Assembly: GCA_964579285.1 (NCBI GenBank)
Contig: CAZOHS010000001.1
Span: 13,068-70,971, forward strand
Source: an uncultured Rhodospirillaceae bacterium
GTDB lineage: Bacteria > Pseudomonadota > Alphaproteobacteria > MPNO01 > UBA830
DNA: 57,904 bases
Direction: 5' to 3'
The notes beneath the pieces were generated by a model that did not search any database, was not told where the DNA came from, and saw only the letters and a list, made by a program, of their open reading frames with translations. Within the stretch, counting starts at the first letter, position 1. Each line of letters opens with the position of its first letter. Of the stretch, positions 1 through 57,904 are shown in pieces. The position numbers and the translations under genes are program-made.

Positions 1-2102
1 GCGGGAAACATGTCTCCAACGACGGACTGAGGCCAAGGTATAATCAGTAATTTATGGAACAAGAAATAAGATAACACCCATATTGAAACCGAAACATATA
101 AAGTCGTTTTCAAACTCTCCTTGCCTTCAAACAACATATACCCCGCAAGAAATAGAAACATCGCTGGAAGAAGCCCCACAACCGCCGCTGCGCCAAAAAA
201 GAATAATAACCAAGCGAAGTAGACTATTACCCGTTTCGTTACTTCGGCCCCGGGTAAATCACCGTAATCGGCACTAATATCGAAATGGACGTCACTTTGT
301 GCCGGAGCGCCACCTTCGCCTCTACCGGGTATACCATGCTCTTCAACTTCGGCTTTATCACCTGGCGCAATAAACATGGCCGACAAAACCAGCCACCCTA
401 TGAAAATCATAGCGGCAATCGAGACGACACTCGGAATAAGGCGTGCGCCGAACTCCCAATCCGATGAAATGTAGTATGCGATTGCAAACAAAGCGAAAAG
501 AAATAACGCAAAAAAGAAATCGGGATTGATAGCTTCCTTTTGAAAACCGAATTTCGATGTAGCTTGAGATGTTTTCGCGCGCGCTCGGTAGCCTCGAATA
601 ATCGGCGCAAGCACCCCATATAAGGTAACCGCAAATATTATTGGAACGTAAGGCGCAAAAGCCACATCGCCATCACCGAAATCCCTCCAAATCCATAGCC
701 AATCTGCGCCATACCTCTCCGTTGAAATAAACATGTAACGTTCGACCAAACCGCCAAGAACAAAACCGAGAATAAGGGGCGGACGTGGCCAGCGTAGGCG
801 TTTCATAATCCAGCCTATCAATCCAAAAATTAACAGCGCATAAATGTCTCCCCACTGCCTTGATCCCTGGAAAGCACCTACGTAAGTAACCGCCAACACC
901 ACCGGCGCGAGTATACCTATTCTTATTAACGCGACCTTGGCCAACTGATTTGCAAAGATAAAACAGGTGCCCGCCCCCAGGATGTTTGCAATCGCTACTG
1001 ACCAAACAAGGGTGTAGGTTACGTCCAGGTGTTTATTCAGCATTTCTGGGCCGGGCACTAAGCCATGGATCAGAAAAGCACCAAGGATGAGCGCCATAGA
1101 CGCCGAACCCGGGACACCGAAGGCAATCGTTGGTACCAACGCACCTCCCTCCTTGGCATTGTTCGACGACTCGGAAGCAATTACCCCACGCACGTCACCC
1201 TTGCCAAAACTCTCGGGTGCCCCTTTTTCGCTGCGCGCGGCGTGCCCATAGGCGATCCAGTCTATCACCGACGCGCCTATCCCCGGGACAGCACCCAACG
1301 AAGACCCGATGGAAGAACATCGCAAAACTAAAAACCAGTTTCTGAAAGTATCTTTAATACCGTCTAATTGTCCGTAGCGGGCATCCTGTTGTTCGCCCGC
1401 CTTGACGTTAATAGACTGCTTTGTAATCGCCATATCAGCGAGTTCAGGAATAGCAAAAAGACCAAGCGCAAGCGGCACAACGGGCAGCCCATCCCATAGG
1501 TAAAGGGAGTCAAACGTCCACCTCAACGTGCCAGTTTGAGGGTCATCACCAGCCGTCGCCACCATTAAGCCAATGCAGGCGCCCGCCAGTCCCTTGAGAG
1601 GTGAACCACCCGATAAAACCGCAACGAGAGACAAACCAAATACACATATCGCTAATAACTCTGGCGATCCAATTTCCAGAACAATGGGCCGCAACACCGG
1701 GACACTTACACCTAGCAGAAGCGCCCCGAAAAGACCCCCAATGACGGAAGCCGAAAACGCGGCCCCGAACGCGCGACCGGCCTCTCCCTTTCGGGCCATT
1801 GGGTAACCATCCAGGATCGTTGCCGCAGATCCCACGGTTCCCGGAACCCCGAAAAGCACGGCGGGTATGGTGTCCGATGTTACGACTACAGCTTGAAGGC
1901 CCATCATAAAAGCCAACGCCGTGTATGGGTCCATGTTAAAGGTGAACGGAAGTAAAAGGGACAACCCAACTAATCCACCTAAACCGGGAATTACCCCCAA
2001 AACCAACCCAATGAGAACACCAAAGGACAGAAATCCCAGCCGCTCAAGGCTCGCCATGTTTTGGAAGGCCAAAATAGCGCTTCCCAACATGTCAACTTCC
2101 AT
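1..2102 (-). CDS. tctA: Tripartite tricarboxylate transporter (TTT) large permease, TctA family, with a C-terminal TctB-like 4-TM extension. Partial: the 3' end runs off the left edge of the window.
   Basis: Absent from the supplied ORF track because no stop codon lies inside the window. Manual minus-strand translation from the ATG at 2102..2100 stays open to position 3. It reads MEVDMLGSAILAFQNMASLERLGFLSFGVLIGLVLGVIPGLGG ... DWIAYGHAARSEK ... SESSNNAKEGGALVPTIAFGVPGSASMALILGA ... FHKLLIIPWPQSVVGDMFP. The GxxPGxGG, DWIAYGH and SESSNNAKEGGALVPTxAFGVPGS blocks are typical of TctA. The other two minus frames hit stops within the first 60 nt. Confidence 0.85.
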   Translation of the reverse strand, partial: MEVDMLGSAILAFQNMASLERLGFLSFGVLIGLVLGVIPGLGGLVGLSLLLPFTFNMDPYTALAFMMGLQAVVVTSDTIPAVLFGVPGTVGSAATILDGYPMARKGEAGRAFGAAFSASVIGGLFGALLLGVSVPVLRPIVLEIGSPELLAICVFGLSLVAVLSGGSPLKGLAGACIGLMVATAGDDPQTGTLRWTFDSLYLWDGLPVVPLALGLFAIPELADMAITKQSINVKAGEQQDARYGQLDGIKDTFRNWFLVLRCSSIGSSLGAVPGIGASVIDWIAYGHAARSEKGAPESFGKGDVRGVIASESSNNAKEGGALVPTIAFGVPGSASMALILGAFLIHGLVPGPEMLNKHLDVTYTLVWSVAIANILGAGTCFIFANQLAKVALIRIGILAPVVLAVTYVGAFQGSRQWGDIYALLIFGLIGWIMKRLRWPRPPLILGFVLGGLVERYMFISTERYGADWLWIWRDFGDGDVAFAPYVPIIFAVTLYGVLAPIIRGYRARAKTSQATSKFGFQKEAINPDFFFALFLFALFAIAYYISSDWEFGARLIPSVVSIAAMIFIGWLVLSAMFIAPGDKAEVEEHGIPGRGEGGAPAQSDVHFDISADYGDLPGAEVTKRVIVYFAWLLFFFGAAAVVGLLPAMFLFLAGYMLFEGKESLKTTLYVSVSIWVLSYFLFHKLLIIPWPQSVVGDMFP

Positions 2103-2231
2103 TTTTTGCCCCCCGACCCCAGTTTATCAGAGCTATTGAACCAACATACGTATGCGTATGGAATATACGTACCAGACCCGCTTTGACTGTCAAGCGATCA
2201 CTCGTCACTGCCCGAAATCGACTTAAAAGGT

Positions 2232-3473
2232 TTATTCCGCGGCAATAGCGGTTGAATAATCCGGGTAACGCTCACTTACGTCAATATTGAAGATTTTCTG
2301 TGCAGTGCGACCAAGTATATTTCGTTTGGCATCTTCTTCTATAAACGGTAGGTCCCAAATTACGCTGGGTATGTCCATATCCCAGTGAGGATAGTCCGAC
2401 GCCCACAGCAGTTGCGTTTCCGCGTTCATCGCTGTGAAGGTAGCTTCCAGCATTTCTATGTTGTCGGGCATCTCCATTGGCTGCGTCGTATAATACATAT
2501 CCCGCATGTAATCGCTTGGTAGCTTTTTTAGCAACGGGCACTCTGACGAGCGCATTCGGTACTGCGTATCCATTCTTTGCATGAGGAAAGGTATCCACGA
2601 AATACCCGATTCAATCCACACGACCGGCAATTTTGGAAAACGCTCATTCATTCCATTTAGCACCCAGTTAGTACAATGCACGATGTTGTACCACGTGAAC
2701 CCTAGTGCATGGACCGCCAGGAACCTGTTGCAGGTTCTGAACATGGGGTCATCCCAATTAAATCCCGAGTGAAAACCAATAGGTAGGTTTCTCTCCTGGA
2801 TTGCCGCATAGATTTTCATATAGTCATTGTGGTGCACTGGGCGATGCCTGACCGACGTAACCATAAAACCAATTACACCCTCAGCGTCTCCATAGTCCTC
2901 GACGATTTTCAATGCTGCGTCTGGATTATTGAAGGGAAGGTACAACATCGACTTCATGCGCGGGTTTCCCGGCAGGATCTTCTCCACCAACCAACGGTTA
3001 TACGCCCTAGCCAGGACAACCTCGACGTCCGCTTGCGGATGCATTGCAAGACCAAGCATCGGCGTTGGAAATACGCACGCATAATCCACACCCATTGCAT
3101 CCATCCATCTATGGGTCAGGTGCACATCTCGGTGTTTGTCATCCTTCGGCGTTTGTTCCAGACCCCGCAACGGGTACCGCGTTACTCTGCCACCCACATC
3201 CTGATATCCGACGCGCCCTAATGAAAACATCGAACCCCGATGAGCGATTTGCTGAGCCGAACGCGCAAGTTGCCGCATCACGGGATCCTCAATGAATTCG
3301 ACGATGTCCTTCATCGATTCTGTTTCATAATGATGGGCATCTACATCAATGATCAACACGTCTTCAAAGTTCCGGCGATCACGTTGACGAATAGCATTCT
3401 GTAAAAGTTTTTCGGTGTCGAATTCTTCGACACTCATGCGAAAGTAACGCTCGTTACCTGTTGGCAATTCCAT
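2232..3473 (-). CDS. Amidohydrolase-2 family metal-dependent hydrolase/decarboxylase (ACMSD/LigW-like superfamily)
   Basis: 413-aa ORF with an ATG start. It has an N-terminal metal motif VLIIDVDAHHYE, a C-terminal ...ASDYPHWD... and TIM-barrel amidohydrolase length. It lies directly downstream of TRAP genes on the same strand. Confidence 0.75.
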   Translation of the reverse strand: MELPTGNERYFRMSVEEFDTEKLLQNAIRQRDRRNFEDVLIIDVDAHHYETESMKDIVEFIEDPVMRQLARSAQQIAHRGSMFSLGRVGYQDVGGRVTRYPLRGLEQTPKDDKHRDVHLTHRWMDAMGVDYACVFPTPMLGLAMHPQADVEVVLARAYNRWLVEKILPGNPRMKSMLYLPFNNPDAALKIVEDYGDAEGVIGFMVTSVRHRPVHHNDYMKIYAAIQERNLPIGFHSGFNWDDPMFRTCNRFLAVHALGFTWYNIVHCTNWVLNGMNERFPKLPVVWIESGISWIPFLMQRMDTQYRMRSSECPLLKKLPSDYMRDMYYTTQPMEMPDNIEMLEATFTAMNAETQLLWASDYPHWDMDIPSVIWDLPFIEEDAKRNILGRTAQKIFNIDVSERYPDYSTAIAAE

Positions 3474-3574
3474 GATGCACGCCCTTTGACATAACTTTAC
3501 CTACCCTATTCTACATAGAAACAGGTTTCTAACAAAAGAAGATAAATTAAAAAGTTTATTCCGCCGACGAAGTA

Positions 3575-4885
3575 CTAAAGCAGTCCGGGTAAGAACGTCG
3601 CGATGGGAGGGAAGCCTGCAATTACAAGCATACCCACCAAAAATATTAAAACAAATGGCCAGGTTGCGCTAAATACCTGCTGTAATGTTACCCTGTTGGT
3701 CGCTCCCTTGAACGCAAATATTGTATATCCGAACGGCGGTGTTATTCCCCCTACCGTGACGTTCAACAACATCAATAACCAGAACCAAATTGGGTCAAAC
3801 TCAAGAGATTTGATAAGTGGTTGATAAATTGGGATCACCACTAACATGAGCGCGATCTGATCAATGAACATACACAGGATGAACGGGATCAACATCATTA
3901 TAAAGAGCATCACGTAGGCCGAAAGATCCAGCCCTGCGACTACGTTGGTAAGTTCTCTGGTCGAACCCGTAAATGCGAGAAGTTGGCTAAACATTTTCGA
4001 GCTTGCCATTATTACAAGGATCATGCTCGTTATGAAGGCCGCTGATGAAAGCGATTCCGTAAACATTTTTAAGTTTAACTTACGATAGTATGCGGCGGTC
4101 GCCAGGGCTCCAAGGACACCCGTTGCCGCCGATTCAGAGGGCGTCGCGACACCCAACAGAATAAACCCCATTACACAAAATATTATAAGGGCGAATGGCG
4201 CAACACGTAGAACCGCGAAAACTTTTTCTTTCACGGTTACAACCCCGGTGGACGTCGAGGCATCCTCGTTCGCCAGTTCAGGGTTCATCCGCACGCGCAC
4301 AAGCGTGTAGACCAAAAACATACCTGACAACATCAGACCAGGAAGAATGCCGGCAATTAACAGCCCCGCAATCGACACATTAGCAAGCGTACCAATAATA
4401 ATCACTAGTACGCTTGGGGGAATGATCGGAGCTAAAGATGCCCCCGCGAGGATTGCCCCCGTTGACATCCTGGCATCGTAACCGCGATCCAACATACCCG
4501 GGAAAAGGGTCCGAGCCATCATGGCGGCGACCCCCATCGCTGCACCAGATAACGCACCAAATATTGTCGAAAGCGCGATACACAGAACGTATTGGCGCCC
4601 CTTCACCTTACCCACTAACTTATCTACTGAATCAAACAGGATATCGATCGAACCGGACCTAAATAACAATTCTCCCATTAAAATAAATAACGGCACAGCC
4701 GAAAGGGCAGCGATATTGGTTGTCTCGAAAATCGAGTTGGCGACCAGTCCAAACCCCGGTTGACCTAGGAGTATTAAGACGCCTGCAATATTAATTAAAA
4801 GAAAAGCGACAAAAATAGGTGCGCCCGTCATGAAAGCGGCGAGCAGCAGCGTTAGTCCCACTACAAGGATTACCCACCACTCCAT
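3575..4885 (-). CDS. dctM: TRAP transporter large permease subunit (DctM family)
   Basis: 436-aa polytopic membrane protein (MEWWVILVVGLTLLLAAFMTGAPIFVAFLL...). Its start overlaps the stop of the upstream small-permease gene by 1 nt (TAATG). Confidence 0.9.
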   Translation of the reverse strand: MEWWVILVVGLTLLLAAFMTGAPIFVAFLLINIAGVLILLGQPGFGLVANSIFETTNIAALSAVPLFILMGELLFRSGSIDILFDSVDKLVGKVKGRQYVLCIALSTIFGALSGAAMGVAAMMARTLFPGMLDRGYDARMSTGAILAGASLAPIIPPSVLVIIIGTLANVSIAGLLIAGILPGLMLSGMFLVYTLVRVRMNPELANEDASTSTGVVTVKEKVFAVLRVAPFALIIFCVMGFILLGVATPSESAATGVLGALATAAYYRKLNLKMFTESLSSAAFITSMILVIMASSKMFSQLLAFTGSTRELTNVVAGLDLSAYVMLFIMMLIPFILCMFIDQIALMLVVIPIYQPLIKSLEFDPIWFWLLMLLNVTVGGITPPFGYTIFAFKGATNRVTLQQVFSATWPFVLIFLVGMLVIAGFPPIATFLPGLL

Positions 4886-5394
4886 TACCCGAAATCCTCT
4901 CCCTTGTTCCCAATATCCAATTTTCGATAATCAAGAAACCTCAAAAAATGGAGGGCAGACATTCCAAACCCAAAGGTTAGGAACACTGAAATATAGTACT
5001 TTGGAAAGGGTTTCACCTTCATCATGTGAACATCTTTAACAACTTGACGAATGTTTTCATCTAGATTGATCCAGGTAGCGAGCGCGCACGCCACAAAACA
5101 CATGAGATAAATAAACCAATACGCAACTTTGGCTTTCTTTGCTGGAAGCAAATCAATCAAAAAAGTAACAGCAACGTGGCCCTTCTCACGCGTGACATGA
5201 GGCATCATCAGAAAACATCCTATACACAAAGAATAAGACACCGCCTCGTCAGCCCACCAGGTTGGCGCGCTGAAAAAATACCGTGAAATTACCTCAAAAG
5301 AATATGCAAAAAGTATAATAGCGAGACAGAGTTTTCCGAGTTGGAATCCAACATCAGTTATCTTGTCATGAAGCCATAGTAACGCTCTGACCAC
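4885..5394 (-). CDS. dctQ: TRAP transporter small permease subunit (DctQ family)
   Basis: 169-aa protein with 4 TM segments and a GTG start preceded by GAGGCAGGG. It sits between the DctP-like and DctM-like genes. Confidence 0.8.
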   Translation of the reverse strand: MVRALLWLHDKITDVGFQLGKLCLAIILFAYSFEVISRYFFSAPTWWADEAVSYSLCIGCFLMMPHVTREKGHVAVTFLIDLLPAKKAKVAYWFIYLMCFVACALATWINLDENIRQVVKDVHMMKVKPFPKYYISVFLTFGFGMSALHFLRFLDYRKLDIGNKGEDFG

Positions 5395-5431
5395 ACCCTG
5401 CCTCGCTATCTATTTCTTGGTTACTGTCAAC

Positions 5432-6412
5432 CTAGTTTGTCAGCCCTGCCTTCTTAGCAAGCGCACGTATGTCGTTGGCTCCATCGGAACAACATTTCTG
5501 CGCAATGTTCCACATACTTGAGGCCCATATCTTCTTTACCTCAGCATGCTTTGCCGAAGACAATTGGGTAACCTTCACACCAAACTTTTCTAACTCTTTG
5601 GTTTCGTCAGCAAGGATTTGGTCACCAATAGCCGGCATTTCGGCTTCTGTTTTCTTGGCAGCGGCGATCAAGATCTTCTGGTCGCCTTTTGAAAGCTTAT
5701 TCCACTTATCTAGGTTCATCCAAAACCCTAAATTACTGGTGCCCCACGTAGGCCGTACTTTGAACTTTGCCACCTCGTAGTGCTTCATCGACAGCATCCC
5801 GGCCGCTGGCCAGCAAGCTCCATCGACAACGCCTTTCTCGAGCGCCGTATATATTTGACCACCCGGCAACACAACAGGTGACCCACCAAGCAACCTAATA
5901 ACTCCGTGATAGCTTAAGGTTCCGCGTATTTTGCGACCTTTAACATCACCGGCAGCCGACAGAGGTTTCTTGAGGAACATATGATAGCCCTGGTTACTAG
6001 CCGCGGCGATACCTAGAACCTTAAGATTATTGTGCTTTTGGTAGTATTTATCGAGATACTCGATGATACCCGATGCCCGGCGCTTTGCCGCACCATTGTC
6101 AATAGCATCAAAAGTAAAGGCGAGTCCCTTACTGCCCGCGTGATAAATACCGTGACTAAAGAGCATGTCAAAAACACCAGAAGATACAGGCTGAAGCTGC
6201 TCAAACGGAGGCACCACTTCTTTACCCGAGATCGTCAGCTTTACTTTTCCGCTCGCCTCAACATTCTTATGAAACTGGTCAAGTACAGCGTAAGTAGGCC
6301 AGTTGTCTTTATTCCAGCTTGTCAATAATTTAAGGTTTGTCGCGGAAGACATACCCACTGAAGTAGCGGTGAGGGCTATTGCGGTGCCCGCCCCGATTAA
6401 AAGTCTTTTCAT
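5432..6412 (-). CDS. dctP: TRAP transporter substrate-binding protein (DctP family)
   Basis: The ORF track gives 5432..6493. I prefer the internal ATG at 6412 because AGGGAGAA lies 6 nt upstream and it yields a signal peptide MKRLLIGAGTAIALTATSVGMSSA. Size and context fit DctP. Confidence 0.85.
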   Translation of the reverse strand: MKRLLIGAGTAIALTATSVGMSSATNLKLLTSWNKDNWPTYAVLDQFHKNVEASGKVKLTISGKEVVPPFEQLQPVSSGVFDMLFSHGIYHAGSKGLAFTFDAIDNGAAKRRASGIIEYLDKYYQKHNNLKVLGIAAASNQGYHMFLKKPLSAAGDVKGRKIRGTLSYHGVIRLLGGSPVVLPGGQIYTALEKGVVDGACWPAAGMLSMKHYEVAKFKVRPTWGTSNLGFWMNLDKWNKLSKGDQKILIAAAKKTEAEMPAIGDQILADETKELEKFGVKVTQLSSAKHAEVKKIWASSMWNIAQKCCSDGANDIRALAKKAGLTN

Positions 6413-6582
6413 ATAAATTCTCCCTATTTTGAAAGTCTGTATCAGCAGCACGACTTGCAGATCGAAAATAGAACATCTTTGTTTCACTTTCACAAGTGCG
6501 TGACTTTAAATCTTGTGCGATAGATGCTCGGGAGTTAAGAGAAAAACAGGAAACACAGTCCAATTTAGTAGAGGAGATAGAG

Positions 6583-7347
6583 ATGCCAGATAAGCCATAT
6601 ACCCAAATTGGTACGCCAACCTCAGACACCGAACGGTTCTTAATGCGTGGCCGCGATGTGTTAACCGAAGTACTTGGTGAAAAAAGCTTTTCAGAGACAT
6701 TTTATCTCTTAGTCACTGGTCGTGAACTACCTTCGAATCACACACGAACGTTCGACGCCTGCATGGTTATCCTCATGGACCACGGGATTACGCCCACAGC
6801 CCTCGTTGCTCGGATGGTACACGATTCACTGCCCGAAGATGTGCAGATGCCAATGATTGCGGGGGCCATGATGGTTGGCAATAAGTTCGCAGGAACTATG
6901 GCTGGTGCCGGCGCACTATATCAAGAAGGTGCGAATTATGAAGGCGACAAAGATGAGTGGGCTGAAGGTGTTGTAAAACAATTTCGGGAGCAAAAAAAAT
7001 TCATTCCTGGATATGGGCACCCCTATTACTTCCCCACCGACCCACGAGCGGATCGGATGTTTGAGATTGCACTCGAGGGCGGCGTGGGTGGAAAATACAT
7101 TGAGCTAGCCAAGACACTCGGAAAACAAATAGAAAAATCCCGTGGTAAACCTCTGACGTTGAATATTACGGGCGCACTGGGCGCAATACTCAATGAGATT
7201 GATTTTCCGGTTGAAGTAATGCGTTCGGTCGCAGCGGTCGGACGCGCCGCTGGATTAATTGGACATATCTATGAAGAAATGAACAATCCAATCGCCCCGG
7301 CCGTCGTCGATTTCATCAACAACATTGAATATCGCGATCCGGCGTAG
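6583..7347 (+). CDS. Citrate synthase-like / citryl-CoA lyase family protein (short form)
   Basis: Internal ATG at 6583 with GAGGAG 6 nt upstream. It contains IPGYGHPYYFPTDPRADRMFE, which matches the citrate-synthase GxGHxxYxxxDPRA catalytic-His block. At about 254 aa it is far shorter than a full citrate synthase. Confidence 0.6.
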   Translation: MPDKPYTQIGTPTSDTERFLMRGRDVLTEVLGEKSFSETFYLLVTGRELPSNHTRTFDACMVILMDHGITPTALVARMVHDSLPEDVQMPMIAGAMMVGNKFAGTMAGAGALYQEGANYEGDKDEWAEGVVKQFREQKKFIPGYGHPYYFPTDPRADRMFEIALEGGVGGKYIELAKTLGKQIEKSRGKPLTLNITGALGAILNEIDFPVEVMRSVAAVGRAAGLIGHIYEEMNNPIAPAVVDFINNIEYRDPA

Positions 7348-7386
7348 TGGCACTCTTTGTAATTTAGGAACACACTTATTTTGCAA

Positions 7387-8301
7387 CTAACGGGGGGTGG
7401 GATCGGCAATCACCTCGTTTGACAGAGTTCCTATTCCATCAATTTCCACTTCGCAAACGTCCCCGGCCCGCATGTGAAGTTGTCCCTCAACGACGACTGG
7501 TCCACGAGGTTTTTCAGGTTCTTCACCGGGGCGCAAAGGTAACGCCCCCGGTGAACCGGTAACGATTACATCACCAGGTTGAAGTGTGTACCCCTCGGAA
7601 AGGTATGAAACGAGGTGCGGCACGTCGAACAACATTCCCGAAATCCCGGCATTTTGACGCTCGATGCCGTTTAGCCGCGTCACCAACCTCCGGGCCGCGG
7701 GATCACCAAATTCATCCTTGGTAACTAACCAAGGACCAAAACTACCTGACCTTTCAAAGTTTTTACCCAATCCAAACTGTCTGTTTTGGCTTTGGTACTC
7801 CCGAACTGACCCTTCGTTATAGCAAGAGTAACCTGCAATATGGTCGAAGGCATCTTCTCGTTTTATGTGGCGTCCCGGTTTACCGATGATGACGGCGAGC
7901 TCCCCCTCATAATCATAGGCCTCAGCAATGTCGACCGCCGGAGCCCAAAGCTGCTCCTTGTGACCAACCTGGGAAATAGGCATCCGCATGAAAACTTGCG
8001 GATATTCTCGAGACGTTGTTAAGCCTGTTTCTTCAATATGAAGGGTATAATTCAAGGCCAAAGCCCATGTGGCATGCGGCTCAGGAACAACGGGTTCGAA
8101 CGTAATTTCCGCCAACGAAACGTCCGGACTTTTACCTTTTATAGCCTTTTGAACAAGTTCTAGGTCAGGGTCTATTTCTAAAATACCTCGAAGGGTTGCA
8201 GGTAATTCAGGCGCGATGCTTCCCAACGAAATTAGATTAGCCTCATCATAGACGACCCCGACACCCGAGGAGTTTTTGTGGCGATAAGAGATGATTTTCA
8301 C
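7387..8301 (-). CDS. Fumarylacetoacetate hydrolase (FAH) family protein
   Basis: 304 aa with a GTG start and GGGAG RBS. FAH motifs are YDYEGELAVIIGKPG and GDVIVTGSPGA. Confidence 0.85.
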   Translation of the reverse strand: MKIISYRHKNSSGVGVVYDEANLISLGSIAPELPATLRGILEIDPDLELVQKAIKGKSPDVSLAEITFEPVVPEPHATWALALNYTLHIEETGLTTSREYPQVFMRMPISQVGHKEQLWAPAVDIAEAYDYEGELAVIIGKPGRHIKREDAFDHIAGYSCYNEGSVREYQSQNRQFGLGKNFERSGSFGPWLVTKDEFGDPAARRLVTRLNGIERQNAGISGMLFDVPHLVSYLSEGYTLQPGDVIVTGSPGALPLRPGEEPEKPRGPVVVEGQLHMRAGDVCEVEIDGIGTLSNEVIADPTPR

Positions 8302-8370
8302 GATACACTCCCTAGTGTAAATCAGAATAGAGGGTATAAATCAGGATTGAGTCTGGAGAATATAGATTGC

Positions 8371-9219
8371 TCAGCCCGACGCAATACTGCGTTCAAGTGT
8401 GTGTCGAAGTTCGTCGGTAACCGATGGCTTGATACCAAACCACCGTTCCCAAGCCGGCGGACCCTGGTGGAGAAGCATACCAAGCCCGTTCAAGATAGAG
8501 TTTCCCCGCTCACGAGCCATTGAGAGGAATGGTGTTTCCAGTGGGGTATATATTATGTCGATCACAAGAGCAGAAGCGGGCAGATGCGTAAGTTGTATGT
8601 CCAGCGCAGGCTCTCCGTCCATACCCTGGCTGGTCGCATTCACGGCCATGGTGACACCAGCTAGGACGTCGTGTCGATCCTCCCAATCATAAATCTTAAT
8701 CGGTCCACCCAGGTCGCGAACAATTGCATTAGGCTCTTGGTTTGTTCTGTTGACTAAACGAATTTCAGTGGCACCAGCCTCTAAGAGAGCGTAACAAACC
8801 GCTCGGCTACCGCCACCGGCACCGATTACCGCAATGGCTCCTTCATCCCCCCTCCACGCCGGATGAGCCTCTTTGAGATTGCCCAAAAACCCGAGCCAGT
8901 CATTATTAGTACCAAAGAGAGACCCGTCTGGTCGGACAACAACACAGCTAATCGCACCTATCTTTTTTCCTACCTCATCCACCTCGTCGACTACTGACAT
9001 CGCACCAAGTTTATGGGGAATTGTCAGATTACACCCAGAGAAACCAAGCGGTGACAGCGCTCGGAGCGCTTTCTCCAGACCCTCTGGCTTAATAGCGAGA
9101 GGAATATATCTCCCCTCCACACCCTGCTGGCGCATCCAGTAATTATGCATCAAAGGCGACCGAGAGTGCATCACGGGCCAACCCATGACGCCGGCCAGCC
9201 TGTATGAAGGTCCGCCCAC
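8371..9219 (-). CDS. Shikimate/quinate 5-dehydrogenase family protein (AroE-like)
   Basis: 282 aa with MHSRSPLMHN, NLTIPHK, GTNNDWLGF and the Rossmann motif VIGAGGGSRA. The GTG start overlaps the upstream stop (TAGTG). Confidence 0.85.
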   Translation of the reverse strand: MGGPSYRLAGVMGWPVMHSRSPLMHNYWMRQQGVEGRYIPLAIKPEGLEKALRALSPLGFSGCNLTIPHKLGAMSVVDEVDEVGKKIGAISCVVVRPDGSLFGTNNDWLGFLGNLKEAHPAWRGDEGAIAVIGAGGGSRAVCYALLEAGATEIRLVNRTNQEPNAIVRDLGGPIKIYDWEDRHDVLAGVTMAVNATSQGMDGEPALDIQLTHLPASALVIDIIYTPLETPFLSMARERGNSILNGLGMLLHQGPPAWERWFGIKPSVTDELRHTLERSIASG

Positions 9220-9902
9220 TATGATTTCTCGCTGAGTTTAGCACCGAAATGGTCCCAGGTTCGGCGAAACAAATTTGAAGTCCAAAGTTTTTCTTTGCTC
9301 GCCGCTATTTCATCCTGCGTAAAACAGTAAGGTTCTCCAATCTGGGTCGCCATATATTGCCGATACGCGTTGTCTTCTAAATAATTAAGCAATACGAATG
9401 CGTCGACAATACTGGTTCCCACTGTCACTGCTCCGTGCGCTTTCATTAAGGCTGCCGGACGGTCGCCAAGAACATCTGTCAGCCTTTTCGCCATCCCCTG
9501 GTTATTAATAGAGTTTGGTGAATCTAGTATGGGCAATGGATGAACCAGCGCGCCCTGTGCATATACGGGTAAATAATCTTTGCCCGCTGTGGTTAAGATC
9601 GTTGACCAGTTCGGGTGGGCATGAATTACAGCGTTGATATCCGCACGGACTTTATAGATCCCGGCATGAAGATGAAACTCCAACGGTGGTCGACCATTTC
9701 CTTCGACAAGATTGCCGTCAAAATCAATTTTGCATATATCAGCGGCGGTTAGATTACTTCGTTGGCATGACCCAACGTTAATGAGCATGGAATTGTCACC
9801 AAGGCGAACACTCGCATGCCCATTGTAATCGACGATACCAGATTGCTCGAGCATTCGAATACATTTGACAATTGCTTCCTTCTGCTCTGACAAGTCACTC
9901 AT
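9219..9902 (-). CDS. Class II aldolase/adducin domain protein
   Basis: 227 aa with His-rich metal ligands (EFHLHAGIY ... VIHAHPNW). RBS is GGGGAGAGGA. Confidence 0.8.
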   Translation of the reverse strand: MSDLSEQKEAIVKCIRMLEQSGIVDYNGHASVRLGDNSMLINVGSCQRSNLTAADICKIDFDGNLVEGNGRPPLEFHLHAGIYKVRADINAVIHAHPNWSTILTTAGKDYLPVYAQGALVHPLPILDSPNSINNQGMAKRLTDVLGDRPAALMKAHGAVTVGTSIVDAFVLLNYLEDNAYRQYMATQIGEPYCFTQDEIAASKEKLWTSNLFRRTWDHFGAKLSEKS

Positions 9903-9929
9903 GTCCTCTCCCCTCTCAGAGAATATTCG

Positions 9930-11108
9930 TCAGATTATACCCTGCTCCCGAAGACCCGCGATCGCATCCGTATCGAACCCTAGTTCGGAAAGCACCTCTT
10001 CGGTGTGTTCGCTCAATTGAGGTGGAGGAATCATAGGTTGGTCATCGCGCGAGCCATCCACGTATACCGGACGACGCGCAAACGTCTGTTTGCCTTCATT
10101 GGGATGGGTGACGTTATAAAATGTATCTAGGTGTTTAACCTGCGGATCGTCGAATACCTCTGGCAAATTGAGAATAGGGGCATACGGAACATCATTTTCT
10201 TCAAGCCGCGGCATCCAGTAATGCCGTGGTTGAGTAGCGGCTGCCTTTTTGAATTCGGCCGTCATCGAAAAATAGTTCTCTATGCGCTCCATCCGGCCCG
10301 CATATTTTGGATCGTCTCGCATATGTTCTACTTGAAATGCCGCAGTAACCCCTTGCCAAAACTTTTCTGGTGAAGACAAATGCACAGCCAACAATTTACC
10401 ATCCGCGCATTTCATCGCGTGGGATTGAGACGCTTGCGCCCGCGACGTCGGGCCTGGTTCAATATTTTGTTGTGTTAAGTTTGCGTATGGGTCGGGAACA
10501 AATGCGATAGCACTTTCCAACATATTAACGCTCAGCGTCCGCGGAGGACCGCCTCGCTCGCGTTCAAATAGTGCGGAAAGGATCCCATAGCAAGCATTGT
10601 AGCCGGTCATGTTATCACCAATTGTAGGTCCGGTAACCTTTGGATTATCGGGATCCAAAAATAAACTCGCAATTCCGGACAGAGATTGCGCGACCGCATC
10701 ATAGGCCGGCCTTTTCTCATACGGGCCGTCCTCTCCAAAGCCCGTTATTGAGCAATAAATCAATTTCGGGTTCCTCTCCCGAAGGGTTTCCACAGAGAGG
10801 TTGAGGCGGTCCATCACACCAGGTCGAAAATTTTCGAGCAAAACGTCTCCCGTTTCCACTAGCTTCAAGAGGATTTCGCGCCCTTGTTCGGAACGCATGT
10901 CGAGTGTCACGGAACGCTTGTTCCGATTGTAAGCACCAAATTGGGCAGAATAGGTGCCCCCGCGCCACGACCGAAACATGTCGCCACCTTCTACTTTTTC
11001 CACCTTGATACAATCCGCGCCCATATCACCAAGCATCTGTCCGCACAGGGATCCCGTAATCATGGTGGTAAGTTCTATGACCCGAACGCCGTTCAGCGGT
11101 CCCGCCAT
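9930..11108 (-). CDS. Family III CoA-transferase (CaiB/BaiF)
   Basis: 392 aa. The N-terminus GVRVIELTTMITGSLCGQMLGDMGADCIKVE is the typical family-III signature. RBS is AGGAGA. Confidence 0.85.
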   Translation of the reverse strand: MAGPLNGVRVIELTTMITGSLCGQMLGDMGADCIKVEKVEGGDMFRSWRGGTYSAQFGAYNRNKRSVTLDMRSEQGREILLKLVETGDVLLENFRPGVMDRLNLSVETLRERNPKLIYCSITGFGEDGPYEKRPAYDAVAQSLSGIASLFLDPDNPKVTGPTIGDNMTGYNACYGILSALFERERGGPPRTLSVNMLESAIAFVPDPYANLTQQNIEPGPTSRAQASQSHAMKCADGKLLAVHLSSPEKFWQGVTAAFQVEHMRDDPKYAGRMERIENYFSMTAEFKKAAATQPRHYWMPRLEENDVPYAPILNLPEVFDDPQVKHLDTFYNVTHPNEGKQTFARRPVYVDGSRDDQPMIPPPQLSEHTEEVLSELGFDTDAIAGLREQGII

Positions 11109-11139
11109 TAAGTGTCTCCTATAGTTCTATAAATTGGTT

Positions 11140-12207
11140 TTAAAACGTTTTGTAACCTTGTGGAAGTTCCGCCTTTTCGGCGGCGATCATCTCATCAACC
11201 ATCCTCCTCACTTGAAGGTTTGGTGCGTCAGCATTTATGTCGACTTGAATGGCATCAGGCGTTTCCGACATTCGTCTTTGTTGTGCTTCCAGAACAACAC
11301 AATCCTCGTCAAACACCTGAGTGAACTGCGTGCGATAGATTTCATCCCACTCCGGTGAATCAACGTTGAAGTGACGGCAATGAGAATAAAAGTAATGTGT
11401 TGTCGTCTCTGTTTCGGGCGTCGGCAAGTTCATGATTTTCATTTCCACACCCCGGCCTTCTTCTACTCCGCCGGGTGTTATTCCCGTCCCAACTTCGACC
11501 GAACCCGCGTCCGAAGCCATATAATAGGGTAAGTCAGAGGTCGTCATTATCCACCTGTCCACGTTTCCCTGAAAATTTCCAGCTTTCTGATAAAACGGCG
11601 CCGCGGGTCGGTCATATATTACCCTGCTCATTTTGACCCTCTTTTGGTCCTCCCATCGTTCGGTCTTGGGAGGAAAATCAATGATTGAGTCTGCCCCAAT
11701 GGACGAAGAATGAACGTAGGTCAGATGAGAAATATCAAACAAATTGTCTGAAACTAATAGATAGTTGGCTTTAAGGTACATTGGTTTACCGCCTCGACCC
11801 TCTATCGTTTTCCAGTCAGGGCTCTCTAGCCACCACCAGTCGGGAAGGTTACCCGGATCCGCCTTGTGAGGATCACCCATCCAAACCCACACCCAGCCAT
11901 AACGAACACAGACTGGGTAAGCGAGCACGGACGCATTTGGTGGGATTGTAGACTGACCGGGGACTTTAATACATTCGCCCTCCCCGTTGAATTCCAGGCC
12001 GTGGTATGCGCACTGAACACCGCCCTCCACCAATTTTCCAATAGAAAGGGGCACAGACCGATGACAACAACGGTCCTCTAGAACCGCAACACCTCCCCTT
12101 ACCGGAAATATCACCAAAGGTTCATTTAGAATTGTTCGCGCTATTGGGGCATCACTAATTTCACTTTCCCACGCGACTACGTACCAAGCATTTTTGACAA
12201 AACTCAT
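11140..12207 (-). CDS. Rieske [2Fe-2S] non-haem iron oxygenase alpha subunit, VanA/phthalate-family type
   Basis: The Rieske motif is CCHRSVPLSIGKLVEGGVQCAYHG and the mononuclear Fe motif is DNLFDISHLTYVH. I chose the start at 12207 (MSFVKNAWY...) because AAGGAGG lies 7 nt upstream. The ORF track start is 12222. Confidence 0.85.
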   Translation of the reverse strand: MSFVKNAWYVVAWESEISDAPIARTILNEPLVIFPVRGGVAVLEDRCCHRSVPLSIGKLVEGGVQCAYHGLEFNGEGECIKVPGQSTIPPNASVLAYPVCVRYGWVWVWMGDPHKADPGNLPDWWWLESPDWKTIEGRGGKPMYLKANYLLVSDNLFDISHLTYVHSSSIGADSIIDFPPKTERWEDQKRVKMSRVIYDRPAAPFYQKAGNFQGNVDRWIMTTSDLPYYMASDAGSVEVGTGITPGGVEEGRGVEMKIMNLPTPETETTTHYFYSHCRHFNVDSPEWDEIYRTQFTQVFDEDCVVLEAQQRRMSETPDAIQVDINADAPNLQVRRMVDEMIAAEKAELPQGYKTF

Positions 12208-12300
12208 CTTTGCCTCCTTCACCCAATTTCAGCATAACCAGCGGGTTTTGCACAATCACCACAGCGAACTATCATTGGAGCACCAATCAGAGGAAAAAAA

Positions 12301-13308
12301 ATGTCTATTATTGACGCGTACAACCACGTGATCCCAGAAAGATATTTCGAAAAGCTGTCAGAAATAGCGCCAGATCCCCGAATAATAAAATTTTTCGGAT
12401 CACTTCCTGCTTTGCATAATACAGACGCGCACAAACGTCTCTTGGGTGAGTTTGACGACTACCAGCAAATCATCTCACTGGCCAACCCACCAATTGAGAT
12501 GCTGGGGAACCCTGAACAAACTCCTGCGCTGGCAAGACTTGCCAATGATGGACTTGCGGAGAGAGTTCGTTCAAGCACCGATCGGATTGTGGGGTTTATT
12601 GCGTCCTTACCGATGAATAATCCAGATGCCGCGGTGAAAGAAGCGAACCGGGCCGTCGAGGAGCTTGACGCCCGCGGCGTTCAGGTTTTTACGAACGTCC
12701 TCGGAAAGCCGTTATCAGAACCAGAGTTTTTTCCCATATTCGAAACGATGGTTAAACACGATCTTCCCGTGTGGATACACCCGATGCGGGGTCCAAATTT
12801 TCCTGACTATCAACACGAAAGCGCTTCAGAATATGAAATTTGGTTTACTTTTGGATGGCCATACGAAACAAGCGCGTGTATGACCCGCCTGATTTATTCC
12901 GGTATCTTCGACAAACTACCTAACGTGAAAATCATCACTCACCATTTTGGTGGAATGGTTCCGTTTTTCGCCGAAAAGATAGGTATAGGCTTCCAACAAA
13001 TATTTAATGGAAACTCCACGATGAACCCGCTAGCAGAGCAAGCAGGACTAAAAAAACAGCCAAAAGAATATTACAAAATGTTCTATGCTGATACAGCAAC
13101 AAACGGCTCGGCCGCGGCAGCAAAATGTGGCCTGGAATTTTTTGGTCCGGATCACAGTTTATTCGCTACGGACACACCGTTTGATCCAGAAGGCGGTTCA
13201 ATGCTGATCCGCGAGACGATTAACGCGATCAAATATCTCGACATCGAACCCGAAACTAAAGAAAAAATTTGTCATCAAAATTTAAAGCAATTGATCCGAC
13301 TTTCCTGA
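12301..13308 (+). CDS. Amidohydrolase-2 family protein (ACMSD-like hydrolase/decarboxylase)
   Basis: 335 aa beginning MSIIDAYNHVIPERYF, with ...ITHHFGGMVPFF... and ...LFATDTPFD.... RBS is GAGGAAA. It is divergent from the Rieske gene. Confidence 0.75.
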   Translation: MSIIDAYNHVIPERYFEKLSEIAPDPRIIKFFGSLPALHNTDAHKRLLGEFDDYQQIISLANPPIEMLGNPEQTPALARLANDGLAERVRSSTDRIVGFIASLPMNNPDAAVKEANRAVEELDARGVQVFTNVLGKPLSEPEFFPIFETMVKHDLPVWIHPMRGPNFPDYQHESASEYEIWFTFGWPYETSACMTRLIYSGIFDKLPNVKIITHHFGGMVPFFAEKIGIGFQQIFNGNSTMNPLAEQAGLKKQPKEYYKMFYADTATNGSAAAAKCGLEFFGPDHSLFATDTPFDPEGGSMLIRETINAIKYLDIEPETKEKICHQNLKQLIRLS

Positions 13309-13315
13309 GTTAAAA

Positions 13316-14887
13316 ATGGGCCCTTTACCAAACCCTAAAACACTAGAAATACCTTTTCGAACACTAGGCGAAGCTTTTAGTGATTATGTCGCTCGGCATC
13401 CCACCAAAGAAGCAATCCATTCCATCGATCAAAATATCTCCTTGGATTTTCGGCAACTCAATACTTTCGTTGAGCGAACGGCTACCGCCATGGTTCGAAA
13501 TGGCGTTCGTAAGGGTGATCGAGTAGCCATACTCTCCGGTGAATGTGTTGAGAAATTAATTTTAATGTTTGCCGCGTGGCGCTGCGGCGCATCCGCGTGT
13601 CCTTTCCATGCCGAAATCACGGCGGAACACCTCAAAACCATTCTCATAACGATTGAACCCACACTGTTAATTTGGCGCGCGGACGACGTAGACGGGGAAG
13701 CAATACAGGAAGCTCTATCTTGCCCTTCATTCTCTTTCACTGCCCTCTCAGAAAAGCACGGTTTCTTCGCGAACCTGCCACAAAAGTGTGGCGACTTATT
13801 ACCTCCAGGCAGTGAGTACGGACCCGACGACGAGGGTTGTATATTTGCAACTTCTGGTACCACTGACATGCCGAAATGTGTCGTTTGGGACCAGATGGGC
13901 CTTTGGCTTTGCGGCCTGTCGACCATTGATTTTACGGGCATGACCGCAAAAGACCGTTTGTTAGAATACAGGACCTTTAGTTGGCTCTCACCGCAAATAG
14001 TTACGTTTATGCCCTTTGTAGCATTAGGTCTTACGATTGTTATCGCGAACGGGTTTTCCCGGAGAAACTTCATCGGTTGGGTCCGCTCACATCGAATTAC
14101 TCTGGCAGCCGGCGTCCCGACAGTAATCAACATGTTGTTAGACGAACCCGTTGACTTCAAATCAGATGATGTAAAAACGCTTAGATTAATGACGGCAAGT
14201 TCCGCACCGTTAGCGCCAGAGCGGTGGCGGCAATTCGAAGCACATTATGGCATACAACTATTACAATTTTACGGCGCGTCGGAAGGTGGCTGGCTTTGCG
14301 GAAATCGGCATGACAAATTCAAGGTTGGAACCGCGGGTCCCCCCGCAAAACACATAGATCTTGCAATACTAGATCCTGACGGAAACATTTGCGCGAATGG
14401 TACTGAGGGGGAAATTAGTATACGTGGCGCACAAACCGCTACGGCTAGTATTACGGCAGGAGGAGATTGGGAAGATCGCAGAGCGTTCCGTTTGCTTGAA
14501 AGAACCCGGGTAGGCGACCTTGGGATCATGGATGACGAAGGGTTTGTCACCGTAACCGGGCGCGTAAAAGATGTAATTCTCCGGGGTGGTGTTTCAATCG
14601 CGCCACTCGAAATAGACGCCGCATTAATGACTAACCCCGACGTTCGCGAGGCCGCCGTCATTGGTATTCCAGATAAAATTTGGGGTGAAGAAGTTGCCTG
14701 CTACGTCGTACCCACAGAAGACGTAAACCCCTCGCCCGAAAGCATACTGATTCATCTCGGCAAGCGTCTTCCCGAATTCAAATTACCAAAGTTTATCAAG
14801 TTCATTGATGTATTGCCGAAGAACGACCGCGGCAAAGTAAAACGGGAACAACTTAAGGATTGGTGGTTAAAAGAGAGACCACAGTAG
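13316..14887 (+). CDS. AMP-dependent synthetase/ligase (acyl- or aryl-CoA ligase)
   Basis: 523 aa. The AMP-binding motif is ATSGTTDMPK, with GDLGIMDDEGFVTVTGRVKD and a C-terminal LPKNDRGKVKR. Confidence 0.85.
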   Translation: MGPLPNPKTLEIPFRTLGEAFSDYVARHPTKEAIHSIDQNISLDFRQLNTFVERTATAMVRNGVRKGDRVAILSGECVEKLILMFAAWRCGASACPFHAEITAEHLKTILITIEPTLLIWRADDVDGEAIQEALSCPSFSFTALSEKHGFFANLPQKCGDLLPPGSEYGPDDEGCIFATSGTTDMPKCVVWDQMGLWLCGLSTIDFTGMTAKDRLLEYRTFSWLSPQIVTFMPFVALGLTIVIANGFSRRNFIGWVRSHRITLAAGVPTVINMLLDEPVDFKSDDVKTLRLMTASSAPLAPERWRQFEAHYGIQLLQFYGASEGGWLCGNRHDKFKVGTAGPPAKHIDLAILDPDGNICANGTEGEISIRGAQTATASITAGGDWEDRRAFRLLERTRVGDLGIMDDEGFVTVTGRVKDVILRGGVSIAPLEIDAALMTNPDVREAAVIGIPDKIWGEEVACYVVPTEDVNPSPESILIHLGKRLPEFKLPKFIKFIDVLPKNDRGKVKREQLKDWWLKERPQ

Positions 14888-14890
14888 CTT

Positions 14891-15793
14891 TTATAAAGCG
14901 TCTACCTTATCTCGGGCGTCTGGTAATGAGACCAACACCATGCCTCCTAATATCAAAACTACCCCAATGAGAAGGTCGGTAGTCAATTTTTCATCAAGAA
15001 AAATAACACTCAAAAGAAGAGCACAAACCGGTGCCCCTAGAAGGCCAACCGTAGATATCGTAGTTGGCAAATAACGCATACACGTCGTCACTGATATCAT
15101 TGCGAGAGCGGTTCCGAACGTCGCCCCATAGCCAAACAGAAGAAACTCCTCATTCGTCCAAGCCCAATGCATTGGCGGGTCAAATAATAATGCCAGTACA
15201 AGCATAAAGGTCGCGGCAATTGTAAGTTGGAACGGAGCTAGTTGCAGAGGTGTCAAGGTAGGGTTACATGCCCGAATATGAATGATTGAAATCGACCACA
15301 AGACCGCGCAAAAAAGCAACAAAGCGTTACCCAGAACGACGTCCGTGTTCGACCAATCAAACGCTGTAGGATTGAAAAGGACCACCAAACCCACCATCGC
15401 AATAAAAATCCCCGCCACTTTGCGTCTCGTGGGGATTTGGCCAAACAACAAATACGCTGCTGGCAAAACCCACAAAGGGGTCGTATACCCAAGTAGGGCA
15501 GCCCTGCCAGCTGCCACATATTCTAGAGCGACGTGCATTAACGCTGTGTACAGAGCCATCATCAGAAAACCGATTGATATTATAAGACGCACATCACGGC
15601 GGGAAGGCATCCGGAGACGACCTGTAAAATAAAGCACACCAACTAAGATAATAATTCCGACCCACATACGGAGAGACGCAAACCAAAACGGCGGGAATAC
15701 CTCTATTGCCCGGCCTGTGACAGGCCACAGTCCACCATAACCAACTACCGCACCAATAAGGGCAACATAGCCAACCGTTCTAGATGCTAACAC
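14891..15793 (-). CDS. DMT superfamily (EamA-like) transporter
   Basis: 300 aa with about 10 TM segments and the internal duplication typical of EamA. GTG start. Confidence 0.8.
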   Translation of the reverse strand: MLASRTVGYVALIGAVVGYGGLWPVTGRAIEVFPPFWFASLRMWVGIIILVGVLYFTGRLRMPSRRDVRLIISIGFLMMALYTALMHVALEYVAAGRAALLGYTTPLWVLPAAYLLFGQIPTRRKVAGIFIAMVGLVVLFNPTAFDWSNTDVVLGNALLLFCAVLWSISIIHIRACNPTLTPLQLAPFQLTIAATFMLVLALLFDPPMHWAWTNEEFLLFGYGATFGTALAMISVTTCMRYLPTTISTVGLLGAPVCALLLSVIFLDEKLTTDLLIGVVLILGGMVLVSLPDARDKVDAL

Positions 15794-15800
15794 CGATCAT

Positions 15801-16556
15801 TCAACCGAATGCCGCGCCACCGTTCACGTTGGTATTTTCGCCTGTTACGAATGCCGCTTCATCAGACAACAACCAGAGCGCCGCCGCGACCTGTTCGTCC
15901 GGTTGGGAGATACGCCCCAGCGCGGTACGACTAGCCGCACCTGATTTTGCTTCCGCGCTGTATTCCGATGTCATGGCAGTCTCCACGACGCCAGGACTTA
16001 TAGCATTGACCCGAATACCAAACTGACCCCATGACTTAGCAAGAGTGCGAACCAACACTAACACGCCACCCTTCGAGGTCGTATAAGCTGGGCCACCTCG
16101 GCCATTTTCACCCGTGCCCCCCATCAACACACCCCCGGAGGCCGTAAGCACTATCGAACCCTTTATTCCGTGGTTTATCATCACTTTTGCGGCCGCTTTC
16201 GCCATTAAAAATGATCCCGTCACATTAATTGATAATATCCGATTAAACTCATCGGCGTCCGCTCCTTCCCAGTTGAGCTTAGAATGGGCAGCCGCAAAGT
16301 GAGCAAGGCAATCCACCCCGCCAAAGGCATTCTCCGCACTTTCTGCTGCCGCTTCAGCGGTAGACGTTAACGCGACATCCCCTGCTGCGAAAATGAGATT
16401 AGCGTTTTCATCTCCCAGTTCGGCTCCCATTTGGTCGCGGTTGACATCTACGGCGACGACACTGTTCCCCTGTGATAGCAGTCGTTTTGCGCACGCTCGT
16501 CCGATACCACTTGCTGCCCCGGTCACAATCACTCTTTTATTGTGTAACATTAACAT
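15801..16556 (-). CDS. Short-chain dehydrogenase/reductase (SDR)
   Basis: It has VIVTGAASGIGRA (TGxxxGxG) and the catalytic YTTSK. It is a paralog of 19726..20460. Confidence 0.9.
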   Translation of the reverse strand: MLMLHNKRVIVTGAASGIGRACAKRLLSQGNSVVAVDVNRDQMGAELGDENANLIFAAGDVALTSTAEAAAESAENAFGGVDCLAHFAAAHSKLNWEGADADEFNRILSINVTGSFLMAKAAAKVMINHGIKGSIVLTASGGVLMGGTGENGRGGPAYTTSKGGVLVLVRTLAKSWGQFGIRVNAISPGVVETAMTSEYSAEAKSGAASRTALGRISQPDEQVAAALWLLSDEAAFVTGENTNVNGGAAFG

Positions 16557-16657
16557 TCTTCCAATAAGTCGTTGGCTTAAATTAAAGCATTATACTCCTG
16601 CAAAGCATGGCGCAGTTTGCACGACACTACGCGAACCCCGCCCCTTTATCACCTAAA

Positions 16658-17542
16658 CTAGCCATCCCTGGCAATTGTCACCGCGGCAATGCCACCCACA
16701 ATAAGGATCAAGCCAGCACCGAGCGGCAAGGTTAGAGCCTCACCTAAAAACAATACGCTTAACACTGTCGCAAACACCGGGACCCCAAGGAGTCCAACGG
16801 TAGACGTTGTAGCAGGCAAATTAAGGATAGCGGTGGTAACACCCCAATTCCCAATGCCACTGCCCACAACGCCCGCATACAGAAACAGGATCCATCCCGT
16901 GTTCGACACTTCAAAAACCGGCGGACCCTCGAAAATAAAACCGGATATGGCAGCCACAAGAAATGACACGAGCAGGTACCAGGGAACAAGCGATAAGGTA
17001 TCCGAGACCGGGCGATGAACTCTTAACTGAATAATCACAGCGGACCAAAGAACAACACACAAGACCAACAAACCATTTCCGATAAGCAGTTTGCGGTCTG
17101 ACCAGTCAAGCTCCGCAGGGCTGAATAGTAGCAAAAACCCAGCTATTGCGGCGCCCAAACCACACGCCTTAAGAACTGTAAACCTCTCACCGAGAAATAA
17201 AACAGCGACGGGCGTCACGAAGATTGCCGTCGTGTAACCTAGGATTGTTGCGCGGCCGGCGTGCACATACTCCAGCGCATTTTGAAAAATGGTTGAGTAA
17301 AGCCCGAGCATAATTCCGCCAACCGTAAGTATGATTGGTACATCGGCCCGGTCGGGAAGGCGAAGGCGCCCCTGAACTTTGAGGACAATTGCTATAAAAA
17401 CACCGCCAACAGCGAACCGCCCGGCGGTGAACCAAAGCGGTGGCAGATGATCTACAGATATTTTGGCTACTGTCCAAAGAGTTCCGAAGCAAAAGATTGT
17501 CGTAAAAAGAGCTATTAAACCCGTTCTACGGTTAGAACCCAT
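16658..17542 (-). CDS. DMT superfamily (EamA-like) transporter
   Basis: 294 aa with 10 predicted TM segments. It is a paralog of 14891..15793. Confidence 0.8.
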   Translation of the reverse strand: MGSNRRTGLIALFTTIFCFGTLWTVAKISVDHLPPLWFTAGRFAVGGVFIAIVLKVQGRLRLPDRADVPIILTVGGIMLGLYSTIFQNALEYVHAGRATILGYTTAIFVTPVAVLFLGERFTVLKACGLGAAIAGFLLLFSPAELDWSDRKLLIGNGLLVLCVVLWSAVIIQLRVHRPVSDTLSLVPWYLLVSFLVAAISGFIFEGPPVFEVSNTGWILFLYAGVVGSGIGNWGVTTAILNLPATTSTVGLLGVPVFATVLSVLFLGEALTLPLGAGLILIVGGIAAVTIARDG

Positions 17543-17550
17543 TTGGAGTT

Positions 17551-17588
17551 AAGAAAGTGTGGCGGCGCCTGAGAGGCAACCGCCACAC
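17551..17588 (-). terminator. Rho-independent terminator candidate downstream of the second dctM
   Basis: A perfect 9-bp GC-rich stem, GTGTGGCGG (17557-17565) pairing with CCGCCACAC (17580-17588), with extra GCCT/AGGC pairing in the loop. On the minus strand it is followed by TTTCTT (17556-17551). Confidence 0.6.
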
Positions 17589-17594
17589 GGTATC

Positions 17595-18869
17595 CTAGCC
17601 GATATAACGTGTCAGGAACATTGAGAGTTCCGGTATGTACGTAATGAGCATCAACGCGAGCAGATTGACGATAATAAAGGGAATCAGCCCCGGATATATG
17701 CTGGTAAGGGGTGCTTTGAACAGTGCCTGTGTTACGAAGATGTTTAGCCCAAATGGGGGCGTAAACATACCGATGGCGAGGTTCACTGTCATAATAATAC
17801 CGAAATGGATGAGATCGACACCAATTGCCATCGCAATAGGCGCCAACAGCGGCGTCAGCACCAAAATAGCAGAGCCTGGATCAAGTAAACAACCAACAAA
17901 CAATAGGAAGACGTTGATGACCATCAAGACCATCCACGGTTCCAAGTTCATTTCTTGAATGGACGCGACGGCATCTTGTGGGATGCCGGAGATCGTTAAT
18001 AACTGAGAAAAGACACCCGCGGCCGCCACAATTATCAGGACTTGCGCGGTCAAATACATAGAGTCGACTGAGACTTCCCAGATACCTTTCCACGTTATGT
18101 CGCCGTATATGAACCGCGTGACGATGATCGCATAAACACACGCAATGCCAGCTGATTCAGTGGGCGAGAAAATACCCGCATAAATACCACCAAGAATAAT
18201 AAACGGTGTGCCGAGTGCCCAAACACCCTCCTTGCTGGCCTTAAAGAATTGCGCGAGCGAAAAGCCTGCCGCCTCGCGTATGCCGGTCCTCAATGCATAG
18301 GCATAGATATACAAAGCCATCAATGCCGCCATCACGATACCCGGAATAACGCCGGCCACGAAAAGCAATGCAACAGACTGTTCAGCAGACGCACCATACA
18401 AGATCATGCTGATCGAGGGCGGTATAACAATCGCAATCGCTCCGGAAGACGCGAGAAGACCGGAAGAGAATTTCTCGTTGTAGCCCGCGTTGCGCAACGG
18501 TCCATATAAAAGACGACCAACTGCCGCCACCGTTGCCGGGCTCGAACCAGATATGGCGCCAAAAACAGTACACGTTCCCACAGTCGTTAAAGCTAAGGAA
18601 CCACGTACACCCCCAATAATTGAAAGGACCCACGCGACGATGCGTTTTGAGATGCCACCATGACCCATAATCTCACCCGCAAAGATGAAAAATGGCACCG
18701 CCATTAGTGCAAACTTGTCCACGCTACCAAACATGTTGATGTGAACTGCCATCGGCGGCACGGGCGCAAAAATAAGCAAGACAATTGCAGCCGTCGCTAA
18801 CAAGATGACGAAGATCGGAAAGCCGAGTAGAAGCAATATGACCGGCACAATCCCCATAACCCATTCCAT
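17595..18869 (-). CDS. dctM: TRAP transporter large permease subunit (DctM family)
   Basis: 424-aa polytopic membrane protein with an AAGGAG RBS. It is a paralog of 3575..4885. Confidence 0.9.
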   Translation of the reverse strand: MEWVMGIVPVILLLLGFPIFVILLATAAIVLLIFAPVPPMAVHINMFGSVDKFALMAVPFFIFAGEIMGHGGISKRIVAWVLSIIGGVRGSLALTTVGTCTVFGAISGSSPATVAAVGRLLYGPLRNAGYNEKFSSGLLASSGAIAIVIPPSISMILYGASAEQSVALLFVAGVIPGIVMAALMALYIYAYALRTGIREAAGFSLAQFFKASKEGVWALGTPFIILGGIYAGIFSPTESAGIACVYAIIVTRFIYGDITWKGIWEVSVDSMYLTAQVLIIVAAAGVFSQLLTISGIPQDAVASIQEMNLEPWMVLMVINVFLLFVGCLLDPGSAILVLTPLLAPIAMAIGVDLIHFGIIMTVNLAIGMFTPPFGLNIFVTQALFKAPLTSIYPGLIPFIIVNLLALMLITYIPELSMFLTRYIG

Positions 18870-18910
18870 GGATACGCTCCTTTTTCTCTATTCTTATATT
18901 ACTACAGGGA

Positions 18911-19549
18911 TCAGTCTTTACCGGCTGTTGTCACGGCCGCGTCGTCTTCACCAGCACTGTCATCCATCCCACTCACGAGGCTATCCACCTCGCTCTCAAG
19001 GTTAGCAGTAACATGTAATTTAAATCGGACAGCGATTGCTAAAAAGATTAATACGAAACCGAACAACAACGCGAAATGAGGTATCACCATAGGTGCCTCC
19101 GCCACAACACTGCGCTGATCATTATTCCACATCATCTCGACGACGACCCAGTTCTGCGGGATCACAAACAGACAAACCACCAAAATCGATGTAGCGGCAA
19201 TGAAATTGATTATCTCTTTGTAGGGCGAAGGGAGCATAATGGAAAAGAAATCCATCTTGAGGTGCTGCCCTCGGTAGGACACAAGGATAGAACCAATAAA
19301 GACAGTCCAGACCATAATATAAATCATTATTTCTTCCGCCCAAATGATAGGCTCTAAGAAGAGATAGCGGCCTATCACATTACCGAAGTTAATAGCGATC
19401 CCAAGCATGACAGCAATTCCAATTATGAGTCTTGGAGTTGTGACTATTAACCACTTAAGATTTTTATCGATAACGTTGTTAGGCGTGAGTGAAATTACCG
19501 CCAACGCTACGCCCAGAAAAATACCGAGCAACCAATATAACCATTCCAT
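18911..19549 (-). CDS. dctQ: TRAP transporter small permease subunit (DctQ family) with an acidic C-terminal tail
   Basis: I prefer the start at the internal ATG 19549 (MEWLYWLLGIFLG...). It has 4 TM segments followed by a tail LESEVDSLVSGMDDSAGEDDAAVTTAGKD. It lies immediately upstream of dctM. Confidence 0.7.
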   Translation of the reverse strand: MEWLYWLLGIFLGVALAVISLTPNNVIDKNLKWLIVTTPRLIIGIAVMLGIAINFGNVIGRYLFLEPIIWAEEIMIYIMVWTVFIGSILVSYRGQHLKMDFFSIMLPSPYKEIINFIAATSILVVCLFVIPQNWVVVEMMWNNDQRSVVAEAPMVIPHFALLFGFVLIFLAIAVRFKLHVTANLESEVDSLVSGMDDSAGEDDAAVTTAGKD

Positions 19550-19677
19550 TATTTGACTTCCGCGATCGAACTCGTTTTTGTTTATGTGAACTGAGACCCC
19601 AGATGCCAAGCCCTACCCGGGCAAATCAACCGAAATTCTCATATCGACAATAGCAACGTTTCTTCCCTTAAAAAGCA

Positions 19678-19692
19678 TGTTTAAATTAAACA
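19678..19692. promoter_or_regulatory. Perfect 7-1-7 inverted repeat TGTTTAA-A-TTAAACA, a candidate operator in the divergent dctQ/SDR promoter region
   Basis: Read directly from the sequence. It lies 34-48 bp upstream of the SDR ATG at 19726. Confidence 0.25.
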
Positions 19693-19725
19693 CAATAGGA
19701 AGTCTAATCAATCGAGAGATTTTTA

Positions 19726-20460
19726 ATGGAAAAATCGGTTATTGTAACTGGGGCAGCGAGTGGTATCGGTTTAGCTTGTTCCAAACTTCTCCTGGAGGAT
19801 GGTTGCCGTGTTCTCGCATTCGATCCGCAGGAAGATAAGTTACGGGCGGAACTGCCCGAATGCGACGAAGTATCATTTTTCAAGGGTGACGTCTCGAATC
19901 CCGAGAATTGCGAAAACTCTGTCGCGCAGGCTGTGAAAACTTTCGGTAAACTTGACGCCTTGATGCACTGGGGCGCCGCACATTCCTCCAAGCGTTGGGA
20001 CGAACTGGACGCAGTTGAGTGCAACTTCATTATGTCCGTGAATGTGACTGGCTCATTCCTGATTGCCCAAGCAGCCGCAAAGAATATGATGGCAAACGCT
20101 GGGGGTGCCATAGTCTTAACAACATCTACTTCGGTGCTTTTTGGAGTGACTGGAGGAAATGGGCAGGGTGGTCCCGCCTACGTAAGTTCAAAGGGTGCCA
20201 TTATTGCTTTGAATAGATCTCTGGCCCGTGCCCTGGCACCGCGCGTGCGCTGCAACGCGGTGAGCCCCGGTCTCGCCGAAACAGCGATGATAGAAGGTTA
20301 TACCGCGGCTCAGCGTGAGGTGATGGCACAACGATTTCCGATGGGGCGTTTTGGGCAGCCCGAAGAAATTGCTCACGCGGGTATATTTTTGATCTCAGAT
20401 AAAGCAAGCTTCATTACAGGGGAGGTCATACACGCGAACGGTGGGTCAAACTTTAACTGA
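19726..20460 (+). CDS. Short-chain dehydrogenase/reductase (SDR)
   Basis: It has VIVTGAASGIGLA and the catalytic YVSSK. It shares a Gly-rich insertion with 15801..16556. Confidence 0.9.
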   Translation: MEKSVIVTGAASGIGLACSKLLLEDGCRVLAFDPQEDKLRAELPECDEVSFFKGDVSNPENCENSVAQAVKTFGKLDALMHWGAAHSSKRWDELDAVECNFIMSVNVTGSFLIAQAAAKNMMANAGGAIVLTTSTSVLFGVTGGNGQGGPAYVSSKGAIIALNRSLARALAPRVRCNAVSPGLAETAMIEGYTAAQREVMAQRFPMGRFGQPEEIAHAGIFLISDKASFITGEVIHANGGSNFN

Positions 20461-20508
20461 CTTACTAAAGGCCTTATCATTATAGTGATAGCAACGGGAA
20501 GGATGAAA

Positions 20509-21219
20509 ATGCCTCATAACTTCGAAATGCCAAAAAAATATATTGACCAGATGGTAAACCGTATGGGGAGAGAGCACTCCCAAGAGACTTTCGATACCGA
20601 AAAAACCGCGCTGGTCGTCGTCGACATGCAAAACTACTTTATGGACGAAAGCCAACAAGCTGGCTGCCCCGTAGGCCAAACAATAGTCGATAACGTCAAT
20701 CGCATTGCGGACACCGTCAGGCGGACGGGAGGTATCGTGATATGGATACAAAACCTAGCGCCAGCGGACACCGCAATCACGTGGCGGACAGCCCACGAAC
20801 GATATACTGCGGATAAAGCAGAAATAAGGGTTGAATCCATGACGCGCGGTGAATGGCCCTTTGAACTTTGGCCCACACTCGACGTAAAGGACGACGACTT
20901 TCGTGTTACAAAGCGCCGCTACAGTGCTTTTATCCAGGGCTCGTCTGATATTGAACTCATATTAAAAGACAACAACATTGAAAATATTCTTGTCTGTGGT
21001 GTTGCTACCAATGTTTGCTGCGAAAGCACCGCGCGGGACGCGATGATGTTAAATTACCGTGCATTGATGGTCTCCGACGGGTGTGCCACCGCGTCAGACG
21101 AGGAACACGGGAACTCCCTAGTCGCTTTTTACACACACTTTGGCGACGTTCAAAATACGGATGAACTGTGTGCTCGTTTAGAGGCATCGGATCGGCGCAA
21201 TGAGCCAATCGATGCTTAA
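20509..21219 (+). CDS. Isochorismatase-family cysteine hydrolase (RutB/CSHase-like amidohydrolase)
   Basis: It has ALVVVDMQNYF and the nucleophile block VCGVATNVCCESTARDA. I chose the ATG at 20509 because GGAAGG lies 6 nt upstream. The ORF track starts at the GTG at 20485. Confidence 0.85.
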   Translation: MPHNFEMPKKYIDQMVNRMGREHSQETFDTEKTALVVVDMQNYFMDESQQAGCPVGQTIVDNVNRIADTVRRTGGIVIWIQNLAPADTAITWRTAHERYTADKAEIRVESMTRGEWPFELWPTLDVKDDDFRVTKRRYSAFIQGSSDIELILKDNNIENILVCGVATNVCCESTARDAMMLNYRALMVSDGCATASDEEHGNSLVAFYTHFGDVQNTDELCARLEASDRRNEPIDA

Positions 21220-21241
21220 ATAGGACGAAAGGATACCCCAT

Positions 21242-22432
21242 ATGGCTGGACCTATGGCACCCGAACCACCCCAGGGCAAAACGGTAATAAAAAATATCGG
21301 ACAAGTGCTTTCAGGAGCACTTGAAAATCCAATAATCAGCGCCGATACATTGGTCGCGGTGGACGGCAAGATTGCTGCCTTTGGCAAAGAAGCAGACATC
21401 GACACCGAGGCTGCCGACCTGACGATCGACGCCCACGGGGTAACACTTTGCCCCGGTTTAATCGACAGCCATGTGCATCCAGTATTTGGTGATTGGACCC
21501 CCCGACAAAGTCAGCTTAATTGGATTGACTCATCCATGCACGGGGGCGTTACAACAATGATTTCCGCGGGTGAAGTACATCTTCCCGGGCGCCCGAAGGA
21601 TCCTAAGGGGGTCGTAGCCCTCGGTATCACCGCACAACGTTGCTTTTCTGCTTTTCCAGCCGGAGGGGTAAAAGTACGAGCTGGGGCCCCAATTCTCGAA
21701 AAAGGTATGGTCGAGGAAGATTTTAAGGAACTCAGCGAAGCTGGAGTTAAACTGCTTGGAGAAATAGGCTTAGGCGGGGTCAAGGCTGGCGCCGAAGCCA
21801 AACAAATGGTTGACTGGGCGCGGAAATACGGAATTCAATCAACCATCCATACTGGCGGCCCCTCTATTCCTGGCTCAGGATTAATTGACAAGGACGTAGT
21901 TCTTGAAGCTGGGGCTGATATAATTGGTCACATAAACGGCGGACACACGTCCCTGCCGCTGGATCAAATCCGATGCCTTTGTGAAGAGTGTCAGGCGGGA
22001 ATTGAAATTGTGCACAACGGTAACGAAAAGGCTGCCTTGTTCGCCCTCCGAACCGCGTTCGAGCTGAAACAATCTGAGCGCGTTATTTTGGGTACGGACG
22101 GACCGGCAGGCTCTGGTGTTCAGCCCCTTGGGATTTTGCGGATGGTCTCAATGTTATCCTCACTCGGCGATGTCCCTGCTGAAATTGCTTTTTGTTTCGC
22201 AACTGGAAATACGGCGCGTATGCGCGAGTTAGATTGTGGCCTAATCGAAGCTGGAAGGACGGCAGATTTCGTATTTCTTGACAAAGCTCAACATAGCGCA
22301 GGTAAAGACCTACTGGAGAGCGTGCAAATGGGGGATATACCGGGTGTCGGAATGGTCATGATCGACGGCCGCGTCTCATCGGGCAGAAGCCGCAACACAC
22401 CCCCGGCAGAAACAATTCCTGAGGTTATTTGA
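21242..22432 (+). CDS. Amidohydrolase superfamily metallohydrolase, enamidase-like
   Basis: 396 aa with the metal motif GLIDSHVHPVFGDW, further His-containing strands (STIHTGG, IIGHINGGH) and a late LGTDGP. Size and context (near a Mo hydroxylase and an Hnr-like gene) resemble enamidase. The family-level call is firm; the subfamily call is an inference. Confidence 0.65.
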   Translation: MAGPMAPEPPQGKTVIKNIGQVLSGALENPIISADTLVAVDGKIAAFGKEADIDTEAADLTIDAHGVTLCPGLIDSHVHPVFGDWTPRQSQLNWIDSSMHGGVTTMISAGEVHLPGRPKDPKGVVALGITAQRCFSAFPAGGVKVRAGAPILEKGMVEEDFKELSEAGVKLLGEIGLGGVKAGAEAKQMVDWARKYGIQSTIHTGGPSIPGSGLIDKDVVLEAGADIIGHINGGHTSLPLDQIRCLCEECQAGIEIVHNGNEKAALFALRTAFELKQSERVILGTDGPAGSGVQPLGILRMVSMLSSLGDVPAEIAFCFATGNTARMRELDCGLIEAGRTADFVFLDKAQHSAGKDLLESVQMGDIPGVGMVMIDGRVSSGRSRNTPPAETIPEVI

Positions 22433-22441
22433 CACCTTACT

Positions 22442-23026
22442 TTATCGGAGCCCGTCTTCACCTTCCATTTGTTCAGTCGTCAAGCCCCCTACCCTTGGAA
22501 AGGGTCGCCCTGAATCGGTAACGGAAATGGCAACGAGGATTTCGTTTGCTCTAGGGGCATCTGCAAGCCGAACCTCCATTCCATCGAAATGGCTGCGTAC
22601 GTATGCCGCATCTTTATGACCGAGCGGTACATCGATGGGCGTGCCCGGTCCTCCAAGCTTTTTTACTGAGGGCACGAGGGCCGCCCCTTTTTCCACTTCT
22701 TTGCGTAATGGGGCTCCGAGTTTTGGATGTAGTATCGCGGCGGCGTGTTCCCATTCACCGTTTTCCCCAACAATTGCGGCTTTACCATAACTCTCGGCGT
22801 CTTCAGGATTGATGCCAAGTGCTTCAACACACATTTTTCCAAGAATTTCTCCTAGTTCTGCGCCAATATCCATCAGATCGCTCAAATCTTCCTCATATTT
22901 CCCCGCGAATGGGTTTTCAATTACAGCCAGAGCGGCCGCCTTACGTGTGGGCGGATCAACTGACTTCCCTATATCTTTATGGGTTTCTTCAACAATGACT
23001 GATGTCTTTCGAATATTTGCCAGCAT
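22442..23026 (-). CDS. DUF1185 / 'amino acid synthesis family' protein (function unknown)
   Basis: 194 aa with ...GKAAIVGENGEWEHAAAILHP ... VPLGHKDAAYVRSHFDGMEV ... GEDGLR*. I recognise this pattern as the PF06684-type family (recalled, not searched). It is a paralog of 25542..26171. Confidence 0.65.
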   Translation of the reverse strand: MLANIRKTSVIVEETHKDIGKSVDPPTRKAAALAVIENPFAGKYEEDLSDLMDIGAELGEILGKMCVEALGINPEDAESYGKAAIVGENGEWEHAAAILHPKLGAPLRKEVEKGAALVPSVKKLGGPGTPIDVPLGHKDAAYVRSHFDGMEVRLADAPRANEILVAISVTDSGRPFPRVGGLTTEQMEGEDGLR

Positions 23027-23195
23027 AGCGAACTCCCTAGGAAATTTTTAGTACCGTTGTTATTTTGGAAGTTCATCTCAGCAAAAATAATTGTCAAGCC
23101 AGAAGATCAAGCTTCCCTTTTTTCAATAGATGGATTGCCAGCAGCTTAAGCTCTGCTAAATTGCCCAAAACCCATCCCAATAGAGAACTCAGCAT

Positions 23196-25538
23196 ATGTC
23201 CGACGAGACCACACTCGAACCACTAAAATTTGGCATCGGCCAACCCGTACTGCGTGCAGAAGATCCAAAACTTCTCAGAGGGGACGGAATATACACAGAC
23301 GATTACGATGCCACAGGACAAGCATACGCTCGATTTCTCCGTTCACCGCTACCCCACGGCAAGATCCAATCCCTTGATGTTTCAGGTGCGATCGCAGCTG
23401 CCGGCGTCATAGCCGTCTATTCAGGAGAAGATCTACGCAATGCCGGAGTAAAAGATATACCATGCCCTATCGCTGTTAAAAGCCGAGACGGCTCTGACGC
23501 AGTTGTGCCACCCCGACCAGCCCTTGCGGTTGGGGAAGTCAAACACGTTGGCGACCCGGTTGCAGTCGTCATCGCGGAAACCGCATCCCAAGCTCAGGAT
23601 GCTATCGAGCGCATAAAGCTTGAGATAGACCCCTTACCCTACGTCACAGATCCGGTTATCGCAGAGGCCGTTGGCGCGCCACAAGTCTGGGAAATGGCCC
23701 CACGGAATACATGTCTTGATTTTCATTGGGGTGATGACCAGAAGGTTGAACAAGCCTTCGAGAAAGCGTCTCACATTACTAAAATTAAACTAACAAATAC
23801 CCGCATGATCGTTAGTGCCATGGAACCCAGGGCGACAGTTGCAGAATACGATCAAGACCTGAAAAAATTTACACTGCACGTCGGCACACAAGGTGTCGCC
23901 GGATACCGCAATGCTATGGCTAATATGTTGGGCACCGAGCCGGAGAAAATGCGAATAGTGTCGCAAGAGGTAGGAGGTTCGTTCGGTATGAAGGGTAGTG
24001 CTTTTAACGAAGCCGTTGTCGCCCTATTTGCTTCGAGACAACTCCGGCGGGCGGTTAAGTGGACAGCTGACAGGACAGAGAGTTTTCTGTCCGATCATCA
24101 CGGTCGCGCTATGACCTTCGAGTTAACCCTCGGCCTCGACACAAATGCCAACTTCCTTGCTTTACGCGTAGACGGCGTAGGCGATATGGGAGCCTATCTG
24201 ACTGCCATGGGGCCATGGCCCGCAACAATGGTCACCAGTCGCAATATAATCAGTGTTTATAAGACGCCGGCGATCTCATTCAATACAAAGTGTATCTTTA
24301 CCAATACTGTACCCACAGGCCCCTACAGGGGGGCAGGCAGACCAGAGTCGAAGTTCTTTCTAGAAAGGTTGATAGATAAGGCAGCAGAGGAAATAGGTAT
24401 GGATAGGATTGAGATCCGAAGGCGCAATATGATTAGCCCGGAAATGCTTCCTCATTCAACACCCGTAGACCTCACATACGATTCGGGAGAATTTGAAACT
24501 GTCCTGGATAAGTGTTTGAAACGTGCTGATTACGATGGCTATCTCAACCGAAAAAAATCCGCCGAGGACCATGGAAAATTGCTTGGTTTAGGTATTGCCC
24601 CCTACCTCGAAACTACAGCAGGGCCCGGCACCGAACTTGCCGACATTCGTTTTGAGGCAGATGGCACTGTAACACTAACGTCTGGTACCAAAGATTTTGG
24701 GATGGGACATGCCACGCCCTTCGCTCAGGTTTTGTCGTCCGAACTAGGCATACCTTTTGAGAGTATCAACCTCGTTCAACACGATTCAGACGAAATGAGC
24801 CCCGGTGCCGGCGGGTCTGGGGGATCTCGCTCAATGATCGCAGCTAGTGGTGCGATCATTGAATGCGCTGCACTAATTGTAGACAAAGGTCTCAACGCGG
24901 CCAGTCACATCCTCGAAGCAGCAATCGAAGATATTACGTTTTCGGATGGAATTTTCACCGTAACCGGCACTGATAGATCTATCGGTATAATAGCCTTGGA
25001 AGAAAAACTGCGGGGCTTATCTGACCTAGAAGAGGGTGTCCCCAAAACATTATCAAATAAAGTTAACCACAATACTGCGCCAATAAGCTTCCCCAACGGT
25101 TGCCATGTGGCGGAGGTAGAAATTGATCCTGATACCGGAAACGTCACAATTGAGCGTTACACCGTAGTTGATGATTTTGGGGTTGTGGTAAACCCCCTCA
25201 TCGTCGAAGGGCAAGTCCATGGAGGCATTGCTCAAGGTATTGGCCAGGTTATATGTGAAGACACTATTTATGATGAAAGCGGCCAACTTCTCACCGCCAC
25301 GTACCTTGATTATCAATTGCCTCGTGCCGAAGATATCACACACATTGACTTCACAACCCACCCGGTACCGTGCACGACGAACCCACTCGGTGTAAAGGGT
25401 TGCGGAGAAGCGGGGAACGGCGGATCTTACCCAGTAATATATAATGCAATAATGGACGCGATTAATGGCAACAACGGCGTGGAATTAGGTATTCCCGCTA
25501 CTCCCCAAAGAATTTGGCAGGCCATTCACTCTGTATAG
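23196..25538 (+). CDS. Xanthine dehydrogenase/CoxL-family molybdopterin-binding large subunit. It is not a true CO dehydrogenase and has no adjacent FeS or FAD partner genes.
   Basis: 780 aa with VGGSFGMKG, the active-site loop TGPYRGAGRPE (form-II-like, not VAYRCSFR) and ...GVKGCGEAG.... Confidence 0.9.
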   Translation: MSDETTLEPLKFGIGQPVLRAEDPKLLRGDGIYTDDYDATGQAYARFLRSPLPHGKIQSLDVSGAIAAAGVIAVYSGEDLRNAGVKDIPCPIAVKSRDGSDAVVPPRPALAVGEVKHVGDPVAVVIAETASQAQDAIERIKLEIDPLPYVTDPVIAEAVGAPQVWEMAPRNTCLDFHWGDDQKVEQAFEKASHITKIKLTNTRMIVSAMEPRATVAEYDQDLKKFTLHVGTQGVAGYRNAMANMLGTEPEKMRIVSQEVGGSFGMKGSAFNEAVVALFASRQLRRAVKWTADRTESFLSDHHGRAMTFELTLGLDTNANFLALRVDGVGDMGAYLTAMGPWPATMVTSRNIISVYKTPAISFNTKCIFTNTVPTGPYRGAGRPESKFFLERLIDKAAEEIGMDRIEIRRRNMISPEMLPHSTPVDLTYDSGEFETVLDKCLKRADYDGYLNRKKSAEDHGKLLGLGIAPYLETTAGPGTELADIRFEADGTVTLTSGTKDFGMGHATPFAQVLSSELGIPFESINLVQHDSDEMSPGAGGSGGSRSMIAASGAIIECAALIVDKGLNAASHILEAAIEDITFSDGIFTVTGTDRSIGIIALEEKLRGLSDLEEGVPKTLSNKVNHNTAPISFPNGCHVAEVEIDPDTGNVTIERYTVVDDFGVVVNPLIVEGQVHGGIAQGIGQVICEDTIYDESGQLLTATYLDYQLPRAEDITHIDFTTHPVPCTTNPLGVKGCGEAGNGGSYPVIYNAIMDAINGNNGVELGIPATPQRIWQAIHSV

Positions 25539-25541
25539 TGA

Positions 25542-26171
25542 CTACCGCAGTCCATCTTCGCCTATTACGTCTTTATCCTGTAATCCTGCCGAACGTGCAT
25601 ATATTCGGGGTGCAGTCGACATTGATTGCACCCATACAATCTCGTTTGCGCGCGGTGCATCATTAATAGCACACACGACTGTGTCAAAGTGCGATCGAAC
25701 ATACGCGGCATTCGCATGACCAATTGGAACATCGATGGAACATCCAGGGCCGCCAACTTTTTTTGTTGAAGGAACGATCGCCGCGGATTTCTCCATGAGT
25801 TGGCGCATTCCGTAACCACCGGGTTCATGCCACAACGCAGCATGCTCGAGTTCCCCGTTCTCCCCCACTATTGCGGCCTTACCGTACGCCACAACATTAT
25901 CCGCACCTCCCAATACGCCCATCAGCCTCTTAGCCATCTCAATACCCATAGGTTTCAGTTGCTCCATTAAGGGCAGAATGTCCTCGACGTAACGACCAGC
26001 GTAGGGGTTGTGCGTCACAGCAGCGACATATCCTTTTAACTGAGGCGTCTCCGCAACTGGACCAAATTCGTGGAGCACCTCCTCAACGCAGAGGACGAAT
26101 TTGCGGACCTTAACGAGATCGCCAAAATCCCCGCCGGGCGCTGTTTCTAAAGCTACTCTGCCATCGTCCAT
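25542..26171 (-). CDS. DUF1185 / 'amino acid synthesis family' protein (function unknown)
   Basis: 209 aa with ...GKAAIVGENGELEHAALWHEP ... VPIGHANAAYVRSHFDTVV ... GEDGLR*. It aligns by eye along its whole length with 22442..23026. Confidence 0.65.
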   Translation of the reverse strand: MDDGRVALETAPGGDFGDLVKVRKFVLCVEEVLHEFGPVAETPQLKGYVAAVTHNPYAGRYVEDILPLMEQLKPMGIEMAKRLMGVLGGADNVVAYGKAAIVGENGELEHAALWHEPGGYGMRQLMEKSAAIVPSTKKVGGPGCSIDVPIGHANAAYVRSHFDTVVCAINDAPRANEIVWVQSMSTAPRIYARSAGLQDKDVIGEDGLR

Positions 26172-26218
26172 TTTTCTTTCCCCTAATATTGACCGATACT
26201 AAATAAGTAGGTTTTTAA

Positions 26219-26230
26219 AATTTCGAAATT
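26219..26230. promoter_or_regulatory. Perfect 12-bp palindrome AATTTCGAAATT upstream of the second DUF1185 gene
   Basis: Read directly. It lies 48-59 bp upstream of the start at 26171, inside a very AT-rich 231-bp spacer. Chance occurrence in AT-rich DNA is possible. Confidence 0.15.
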
Positions 26231-26402
26231 ACTATCTTTTTTATCATATAATCTGACCATTTTATCAAACAGGCGTCGCGTATATGTTTCTATTACTAAA
26301 ACTACGCCCACGCACCCCGGATAAAATACCTCAATAATTCATAGGCATTAATATTAAAGTTTTTATTTAATTTCAAGTTGTTAAAATAAGTATATAAGAA
26401 AG

Positions 26403-27266
26403 TTATTTAAGATTTTTAATAGGCGCCGTTGCGCCAGGAACATCTCCCACATAGCGAAAATTCCCTTTTAGGAGTATCGCTGCGGCGACTATCAACCCAT
26501 CCCGCAACATTCCACTCGCAGCCGTATGACCAGCATCAAGTGCTGCATCTACAGTAGTCTTATCAAGATTGCCCACAGAAACAGTTACCAACCGGTTGCC
26601 CAGATCGGTTTGATCATCCATCTCCGACGCTGGCCTTCGCTCAATCGATTGATGATCGGCGTTCACGGCATTAGCAATTAATGTTGCTGCGACATCAGCT
26701 ATTGCTGCCGAGACCGCAACTACAGTAACTGCATCGGCGATCCCAAAAGACCAACTACGACCCCGCCAACCACTGGTCGCGACACCCCGTATCGGTGAGG
26801 CATGATCTATTTCCGCAGTCGCATCAATGCCCGGTTTGTCAAGTTCACCCACAATTCCAAGTCTAAGTTTTTCACCGGGCGCGAGGTAAATAGCAATATC
26901 TCCGGAATTGTTTATGTATGCTCTACGTAAGTCACGCCCACGTGTTAATGCTTGAGCCATTTCGTCGGCCACAGATCCGGCCACCGCGGCCATAGGCGTT
27001 ACAAAGGAGCCCCTGTGCGGCCAAACCGCATCCATCATCCTGACTGCCACTGGACCTTTCGGCACCCAGCGCGGTTCTTTAACAACTTGTTGGATTTTTG
27101 GGAGTTCCTCAACGAGTTGAGAAAGAATTGTCGAAAAGCGATCGCGAACCTGACCGTATGCCTCGGCGACCTCTTCATCGCTACCGAATGCCTCAATCAC
27201 AAGATCAATGGGACCGTGTTGAAGGTGAAGCCTACGGCCGTCGGCCAACAGCGAGGACTGAAGCAC
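26403..27266 (-). CDS. UPF0280-family protein (ApbE-like superfamily; function unknown)
   Basis: 287 aa with a GTG start after GGGGGG. It begins MLQSSLLADGRRLHLQHGPIDLVIEAFG... . The family assignment is from memory of UPF0280 N-termini and of its usual position next to Hnr-like genes. It is the last gene of the Mo-hydroxylase operon. Confidence 0.5.
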   Translation of the reverse strand: MLQSSLLADGRRLHLQHGPIDLVIEAFGSDEEVAEAYGQVRDRFSTILSQLVEELPKIQQVVKEPRWVPKGPVAVRMMDAVWPHRGSFVTPMAAVAGSVADEMAQALTRGRDLRRAYINNSGDIAIYLAPGEKLRLGIVGELDKPGIDATAEIDHASPIRGVATSGWRGRSWSFGIADAVTVVAVSAAIADVAATLIANAVNADHQSIERRPASEMDDQTDLGNRLVTVSVGNLDKTTVDAALDAGHTAASGMLRDGLIVAAAILLKGNFRYVGDVPGATAPIKNLK

Positions 27267-27290
27267 TTTAGCCCCCCAAGAAACCGCGCA

Positions 27291-28781
27291 TTACGAACTC
27301 GCAGGCGCCCTGCGTTCGGACAACGGCCATGGGTTTGTTCCCTCCCAAGGCATGGGTTCTACTCCGTGGAGACCGCCCTCCCTGAGGACTTCGTCAAGCC
27401 CTCGAACGTGATCTTGATAGCCTCCGAGCGCAATAAATTCCTCCTGTCGCATCGTAAATTCTATTGGGGCTACTAACGCGGGTGTCGGCACATAACCGAA
27501 AGAGTTGTCAGGTGTTCGCAATATATCAGCCATCAACGTGATCCCGCCACCTGGCCAAACATATACTGGCGCACCCCCGCACGTAACTCGAGTGCGCAAT
27601 TCCCGCACCGACCGTGTCAAAAGTACCGGGTTTACAGTCACTCCGGCGCGCAGAGAACCTCCCGCACCTCCCATGAACATTACTGTAGACAAAGCGGGTT
27701 CGCAATTTTCCCCAATACGGTCGACCGAAACCGCCAACTCAGCCGGCATTTCGGATGCAACTGGCGTCAAGTCATCGTCCAAAATAAAGTATTCCTGATC
27801 TTCGCCTGTCGTACTTACCATCAACAAGCGAAGACCCGGCCAAGCGACCTCGGGATTAATACTTTCAACAATCGATAGAGGATCCGTTATGTCGGTACCG
27901 CCCCACCCACTTCCAGGCTCAGCAACCTGAAAGTAGCGCCCCGGCGTAGACCTTCGGCCCCGAACACGGATACCTGCCGGAGGCATGTCTAGGAATTTTC
28001 CAGACTGATGTTCTGTCAGCACACCCGTAATGTGGTCATCGACAACGATTACCTCATCGGCGTGGCCAAACCACTGGGGTGCAAAGATGCCAATAGTTGC
28101 CGACCCGCAGCCCACACGCATCCGTTCTTCTTGTTCGTCCTCTATAATCGGTGGCTTTCCTGCTTGGACGGTCAGGGCAGCTCCCCCATCAATCGTCATC
28201 TCAACAGCTTCTTTGTTGCAGAGCGAGAGCATTGCCTGGCAAGTGGCATTACCTTCTTTTTTAGTGCCCCCCGTCAAATGACGGACCCCGCCCAAAGCCA
28301 GCATCTGCGAGCCATACTCGGCTGTCGTAACATGTCCAATCTGTTCGCCGCCAACACGAACAGCAGCAGGTTCCGGACCAATATAGCGATCAGTGTCGAT
28401 TTTGACTTTTACACCACAGTAACTAAACACCCCCTCCGAAACGACTGTAACCATGTCGACACCCTCATGCTCGGACGAAACAATAAATGGTGCTGGCTTG
28501 TAATCTGGGTATGTCGTTGTCGCGCCAATACCCGTAACAAAAGTAGGTGATTGAAAATTTAGCGAACCATCCCACTCCGACTGACCCTGAATAAATGGGA
28601 CGAGGTCACCACTATCATCGGCTATTTTTTGGGTCACTATCAAGGGGTCGGTGCGAGTAAGTTCCCCATCAAAATTTCCGTACCGATCACAGGCACCTGT
28701 CTTACCTTCCCTAATTCTGCACAAAACCGGGCAAGCGTCACACGTGATCACGCCATCTTTAACGACTTTCTGCTCACTCAC
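27291..28781 (-). CDS. 6-hydroxynicotinate reductase-like Fe-S (flavo)protein
   Basis: 496 aa. The N-terminal Cys cluster is CDACPVLCRIREGKTGACDRYGN, with further conserved Cys (YCGV, TCQAMLSLC, VGCGS, TCGG). The GTG start overlaps the upstream stop (GTGA) and follows AGGAGGGG. The subfamily assignment is recalled, not searched. Confidence 0.55.
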   Translation of the reverse strand: MSEQKVVKDGVITCDACPVLCRIREGKTGACDRYGNFDGELTRTDPLIVTQKIADDSGDLVPFIQGQSEWDGSLNFQSPTFVTGIGATTTYPDYKPAPFIVSSEHEGVDMVTVVSEGVFSYCGVKVKIDTDRYIGPEPAAVRVGGEQIGHVTTAEYGSQMLALGGVRHLTGGTKKEGNATCQAMLSLCNKEAVEMTIDGGAALTVQAGKPPIIEDEQEERMRVGCGSATIGIFAPQWFGHADEVIVVDDHITGVLTEHQSGKFLDMPPAGIRVRGRRSTPGRYFQVAEPGSGWGGTDITDPLSIVESINPEVAWPGLRLLMVSTTGEDQEYFILDDDLTPVASEMPAELAVSVDRIGENCEPALSTVMFMGGAGGSLRAGVTVNPVLLTRSVRELRTRVTCGGAPVYVWPGGGITLMADILRTPDNSFGYVPTPALVAPIEFTMRQEEFIALGGYQDHVRGLDEVLREGGLHGVEPMPWEGTNPWPLSERRAPASS

Positions 28782-31528
28782 GACCCCCCTCCTTGGGCGG
28801 CGATGATGGCGGCCCGCACACGGGCGGGCGTCGCCGGCGCCTGGGTTATTTCAGCACCTGTCGCATGATATATCGCGCCAAAGATCGCAGGCGGAGTGGG
28901 TATTAACGCTGGTTCACCAATACCCTTTGCACCGTATGGCCCAGTCGGTTCCGGGTCCTCAATCAAGTAGACGTCTATTGGTGGAATGTCCCCGAAGGTG
29001 GGAATGAGATAATCGTGAAGGTTTTCTGTTCGACCAGGAACATATTCCTCCATCAACGCTAGCCCAATGCCTTGGGCGACGCCCCCGTGTATTTGACCCT
29101 CAACTTGCATCGGGTTTATCGCGGCGCCTAAATCATGTGCGGCCCACACATGCAGTACTTTAACGACCCCAAGTTCTGTATCGACCTCTACTTTTGCTAC
29201 CTGAGCACCGAAAGCGTATGTGCCGTAGGGGTTTCCCTGCCCCATTTCATCCAGTGGTGTCGCGGGCGGGTCAAACACTCCCTCACCAACCAATACATTT
29301 CCATGCAACCTATCCGATTTAAGTTCAGACAAATCTATTACACGCTGGGTATCGGCATCTGTGACGGTCAAACAACCCGCGGCGAATTCAACTGATGCAC
29401 TGTCTCCAACGTTTGCAAGGCGCAAGATCTGTCGGCGCAGGTCAGCCCCAGCAAGCATCGCAGCTTTACCAGACACATAAGCCTGACGCGAGGCGGAACT
29501 CTTACCCGCATCAGCCGTAAGATCTGTGTCACCCCAAACCAAACCCACTTGGTCCATTCTTATCCCGAGGGCATCAGCGGCAACTTGAACCATAGTAGTA
29601 TTTGTCCCCTGCCCAATATCTTGAGCCCCTGAATAAAGTGTTACGGTTCCATCGGCTGCCAAACCGATATGCATAGTGGAAGGATTTGACATTGACGTGT
29701 TACCACAACCATACCACATACAACCCACCCCAACTCCGAGACGCTTCGTACCGTCCGTTGCAGAATTATATTGGTCGGCCTCCCGACGCGCGTGTTTCCA
29801 TGGATCACGCAGCGTTTCCAAACATTGATCCAAACCAGCAGAATATTTTAGTAATTGCCCTGTTGGCGTCTCGTGGCCTTTACGCATCGCGTTTTTTAAC
29901 CGAAATTCAAGTGGATCCATATCGACTCGTTCGGCCATTCGATCCATCAGATTATCATGGGCAATCGCCGCCTGGGGGATTCCAAATCCCCTAAAGGCTC
30001 CAGCGGGCGTACCGTTTGTAAAAACCGCTCGCGTTTTAGCTTCTACATTAGGTACTAAATAGGGCCCCGTCGCATGCACCGGCACACGGTCTTTTACCGT
30101 CAAACCCCACGAAACGTATGCGCCAGTATCAAAATCACCCGTCATCTCAAAAGCAACCAAATCTCCGTTATTAGTACAGCCGTATTTCGCGGTGATCCTA
30201 GAAGGGTGTCTCTTAGTGGAGGCCGACATCGACTCTATTCGGCTCCACGTCGCACGCACAGGCTGATCCAACACCCAGGCAGCTATTCCCAATAGAGGAT
30301 GGACACCCAAGTCCAACTTACCACCGAAGCCACCGCCACAGGCTGTTGGAATAATCCGTACCGCGTCGTTAGAGATACCCACAATTTGTGCAACAAGGTC
30401 GCGGTCCAAATATGGGGATTGGGTTGAAACTGTCATCTCAAGACGATCTCCAACCCGCCTTGCCCAACCCGCTTCAGGCTCTATGTAAGCGTGTTCCACA
30501 AAGCCCGTTGCAAAGGAGTTCTCTACAACCACGTCAGCAACATCAAACCCAGATCCGACGTCGCCCTTTTTTAGGTAACCATGGGCTAGAATATTCCCTG
30601 GGTGATCCGAATGGATCTGATGAGCGCCGTCCAACAGAGCCGCATCGAAACCATAAACGTCATCGCGTACTTTGTAGCTTATTGGCAAGTCTTCATCGCG
30701 GATACCATATACGGAAGCATAGTCCCCTACCAAAGCCAGCACCGTTTCACCCCGAAAACGTATTTCCCCATCAGCTATTGCCGGTTGATCGTTTACGTCG
30801 GGATAAACGCCATAGGCATTTCGGCCTGGCACGTCTCGCGCGGTAAGCACACGAACTAATCCCGGCCAATCATTATAAAGGGTGCCAAAGTCCCCCAGCT
30901 CGAAGGAAGCGTTGGCGTGAGGTGACCGAACCGCACGCACCCATAGTGCTTCACTCGGGGCGGTATCCGCGCCAAAATTCTCGGTCCCATTTACCTTCTG
31001 CACACCATCCGTTTTTAAGGCGCGTGCACCCATTGCCTCCCCAACATCAGGGTTAAGAAACCCAGCGGCTTGTGGAGATGCAATCTGTTGGACTGCATCG
31101 ATGATATTTCGATAACCAGTACATCGGCAAAGAACGCCCCCCAATGCATCAAGTATCTCTGTTTCGCTCGGAGTTTTGTTATGCGTTAATAAATCGGCCG
31201 CAGCCATTAACATTCCCGGTGTACATATACCGCATTGAGTTGCACCACACTCGTGGAAAGCCCGTTGAAGTTCCGACAACTGACTACTGCCTGAAGTTAG
31301 CCCCTCAACTGTAGTGACTTCGCACCCTTCAGCCTGGGCTAACGGCACCATACACGCGCATACCTGTTCGCCATCAAGCAAAACAGTGCAAGCTCCACAA
31401 TCACCGGCATCGCAGCCTACTTTGGTCCCCGTAACCCCCAGATCTTCGCGCAGCACCTGCGCCAAACGGGTTAAGGGTGCGGACATCGTAGAAACCGAAT
31501 TTCCGTTAAGGTTGAATGTTACTTGCAT
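28778..31528 (-). CDS. Xanthine-dehydrogenase-family hydroxylase with fused 2x[2Fe-2S] and molybdopterin-binding subunits
   Basis: The N-terminal [2Fe-2S] motifs are CDAGDCGACTV, CGICTPG and CRCTGY, followed by a roughly 750-aa a/b-hammerhead plus MoCo domain. I prefer the ATG at 31528 (MQVTFNLNGN...). The ORF track starts at the TTG at 31537. Confidence 0.9.
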   Translation of the reverse strand: MQVTFNLNGNSVSTMSAPLTRLAQVLREDLGVTGTKVGCDAGDCGACTVLLDGEQVCACMVPLAQAEGCEVTTVEGLTSGSSQLSELQRAFHECGATQCGICTPGMLMAAADLLTHNKTPSETEILDALGGVLCRCTGYRNIIDAVQQIASPQAAGFLNPDVGEAMGARALKTDGVQKVNGTENFGADTAPSEALWVRAVRSPHANASFELGDFGTLYNDWPGLVRVLTARDVPGRNAYGVYPDVNDQPAIADGEIRFRGETVLALVGDYASVYGIRDEDLPISYKVRDDVYGFDAALLDGAHQIHSDHPGNILAHGYLKKGDVGSGFDVADVVVENSFATGFVEHAYIEPEAGWARRVGDRLEMTVSTQSPYLDRDLVAQIVGISNDAVRIIPTACGGGFGGKLDLGVHPLLGIAAWVLDQPVRATWSRIESMSASTKRHPSRITAKYGCTNNGDLVAFEMTGDFDTGAYVSWGLTVKDRVPVHATGPYLVPNVEAKTRAVFTNGTPAGAFRGFGIPQAAIAHDNLMDRMAERVDMDPLEFRLKNAMRKGHETPTGQLLKYSAGLDQCLETLRDPWKHARREADQYNSATDGTKRLGVGVGCMWYGCGNTSMSNPSTMHIGLAADGTVTLYSGAQDIGQGTNTTMVQVAADALGIRMDQVGLVWGDTDLTADAGKSSASRQAYVSGKAAMLAGADLRRQILRLANVGDSASVEFAAGCLTVTDADTQRVIDLSELKSDRLHGNVLVGEGVFDPPATPLDEMGQGNPYGTYAFGAQVAKVEVDTELGVVKVLHVWAAHDLGAAINPMQVEGQIHGGVAQGIGLALMEEYVPGRTENLHDYLIPTFGDIPPIDVYLIEDPEPTGPYGAKGIGEPALIPTPPAIFGAIYHATGAEITQAPATPARVRAAIIAAQGGGS

Positions 31529-31533
31529 GACTA

Positions 31534-32367
31534 TCAAACGAGCTCCGTTATAGCGCGTCGGACGAGCGTCAATGAAACATCCCGTCGATACGCGGCTGTA
31601 CCTCTTACGTCATCTATCGGGCTCAAAGGTTTTAGATGATCAGAAACCACACTTGATGCGAGATTTGAATCAACCTTCCTACCCACGAGCAGACGTTCGG
31701 CATCTGTCAAACGGCACGCGACTTCGGAACAGGATCCCACTGAAAGTCGCAGCCGTTCAACTGTTCCATCATCGGATGTTTCTAGAACGGCAGAAACCAT
31801 CACGATTGAAATTACTAAGTACTTGCGCGCGCCCAGCTTAAGAAAAGTACTTTTTGCCCCATTTTTACAGGCTGGAATAGAAATGCCGAGAACCATTTCA
31901 TTGGGTTGCCGTTTAGTCTTTCGATTTCCAAGGATAAATTCTGAAACTGGTAATGTTCTCTCCCCAGAGGTCGACGCCAATATAATCGAAGCATCAAGGG
32001 CTAATAAGCCAGGGACCCCATCCGCCGCTGGCGAGGCATTACATATGTTCCCAACTATCGTCGCTGCGTTCTGTATTTGTACGCCGCCGACCTCTTTGGC
32101 GGCGAGCTTCATTCCTGTAAGCCAATCTGGCAGATCTGCTCTGATTAAATCGGACCAAGTGGATCTCGCGCCGATATATATATGATCTCCTCGGTCTTCA
32201 ATGACCCGCAAACCTTCAATAGCGGTAATATCAAGCACATCGTCATCTAGCGGTTTACCGACACGAGCCGGATAGAAATCGGTACCACCCGCGATGATTG
32301 TGGGCTCGCCAATTGACAGCGCTTCGAGCGCTTCATCGAGCTGCTTTGGGCGTAAAAAAGATGACAT
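31534..32367 (-). CDS. Molybdopterin dehydrogenase FAD-binding (medium, CoxM/XdhB-like) subunit
   Basis: 277 aa with TIIAGGTDFYP. It is the first gene of the operon. Its stop lies 5 nt before the ATG of the FeS/Mo subunit. Confidence 0.85.
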   Translation of the reverse strand: MSSFLRPKQLDEALEALSIGEPTIIAGGTDFYPARVGKPLDDDVLDITAIEGLRVIEDRGDHIYIGARSTWSDLIRADLPDWLTGMKLAAKEVGGVQIQNAATIVGNICNASPAADGVPGLLALDASIILASTSGERTLPVSEFILGNRKTKRQPNEMVLGISIPACKNGAKSTFLKLGARKYLVISIVMVSAVLETSDDGTVERLRLSVGSCSEVACRLTDAERLLVGRKVDSNLASSVVSDHLKPLSPIDDVRGTAAYRRDVSLTLVRRAITELV

Positions 32368-32397
32368 GCTTACATCATTGCTTAGTTAAAAATTTGT

Positions 32398-32411
32398 TTG
32401 TATACATACAA
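32398..32411. promoter_or_regulatory. Inverted repeat TTGTAT-AC-ATACAA, a candidate operator in the divergent Mo-hydroxylase / korAB control region
   Basis: Read directly. It lies 31-44 bp upstream of the FAD-subunit start at 32367. The GT..AC core resembles GntR-type operators. Confidence 0.25.
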
Positions 32412-32530
32412 TTATTCTTCACCCAAGGGGTGAGTGTCAAGGATCCTATCATGACACCGAATGAGATTATGAGATTTAAATATCCGAGTATCACGTCAGT
32501 TTTTAAAAATTTTGCTTCGATTCTGCTATG

Positions 32531-32560
32531 AACTTCTTTATGACAAAGAAGTTATTTTTG
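32531..32560 (+). terminator. AT-rich hairpin plus T-run (terminator/attenuator-like) in the korA leader
   Basis: AACTTCTTT (32531-32539) and AAAGAAGTT (32545-32553) form a perfect 9-bp stem with a 5-nt loop, followed by ATTTTTG. It lies about 180 nt upstream of the korA ATG. The stem is weak because it is mostly A/T. Confidence 0.3.
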
Positions 32561-32737
32561 AATCTGTTTTATCCTCAAGGTCAAGTTCCCAATCACCGTA
32601 ATGTAAGGTTAGGTTATAATGAAATTATCTATGGCATTTTTAACGAACCTGCCGCAGACTGAACCCTGCTTGACGAGGTTGTAACGTCCACCTAGTTTTA
32701 TTTTTTTCTAACATACAAATAGTTCTGGATACGATCT

Positions 32738-34603
32738 ATGGCCACAAATGCTGCCTCCTCTCTTAATGCGGAGCGCAAATCTCTAGACTCAGTTGTTATT
32801 CGATTTGCCGGCGATTCCGGCGACGGAATGCAGCTAACTGGAACCCAATTCACTCAATCCACCGCCCTGATGGGTAACGATCTCGCTACCTTTCCAGACT
32901 TTCCTGCAGAAATTCGTGCGCCCGCTGGCACAACTTTTGGGGTATCGGCCTTTCAAATAAACTTTGCGTCGTATGATATACAGACACCCGGGGACGATCC
33001 GGATGTGCTTGTGGCAATGAACCCGGCCGCTCTAAAAGTACACCTAAAGGATGTACCCAAGGGCGGTACGGTGATCCTCAACTCTGACGCATTTTCCGAG
33101 CGAAACGTAACCCGCGCGGGTTACGGTGAAAGCCCGCTTGAAGATGGTACATTGGACAACTATATCGTTATCGCGATTGAGATAAATAAGTTGACCAATG
33201 CCGCGGTCAAGGATTGTGGGGTTACTTCGAAGGAAGCAACTCGTTCGAAGAATTTCTGGGCACTCGGTCTGATGTGTTGGATGTATAACCGAGACCGCCA
33301 ACCAACGATAGACTGGGTGAACCAGCGTTTTGCAAAACTACCCAATATTGCAGCAGCAAATATAGCGGCTCTTAACGCGGGTCACGCGTACGGCGAGACG
33401 GTGGAATTACCATCAGGTGTGGAAGCCTACGTAGTACCGCGGGCAGATGTTAAACCGGGTACCTACAGGGCGGTCACCGGAACCGAAGCCGTAGCGTGGG
33501 GACTTGTTGCCGGCGCCAAGAAGGCGGGACTCAATATCTTTCTGGGCTCGTACCCAATAACCCCGGCGTCCGCTCTCCTTCACACCCTAACCAATCTAAA
33601 ACATTACGGTGTCACCACGTTTCAAGCAGAGGACGAAATCGCCGCCGTTTGCTCGGCCATAGGGGCCTCCTACGCAGGTTCGCTCGGTGTTACATCCTCC
33701 TCCGGACCAGGAATAGCTCTAAAAACAGAAGCTATCGGCCTGGCCCTTGTTACAGAATTACCGCTCATTGTTGTGAATGTGCAGCGTGGCGGTCCGTCGA
33801 CGGGCTTACCAACAAAAACGGAGCAATCCGATTTGTTTCAGGCAATGTATGGCCGCAACGCGGATACACCACTTCCTGTAATTGCTTCGCGAACGGCCGG
33901 CGACTGTTTCGAAACAGCGATAGAAGCAGTTCGTATTGCAACAAAATATATGACCCCGGTAATCTTCTTAACAGATGGGTTCCTCGCGAACTCGGCAGAA
34001 CCATGGGAAATACCTGACGCCGACGCTATTGCCGAATTTCCCGTTGAATTTCGCACTGATCCTGAGGGTTTTCATCCATTTCTTCGGGACGAGCAAACTC
34101 TTGCCCGAAACTGGGCAATCCCGGGCACGCCTGGATTAATGCATCGGATTGGTGGCATTGAAAAAGACTATGATAGTGGTCACATCTCATACGACAGCGA
34201 TAATCATCAGAGGATGACAAAAGTTCGTGCAGCTAAGATTGATGGTATCGCAAATGACATACCAGAACAAAAAGTTGAAGCTGGTGGAGACACCGGTAAG
34301 CTAGCAGTCGTGGGATGGGGGTCCACGTTTGGAGCAATAAATCAAGCTGTAGGTCGTTGTATTGAAGACGGTTTGAATGTTTCACACATACATATTCGCC
34401 ATATCTCACCATTCCCAAAAAATTTAGGTGACCTTCTTGGAGGATTTGAAAAGGTCATGGTACCAGAGATGAACAACGGGCAATTGGTCCACGTACTCCG
34501 AGACAAATATCTAGTTGATGCCGAAAGCATTACACAAATCACGGGCCAACCGTTTAAGGTCTCGACCCTTGAACGCGATATCCGCTCGCGGATAGAAGGA
34601 TAA
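32738..34603 (+). CDS. korA: 2-oxoglutarate (2-oxoacid):ferredoxin oxidoreductase alpha subunit
   Basis: 621 aa. The N-terminus VIRFAGDSGDGMQLTG is typical of two-subunit KorA. It has the fused gamma/alpha domain architecture. Confidence 0.85.
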   Translation: MATNAASSLNAERKSLDSVVIRFAGDSGDGMQLTGTQFTQSTALMGNDLATFPDFPAEIRAPAGTTFGVSAFQINFASYDIQTPGDDPDVLVAMNPAALKVHLKDVPKGGTVILNSDAFSERNVTRAGYGESPLEDGTLDNYIVIAIEINKLTNAAVKDCGVTSKEATRSKNFWALGLMCWMYNRDRQPTIDWVNQRFAKLPNIAAANIAALNAGHAYGETVELPSGVEAYVVPRADVKPGTYRAVTGTEAVAWGLVAGAKKAGLNIFLGSYPITPASALLHTLTNLKHYGVTTFQAEDEIAAVCSAIGASYAGSLGVTSSSGPGIALKTEAIGLALVTELPLIVVNVQRGGPSTGLPTKTEQSDLFQAMYGRNADTPLPVIASRTAGDCFETAIEAVRIATKYMTPVIFLTDGFLANSAEPWEIPDADAIAEFPVEFRTDPEGFHPFLRDEQTLARNWAIPGTPGLMHRIGGIEKDYDSGHISYDSDNHQRMTKVRAAKIDGIANDIPEQKVEAGGDTGKLAVVGWGSTFGAINQAVGRCIEDGLNVSHIHIRHISPFPKNLGDLLGGFEKVMVPEMNNGQLVHVLRDKYLVDAESITQITGQPFKVSTLERDIRSRIEG

Positions 34604-34607
34604 GCTT

Positions 34608-35642
34608 ATGAATGTCGAAACACCTATCGAAGCGTTAAAACCCAACGACTATGCCTCTGACCAAGAGGTTCGTTGGTGCCCGGGTTGCGGAGATTACGCC
34701 ATAGTAAAAGGTGTCCACCGGACACTGGCCGAGTTACAAATTCCGTTAGAGAAGTTAGTTTTTTTCTCAGGCATCGGTTGCGCTGCACGATTTCCTTATT
34801 ACATGGCCTCTTATGGTTTTCATACCATACACGGTCGCTCTCCAGCGCTAGCAACGGGGGCAAAGCTTGCCAATCCCGAACTCGATATTTGGGTCGTAAT
34901 GGGTGATGGCGACGCTCTCTCCATCGGCGGAAATCATACAATGCATGCTATTCGCCGGAACGTTGATCTGAATATGTTATTGTTCAACAATGAAATCTAT
35001 GGCCTAACTAAGGGTCAATATTCGCCAACAAGCCAGCTCGGAACTCGCTCACCTTCAACACCTCAGGGGTCTGTCGACTCGCCACTTGCACCTTTAAGCA
35101 TCGCGCTGGGAGCTGGGGGCCGTTTCGTTGCACGGACATTCGACACCAATCAAAAACAAATGCCCGGCGTCCTAAAGGCTGCTCACGCACACAAAGGCGC
35201 ATCTTTTGTAGAAATTATTCAAAATTGTATTGTTTATAATGACGGTGTCTTTGATGGCTGGACCGATAAGAAAGTTGTTAATGACAATTCAATCACAGTG
35301 GAGCACGGAAAAGCTCTGATTTTCGGTTCCGACGGAAATAAAGGCATAGCGAAATCTGAGGATGGTTTTGGTATTCGCGTTGTCACTATTGGAGAGGACG
35401 GCATCAGCGATGAAGACGTACTGATCCACGACGAAAAGAATAAAATGCTAGCGATGATGTTGGCCGACATGACCCAACCCGAATTCCCGGTTGCGCTTGG
35501 CGTCCTCTACAACAACCCAAGCAAATCATATGACGAAGCGGTACACGAGCAATTAACGTCTATAAGAGAAAAAAACCCGCAGGGCACGATTAATGAAATG
35601 CTGCGCAAGGGCCGAACGTGGACCGTCAGCGAGGGCGCATAA
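34608..35642 (+). CDS. korB: 2-oxoglutarate (2-oxoacid):ferredoxin oxidoreductase beta (TPP-binding) subunit
   Basis: 344 aa with WCPGCGDYAI and GDGDALSIGGNH. RBS is GAAGGA, and the gene starts 4 nt after the korA stop. Confidence 0.85.
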   Translation: MNVETPIEALKPNDYASDQEVRWCPGCGDYAIVKGVHRTLAELQIPLEKLVFFSGIGCAARFPYYMASYGFHTIHGRSPALATGAKLANPELDIWVVMGDGDALSIGGNHTMHAIRRNVDLNMLLFNNEIYGLTKGQYSPTSQLGTRSPSTPQGSVDSPLAPLSIALGAGGRFVARTFDTNQKQMPGVLKAAHAHKGASFVEIIQNCIVYNDGVFDGWTDKKVVNDNSITVEHGKALIFGSDGNKGIAKSEDGFGIRVVTIGEDGISDEDVLIHDEKNKMLAMMLADMTQPEFPVALGVLYNNPSKSYDEAVHEQLTSIREKNPQGTINEMLRKGRTWTVSEGA

Positions 35643-35650
35643 ACCAAATA

Positions 35651-36727
35651 CTAAGCGGTTCTGGTCGTACTTTCGGAGTGGAAGTGTGGAATTACCGTGT
35701 CGCCGAATAATCGGATTGATGCCTCGGCGGTCTTTACATCCATTCCGAAATAATTGACCTGCATAGATACCTCGTCACAACCCTCGCAAGCCTCGTTAAA
35801 AACCTCTAATTGCTCTATTATTTCTGACGGTGTGCCGACAAATGCGGCGCCGCAATCGATTTGGCTTTCCATAGTTTGTGCGACAATTTTTTCACGCATT
35901 GTATCATAGTTTTGATACGCATCCGATGGCGAGCCAGCGTTGTACTCCACCATCGCACTCACAATCTCACCGAAATGTCCTTCAATAAGCGGCTTTGCAA
36001 GCCGCCTAGCTTCGGTGCCGTCTTCGTGACAGTACATAAATACCGCCATCATAGTTTTTGGCGAACCCTTGTGTCCCGCCCGCTTCCACGCACCCCTATA
36101 CGTTTCTAACAATTTTACTGGATCTGACCCCACACCGGGGATTGCCATAAGGCCGTGCCCCATTGTTCCTGCGCGCTCGAAAGACGCCGGCGTGCCCACA
36201 GCAGCAACATAAAAATCCGGTCGAGGTTTTTGCGTAGGTCGTGGAAACGTTGTCACATTTTCAAAACTATGAAATTTACCACTAGACGTGATGTTTTCGT
36301 TTTCGAGCAAAAGTCTGACCTGTTCCACACCTTCTTCAAAACGCTCTATGCTTTCATCAATATCAACCTCAAAGTGGCGAAATTCTTGAGGTAGAAACGC
36401 GCGAGCAAATCCGACATCAAGACGTCCGCCGCACATCGCATCCATCATACCAATATCACTAGCGAGTTTTAGGGGGCTGTTAAATGCGGGCAGCAACGCC
36501 CCAGTGATCATCCGCGCGGTTTTTGTGTGTTGGGATGCAGCCGTTAAAAAAATTATTGGATTTGGGCTGTAACCACCCCAGCGATGAAAATAATGTTCTA
36601 CTGTGCGAACATGGGAAAAACCATATTCGTCACACAAAGAAATCAAACGCATCGCCTCGTCGTAATACTGCGATGGTGGCTTGATATCTTCTCTAATGTC
36701 CGGAAAAAATTGGAACCCAAACTTCAT
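35651..36727 (-). CDS. Luciferase-like (LLM class) flavin-dependent oxidoreductase
   Basis: 358 aa beginning MKFGFQFFPD, with the TIM-barrel LLM pattern (...VRTVEHYFHRWGGYSPNP...). Confidence 0.8.
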   Translation of the reverse strand: MKFGFQFFPDIREDIKPPSQYYDEAMRLISLCDEYGFSHVRTVEHYFHRWGGYSPNPIIFLTAASQHTKTARMITGALLPAFNSPLKLASDIGMMDAMCGGRLDVGFARAFLPQEFRHFEVDIDESIERFEEGVEQVRLLLENENITSSGKFHSFENVTTFPRPTQKPRPDFYVAAVGTPASFERAGTMGHGLMAIPGVGSDPVKLLETYRGAWKRAGHKGSPKTMMAVFMYCHEDGTEARRLAKPLIEGHFGEIVSAMVEYNAGSPSDAYQNYDTMREKIVAQTMESQIDCGAAFVGTPSEIIEQLEVFNEACEGCDEVSMQVNYFGMDVKTAEASIRLFGDTVIPHFHSESTTRTA

Positions 36728-36778
36728 TCAAAACCCAATATTGAGCGTATATATGTCTAATTCACTAATACAAATAGC

Positions 36779-37363
36779 CTACACGAGTTCATGCGGTACC
36801 TGTTTAGGACCAAAACGCTGTACACGAGTACCCGAGGGTTTGTCGTACCAATTCTGAAGGTTTTTCCCAACATTACCATTTCGTACAATAATACCTATCG
36901 TGCGGTGAGGCCCATTGTATTCCACGTGAATTTCTCCCGGAGGCACGAAATCTATATAGCCGGGCGCGACTTCGTGATCACCAACCATCTCAAGTTCTAT
37001 TTTCCCATCGTCCGCGCCGTCATCAGTCCTACGGTATCGGCGCACGGTCTCTCCGCCCGCTAAAACACCATACACCGTCAAAACGTCGCCGTGATCGTGT
37101 ATCGGCGTCGCCTCGCCTGCTTCCTTAATGAGGGCATTTATCACAAACCCGTAATCAGGATCCTCATAAAACAGCAGGTTCTCATAATGGCCCTTCTCTG
37201 GATCATTTCGAGACGGCCAGGTTTCCGCCCGCTTCTTTAACTCCGGGTCCGCGAGTAACGTTTGTAGGGCCGGGCGGGCTTTTTCATAGCGTGTCACATC
37301 ATCTAGATCTTCATCATATAGGCTTCTCAGATGCCCAATAAACGTCTCCACAGAGGCAAGCAT
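36779..37363 (-). CDS. Cupin-fold protein, cysteine-dioxygenase-like (3-His metal site)
   Basis: 194 aa. IHDHGDV (HxH) and a later GEIHVE supply three His in cupin spacing. Length and N-terminal helical region resemble bacterial CDO/thiol dioxygenase homologues. Confidence 0.5.
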   Translation of the reverse strand: MLASVETFIGHLRSLYDEDLDDVTRYEKARPALQTLLADPELKKRAETWPSRNDPEKGHYENLLFYEDPDYGFVINALIKEAGEATPIHDHGDVLTVYGVLAGGETVRRYRRTDDGADDGKIELEMVGDHEVAPGYIDFVPPGEIHVEYNGPHRTIGIIVRNGNVGKNLQNWYDKPSGTRVQRFGPKQVPHELV

Positions 37364-37474
37364 GGCAATTTATCCTGATTGTTCGATCATTTTTAAAATA
37401 ACTATTCGTGCTCTATGACACCAGTATGGAGTTTAAAGCGCTCTATATCCATTACTTATCTAACGTCCGCATTA

Positions 37475-38023
37475 TCATTCGTCGGAACTCCTCACCGGAT
37501 GGATAGGGCACCATTCGCGAACCTCCCAACCCTCCCGAACAGTTAACGAACCTATCTCTCCGACACACGCACCCCGCTCCACGATTGTCGCATCCAGCCC
37601 AACGATTTCCAGCGGGGTGAAGTTCGACGGTAATGGTGGCGCATCATCAATTAAACGGTCGATTAAGGTAAACCTGTTCCCCATGTCTACAGAGAGATCG
37701 GGTGCCGATGTTCCTCGTGGTCCCAGCACGAGATTTCTATCCCAATTCGTCATTTTAACCCGAAACTCTTGTTCAACGGACATACGTCCCGCTTTTTTTG
37801 TATACCCATCGCTTGTCATTACATCCGGCCCCACTAACCGGTACAGCGCAAGAAATGGTGCCTTAACATTCGCGGAGCATACAAACCTCTGAGCCGTTAT
37901 AAAGCCGGGTATCGTTAGGAGCATATTGATGTGACGTTGGTAGAACTCATCAAAGGCTTCTCTTTCCGCAGACGTCGTATGCGGGTAATTCATCTCTACC
38001 ATGTAATAGGTAGCGCGAGCCAT
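37475..38023 (-). CDS. Hypothetical protein (the N-terminal half looks Dabb/EthD-like)
   Basis: 182-aa ORF with a TGAGGA RBS, 4 nt downstream of the Nfu gene stop. No motif is recognised with confidence. Confidence 0.45.
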   Translation of the reverse strand: MARATYYMVEMNYPHTTSAEREAFDEFYQRHINMLLTIPGFITAQRFVCSANVKAPFLALYRLVGPDVMTSDGYTKKAGRMSVEQEFRVKMTNWDRNLVLGPRGTSAPDLSVDMGNRFTLIDRLIDDAPPLPSNFTPLEIVGLDATIVERGACVGEIGSLTVREGWEVREWCPIHPVRSSDE

Positions 38024-38027
38024 ATCC

Positions 38028-38843
38028 TCAGCTATAAAAGGGATTTGCGCCAGTGGAATGGTCGGTCACGTCAATTACACCTTGTATGGTGGACACTTCG
38101 GACAAAATAGCGTTTTGCACACCTTGCTGCAGCGTAACAGCCGAAGCGGAGCATCCTTGACATCCCCCTTCCATGCGCACGTACGCAACGTGATCGGTAA
38201 TATCTATCAACGATATTTTCCCTCCGTGAGCAGCAACCGCGGGATTTATCTTCTCGTCAAGCAACCGAATAACGGCATCCGCTTCGGGTCCTGTAGGCAG
38301 TTCTCCCGACCCGTTAAAAACCCAGTCGGGAATCTCGGGGGCCTCCGGAGTACCAACCCAAGTCACGTCTTTAATTTCGGGAATATGATGCGTGATAATA
38401 TTGGTCATCATCGAACGTTTTTGCGCGCCGCCACCGCCAATAAGCTCTAACGTCAGAATATCGTCGGCAAGCTTCTTAAACAGAACCTCACCTCCGTAAC
38501 CCTCGACCGCCGGCCGTATTCTCTCTTCTAACAATTCAAAGAGCTTCATCTCCACTTCGTCAGCGAGCAACGGCTCGCCTGAGGCGTAAAATTCCATAAT
38601 GCTCCCCAAAACCGAGGGCTTTAGAAGATACCACTCGATATTTGGGTCTTTTCGCAACGTGAGACTATTCAAGTCTAAGGACACTCCCTCTATACCCTCT
38701 ACGCACAAAAGCCGTTGAGCCAGCGGTGAGCTATCCGCGGCCGCGGCCTCACCCATCTTAGCCCCGCCCGTGGGTAAGACAGGCTCGCCGGGCGTAAAAA
38801 TCATAAGCGCGGGATCTTCGAGTTTCTGCGTCTGTATAAACAT
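38028..38843 (-). CDS. Nfu/NifU-family Fe-S cluster carrier with an unusual three-domain architecture
   Basis: The Nfu_N domain begins MFIQTQKLEDP...SPLAQRLL...GV. It is followed by a NifU-C-like domain lacking CxxC (LIGGGGAQ) and then an NfuA-type domain with GGCQGCSAS and a C-terminal DHSTGANPFYS. Confidence 0.8.
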   Translation of the reverse strand: MFIQTQKLEDPALMIFTPGEPVLPTGGAKMGEAAAADSSPLAQRLLCVEGIEGVSLDLNSLTLRKDPNIEWYLLKPSVLGSIMEFYASGEPLLADEVEMKLFELLEERIRPAVEGYGGEVLFKKLADDILTLELIGGGGAQKRSMMTNIITHHIPEIKDVTWVGTPEAPEIPDWVFNGSGELPTGPEADAVIRLLDEKINPAVAAHGGKISLIDITDHVAYVRMEGGCQGCSASAVTLQQGVQNAILSEVSTIQGVIDVTDHSTGANPFYS

Positions 38844-38860
38844 GAAATACCTATCAGGAG

Positions 38861-40096
38861 CTAAGCACTAAACCGCTGCTTAACATATTGTTCAACAAGT
38901 TTCTGAAAATCCTTCACAATATTGCTACCACGCAACGTAGTAGCCTTTTTGCCATCGATAAATACAGGAGCAACCGGTTCCTCCCCCGTCCCAGGAAGGC
39001 TAATACCGATATCCGCATGTTTCGATTCTCCTGGACCGTTTACGATACAGCCCATTACAGCAACTTTAAGTTCTTCCACACCACGATAATGTTTACGCCA
39101 TTCCGAAGTGTTTTCCCTAAGATATTTTTGAATCTGATCTGCAAGTTCTTGAAAAACTGTGGATGTCGTCCGCCCACAACCAGGACAGGAGGTAACGAGG
39201 GGGATGAATGCCCTCAACCCCATTGTCTGAAGAAGTTCCTGAGCTACGGTCACTTCCCGGGTACGGTCTCCTGATGGCTCTGGCGTCAAAGAAATACGTA
39301 TTGTGTCTCCAATACCCTCCTGTAACAACACTCCCATACTGGCAGAGGAAGCAACTATTCCCTTAGTTCCCATCCCTGCCTCCGTCAAACCAAGATGCAG
39401 AGGGTAATCACACTTGGATGCCAGTTCGCGGTACACCGATATTAAGTCTTGAACCTGGGAAACCTTAGCCGAGACGATTATGCGGTCTTTAGGCATTCCC
39501 AGTTCTTCTGCTCTCCTGGCGGACCCTACACCCGACAAAACCATCGCATCCTGCATAACTTCTGATGCACTTTTAGGCGAATTCGATGCGGTATTCTCAT
39601 CCATCAACTGTGTCAGCAATGTCTGGTCCAATGAACCCCAATTCACTCCAATTCGAATGGGTTTTTCAAATCGATTTGCAATATCAATCATTGAGCTAAA
39701 TTGAGTATCGCGTTTCTGGCCAAATCCAACATTGCCTGGATTAATTCGGTATTTTGCAAGCACCTCCGCACACGCTGGGTGTTCAGCCAGTAACGTATGA
39801 CCGTTATAGTGAAAATCGCCAACCAACGGCACATCAACCCCTAATTGTTCTATTCGATCTCTGATGTGTGGCACGGCCTTTGCAGCATCCTCTCGATCAA
39901 CGGTGATCCGGACAATTTCAGACCCGGCACTCGCAAGAGACACTATTTGTTCTGTTGTTTTCTCAACATCAGCAGTATCGGTGTTGGTCATTGACTGCAC
40001 TACAATGGGCGCACCCCCGCCTATTGTAACCCCACCGACGTTCACCGCCATTGTCGTTCGACGTTTCATAGTTCCTACTCTGCATGGCTCAGTCAT
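38861..40096 (-). CDS. ispG: 4-hydroxy-3-methylbut-2-en-1-yl diphosphate synthase (flavodoxin), MEP pathway
   Basis: It has [24 protein letters not shown] and GCIVNGPGE. The start is uncertain: ATG at 40096, ATG at 40069, or the TTG at 40114 that overlaps the thrH stop. Confidence 0.9.
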
Positions 40097-40110
40097 ATTT
40101 CTTATCGCTA

Positions 40111-40746
40111 TCAAGTAGAGATAGCGCTCACGTCCTGTTGAAAGAGTGGTTCCGCCGCATCGATCTCAGCAAGCAGTGTATTATATTCGGTGAAGACCTT
40201 AAATTGTGGAAATTCATCTATTACATTCTGAGGCGGACGAAATAGAAAACCAACATCTGCTGCCTCTAGCATAAGAGTATCATTATAGGAATCGCCAGCT
40301 GCGCAAGTATAGAAATTAAGTTTGCGAAGAGCGTCGACGGCTGCTTTTTTATGGTTTTTCATTCGAAGCTCATAACCAAAAATGCGTCCCTCTTTGCTCA
40401 CCTTAAGCCGATGGCAAAACAAGGTCGGGTGTCCCATTTTAATCATCAGGGGGCCAACAAACTCGTAAAATGTGTCCGATAAAATAATTAGCTGATATTT
40501 TAGACGTACAGCGTCGAGAAACTCTCGTGCACCCGGGAGTGGCTCAATTTCCTCAATGATCGGCCTAAGTGTGTTAATTCCAATATCGTTTTTGTCTAGG
40601 ATATCGAGGCGGTATTGCATTAGCTGATTGTAGTCGGGTTCGTCCCGCGTCGTGCGTCGCAGGTCATCAATTCCCGTCCGTTCTGCCAAATCTATCCATA
40701 TCTCGGGCGCGATGACGCCCTCCATATCGAGACACACAATCTTCAA
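40111..40746 (-). CDS. thrH: Phosphoserine phosphatase / homoserine phosphotransferase ThrH (HAD family)
   Basis: It is collinear by eye with Pseudomonas ThrH ([17 protein letters not shown]...[16 protein letters not shown]...ILSDTFYEF...[12 protein letters not shown]...FPQF). I prefer the TTG at 40746, which gives MKIVCLD and matches the ThrH N-terminus length. The ORF track start is 40806. Confidence 0.8.
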
Positions 40747-40817
40747 TGGTACGACCTTATAGTTGTATATGATTTGCGGTATAACAGGGAGGGTATTAGC
40801 CCGCAAACAAGAAAAAC

Positions 40818-41693
40818 TTAGTCAGCGTGATTTATGGTCGCGCGTTCCGGCTTAGTCCCCTGCACAGTGGTCCGGCGTAACAAGCGCCTTTCTCCCGCAC
40901 CAAAATCCGTGCGCGCATGATTAGCACACCGATTATCCCAGATAACAAAATCACCCGGTGACCAAACGTGTTCGTAAATAATCTCTGGTCTTTCCGCATA
41001 AGAAAATAACTCCGATAGGACTTTTGTACTTTCGGATTGAGTGAAGCCCACAAGAGCCTCTGTCAAAAGTCGGTTAACATAGAGCGCTGTACGCCCTGTT
41101 TCTTCATGGCAAATAAATACTGGATGTTCTGCGGTACCCTTATATTTCGATATACCAAGGTTTGCCCTCATCTTTTTTGAAACATCAACTCCCGTGTAAA
41201 ATCCATGTTTAGCGTCTACGTCTGCCAATTTTGATTTTAGAAATTTTGGCAGCATTTCGTATGCCTTATACATATTCGCGAAAAGTGTATTGCCACCTCG
41301 TTTCGGCACCTCCAGAGCGTGAAGCATAGTGTAGCGATACGGGTCACGCTCGTACGCGCCATCCGTATGAAAATGCATCTCTCCGTCAGGCAAAGAGCCG
41401 ATTGTCTTACCGTCATCCCGAATATTAGAAACCAGCATGACTGACTTATGGATCTGGTCATCCGATTGTGTGCCCTTCGAATGTATTGGCCGGTTTGGCG
41501 GAGACCCAAAGTTTAGACTGAAATTTAGTTGTGCTTCATCACTTAGATTTTGATCAGCAAAAATAAGAACGATATATTCCAGCCACGCTTGGTGGATATC
41601 TTGCAAATCCGCACCGCTTAATGGCGCTGAAAGATCTACACCTGTAATTCTAGCGCCAAGTGAAGCGTGAACCGGAGAGACCTTGATAGGCAT
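40818..41693 (-). CDS. TauD/TfdA-family Fe(II)/2-oxoglutarate-dependent dioxygenase
   Basis: 291 aa with the facial triad HFHTDGAY ... and WDNRCANHAR. RBS is GAGGGG. Confidence 0.85.
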   Translation of the reverse strand: MPIKVSPVHASLGARITGVDLSAPLSGADLQDIHQAWLEYIVLIFADQNLSDEAQLNFSLNFGSPPNRPIHSKGTQSDDQIHKSVMLVSNIRDDGKTIGSLPDGEMHFHTDGAYERDPYRYTMLHALEVPKRGGNTLFANMYKAYEMLPKFLKSKLADVDAKHGFYTGVDVSKKMRANLGISKYKGTAEHPVFICHEETGRTALYVNRLLTEALVGFTQSESTKVLSELFSYAERPEIIYEHVWSPGDFVIWDNRCANHARTDFGAGERRLLRRTTVQGTKPERATINHAD

Positions 41694-41770
41694 TATTGGA
41701 CCCCTCGTTTGTCCCTATCCACAAATAATAGCTCCCAAATTATGCATAGGCAAAACTTCAAATATAGTGG

Positions 41771-41785
41771 TTTGTCTCGGACAAA
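41771..41785. promoter_or_regulatory. Inverted repeat TTTGTC-TCG-GACAAA, a candidate operator in the divergent TauD / monooxygenase promoter region
   Basis: Read directly. It lies 45-59 bp upstream of the ATG at 41830. Confidence 0.25.
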
Positions 41786-41829
41786 TTCGATATTAGAATA
41801 ATCCTAACCGTGTTTTTTTGGATTGCTAA

Positions 41830-43041
41830 ATGCCCACCGTACAAAAAATTAAAAATGTAAGCTCAGAAGAACTGACCCGCCGAGCAATAGACTTTCGTAG
41901 TTTAATCGCGGAACACGCCTCGGATTCTGAAAAACATGGTCGCGTCCTAGAAAAGGTCTATAGAGAAGCGCAGTCTCAGGAATTTTTCCGTTACTACCAG
42001 CCGGCACGTTTCGGTGGGCTTGAATATGATCACACACCTACGCCCGCGCGTTGGATGTTAGAATGGGGCTCCGCAGATGCCTCGATTGGCTGGGTTTGTG
42101 GCTTAGGGGTTGTTCACCAATGGCTGATTGCTCAGTTTCCGATCGCGGCACAAGAGGAAGTTTGGGGATCCAATCCCCATGCAACAGCATGCGGCTCTTA
42201 TGCGCCAGCTGGAAAATGCATTGCGGAAGATGGTGGTTTTCGCCTGACGGGCGACTTCCACTTTGCCAGCGGGATCGATGTGGTGGATTGGGTAATACTG
42301 GGCGTTTTTTTTCCAACAAACTCTGATGACGGGCCGGGTGTTCCTGGGTTTACAATGGTCCCAAAGTCGGAACTAGAGATACTTGATAACTGGGATACGA
42401 TGGGACTGGTTGGCTCGGGATCAAAAACCGTTGTTTGCAAAGAAGTTTTCATCCCCGAACATCGGAAGATAACCTTTGCGCAACTTGTGTCAGGCAATTC
42501 ACCAGGTTACCAAGCCCTGCAAAACAGTATTTACCGTTATCCGTTCCTGTCACTTGTGGCCTACGCAATTTCAATACCTGCGCTGGGCGCATTAAATGGC
42601 GCACTTGAAACGTATCTTGACGCTATCCAGGATCGTTCGACCCGGGGTGCCGTTGTACTTGGCGGCAGCAAGGTAAAGGATTTTCAGGCGGTCCAAATGA
42701 GAGTTGGTCGCGCGGCCGCCAATCTTAAGGCGGCGAGGGCTATGCTATTTGAACAACTCGAAGATTCCCGGGTGAAGGTAGTCGAGCAAGGGACAATACT
42801 CACCGTCCACGACCGAATGGAAAACCGCATAACTCAAGCAAAGATCGTCGAACTGGGTGTAGAGGGGCTGGACCTATTGTTTGGCGCGGTCGGAGGTCAG
42901 GGAATACATTCTCATGGGCATATTCAAAGAGCGTGGCGGGACGCTCACGCTATAGCACACCACATTAGCTTCAACTGGGATGCGCTCAGCGCAATGTTTG
43001 GGCAACATCTGATGGGGTTAGATCCACAGGGACAGTACTGA
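41830..43041 (+). CDS. Acyl-CoA-dehydrogenase-fold flavin-dependent monooxygenase (group D; DszC/SfnB/HpaH-C2-like)
   Basis: 403 aa with a three-domain ACAD-like layout and no CoA-type catalytic base recognisable by eye. Its context with TauD genes is typical of two-component monooxygenases. Confidence 0.65.
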   Translation: MPTVQKIKNVSSEELTRRAIDFRSLIAEHASDSEKHGRVLEKVYREAQSQEFFRYYQPARFGGLEYDHTPTPARWMLEWGSADASIGWVCGLGVVHQWLIAQFPIAAQEEVWGSNPHATACGSYAPAGKCIAEDGGFRLTGDFHFASGIDVVDWVILGVFFPTNSDDGPGVPGFTMVPKSELEILDNWDTMGLVGSGSKTVVCKEVFIPEHRKITFAQLVSGNSPGYQALQNSIYRYPFLSLVAYAISIPALGALNGALETYLDAIQDRSTRGAVVLGGSKVKDFQAVQMRVGRAAANLKAARAMLFEQLEDSRVKVVEQGTILTVHDRMENRITQAKIVELGVEGLDLLFGAVGGQGIHSHGHIQRAWRDAHAIAHHISFNWDALSAMFGQHLMGLDPQGQY

Positions 43042-43042
43042 G

Positions 43043-43333
43043 ATGGTAGCCTACTGGATAGCGGCCTTAAGTGCTCAGGATATGACACCACTCCGCGAAT
43101 ACGCTGCACAAGCTCGAGTTGCAATCGACAAGTACGGCGGCAGATCGCTTTCCAGGCTGGGGCGGTTTCATCTTCTTGAAGGCGAGTTTATCGGCGATAA
43201 AATGGTGGTTATTGAATTTGACAGCATGGAACAGGCCGTCGCGTGCTATAATTCGCCCGAGTATCAGGCGGCTATCAAGCTCCGAGAGGGAAAGACAGAT
43301 GGCCTTTTTATTGTTGTCGAAGGCACCAATTAG
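43043..43333 (+). CDS. DUF1330 domain protein
   Basis: 96 aa (MVAYWIAALSAQD...YGGRSL...VVIEFDSMEQAVACYNSPEYQAA...), starting 1 nt after the upstream stop. Confidence 0.65.
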   Translation: MVAYWIAALSAQDMTPLREYAAQARVAIDKYGGRSLSRLGRFHLLEGEFIGDKMVVIEFDSMEQAVACYNSPEYQAAIKLREGKTDGLFIVVEGTN

Positions 43334-43483
43334 ACAGGATTGCGACTTAACCTGAAACGACCCGTTTCTGTATAATAGAAATCGCTAGTATGACGATAGT
43401 GGCGTGGATAAGTTGGACTAAAACCATTACCTTCTGTGTGCGATGAGCTTTTAGCTATCCTGTTCTGAGAACGGACCCAACAT

Positions 43484-44329
43484 ATGAAGTTAGTTCCTAA
43501 ATCACCAGCTGGCGGCGCGGATATCACCGAGATCGACCTGAGCGATCAACTGCCCGCTACGACGATCACCGCGGTTAAAGATGCCTTTCATACTTTCGGC
43601 GTTATCGCATTCCGTGATCAGGATATTAGTCCGGAAGATCAATTTCGCTTCTGTGAGCTAATGGGGGGTACGGCGACGCGCGGCCAACCACTGGATAGAC
43701 GGCGTGAGCAGGCGGATGCAGAATATGACGGCGCGGTCCACCTTGTCACCAACTTAACTAAGGACGGCAAGCCGCTCGGGTCATTTGGTGATGGAGAGGT
43801 CTGGTTTCACCATGACGGTAGTTTTAAAGAAATACCCTACGCGGCTACGGTACTTTATGGCCTCACGGTAACGTCGAGAGGTGGAGAGACCGTGTTTGCG
43901 AATATGTACATGGCTTATGATCGCTTAAGTGATGACGTAAAACACCGCCTGGACGGGCTTTTTGGGTTAAACATTTATGACTACGCGGCAAGGGAGCCGG
44001 TCGACCTAGATCGAGATACTTCGAATGTTAACCAATGGGTCCACCCATTGGTCATAAGGCACCCTGTGACTGGCCGGAAAGCACTTTACGTTAGTCCCCT
44101 AATCACCGCGCGGATCGAAGGTCTACCTAAGCAAGAAAGTAACGATCTCCTCCAAGAACTCTTCCGATATATTCACGACGATGAGATCAAGTTTCAACAC
44201 CGCTGGTCCGCGGGTGACCTTGTAATGATGGACAACCGGTGTATTACGCACGCGCGGCTAGATTTTCCAGAAAACGAGGAACGAATGCTCCGCCGGACAA
44301 TGGTGGAAGGGGTGCCTATAGGCGCTTAA
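43484..44329 (+). CDS. TauD/TfdA-family Fe(II)/2-oxoglutarate-dependent dioxygenase
   Basis: 281 aa with WFHHDGSF ... MDNRCITHAR. It is a paralog of 40818..41693. Confidence 0.85.
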   Translation: MKLVPKSPAGGADITEIDLSDQLPATTITAVKDAFHTFGVIAFRDQDISPEDQFRFCELMGGTATRGQPLDRRREQADAEYDGAVHLVTNLTKDGKPLGSFGDGEVWFHHDGSFKEIPYAATVLYGLTVTSRGGETVFANMYMAYDRLSDDVKHRLDGLFGLNIYDYAAREPVDLDRDTSNVNQWVHPLVIRHPVTGRKALYVSPLITARIEGLPKQESNDLLQELFRYIHDDEIKFQHRWSAGDLVMMDNRCITHARLDFPENEERMLRRTMVEGVPIGA

Positions 44330-44337
44330 TACAGAAT

Positions 44338-45039
44338 TTAGACCCCGAGATATTGGTGTTGGACATCTTTATTGGAACTTAGTTCCTGAGAACTACCACT
44401 CCAAACAACCTGACCTCGCTCAACAATATAATGCCTGTCACCGATCCGGGTAAGTACATCTACGTTTTTGTCAATGACAAGGATAGATTGGCCTCGGCTT
44501 TTTAAACCCTCAAGGCACTTCCAAATTTCCTGTCGAACTAGAGGCGCGAGCCCCTCCGTTGCCTCATCGAGTATGAGCAACTTTGGGTTCGTCATCAGGG
44601 CCCGTCCCACGGCGAGCATTTGTTGTTCGCCGCCAGAAAGCTGATTTCCCATGTTATTCATTCGGTCACCGAGATTGGGAAATAACTCGACGATGTCTGC
44701 TACATCCCATGGTTCCGAAGACTGGGATCTATTTGCTCTTGTAGCAATTAGGTTTTCGTGCACAGTCAAATTAGGAAAAATTTGTCTGCCCTCAGGCACT
44801 AATCCTAGTCCGAGTTGAGCGATTTGATAATCCTTGAGTCCACCCACCTCGGTACCTTCAAAAGTCACACTTCCTGACTGGAGAGGCACCATTCCCATCA
44901 TCGTCCGTATAGTTGTTGTTTTTCCCATTCCATTCCGGCCAAGAAGAGAAACCACCTCCCCTTCTTGAATGGATAAAGAGACCCCGAAAAGCACCTGACT
45001 GGTCCCGTACGAGGCCTCAATATCTTTTACTTCAAGCAT
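44338..45039 (-). CDS. ABC transporter ATP-binding protein (LivF-like, branched-chain amino acid type)
   Basis: Walker A is GRNGMGKTT and the signature is LSGGEQQML. I chose the ATG at 45039 (MLEVKDIEASYG), which overlaps the LivG-like stop by 8 nt. Confidence 0.9.
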   Translation of the reverse strand: MLEVKDIEASYGTSQVLFGVSLSIQEGEVVSLLGRNGMGKTTTIRTMMGMVPLQSGSVTFEGTEVGGLKDYQIAQLGLGLVPEGRQIFPNLTVHENLIATRANRSQSSEPWDVADIVELFPNLGDRMNNMGNQLSGGEQQMLAVGRALMTNPKLLILDEATEGLAPLVRQEIWKCLEGLKSRGQSILVIDKNVDVLTRIGDRHYIVERGQVVWSGSSQELSSNKDVQHQYLGV

Positions 45040-45796
45040 CTGTTTGAACCTCATCTTCTCCAAGATAGGCAGCTCTAACTTCAGAATTGTTCCGGATCTC
45101 GTCTGGGGACCCTGTCGCAATGGCCCTGCCATACACTAAGACGGTGACCCTATCCGCGAGGCTGAATACGGTGTCCATATCATGCTCTATAAGAAGCATA
45201 GAATATTCACCCTTCAACCTTCGCAAGAACTGCCGCATGTTTTCCGATTCCTCGGCACCCATTCCCGCGGTCGGTTCGTCTAACAACAGCATCTTGGGTT
45301 CTGTCGCGAGCGCCATAGCAATTTCTAACTGGCGCTGTTCCCCGTGAGCGAGATTGCCAGCCAAAGAAAGGGATCGCTGGCCCAGGCCGACCTGCTCCAA
45401 AATTTCTCGGGCGGGGTTCACTAAATCCGCGTCCGTTGACGCCGGTTTCCAAAACCGAAAACTGTGTCCCGCATGGGCCTGTATCGCCAAAATAACATTT
45501 TCTAAAGCGCTAAAAGCCGGAAAAACGCTCGTAATTTGAAAGGATCGCGCTAAACCCAAATGGGATCGCTCCGGCGCACTCATAGAACCTATCTCGGTGC
45601 CCGCAAATATGATTTCACCCGAATCTGGGGAAAGCATCCCCGCTAATTGCGCGACAAATGTTGTCTTTCCTGCACCATTTGGTCCGATGACTGCGTGAAT
45701 CTCGCCGAATTGAACGTCAAAATCCAAATGGTCTGTAGCAACCACCCCACCAAAAGACTTATTGAGGTCCCGAACTTGCAGGATAACGTCACTCAT
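45032..45796 (-). CDS. ABC transporter ATP-binding protein (LivG-like)
   Basis: Walker A is GPNGAGKTT, with LAHGEQRQLEIA. I chose the ATG at 45796 (MSDVILQVRDLNKSFGG), which overlaps the upstream permease stop by 8 nt. Confidence 0.9.
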   Translation of the reverse strand: MSDVILQVRDLNKSFGGVVATDHLDFDVQFGEIHAVIGPNGAGKTTFVAQLAGMLSPDSGEIIFAGTEIGSMSAPERSHLGLARSFQITSVFPAFSALENVILAIQAHAGHSFRFWKPASTDADLVNPAREILEQVGLGQRSLSLAGNLAHGEQRQLEIAMALATEPKMLLLDEPTAGMGAEESENMRQFLRRLKGEYSMLLIEHDMDTVFSLADRVTVLVYGRAIATGSPDEIRNNSEVRAAYLGEDEVQTDA

Positions 45797-46739
45797 CGCC
45801 CAATCTTTCTTTGCCAGGCAATAACCCCCAAAGGCCCTGTTTCGCAAACAGAACGAGAACAATCAATATGGGGCCAAAATAGAACTGCCAATATTCTGTG
45901 AAGCTAGCCATTACCTCCTCAAAGATCAGGTACGCGAATGCCCCATATAGCGGTCCAAAAAGTGTACCCATCCCGCCTACAATCACCATGACCATAATCT
46001 CACCCGAGCGGAACCAATGCATGTACTCTGGGGTCAAAAACTCGGTTAAGTTGCCAAGAAGAAACCCTGCAAGGCCGCACATAACGCCCGAAATAATAAA
46101 TGCTGAAAGTCGATATTTTAATGTGGGAAAGCCAATCGCTTCCATTCTGGGTAGATTTGCACGTGAACCCCTTAATACCATCCCAAAACGGGAGTTCACG
46201 CACTTCCAACCAAATATCGTGCAGGCAGTAAGGGTCCCTAGGATAAGATAGTACATATTCAATTCTTCACTGAGATCAAAGAAAGAAAAGAATTCGCTGC
46301 GAGTGTCGATTGGGAGGCCGTCATCACCCCCATAGGTTTCAAGGCTGATGCCAAGGAAATAAAACATTTGAGCCAGAGCAAACGTCACCATAATAAAATA
46401 TATTCCGCTCGTCCGAAGCGATATGTAGCCGACAAATAAACCAATCAGTGCTGTGCCAAATACACAAACAGCTAGTTGGACCCATCCATTCGTAATCTCA
46501 TAGAACGCGAGTATCCCGACTGAGTAACACCCCAAACCAAAAAACATCGCGTGGCCGAAGCTGATCATTCCGCCGTAGCCAAGAATTAGATCGAGGCTCA
46601 TGGCCGCGATTGCAAAAATCATCATTCTTGCGACAAGAGAAATGTAGAATTCTTCGCCGATTGCCTCCGCAACGATTGGCAAGAAGGCGAGAACTAAAAA
46701 CGAAATAATCAGTACCCATAATTTTAAGCGACTTAACAT
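45789..46739 (-). CDS. ABC transporter permease (LivM-like)
   Basis: 316-aa polytopic membrane protein in a Liv-type operon. Confidence 0.85.
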   Translation of the reverse strand: MLSRLKLWVLIISFLVLAFLPIVAEAIGEEFYISLVARMMIFAIAAMSLDLILGYGGMISFGHAMFFGLGCYSVGILAFYEITNGWVQLAVCVFGTALIGLFVGYISLRTSGIYFIMVTFALAQMFYFLGISLETYGGDDGLPIDTRSEFFSFFDLSEELNMYYLILGTLTACTIFGWKCVNSRFGMVLRGSRANLPRMEAIGFPTLKYRLSAFIISGVMCGLAGFLLGNLTEFLTPEYMHWFRSGEIMVMVIVGGMGTLFGPLYGAFAYLIFEEVMASFTEYWQFYFGPILIVLVLFAKQGLWGLLPGKERLGDE

Positions 46740-46744
46740 TTGGA

Positions 46745-47668
46745 TCAGCCTGTCCTGGCCGGAAACAGGCCCTGTGGTTTAAAGAACAAAATCACCACCA
46801 TTAAGATGTAAACGAGCATCGACGCGAGTGCGGGACCCGCTGTTTGGGCTTGGTCAGGCGTTACGAGTTGAAGAAGTATATATGGGAGAATGGAGCGCCC
46901 AACAATTTCAAACACACCGACAACCACGGACGCCACTAACGCGCCGCGGATAGAGCCTATCCCACCGATAACAATCACAACAAAGGCGAATATCAGCATT
47001 TCTTCGCCCATCCCAGATTCGATTGAAATGATCGGGCCCGCCATTAATCCGGCGAACCCTGCAAAAACCGCACCAAGTCCGAACACAATTGTGTAGAGAA
47101 TTCGAATATTTATGCCGAGCGCCCCGATCATGGGTCGATTGCTCGCACCGGCTCGAATCTGCATTCCAGTTCTGGTCTTGGTGATCATTAAATAAAGGGC
47201 AACACTGACGAGAATTCCCATTGCGATGATTAAAAGCCGGTAGCTTGGGTAAGGAACGCCGATGTCGATGCTCCCCGCGAGCGAGTCGGGTATTTTCATG
47301 CCGACGCCTTCGACGCCCCATAGAATACGAACGAGTTCATTAAAAAATAATATAAGGCCGAACGTCGCGAGCACCTGGTCCATGTGGTCGCGTTCATACA
47401 TCGTCCGTAAAACGATGATCTCCACAATCATTCCAATTATCAACAATATTGGAACCATCAGCACAAACGCGATAAAAAGGTTCCCAGTCAACGTGTACAG
47501 TGTTGTCGATACGTACGCACCCAACATATAAAGGGAACCATGGGCTAGGTTAACCACGTTCATGATCCCCAGCACTAGAGTTAAGCCGGCCGAGATCAAA
47601 AACAGAAAGACACCGAATTGGACGCCGTTTAGGATTTGTTCAAGAAATAGCGTTAGAGTCATAGTCAT
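46745..47668 (-). CDS. ABC transporter permease (LivH-like)
   Basis: 307-aa polytopic membrane protein (…NLAHGSLYMLGAY…). Confidence 0.85.
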   Translation of the reverse strand: MTMTLTLFLEQILNGVQFGVFLFLISAGLTLVLGIMNVVNLAHGSLYMLGAYVSTTLYTLTGNLFIAFVLMVPILLIIGMIVEIIVLRTMYERDHMDQVLATFGLILFFNELVRILWGVEGVGMKIPDSLAGSIDIGVPYPSYRLLIIAMGILVSVALYLMITKTRTGMQIRAGASNRPMIGALGINIRILYTIVFGLGAVFAGFAGLMAGPIISIESGMGEEMLIFAFVVIVIGGIGSIRGALVASVVVGVFEIVGRSILPYILLQLVTPDQAQTAGPALASMLVYILMVVILFFKPQGLFPARTG

Positions 47669-47736
47669 CAGAGATTACAGCCAAACTAAATAAATTTTCT
47701 TTAGGCCTTATACTTAGCAGTATTTTGGGGAAGTTC

Positions 47737-47766
47737 AAAAAAAGGGGGTATCAAATTGATACCCCC
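47737..47766 (-). terminator. Rho-independent terminator/attenuator between the binding-protein gene and the permease genes
   Basis: GGGGGTATCAA (47744-47754) and TTGATACCCCC (47756-47766) form a perfect 11-bp stem. On the minus strand it is followed by a run of seven T (47743-47737). It lies 21 nt downstream of the binding-protein stop. Confidence 0.75.
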
Positions 47767-47786
47767 AAATAGTTAGACCTGCATTA

Positions 47787-48983
47787 TTAATTCCAGGCTT
47801 TAATTCTTTTACATTTGCCAACATGGCTGTCGCCAGCCATTTCCATCACCATACCCGTGGTTATAATTTTCGGTTTCCCGTTGGCGTCCGCGATAACTTC
47901 TCGCTTATAATAATTTTGAATTGGGCTGTGATTTCTATTGAATTTAAACTTCCCTCGTGGAGATTTTATATCAGCCGTTCTAATCGCGTTACGAATTGCG
48001 TCTTGGTCCTTCAGGTTCCCCTTTGAACCACGCACACCAAGGTCAATTAAAAGCGCCGCATCATACCCCTGAACAGAGAAACCCGATGGCAAATGACCAT
48101 ATTTCTTTGTGTAATCCTTTACAAACCGGACATTAACAGGGTCTTTGGATGTATTGTTCCAAAAGCTCGTGTGGTAGGTGCCGATAGCGTTGCTGCCGTG
48201 CCCTTTGAGGGTCCCGTTATCGACTGTAAACACAGTGTACAGCTTGACGACTTTATCCAATCCCGCCGCTCTATATTGCTTTCCAAAAGAAACGCCCATT
48301 CCGCCCGGTAAAAACCCATAAATAGCGCCAGGTTTTGCCGCACGAATCTGCGATAACTCTGCGGACCATTCTTGGTTCCCGAGCTTATAGAGAATTTTTC
48401 CTTTGGCAGGGGATTTATACCGCCGCATCATTCCGTTGAGCATATCTTTGCCGGCCTGATAGTTCGCGGAAATTAGAAAGACATCTTTAATACCTTCGTT
48501 CTTCATCAACATGCCCATCGCTTCCGGCTGCATGTCATTGTTCCAGGAACCCTGGAAATACCAAGGATTACAGTGTTTCCCGGCCATACCCGACCAACCG
48601 GCATTACTGCTTATAAGAAACGTTTTCGCCTTAAATGCTTGTTTCCACACGGCAGCGAGTACATTGGACCAAGTGATGCCAGTAACAAAATGAACTTTAT
48701 CTTTTTTCAGAAACTTGTTCATAATTGTTCGACCAACGTCTGGTTTATGCTGAGTATCAGCTTTAAATACTTCAACGTTCATCCCGGCCATTTTATTACC
48801 AAGATGATCCAACGCTAGCTGGAAGCCTTCCCACTGATATCGCCCAAAAATGCCGCGTCCACCCGGAAAGCCATTCATAAAACCAATCTTGACAGTATCT
48901 GCAGCTGCGACTGGCGTTATTGCGGCGGGGGCACTCGTAATCGCTAGTGCAACGGCAGCAGCAATTAAAACATGCTTCTTCAT
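47787..48983 (-). CDS. ABC transporter periplasmic substrate-binding protein (LivK/amide-urea type I PBP fold)
   Basis: I chose the ATG at 48983 after GGGAGAG. It gives the signal peptide MKKHVLIAAAVALAITSAPAAITPVAA, and the mature part begins DTVKIGF. Confidence 0.85.
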   Translation of the reverse strand: MKKHVLIAAAVALAITSAPAAITPVAAADTVKIGFMNGFPGGRGIFGRYQWEGFQLALDHLGNKMAGMNVEVFKADTQHKPDVGRTIMNKFLKKDKVHFVTGITWSNVLAAVWKQAFKAKTFLISSNAGWSGMAGKHCNPWYFQGSWNNDMQPEAMGMLMKNEGIKDVFLISANYQAGKDMLNGMMRRYKSPAKGKILYKLGNQEWSAELSQIRAAKPGAIYGFLPGGMGVSFGKQYRAAGLDKVVKLYTVFTVDNGTLKGHGSNAIGTYHTSFWNNTSKDPVNVRFVKDYTKKYGHLPSGFSVQGYDAALLIDLGVRGSKGNLKDQDAIRNAIRTADIKSPRGKFKFNRNHSPIQNYYKREVIADANGKPKIITTGMVMEMAGDSHVGKCKRIKAWN

Positions 48984-49112
48984 GGATCTCTCCCTAAAAC
49001 TTGTTACCGTCAAAACTTTTTCACCGTTTCGACTTTCCCGATAGTAACTCATTCTTGTTTATCCTTAAAGGCTCCCTGCCGAAAATGTTTTCAAGACCCG
49101 TGAAATGCCGTA

Positions 49113-49568
49113 ATGAAGGGTATGTTTTTTAAAAAACTATTTGCCCGCTCCAAAACAGATTTTGTATTCTCAAAGGATCTACAAAACGACGAGCCTGCAA
49201 AGCTATATAGCGAAATGAAGGCGTGTATTGAAAGGCGCGGAGGCACGCTAAAAAATGTTAGACGCGCGCAAGCCTTGACCGATTTATTCAATCGGTTATC
49301 GCCCGGAGGCCAGTTAGTATACATTCAGGTCCTTGAAGCCTTTGGCGACGACCTCCCGGAAACCTCTCCCGAGACATACTCTAAGTTAGAAGAGGCCGAA
49401 ATGTTTGGTGGTTCGGCAAGTAAATTAGCCGTACTTGATGCTTTTGTGACGCCTAGAAGACGACTAATCGCAATGCTATCAAGGACAGAAAACGGCCCCG
49501 AAACATTAGAAACTATTTCAAAGTTTGCGTCCCAAGATGTTATAGAAGACATTCATGATAGTCATTAA
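49113..49568 (+). CDS. Hypothetical protein resembling only the N-terminal helical domain of malonyl-CoA decarboxylase
   Basis: 151-aa ORF with no clear RBS. The segments ...CIERRGG...ALTDLFNRLSPGGQLVYIQVLEAFG... and ...LDAFVTPRRRLIAMLSRTENGPETL... resemble the MCD N-domain as I recall it. No catalytic C-domain follows. Confidence 0.35.
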   Translation: MKGMFFKKLFARSKTDFVFSKDLQNDEPAKLYSEMKACIERRGGTLKNVRRAQALTDLFNRLSPGGQLVYIQVLEAFGDDLPETSPETYSKLEEAEMFGGSASKLAVLDAFVTPRRRLIAMLSRTENGPETLETISKFASQDVIEDIHDSH

Positions 49569-49648
49569 TTCAGCAACTTATAAGAAAAAGTTAATGTAAC
49601 TTAGCGGGAACGTATAATTACTGATAAACGGTCCAGAGGAGCATTACG

Positions 49649-50350
49649 ATGGTCAAAAAGTTCGAAGATTATTGCTGGGCAGATATTATAGACGACGAAA
49701 CATTCGAAATATATGCGGCGTATGAACGAGATCTTTATGTCGGCGCCAAACCAGCAGTTTTAATGATCGACGTTTATCAGGCGAGTTACGACGGCGGTCA
49801 ACAGGATGTTATAGACGTTATTAAAGAACACCCGAGTTCTTGTGGTGCACGCGCTTGGGCGATGGTCGAACCTGCCAAACAATTGCTGGCTTCCGCCCGC
49901 GATGCGGGGTTGCCTATAATATACAGTACTGGCGACAAACGAAGCCACGCTGAAAAGGGTAAACCCACAAACCGGCAACGTGAAACAGATACCGCAAATG
50001 CATACAAAATTCTCCCCGAATTAGCTCCTGAGGCTGAAGATCTCGTTATCTACAAGCAACGGGCAAGTTGCTTTTACGGCACACCCCTTTTGTCCCATTT
50101 AATTAATTACGGTATCAGAAGCCTCATTGTGGGTGGAGGCACGACAAGCGGTTGCCTGCGTGCGGGTGTACAGGATGCGAAAGCGAATGGTTTTCATATC
50201 ACGCTCGTGGAGGAGTGTTGCTACGATAGAACAGATATTAATCATAAAGTTAATCTTTTTGACATGCATCATAAGTACGCGGACGTCATGAAATTGGCGG
50301 ACGTTGTCTCCCACCTCGAGACATTAAAAACTAGTTTGCGAGCGGGCTAG
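49649..50350 (+). CDS. Isochorismatase-family amidohydrolase (N-carbamoylsarcosine amidase / maleamate amidohydrolase-like)
   Basis: 233 aa with PAVLMIDVYQ and the nucleophile block GGGTTSGCLRAG. RBS is GAGGAG. Confidence 0.85.
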   Translation: MVKKFEDYCWADIIDDETFEIYAAYERDLYVGAKPAVLMIDVYQASYDGGQQDVIDVIKEHPSSCGARAWAMVEPAKQLLASARDAGLPIIYSTGDKRSHAEKGKPTNRQRETDTANAYKILPELAPEAEDLVIYKQRASCFYGTPLLSHLINYGIRSLIVGGGTTSGCLRAGVQDAKANGFHITLVEECCYDRTDINHKVNLFDMHHKYADVMKLADVVSHLETLKTSLRAG

Positions 50351-50568
50351 GTGTTTGAATGACTTCATTCATCAAACGCCCACTCGACTTAGTCTGAGGG
50401 TTTGTTAAGCGTCGTTAATTTAATCTTAAGACATTGATAAACACGACGCCCCTGTAATTACGAAGGGGTGCTACTCTTGCACAAGAATTTTCCACGCCAT
50501 TCGAAAGCACGTGATCATCATCTTTATTGTAGTGTAGTATAAGAAAATAAGCGCCACTTTGTCTGGGG

Positions 50569-51573
50569 ATGAATATGCTGAATGTAGGAATTGTAGGCCT
50601 TGGGTGGTGGGGAAAAATACTCACGCAAACATTAGAAAACAGCCAAAAGATTGAGGTATTGAAATTGTCAGATATCGACGCTCAGGCTGGCTCTTCGTTT
50701 GCCGATGTAAATCAAATTCCTTTTACAGACAAATTAACAGATCTTCTCTCAGACGATGATCTAGACGCAGTGATACTTGCAACACCTCACTCCTATCACG
50801 AAGAACAGATTATTGCTGCCGCACACGCGGGTAAACATGTCTTCTGTGAGAAACCATTCTGCCTTAATCGCGCTTCCGCTCTTCGTGCGATGGAAGCCGT
50901 CTCAAAATCAGAAATTCAAGTGGCAATCGGCCACGAGCGCCGGTTCGAACCGCCTATCGTTGACAGCATGGCCATGGCCCGAACAGGAAAGCTCGGATCC
51001 CTAATGCACATTGAAGCGAATTTCAGCCACGATCTTTTTTCGGCTTTTGACAATTCTAATTGGCGCCTAAATAAAGCAGAGAGCCCTGCAGGCGGACTGA
51101 CGGCAACTCTCATCCACTTAACCGATCTCTCTATCAGCTTATTCGGACAGCCAGACCGAGTGCTGTCATCGGTCGAGTGCCACGGCGGCTTGGTGTCAAA
51201 TGGCGATACGCTTACGACCCAAATAAAATTTCAGAATGGCTGCACGGCGTCCCTGGCCGCTCTTACGCACACACCGTTCTTTTCTCGTATCGCTATTTTT
51301 GGATCTAAAGGTTGGGTCGAAGTTCGTGATAAAGCGCACGTCCAGGCACCTGAGGGTTGGACCTTAACAACGTGCTTTAAGGATGGCCGTCCACAGACAA
51401 TGGAATACGATGTTGCGGCGCCCGTACTGGCAAACCTTGAAAATTTTGCAGACGCTATTGCGGGAATTAAACCTTACCCCAACACACCCGAACAGATCAT
51501 ACAAAATGTCTCTTTACTTGAAGCTATTGTCCAATCGTCGGAGGTCGGAGAAGTCGTAACGGTAGAGCGCTAA
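50569..51573 (+). CDS. Gfo/Idh/MocA family NAD(P)-dependent oxidoreductase
   Basis: It has VGIVGLGWWG and VFCEKPF. The start may be the second ATG at 50575. Confidence 0.85.
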   Translation: MNMLNVGIVGLGWWGKILTQTLENSQKIEVLKLSDIDAQAGSSFADVNQIPFTDKLTDLLSDDDLDAVILATPHSYHEEQIIAAAHAGKHVFCEKPFCLNRASALRAMEAVSKSEIQVAIGHERRFEPPIVDSMAMARTGKLGSLMHIEANFSHDLFSAFDNSNWRLNKAESPAGGLTATLIHLTDLSISLFGQPDRVLSSVECHGGLVSNGDTLTTQIKFQNGCTASLAALTHTPFFSRIAIFGSKGWVEVRDKAHVQAPEGWTLTTCFKDGRPQTMEYDVAAPVLANLENFADAIAGIKPYPNTPEQIIQNVSLLEAIVQSSEVGEVVTVER

Positions 51574-51682
51574 AAATAAACTCAAAGGCCGACACTTAAT
51601 ACATAAACCTAAAATTTATAATTCGACGATGTCGCATATTACCAGTTAGTTCATTATTGTTTTCTGGTGCGACGTCTATCAA

Positions 51683-52318
51683 TTAATCCAAAACAGACGG
51701 CCGCGCTGAAACTTCACTATGCCACCGATGCACGTTCCGGCATTTCTCAGGAATTGCCAACCGCCTTGATATCGCAAAATCAATCGCGCAGATCCCGGTG
51801 ATATCGGCGAACGAAAATTCATCACCCGCTATGTATTGGGTTTCAGAGAGCTTTTGATTAATTTTCTCATAAAAGATTCCAAGGCGCAGTTCTCCGCGCT
51901 TTGCGAGATCGGGTATTTGAGGAATATCTTGGCCGTACCCCGAAAGGCCTCTTCCCACAAAGAGTTTATGGGTATTTCGAAATACCTCTGAGACCGCCAT
52001 TAGACCCTCCCACTCAACCAGGCGATCCCACATCTCTATAATAGCGGCCTCCTTCGGGTCGCGACCCATGAGGGGAGTTTCGGGGAAAATAGCTTCCAGG
52101 TAACGACAAATTGCAGCCGCTTCGCCTATCCAGCCACCGTCATCTAATTCCAAGAGAGGCACTCGGCGGTGAGGATATCGTACGCAGTATTCTTCGCTGA
52201 GCTTCCCAGAGTTTTCCGGATCGCTAGCTTCAGCGATCTCAAGGTCAAGAGCTTTCTCAGCGACAAAAATTTTAGCTCTTCGCGGGTTCGGAGCATTTAA
52301 CCAAGTATAAAGCTTCAA
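51683..52318 (-). CDS. Glutathione S-transferase family protein
   Basis: 211 aa with a thioredoxin-like N-domain (…RRVPLLELDDG…). The TTG start follows GAGGAGG by 7 nt and overlaps the upstream Rieske gene stop (TTGA). Confidence 0.8.
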   Translation of the reverse strand: MKLYTWLNAPNPRRAKIFVAEKALDLEIAEASDPENSGKLSEEYCVRYPHRRVPLLELDDGGWIGEAAAICRYLEAIFPETPLMGRDPKEAAIIEMWDRLVEWEGLMAVSEVFRNTHKLFVGRGLSGYGQDIPQIPDLAKRGELRLGIFYEKINQKLSETQYIAGDEFSFADITGICAIDFAISRRLAIPEKCRNVHRWHSEVSARPSVLD

Positions 52319-53385
52319 GTGTTTTCCTCCTCTATGATCATTTTGTTCAATATCTGCCGCGCCTGAAGGACCGGAGCGTCTAACTTAACATCGATCGGCT
52401 TCCACTCGACACACCGATTTAGGGAACGCTGCTGTGCCTCGACAATCGTTACATCCTCGCTAAATATTTTTGTAAACTCCGACATCATTCCATCACTTAC
52501 TGTCTCTTCGTCAATACGGTAGTTGCGGCCAACAGACCAAAAATAGTGACAGGTTGTTTCAGTCTCCGGTGTCATAAAATGGGCCGTGTGGAGCGTCACC
52601 CCTTGGGTCCTGTCACCGGTCTCTGCGCCCGTTCCGGCCCTCGCGCACCCGATGTCGAAGGCACAGAGTGAGGGAGGAATAAACTCCCAGATCAACCAAC
52701 GGTCCACCCGGCCCTCACTCCCAATTGCCCGAGCAAAGGTTGGCGAGGGAACCACATCCATCATCCAGCGCGCGGCACTAATACTCTGCTCTTTGCGGTC
52801 GATCTTCGGAGGGTTATCAATGATTGCGCCGGACCCGATAGTATCTGGATGAACGAATGGTGCATGGGTATTATCGAGTTGGATGTCGATTAATAGATTG
52901 TACCCGCAGGCAACATTCCAAAAGGCTCCCCCAGCGTCCCAGCCAGGGTCGTCACGCCAAAAAATATTAGGGATTAATCCCTGATCTGCTTTTTCCGAAT
53001 CCCCCATCCATATCCAGAGACAATTGTGTTTCTCGATTACCGGATAACTTTGAACATGGGCACCCGGAGGTATCCTACTTTGGCCAGGTACTTCGACGCA
53101 GGCCCCTGTCCGGTCAAAACGCAAACCATGATATCCACACTGCAATGTTCCTGCAACCACATTACCGAGAGACAAAGGTAGATGCCGATGACAGCACCGA
53201 TCCTCTAACGCCGCTGGTTTTCCATCAACCCCCCTAAATAAGACCACGGGATCTCCAAGGAAAACCCTACCCAAGGGCGCCTCAGAAAGTTCTTCGGGTA
53301 GCCCCGCAATATACCAGCAATTGCGTAAATACGGGCCACCAACGTAAGGCTCGTTTTTCTCTTGTGAAGATAACTTATGTCTCAT
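52315..53385 (-). CDS. Rieske [2Fe-2S] non-haem iron oxygenase alpha subunit (VanA-type)
   Basis: It has CCHRHLPLSLGNVVAGTLQCGYHG and DIQLDNTHAPFVH. The ATG follows GAAGGTGG and overlaps the upstream gene by 11 nt. Confidence 0.85.
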   Translation of the reverse strand: MRHKLSSQEKNEPYVGGPYLRNCWYIAGLPEELSEAPLGRVFLGDPVVLFRGVDGKPAALEDRCCHRHLPLSLGNVVAGTLQCGYHGLRFDRTGACVEVPGQSRIPPGAHVQSYPVIEKHNCLWIWMGDSEKADQGLIPNIFWRDDPGWDAGGAFWNVACGYNLLIDIQLDNTHAPFVHPDTIGSGAIIDNPPKIDRKEQSISAARWMMDVVPSPTFARAIGSEGRVDRWLIWEFIPPSLCAFDIGCARAGTGAETGDRTQGVTLHTAHFMTPETETTCHYFWSVGRNYRIDEETVSDGMMSEFTKIFSEDVTIVEAQQRSLNRCVEWKPIDVKLDAPVLQARQILNKMIIEEENT

Positions 53386-54397
53386 TCAAGCCACCTTCAC
53401 TGGATAACAACTCTTTGATGATACGCCGAGCATACACCGCCCCCGCATCAGAGTGTACATTTTGCCAATTCAAATTATCACCGCGCTTACCAAGCACTTC
53501 TTGTTGACGATTTAAAATATCCACATCTTCTTCGAAAACCGCCTTTGACCCCTGGTACATCATGTCGGTAACTTCCTGTTCCGGGTTAAAGTTCCGTGGA
53601 ACAGCCCAGAAAAAATGTGTCGATTTTTCAGTCTCCGGGGTCAGGGCACACAAAACACGATACTCGAGGCCATCACGGGTATCCGTGGATCCTGATGGTG
53701 ACGATTTGCTCTCAATAACTATGGTGGATGGTGGCTGAAAGTTTATGCGGTGCATTCGGTCTATCAACCCATCATACCCTTTTAATTTTTGATAAAACGG
53801 TGGCGCAGGACAATTGGGCATGATCCTCTCAACAGTGACAAGTTCTCCTTTTCTTTCGGCGGTCGCAGGTGTCTCAGAAACAGCATCGGTGCCGATGGTG
53901 CCGCGGTGGACGTATGCTTCATGCGAAAGGTCCATAAGATTGTCCGCCAGAAGCTGCCAATGGCAATTTAGGTGCATATAGTCTCCAACTGGGTACCAAT
54001 TTGGATCAGCATTCCAGTGAAAATCCGGAATGAGATCGGCGACCGCTTTTTCGGGATCACCCAACCAAACCCAGATCAACCGCCACTTTTCTAAAACGGG
54101 ATATGTTTTCACCTTCAGCCCGTCTGATGGTGAACCTTGCTGGGCGGGGACGCGCACACACTTTCCGTCCGCTCCAAATTCGAGACCATGGTATAAACAG
54201 CGTACCAAATCCCCTTCTCGCTCACCTGATGAAAGCCGGGCAGACCGATGCGGACAGATATCCTCCATTGCGACAATGCTGCCGTCAGTAGCTCGGTATA
54301 GCAGCACAGGTTCGCCGAGGATCCAGCGCCCAAGAAGAACACCGTCATCCAGCTCCGGCGGCATTGCCGCAGCGTACCAAAAATTACGAAGGAACAT
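53375..54397 (-). CDS. Rieske [2Fe-2S] non-haem iron oxygenase alpha subunit (VanA-type)
   Basis: It has CPHRSARLSSGEREGDLVRCLYHG and DNLMDLSHEAYVH. RBS is GGGAAG. Confidence 0.85.
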   Translation of the reverse strand: MFLRNFWYAAAMPPELDDGVLLGRWILGEPVLLYRATDGSIVAMEDICPHRSARLSSGEREGDLVRCLYHGLEFGADGKCVRVPAQQGSPSDGLKVKTYPVLEKWRLIWVWLGDPEKAVADLIPDFHWNADPNWYPVGDYMHLNCHWQLLADNLMDLSHEAYVHRGTIGTDAVSETPATAERKGELVTVERIMPNCPAPPFYQKLKGYDGLIDRMHRINFQPPSTIVIESKSSPSGSTDTRDGLEYRVLCALTPETEKSTHFFWAVPRNFNPEQEVTDMMYQGSKAVFEEDVDILNRQQEVLGKRGDNLNWQNVHSDAGAVYARRIIKELLSSEGGLNET

Positions 54398-54488
54398 CTC
54401 AGTCTTCCCATTGCCCCAGTCTACTTATGGAAGGCATTATGCGAATAACAACAGCACACGCCAAGTATCTGGAGGAAGGAATTTTATA

Positions 54489-55391
54489 ATGTCACGGATC
54501 GCATTTATTGGTCTTGGAAATATGGGTGGCCCGATGTCCGCAAACCTCGTCAAAGCTGGCCACGACGTGCGGGGTTTTGACATTGTTCCTTCAAAAGTGG
54601 AACAGGCAGCTGCTCATGGTGTCGTTGCGGCACATTCAAACGCGGATGCGGCCGAAAATGCAGACGTCGTTTTTACGATGTTACCCACGGGACGCGAAGT
54701 ACGTGAGGTGCTGGTCGAGAAAGATAAACTTATCGAAACGGTCAGCGGAGAAACAATAGTGGTTGATACGTCAACTACAGATTTGAAATCCACAGAATTC
54801 ATACACGACCGTGCCGCATCTCATGGTGCAGACCTCGTAGATTCCCCGGTTTCCGGAGGAATGGCTGGCGCTGAAGATGGAACGCTGACTTTTATGGCTG
54901 GAGGCAACCCAGCGGTCATTGAAGGGCTTAAACCAATTTTTTTAGCAATGGGCAAGAATGTGGTTAACGCGGGGGGGCCATCGGCGGGACAAGCGGTAAA
55001 GGTGTGCAACAATATGCTGCTTGGAATTTCAATGATCGGAGCATGCGAGGCAATTGCTCTTGGTGAAGCGGCTGGCGTCGATCATCAGGTCCTGTTTGAC
55101 GTGATTTCGACGTCAACAGGAAATTGCTGGTCAATGAATGTAAATTGCCCGATCCCAGACATGGTCGATACCGCACCCGCGAACAGGGGCTATAGTCCCG
55201 GATTTACCGCAAACCTAATGTTAAAAGACCTAACCCTGGCGCAAGAGGCCGCATCCAAAACAGGTGTGACAACGCAAATGGGCGAACACGCCCGCGCTCT
55301 TTATGAGCAGTTCTGCGGAGACCGAAACGGTGAAATGGACTTTTCCGCTATGCTTCAAATGGTCAGAGATATGGGTGACCACAAATACTGA
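54489..55391 (+). CDS. 3-hydroxyisobutyrate dehydrogenase family (HIBADH/6PGDH-like) NAD-dependent dehydrogenase
   Basis: The true start is the ATG at 54489 (MSRIAFIGLGNMGGPMSANL) after GGAGGAAGGA. The ORF-track extension back to 54030 is antisense to the Rieske gene. Confidence 0.85.
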   Translation: MSRIAFIGLGNMGGPMSANLVKAGHDVRGFDIVPSKVEQAAAHGVVAAHSNADAAENADVVFTMLPTGREVREVLVEKDKLIETVSGETIVVDTSTTDLKSTEFIHDRAASHGADLVDSPVSGGMAGAEDGTLTFMAGGNPAVIEGLKPIFLAMGKNVVNAGGPSAGQAVKVCNNMLLGISMIGACEAIALGEAAGVDHQVLFDVISTSTGNCWSMNVNCPIPDMVDTAPANRGYSPGFTANLMLKDLTLAQEAASKTGVTTQMGEHARALYEQFCGDRNGEMDFSAMLQMVRDMGDHKY

Positions 55392-55462
55392 GACGCGACC
55401 GACTAAATACCAAAGCGGGATTTTTTCACCGCCTATCGCACGGCACCCGCGAATTCGGGGCA

Positions 55463-55912
55463 CTATTTTCTGCGTTTGGATCGCTGTCTTTTCCAGCGCA
55501 TTTCTAGGGCCTTCACGCCAGCTTCGGCAACTACGATATCCTCGGCGGGAGTTCCAGAGCTCACACCAATACCCCCGATACAGTCTTTACCTGAATTAAC
55601 AGGGACCCCCCCGCCAATTGTTGAAAACTTTCCGTCGTTCGATACATGAATTCCAAACGCGGGCGAACCAGGAACGCAATGTTCATTATAAAACATTGTA
55701 GAGTTACGGGCCGCGCCCGCGGTGAAAGCCTTAGCCATTGCTATTTGGATTGAACTCGTCTTTGCCCCGTCCATTCGAGAAAACGCTATCAGGTTTCCAC
55801 TTTCATCCGAAACAGCTATGACCTGCGGCACTCCGATGGCGGTTGCTTTTTTCTCCGCCGCCGCAATCATTATAAATGCTTCGTCCCGAGATAAACGCTT
55901 GATATTGAGCAT
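55463..55912 (-). CDS. GlcG/HbpS-like (DUF336) haem-binding-type protein
   Basis: 149 aa with ...GAKTSSIQIAMAKAFTA... and ...GGGVPV.... RBS is AGGAGA. It has a basic C-terminal tail RWKRQRSKRRK. Confidence 0.7.
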   Translation of the reverse strand: MLNIKRLSRDEAFIMIAAAEKKATAIGVPQVIAVSDESGNLIAFSRMDGAKTSSIQIAMAKAFTAGAARNSTMFYNEHCVPGSPAFGIHVSNDGKFSTIGGGVPVNSGKDCIGGIGVSSGTPAEDIVVAEAGVKALEMRWKRQRSKRRK

Positions 55913-56000
55913 CTTATTGTTCTCCTACCAACTATACAGAAAACGCCTTACAGATAATTCTTCTTGGTCAAAATAAGACGGCTATAACTGAGTTACTTTA

Positions 56001-56939
56001 TCAGAATTTCACCATATCTCCGCCCTTCAACCCCAACCGTTCACGTGCCTCGGTGGGGCTCGCAACTTCGAGTGAAAGGTCCTCAACAATACGTTTGATC
56101 TTGGCAACCTGGTCCGCATTACTTTCGGCTAATTGCCCCTTGGCGATATAAAGCGAATCCTCCAAGCCTACACGAACATTTCCGCCCATAATTGCACCCG
56201 AAGTAACAAAATTCATTTGGTGACGCCCGGCCGCAAGAATAGACCACTCATAATTCTCTTCGCCAAAGAGTTTATTTGCAATTCGACGCATGTGCGCAAG
56301 ATTTTCGATGTCCGCGCCAATGCCTCCAAGAATTCCAAAAATCGTTTGAATAAAGAAAGGAGGCTTAATTAAACCCCGGTCTACAAAATGGGCAAGGTTA
56401 TAAAGATGGCCCATGTCATAGCATTCAAACTCAAATCTAACACCGTGCTCTTCACCTAATGTCTTCAGCACCCATTCGATATCTGCAAAAGTATTACGGA
56501 AGATAAAATCTCGCGTCATTTCCAAATATTCGGGTTCCCACTGATGTTTCCAGTCAAGATTCTTTTCGAGAATTGGATACAGGCCGAAATTCATCGATCC
56601 CATATTCAGTGACGTCATTTCCGGACTAACAGCTAGTGCGGCCGCACACCGTTCTTCCAAAGTCATACCATGTCCACCACCCGTCGTTATATTTACCACG
56701 GCATCGGTTGCCTGTTTTATTCGGGGCAGGAATTCCATAAAAACCCCAGGATCGGGAGTTGGTCGACCATCGTCAGGATCGCGTGCGTGCAAATGGAGTA
56801 TAGACGCCCCAGCTTCGGCCGCCTTGATGGCGTCCTCAGCCACCTCGTTCGGGGTAATGGGTAGAAATGGCGACATGGTCGGCGTGTGAATAGCCCCTGT
56901 CACCGCACAGGTAATGATAACTTTTCCATCTTTAGCCAT
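56001..56939 (-). CDS. 3-keto-5-aminohexanoate cleavage enzyme family (BKACE, DUF849) beta-keto acid cleavage enzyme
   Basis: 312 aa with IITCAVTGAIHTP and ILHLHARDPDDGRPT. Confidence 0.85.
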   Translation of the reverse strand: MAKDGKVIITCAVTGAIHTPTMSPFLPITPNEVAEDAIKAAEAGASILHLHARDPDDGRPTPDPGVFMEFLPRIKQATDAVVNITTGGGHGMTLEERCAAALAVSPEMTSLNMGSMNFGLYPILEKNLDWKHQWEPEYLEMTRDFIFRNTFADIEWVLKTLGEEHGVRFEFECYDMGHLYNLAHFVDRGLIKPPFFIQTIFGILGGIGADIENLAHMRRIANKLFGEENYEWSILAAGRHQMNFVTSGAIMGGNVRVGLEDSLYIAKGQLAESNADQVAKIKRIVEDLSLEVASPTEARERLGLKGGDMVKF

Positions 56940-56960
56940 TAGGGATGTCCTTCACGTTTT

Positions 56961-57737
56961 TTATTCCTGGATAACGGCGACGGCTCGGGTCCATCCCGCC
57001 CCCGCGCGTTTAATCTTTGTCGGGAAACATATTACGTCGAAACCCGTAGACGGCAATTCATTTAAGTTCGCCATCTTTTCAACTTGGAGATAACCTCTCT
57101 CCATCCCGGCTTTATGCCCCTCCCAGATAATAGAGGGATCTTTTGTCTTGTTCCACCGATCCAGCGTTTGGGGAAATGGCGCATCCCAACTCCAAGCATC
57201 AGTCCCAACGACACGTATACCTTGAGCTGTTAGCCATAACGTCGCTTCACGGCCAAAGCCACACCCCTTACTCAAATAATCGTCTTCTCCGTAGCGCTCC
57301 CCTGCTGAGGTATTTACTACGACAATATTGAGTGGTTCCAGAACGTGACCAATGCGATTGAGCTCCGCTTCCATATCTTCCGGGGTCACGAGGTAACCAT
57401 CAGCGAGGTGACGAAAGTCGAATTTCACCGCAGGCTGGTAACACCACTCAAGCGGTATTTCGTCAATTGTAATTGCCCGCTGCCCGCCATTCATCGTGGG
57501 ATGATAATGCCACGGTGCGTCAACGTGGGTCCCATTGTGTGTCGTGAGTTCAATTTCCTCAATCGCCCATCCCATGCCTTCGGGTAATTGGTTTGGTACC
57601 AAACCGGGAAACAATTCACACAAATCCTTTGCTGTCTCCTGATGTGTCAGATAATTAATTTTTGGAAGCATAAATTCTGGATCGGATTTTATTCCTGTTT
57701 CGAGCGCCACTGATAAATCGATTAAACGTCGAGGCAT
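56961..57737 (-). CDS. Cyclase family protein (kynurenine formamidase-like metal hydrolase)
   Basis: It has the HNGTHVDAPWHY motif. I chose the ATG at 57737 (MPRRLIDLSVAL) after AAGGAAA. The ORF track start is 57791. Confidence 0.8.
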   Translation of the reverse strand: MPRRLIDLSVALETGIKSDPEFMLPKINYLTHQETAKDLCELFPGLVPNQLPEGMGWAIEEIELTTHNGTHVDAPWHYHPTMNGGQRAITIDEIPLEWCYQPAVKFDFRHLADGYLVTPEDMEAELNRIGHVLEPLNIVVVNTSAGERYGEDDYLSKGCGFGREATLWLTAQGIRVVGTDAWSWDAPFPQTLDRWNKTKDPSIIWEGHKAGMERGYLQVEKMANLNELPSTGFDVICFPTKIKRAGAGWTRAVAVIQE

Positions 57738-57848
57738 GATTTTTCCTTTTTCGTTATAAGGACAGGGCGAACAAAATTGACTGACGAACACGAATAACTC
57801 AAAAATATTAAATTATTACTCACTTTCAAAACAAATAATGGAAATGTA

Positions 57849-57904
57849 ATGCGGCTAGTGACTTTCAAAACAAGTGACGGCGCTGTGCGCCTTGGAGCAT
57901 TAAT
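57849..57904 (+). CDS. 5' end of a gene running off the right edge, possibly FAH family
   Basis: The ATG at 57849 gives MRLVTFKTSDGAVRLGAL..., a typical N-terminus for FAH-domain proteins. Only 18 codons are visible. Confidence 0.3.
   Translation, partial: MRLVTFKTSDGAVRLGAL

What the first reader, a model, noticed from the sequence alone, without database searches (positions are those of the whole stretch)
22442..26171. Two DUF1185 paralogs, each convergent with and nearly touching an enzyme gene, bracket an orphan Mo hydroxylase
ORFs 22442-23026 and 25542-26171 align by eye along their full length. They share GKAAIVGENGE(W/L)EHAA, VP(L/I)GH..AAYVRSHFD and DAPRANEI, and both end in GEDGLR.

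Each lies tail-to-tail with a plus-strand enzyme gene. The gaps are 9 bp (after the enamidase-like gene) and 3 bp (after the CoxL-like gene). The family has no established function. The name 'amino acid synthesis family' is historical.

Two diverged copies inside an N-heterocycle catabolic island suggest a pathway-specific role, for example a hydrolase or isomerase acting on ring-opened intermediates, or a heteromeric pair.
Basis: partly seen in the sequence, partly recalled or inferred. Interest (0 to 1): 0.6.

Follow-up and report, generated by a model that had tools for sequence, protein, structure and literature searches.

The report
Paired DUF1185 genes of nicotinate operon
The two small related genes are real members of an unsolved protein family (DUF1185) and are old, conserved parts of the bacterial gene cluster that breaks down nicotinate (vitamin B3): one always travels with the ring-opening enzyme, the other with the ring-reducing enzyme, and what they do chemically is still unproven.

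Summary
Observation confirmed. ORFs 22442-23026 ("A") and 25542-26171 ("B") both match PF06684 over its full length (E 1.7e-73 and 8.7e-67) and are 47% identical. The 9-bp and 3-bp tail-to-tail gaps are exact.

The island is the proteobacterial reductive (THON) nicotinate cluster: FAD and FeS-MoCo hydroxylase, 6-hydroxynicotinate reductase (Hnr), UPF0280, B, and enamidase (PDB 2VUN, E 3.9e-108) with A.

A and B are two old orthologous groups.
- B follows Hnr-UPF0280 in about 35 fetched loci.
- A has the same distribution as enamidase. All 21 genomes with an enamidase orthologue have A, and only one further genome has A, in two samples of 301 genomes each.
- In other families B and A are adjacent. 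In 10 of 12 such cases the B stop and A start overlap as ATGA, which fits a heteromer.
- Only the window's own family has the CoxL-like gene between them.

Both paralogs keep all family-invariant residues.

A third paralog in this genome sits next to an enamidase paralog. Another clade sits in tgn-like (trigonelline) operons.

Best guess: a cofactor-free helper or enzyme acting on the labile ring-opened product. This is unproven.

The scan has already reported this pair on other DNA. The name "amino acid synthesis" is a misnomer.

The parts
22442..23026 (-). A-type DUF1185/PF06684 gene (194 aa), the companion of enamidase
   Evidence: PF06684 E 1.7e-73. 146 of 192 residues identical to SPO0826, PDB 2QTP. 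Lies in the A clade of the tree. Has the same phyletic distribution as enamidase.
25542..26171 (-). B-type DUF1185/PF06684 gene (209 aa, with a 15-17 aa N-terminal extension conserved across the order); the gene that follows hnr-UPF0280
   Evidence: PF06684 E 8.7e-67. Lies in the B clade, SH-aLRT 99. Orthologues at 68-94% identity over residues 1-209 in 35 of 41 relatives.
21242..22432 (+). Enamidase orthologue (THON ring-opening amidohydrolase), convergent with A with a 9-bp gap
   Evidence: PDB 2VUN 'enamidase', E 3.9e-108, residues 12-393. Pfam Amidohydro_1.
23196..25538 (+). CoxL-like Mo-hydroxylase large subunit (form-II-like GPYRGAGR motif) with no FeS or FAD gene beside it; inserted between B and A in this family only
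   Evidence: Pfam Ald_Xan_dh_C, MoCoBD_1 and MoCoBD_2. Below every NCBIfam cut-off; best match is glyceraldehyde dehydrogenase alpha. Synteny.
26403..27266 (-). UPF0280 family gene between hnr and B
   Evidence: NCBIfam NF003322, E 1e-104, above the cut-off. Follows hnr in 39 of the 40 Hnr loci tabulated.
27291..28781 (-). 6-hydroxynicotinate reductase (Hnr) homologue
   Evidence: No Pfam or PDB match. Homologues at 72-88% identity are named '6-hydroxynicotinate reductase' by NCBI and JGI.
28778..31537 (-). Fused 2x[2Fe-2S] and MoCo subunit of the presumed nicotinate hydroxylase
   Evidence: Pfam Fer2, Fer2_2, MoCoBD_1 and MoCoBD_2.
31534..32367 (-). FAD subunit of the presumed nicotinate hydroxylase
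   Evidence: Pfam FAD_binding_5 and CO_deh_flav_C.
19726..21219 (+). SDR and isochorismatase-family hydrolase genes, upstream of and co-directional with enamidase
   Evidence: Pfam. Conserved next to enamidase in own-family loci.
32738..35642 (+). Two-subunit 2-oxoacid:ferredoxin oxidoreductase, divergent from the hydroxylase/hnr operon; a possible source of low-potential electrons
   Evidence: Pfam POR, POR_N and TPP_enzyme_C. Conserved beside the operon in relatives within the order.

Best explanation
Shown:
- The two ORFs are intact members of two ancient orthologous groups of PF06684. Both groups belong to the alphaproteobacterial reductive (THON) nicotinate catabolic cluster.
- B is the last gene of the operon FAD subunit - FeS/MoCo subunit - hnr - UPF0280 - B.
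- A is the constant companion of enamidase.

Inferred from synteny:
- The ancestral layout is hnr > UPF0280 > B > A > followed by a convergent enamidase gene, with the B stop and A start overlapping as ATGA.
- In the window's own family a CoxL-like gene was inserted between B and A.

Inferred, not tested:
- A and B assemble into a mixed oligomer. The family forms hexamers built as trimers of dimers.
- The oligomer acts without a cofactor at the ring-opening stage. Its likely substrate is the labile product of lactam hydrolysis, 2-(aminomethylene)glutarate / 2-formylglutarate.
- It would speed enamine/imine hydrolysis, or decarboxylation to glutarate semialdehyde, or both. It would then pass the aldehyde to its dehydrogenase. 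This parallels homologue TgnF, which assists succinate-semialdehyde dehydrogenase in trigonelline catabolism.
For: Family membership and paralogy.

Identity of the island:
- Enamidase matches PDB 2VUN at E 3.9e-108.
- Hnr homologues are so named by NCBI.
- The Mo hydroxylase has FAD and FeS-MoCo subunits, and UPF0280 is present.
[quoted passage not shown] Locus L107 (hnr-UPF0280-A-Liv-type ABC-MarR, then a convergent enamidase) fits that description.

Two clades with distinct partners (tree):
- In the B clade, 34 of 38 sequences lie right after UPF0280.
- In the A clade, sequences lie next to enamidase or are the second gene of the tandem.

Class-level sample of 301 genomes:
- Hnr in 44, PF06684 in 54, both in 38. 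In about 26 genomes a PF06684 gene starts about 0.9 kb after hnr.
- Enamidase orthologues in 15, A-type in 16, and 15 of 15 overlap.

Phylum-level sample of 301 genomes: the same 7 genomes besides the window's own (6 of them not in the class sample) carry both.

Five good-quality Hnr+ genomes without PF06684 also lack enamidase.

Co-duplicated partnership: a third PF06684 type sits beside an enamidase paralog in the window's own genome (contig C7) and in 3 other genomes.

Translational coupling: 10 of 12 tandem junctions overlap as ATGA.

Both paralogs keep every family-invariant residue, including the Glu/His/Arg cluster described for BB2672 (PMC2954203).

Family-wide theme: another clade lies in an ABC - DUF1185 - alpha/beta hydrolase - LLM - ALDH operon resembling tgn. 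TgnF is reported to stimulate SSADH (PMC7913881).
Against: - No experiment or structure of a complex was available. Heteromer formation rests on gene order alone.
- A and B are unlinked in one family of the order (f2).
- Many genomes have only B (for example G079, G083, G144, G217, G256, G310) or only A (G113; G169 and G322 of one genus). Each can therefore work without the other.
- Enamidase of E. barkeri is reported to do both hydrolytic steps itself (my recollection, not checked), so an extra enamine hydrolase is not obviously needed.
- Foldseek found no RidA, chorismate-mutase or decarboxylase relative. Only the two DUF1185 crystal structures matched. The model itself was mediocre, with pLDDT 65.
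- The TgnF paper could not be read, so the analogy rests on a secondary citation.
Confidence: 0.5

Rival explanations
1. A and B are two separate helpers, each working as a homo-oligomer. B is an accessory or stabilising factor of Hnr, acting together with UPF0280. A is an accessory of enamidase. They do not form a mixed complex, and their adjacency merely reflects membership of one operon.
For: - Linkage is partner-specific: B follows hnr-UPF0280 and A lies with enamidase.
- B-only and A-only genomes exist.
- The two genes are unlinked in family f2: L025-L030, where A stays beside enamidase in L028 and B stays beside UPF0280.
- B also occurs in enamidase-less clusters, which carry HyuA/HyuB instead.
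Against: - 10 of 12 tandem pairs from distant families overlap as ATGA.
- Both proteins keep the same interface salt-bridge residues, so mixed dimers are sterically plausible.
- Five good-quality genomes have hnr-UPF0280 but no PF06684 gene, so Hnr does not strictly need B.
Confidence: 0.3
2. The proteins are non-catalytic ligand-binding or regulatory proteins. They would sense or buffer a pathway intermediate and modulate a partner enzyme allosterically.
For: - TgnF is described only as 'stimulating' a dehydrogenase.
- No cofactor site or known catalytic motif is present, and no enzyme fold relative was found.
- The structural paper proposes pH- or salt-controlled oligomerisation.
Against: About 30 invariant charged or polar residues (Arg, Lys, Glu, His, Asp, Ser) are kept in all clades. 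This looks more like an active site than a binding pocket. Co-duplication with an amidohydrolase suggests stoichiometric chemistry.
Confidence: 0.12
3. Each DUF1185 protein is a dedicated helper of the Mo hydroxylase it touches. The pair would serve the 'orphan' CoxL-like enzyme that it brackets.
For: - The local geometry in this window.
- The CoxL-like gene also lies beside enamidase in L020 and L072.
Against: - The CoxL-like gene lies between the pair only in the window's own family. It is missing from most clusters of other families.
- The genome has 45 Mo large-subunit matches but only 4 PF06684 genes.
Confidence: 0.04
4. The proteins work in amino-acid biosynthesis or branched-chain amino-acid metabolism, as the family name says.
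For: The only basis is the historical inference from neighbouring 'BCAA' ABC transporter genes (PMC2954203).
Against: Those Liv-type ABC genes are the transporter of the nicotinate cluster itself (L107 and other loci; PMC3511419). No amino-acid biosynthesis gene lies near any of the copies examined.
Confidence: 0.02

Closest known systems
SPO0826 (PDB 2QTP, Ruegeria pomeroyi) and BB2672 (PDB 3BYQ, Bordetella bronchiseptica), the first DUF1185/PF06684 structures (PMC2954203)
   Same: Same family. A is 76% identical to SPO0826 and falls in the same clade. BB2672 groups on the B side of the tree. The conserved Glu90/Glu92/His93/His98/His144/Arg172/Arg176 of BB2672 are kept in both A and B.
   Different: Those proteins were solved without any known function and were linked to amino-acid metabolism. 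Here the context is nicotinate catabolism. His174 of BB2672 is not conserved in A or in the window's own B (Phe176 and Tyr191). B carries a 15-17 aa N-terminal extension.
TgnF of the Acinetobacter baylyi ADP1 trigonelline cluster (Perchat et al. 2018, as cited in PMC7913881) and HcdD of Pseudomonas mandelii
   Same: Same Pfam family, and also in a catabolic cluster for an N-heterocycle (TgnF). TgnF acts after hydrolytic release of the amine, where a semialdehyde acid is formed. A tgn-like operon (DUF1185 - alpha/beta hydrolase - LLM - ALDH) was seen in locus L093.
   Different: A and B belong to different clades from the LLM-linked one. Their neighbours are Hnr/UPF0280 and enamidase, not an ALDH. 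The stimulation of a dehydrogenase was not testable here, and no such effect was found for HcdD.
Proteobacterial nicotinate degradation cluster (Azorhizobium caulinodans AZC_2790-2804, Bradyrhizobium blr3818-3830; PMC3511419) and the E. barkeri nicotinate fermentation upper pathway
   Same: [quoted passage not shown] Locus L107 reproduces that layout.
   Different: This window has both DUF1185 types, split by a CoxL-like gene. It has a TRAP DctQM pair in place of the Liv-type ABC importer, and a 2-oxoacid:ferredoxin oxidoreductase next door. As far as I recall the E. barkeri cluster has no DUF1185 gene; this was not checked.

Membership tests
Pfam PF06684 (AA_synth / DUF1185) | Full-length match to the family HMM above the gathering score | tested here: met
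   A scores 246.3 bits over profile positions 1-175 of 175. B scores 224.4 bits over positions 1-173 of 175. The cut-off is 27.
Pfam PF06684 (AA_synth / DUF1185) | Conserved Glu-x-Glu-His, His, Arg-Ser-His and Arg-x3-Arg residues of the dimer interface and cavity (BB2672 numbering E90, E92, H93, H98, H144, R172, R176) | tested here: met
   All are invariant in 30 A-type and 38 B-type sequences. H174 is not conserved (residues as named in PMC2954203).
Pfam PF06684 (AA_synth / DUF1185) | Bacillus-chorismate-mutase-like fold; hexamer built as a trimer of dimers | tested here: inconclusive
   The AF2 model of B (pLDDT 65) superposes on 3BYQ and 2QTP: TM 0.75-0.86, E 5e-20 to 4e-15. The oligomeric state is not testable with these tools.
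TgnF-type helper of a semialdehyde dehydrogenase | Encoded beside an aldehyde dehydrogenase, an alpha/beta hydrolase and an LLM-type oxygenase | tested here: not met
   No PF00171 gene lies in the island. That context belongs to a different PF06684 clade.
TgnF-type helper of a semialdehyde dehydrogenase | Stimulates aldehyde oxidation in vitro | not testable with these tools
   Needs purified proteins.
Reductive (THON) nicotinate catabolic cluster | Hnr and enamidase genes together with a Mo-dependent hydroxylase | tested here: met
Reductive (THON) nicotinate catabolic cluster | Growth on nicotinate, or conversion of nicotinate, by the organism | not testable with these tools
   The genome is an uncultured marine alphaproteobacterial MAG.
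RidA/YjgF enamine-imine deaminases (considered as a mechanistic analogue) | Detectable structural or sequence relationship to RidA | tested here: not met
   No RidA or chorismate mutase chain appears among the Foldseek matches. Beyond the DUF1185 structures nothing has E < 0.04. No PDB sequence match beyond 2QTP and 3BYQ.

The most novel reading that the evidence does not exclude
A and B form a mixed hexamer that docks onto enamidase through A and onto Hnr through B. This complex would be the missing enzyme of the aerobic (Azorhizobium-type) nicotinate pathway. It would convert the enamine / 2-formylglutarate released on ring opening into glutarate semialdehyde plus CO2. The mechanism could run through the invariant Lys of the YGK motif acting as a Schiff-base catalyst. 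PF06684 as a whole would then be a new class of cofactor-free beta-formyl-acid decarboxylase / enamine deaminase that serves N-heterocycle ring-cleavage pathways, including tgn-like operons.
Probability: 0.25. Interest if true: 0.6.

Novelty: new member of a known kind. Interest (0 to 1): 0.4.

Why it matters
PF06684 is a widespread family with a solved structure and a misleading name ('amino acid synthesis'). Its function has been open since 2007.

The partner-specific pattern found here narrows where to look. A goes with enamidase. B goes with Hnr-UPF0280. A third type goes with an enamidase paralog. Another clade lies in tgn-like operons. All of this points to the step just after C-N ring opening in pyridine-carboxylate catabolism.

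That step, decarboxylation or processing of 2-formylglutarate, has no assigned gene in the aerobic nicotinate pathway as far as I know. The result also corrects annotation: these are nicotinate-catabolism genes, not amino-acid synthesis genes.

The cluster is common in marine and soil Alphaproteobacteria. Hnr was found in 44 of 301 sampled genomes.

Tried and rejected
1. Fold comparison to find an enzyme analogue (RidA, chorismate mutase, decarboxylase). The AF2 model of B was only moderate (pLDDT 65). Foldseek against the PDB returned only the two DUF1185 structures, so there is no mechanistic lead.
2. NCBIfam has no model for either protein.
3. The primary papers on TgnF (Perchat 2018), the E. 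barkeri cluster (Alhapel 2006) and the Azorhizobium pathway (Kitts 1992) are not held. Statements about them rest on secondary citations or my memory and are marked as such.
4. The homarine paper (PMC13236597) was checked for a DUF1185 role of HomE. Nothing is stated and no supplements are held.
5. The promoter/terminator scan of 22000-27500 found no more sites than shuffled sequence. Nothing can be said about transcription units or antisense overlap at the 3-bp and 9-bp junctions.
7. The idea that the pair serves the CoxL-like enzyme was rejected on synteny and copy numbers.
8. The idea that one paralog is a degenerate pseudo-enzyme was rejected, because both keep all invariant residues.
9. 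A heteromer prediction was not attempted. The structure tool takes single native chains only.
Full report
**Observation**

The ORFs at 22442-23026 (minus strand, 194 aa, called A here) and 25542-26171 (minus strand, 209 aa, called B here) are present as described.
- Both match Pfam PF06684 (AA_synth, formerly DUF1185) over the whole model, with E 1.7e-73 and 8.7e-67.
- They are 47% identical over 193 residues.
- The stop-to-stop gaps to the plus-strand genes are exactly 9 bp (enamidase-like gene) and 3 bp (CoxL-like gene).
- Both genes have plausible ribosome-binding sites.
- NCBIfam has no model for either protein.

**What the island is**

- The plus-strand gene ending at 22432 is a true enamidase homologue. 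It matches PDB 2VUN 'enamidase' at E 3.9e-108 over residues 12-393.
- On the other side of B lie UPF0280 (NF003322, E 1e-104) and a 496-aa protein. That protein has no Pfam or PDB match, but its homologues at 72-88% identity are named 6-hydroxynicotinate reductase by NCBI and JGI.
- Next come a fused [2Fe-2S]-MoCo subunit and an FAD subunit.
- A two-subunit 2-oxoacid:ferredoxin oxidoreductase is transcribed divergently.
- Upstream of enamidase are an SDR and an isochorismatase-family hydrolase. Next to those is a TRAP DctQM pair.

This is the reductive route of nicotinate catabolism: nicotinate, then 6-hydroxynicotinate, then 1,4,5,6-tetrahydro-6-oxonicotinate (THON), then ring opening.

Shettigar et al. 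(PMC3511419) describe the proteobacterial version of this cluster. [quoted passage not shown] Locus L107 comes from an 8-Mb alphaproteobacterial genome. It reads hnr - UPF0280 - A-type DUF1185 - Liv-type ABC transporter - MarR, then a convergent enamidase gene, which fits that description.

The genome is an 87%-complete, 3.05-Mb MAG. Its closest named relatives are uncultured marine Alphaproteobacteria or 'Rhodospirillaceae' MAGs.

**Conservation in relatives**

B orthologues (68-94% identity, covering residues 1-209) were found in 35 of 41 relatives. A second copy lies 3-7 kb away in nearly all genomes of the window's own family.

tblastn synteny shows three arrangements:
- Own family: FAD - FeS/MoCo - hnr - UPF0280 - B, then the CoxL-like gene on the opposite strand, then A, then a convergent enamidase - isochorismatase - SDR block.
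- Two other families of the order (f3 and f4): hnr - UPF0280 - B - A run co-directionally, and the CoxL-like gene lies elsewhere.
- A further family (f2): the genes are unlinked. B stays with UPF0280 and hnr, and A stays with enamidase (L028).

**Two orthologous groups with different partners**

A maximum-likelihood tree of 81 PF06684 sequences, later extended to 92, separates three main groups:
- A B clade (38 sequences, SH-aLRT 99). 34 of these lie immediately after UPF0280.
- An A clade (30 sequences). These lie next to enamidase or are the second gene of the tandem.
- Other clades.

SPO0826 (PDB 2QTP) is A-type, with 146 of 192 residues identical to A. BB2672 (PDB 3BYQ) groups on the B side.

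In a class-level sample of 301 genomes:
- Hnr was found in 44, PF06684 in 54 and both in 38.
- In about 26 genomes a PF06684 gene starts about 0.9 kb downstream of hnr, which is the space taken by UPF0280.
- Enamidase orthologues (at least 69% identity) occur in 15 genomes and A-type proteins (at least 62% identity) in 16. All 15 enamidase genomes have A.
- The sixteenth A-type genome (G027) has a divergent A and only a 42% enamidase-like gene.

In a phylum-level sample of 301 genomes, the same 7 genomes besides the window's own carry both enamidase and A-type. Six of them are not in the class sample.

Five good-quality Hnr+ genomes without any PF06684 gene also lack enamidase.

These genomes are related to one another, so the counts are not independent. 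Even so, the carriers span more than ten families.

Where enamidase is missing from the cluster, B is often followed by HyuA/HyuB (hydantoinase/oxoprolinase A and B) genes. Within the loci fetched, HyuAB and enamidase never co-occur. An ATP-dependent lactamase may therefore replace enamidase there. This last point is inference.

**Evidence for a pair**

In 12 tandem B-A cases from distant families, 10 have the B stop and A start overlapping as ATGA. The codons of the conserved C-terminal Gly-Glu-Asp-Gly (GGAGAGGATGG) lie where a Shine-Dalgarno sequence for A would be. This kind of translational coupling is typical of proteins made in fixed ratio.

The family is known to form hexamers that are trimers of dimers (PMC2954203).

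Both paralogs keep all family-invariant residues. In A numbering these are R6, K7, E13, N38, P39, G42, Y80, G81, K82, G87, G90, E91, E93, H94, H100, G104, R108, S120, K123, D132, P134, H137, R144, S145, H146, F147, D156, P158, E162, R174 and R178. Neither paralog is a degenerate copy.

Clade-specific differences include:
- A one-residue insertion after the Glu-His motif in A.
- Leu99 and Leu103 in A against Trp114 and Gly118 in B.
- Strict His34-Glu35 in B, which corresponds to the Arg7-Glu19 interface salt bridge of BB2672. That position is variable in A.

Against an obligatory heteromer, many genomes carry only B or only A, and the genes are unlinked in family f2.

**Family-wide context**

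The window's genome has four PF06684 genes.
- The copy on contig C7 is immediately upstream of an enamidase paralog (40% identical to the window's enamidase). It lies in a cluster with two Rieske oxygenase alpha subunits and an LLM.
- The same C7-type DUF1185 plus enamidase-like pair recurs in three other genomes and forms its own clade with SH-aLRT 97. The DUF1185-amidohydrolase partnership has therefore survived a duplication of both partners.
- The copy on contig C15 lies beside a UbiD-like decarboxylase, a cupin and a TAXI-TRAP transporter.
- Another clade is linked to LLM genes. In L093 the operon is ABC transporter - DUF1185 - alpha/beta hydrolase (overlapping) - LLM - aldehyde dehydrogenase. 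That resembles the trigonelline tgn cluster.

TgnF, a PF06684 protein in the tgn cluster, is reported to stimulate succinate-semialdehyde dehydrogenase (PMC7913881).

In all these settings the DUF1185 gene sits at the enzyme that cuts the C-N bond of an opened or reduced N-heterocycle.

**Mechanism**

Shown: pathway membership, the partner-specific linkage, intact conserved residues and translational coupling.

Inferred: A and B act, probably as a mixed oligomer, on the unstable product of ring opening.
- From my own knowledge, the Azorhizobium pathway (Kitts et al. 1992) proceeds from 2-formylglutarate by decarboxylation to glutarate semialdehyde and then glutarate. No gene is assigned to that decarboxylation as far as I know.
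- 2-Formylglutarate is a beta-formyl acid. The many invariant Arg/Lys residues would suit a dicarboxylate substrate, and an invariant Lys (in the YGK motif) could act through a Schiff base.

This is a hypothesis only. Foldseek gave no enzyme analogue, and the TgnF primary paper could not be read.

**The CoxL-like gene**

The CoxL-like gene carries a GPYRGAGR motif, which I recall as the signature of form-II CoxL-like proteins. It is below every NCBIfam cut-off.

It is 'orphan' locally, but this 3-Mb MAG has 45 PF02738 matches and only 20 Fer2_2 matches. Orphan large subunits are therefore the rule in this genome.

It lies between A and B only in this family. It is not part of the conserved unit.

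**The family name**

The 'amino-acid' link proposed in 2010 came from neighbouring 'BCAA' ABC transporter genes. Liv-type ABC transporter genes of this kind are part of the nicotinate cluster.

**Earlier notes of this scan**

I looked these up after reaching my own reading. The same gene pair has already been reported on other DNA several times, with the same general conclusion.

**Verdict**

This is a real, conserved, pathway-specific pair from a known family of unknown function. The bracketing of the Mo enzyme is incidental.

Noticed in passing
whole genome G000 (e.g. C9:33317-34024, C1:80122-80868, which lies beyond the window's end): This 3.05-Mb MAG has 45 matches to the Mo-hydroxylase large-subunit domain PF02738 but only 20 to the [2Fe-2S] small-subunit domain PF01799. 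The CoxL-like family is very large here, and many large subunits lack their own small subunit.
   Followed up: partly
G000 contig C7:2684-8453 (outside the window): A second ring-cleavage-type cluster. A PF06684 gene (6626-7195, minus strand) lies directly upstream of an enamidase paralog (5409-6611, 40% identical to the window's enamidase). Two Rieske oxygenase alpha genes follow, and an LLM is transcribed divergently. The same DUF1185 plus enamidase-like pair occurs in L110, L112 and L113.
   Followed up: partly
G000 contig C15:7253-12791 (outside the window): The fourth PF06684 gene (10700-11284, minus strand) lies between a cupin and a UbiD-family decarboxylase gene, beside a TAXI-type TRAP transporter. 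This is a further, different catabolic context for the family.
   Followed up: no
loci L069, L070, L074, L082, L083, L086, L087, L088, L023: Hnr clusters without enamidase often carry HyuA/HyuB (hydantoinase/oxoprolinase) genes right after the B-type DUF1185. In the 40 Hnr loci examined, HyuAB and enamidase never occurred together. This suggests two alternative ways of opening the THON lactam.
   Followed up: partly
B-A junctions in L020, L021, L022, L034, L068, L071, L073, L079, L081 and others: The codons of the conserved C-terminal Gly-Glu-Asp-Gly of B (GGAGAGGATGG) lie 6-10 nt before the overlapping ATGA start of A. The protein motif may therefore double as the ribosome-binding site of the next gene.
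   Followed up: no
window 17595-19609: The island has a TRAP DctQM pair with no adjacent DctP. The rhizobial-type clusters have a Liv-type ABC importer at the corresponding place. The uptake system of the cluster has been exchanged.
   Followed up: no
L023 and L024 (genomes G027 and G034): These genomes keep a B-A tandem but have no enamidase orthologue (G027 has only a 42% paralog elsewhere). Their A-type sequences sit on long branches. This could mean relaxed or changed constraint after loss of the partner.
   Followed up: no
window 25542-26171, residues 1-17 of B: B carries an N-terminal extension of 15-17 residues (MDDGR...GDFG). It is conserved as protein across the order but absent from B-type proteins of other families and from A.
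   Followed up: no
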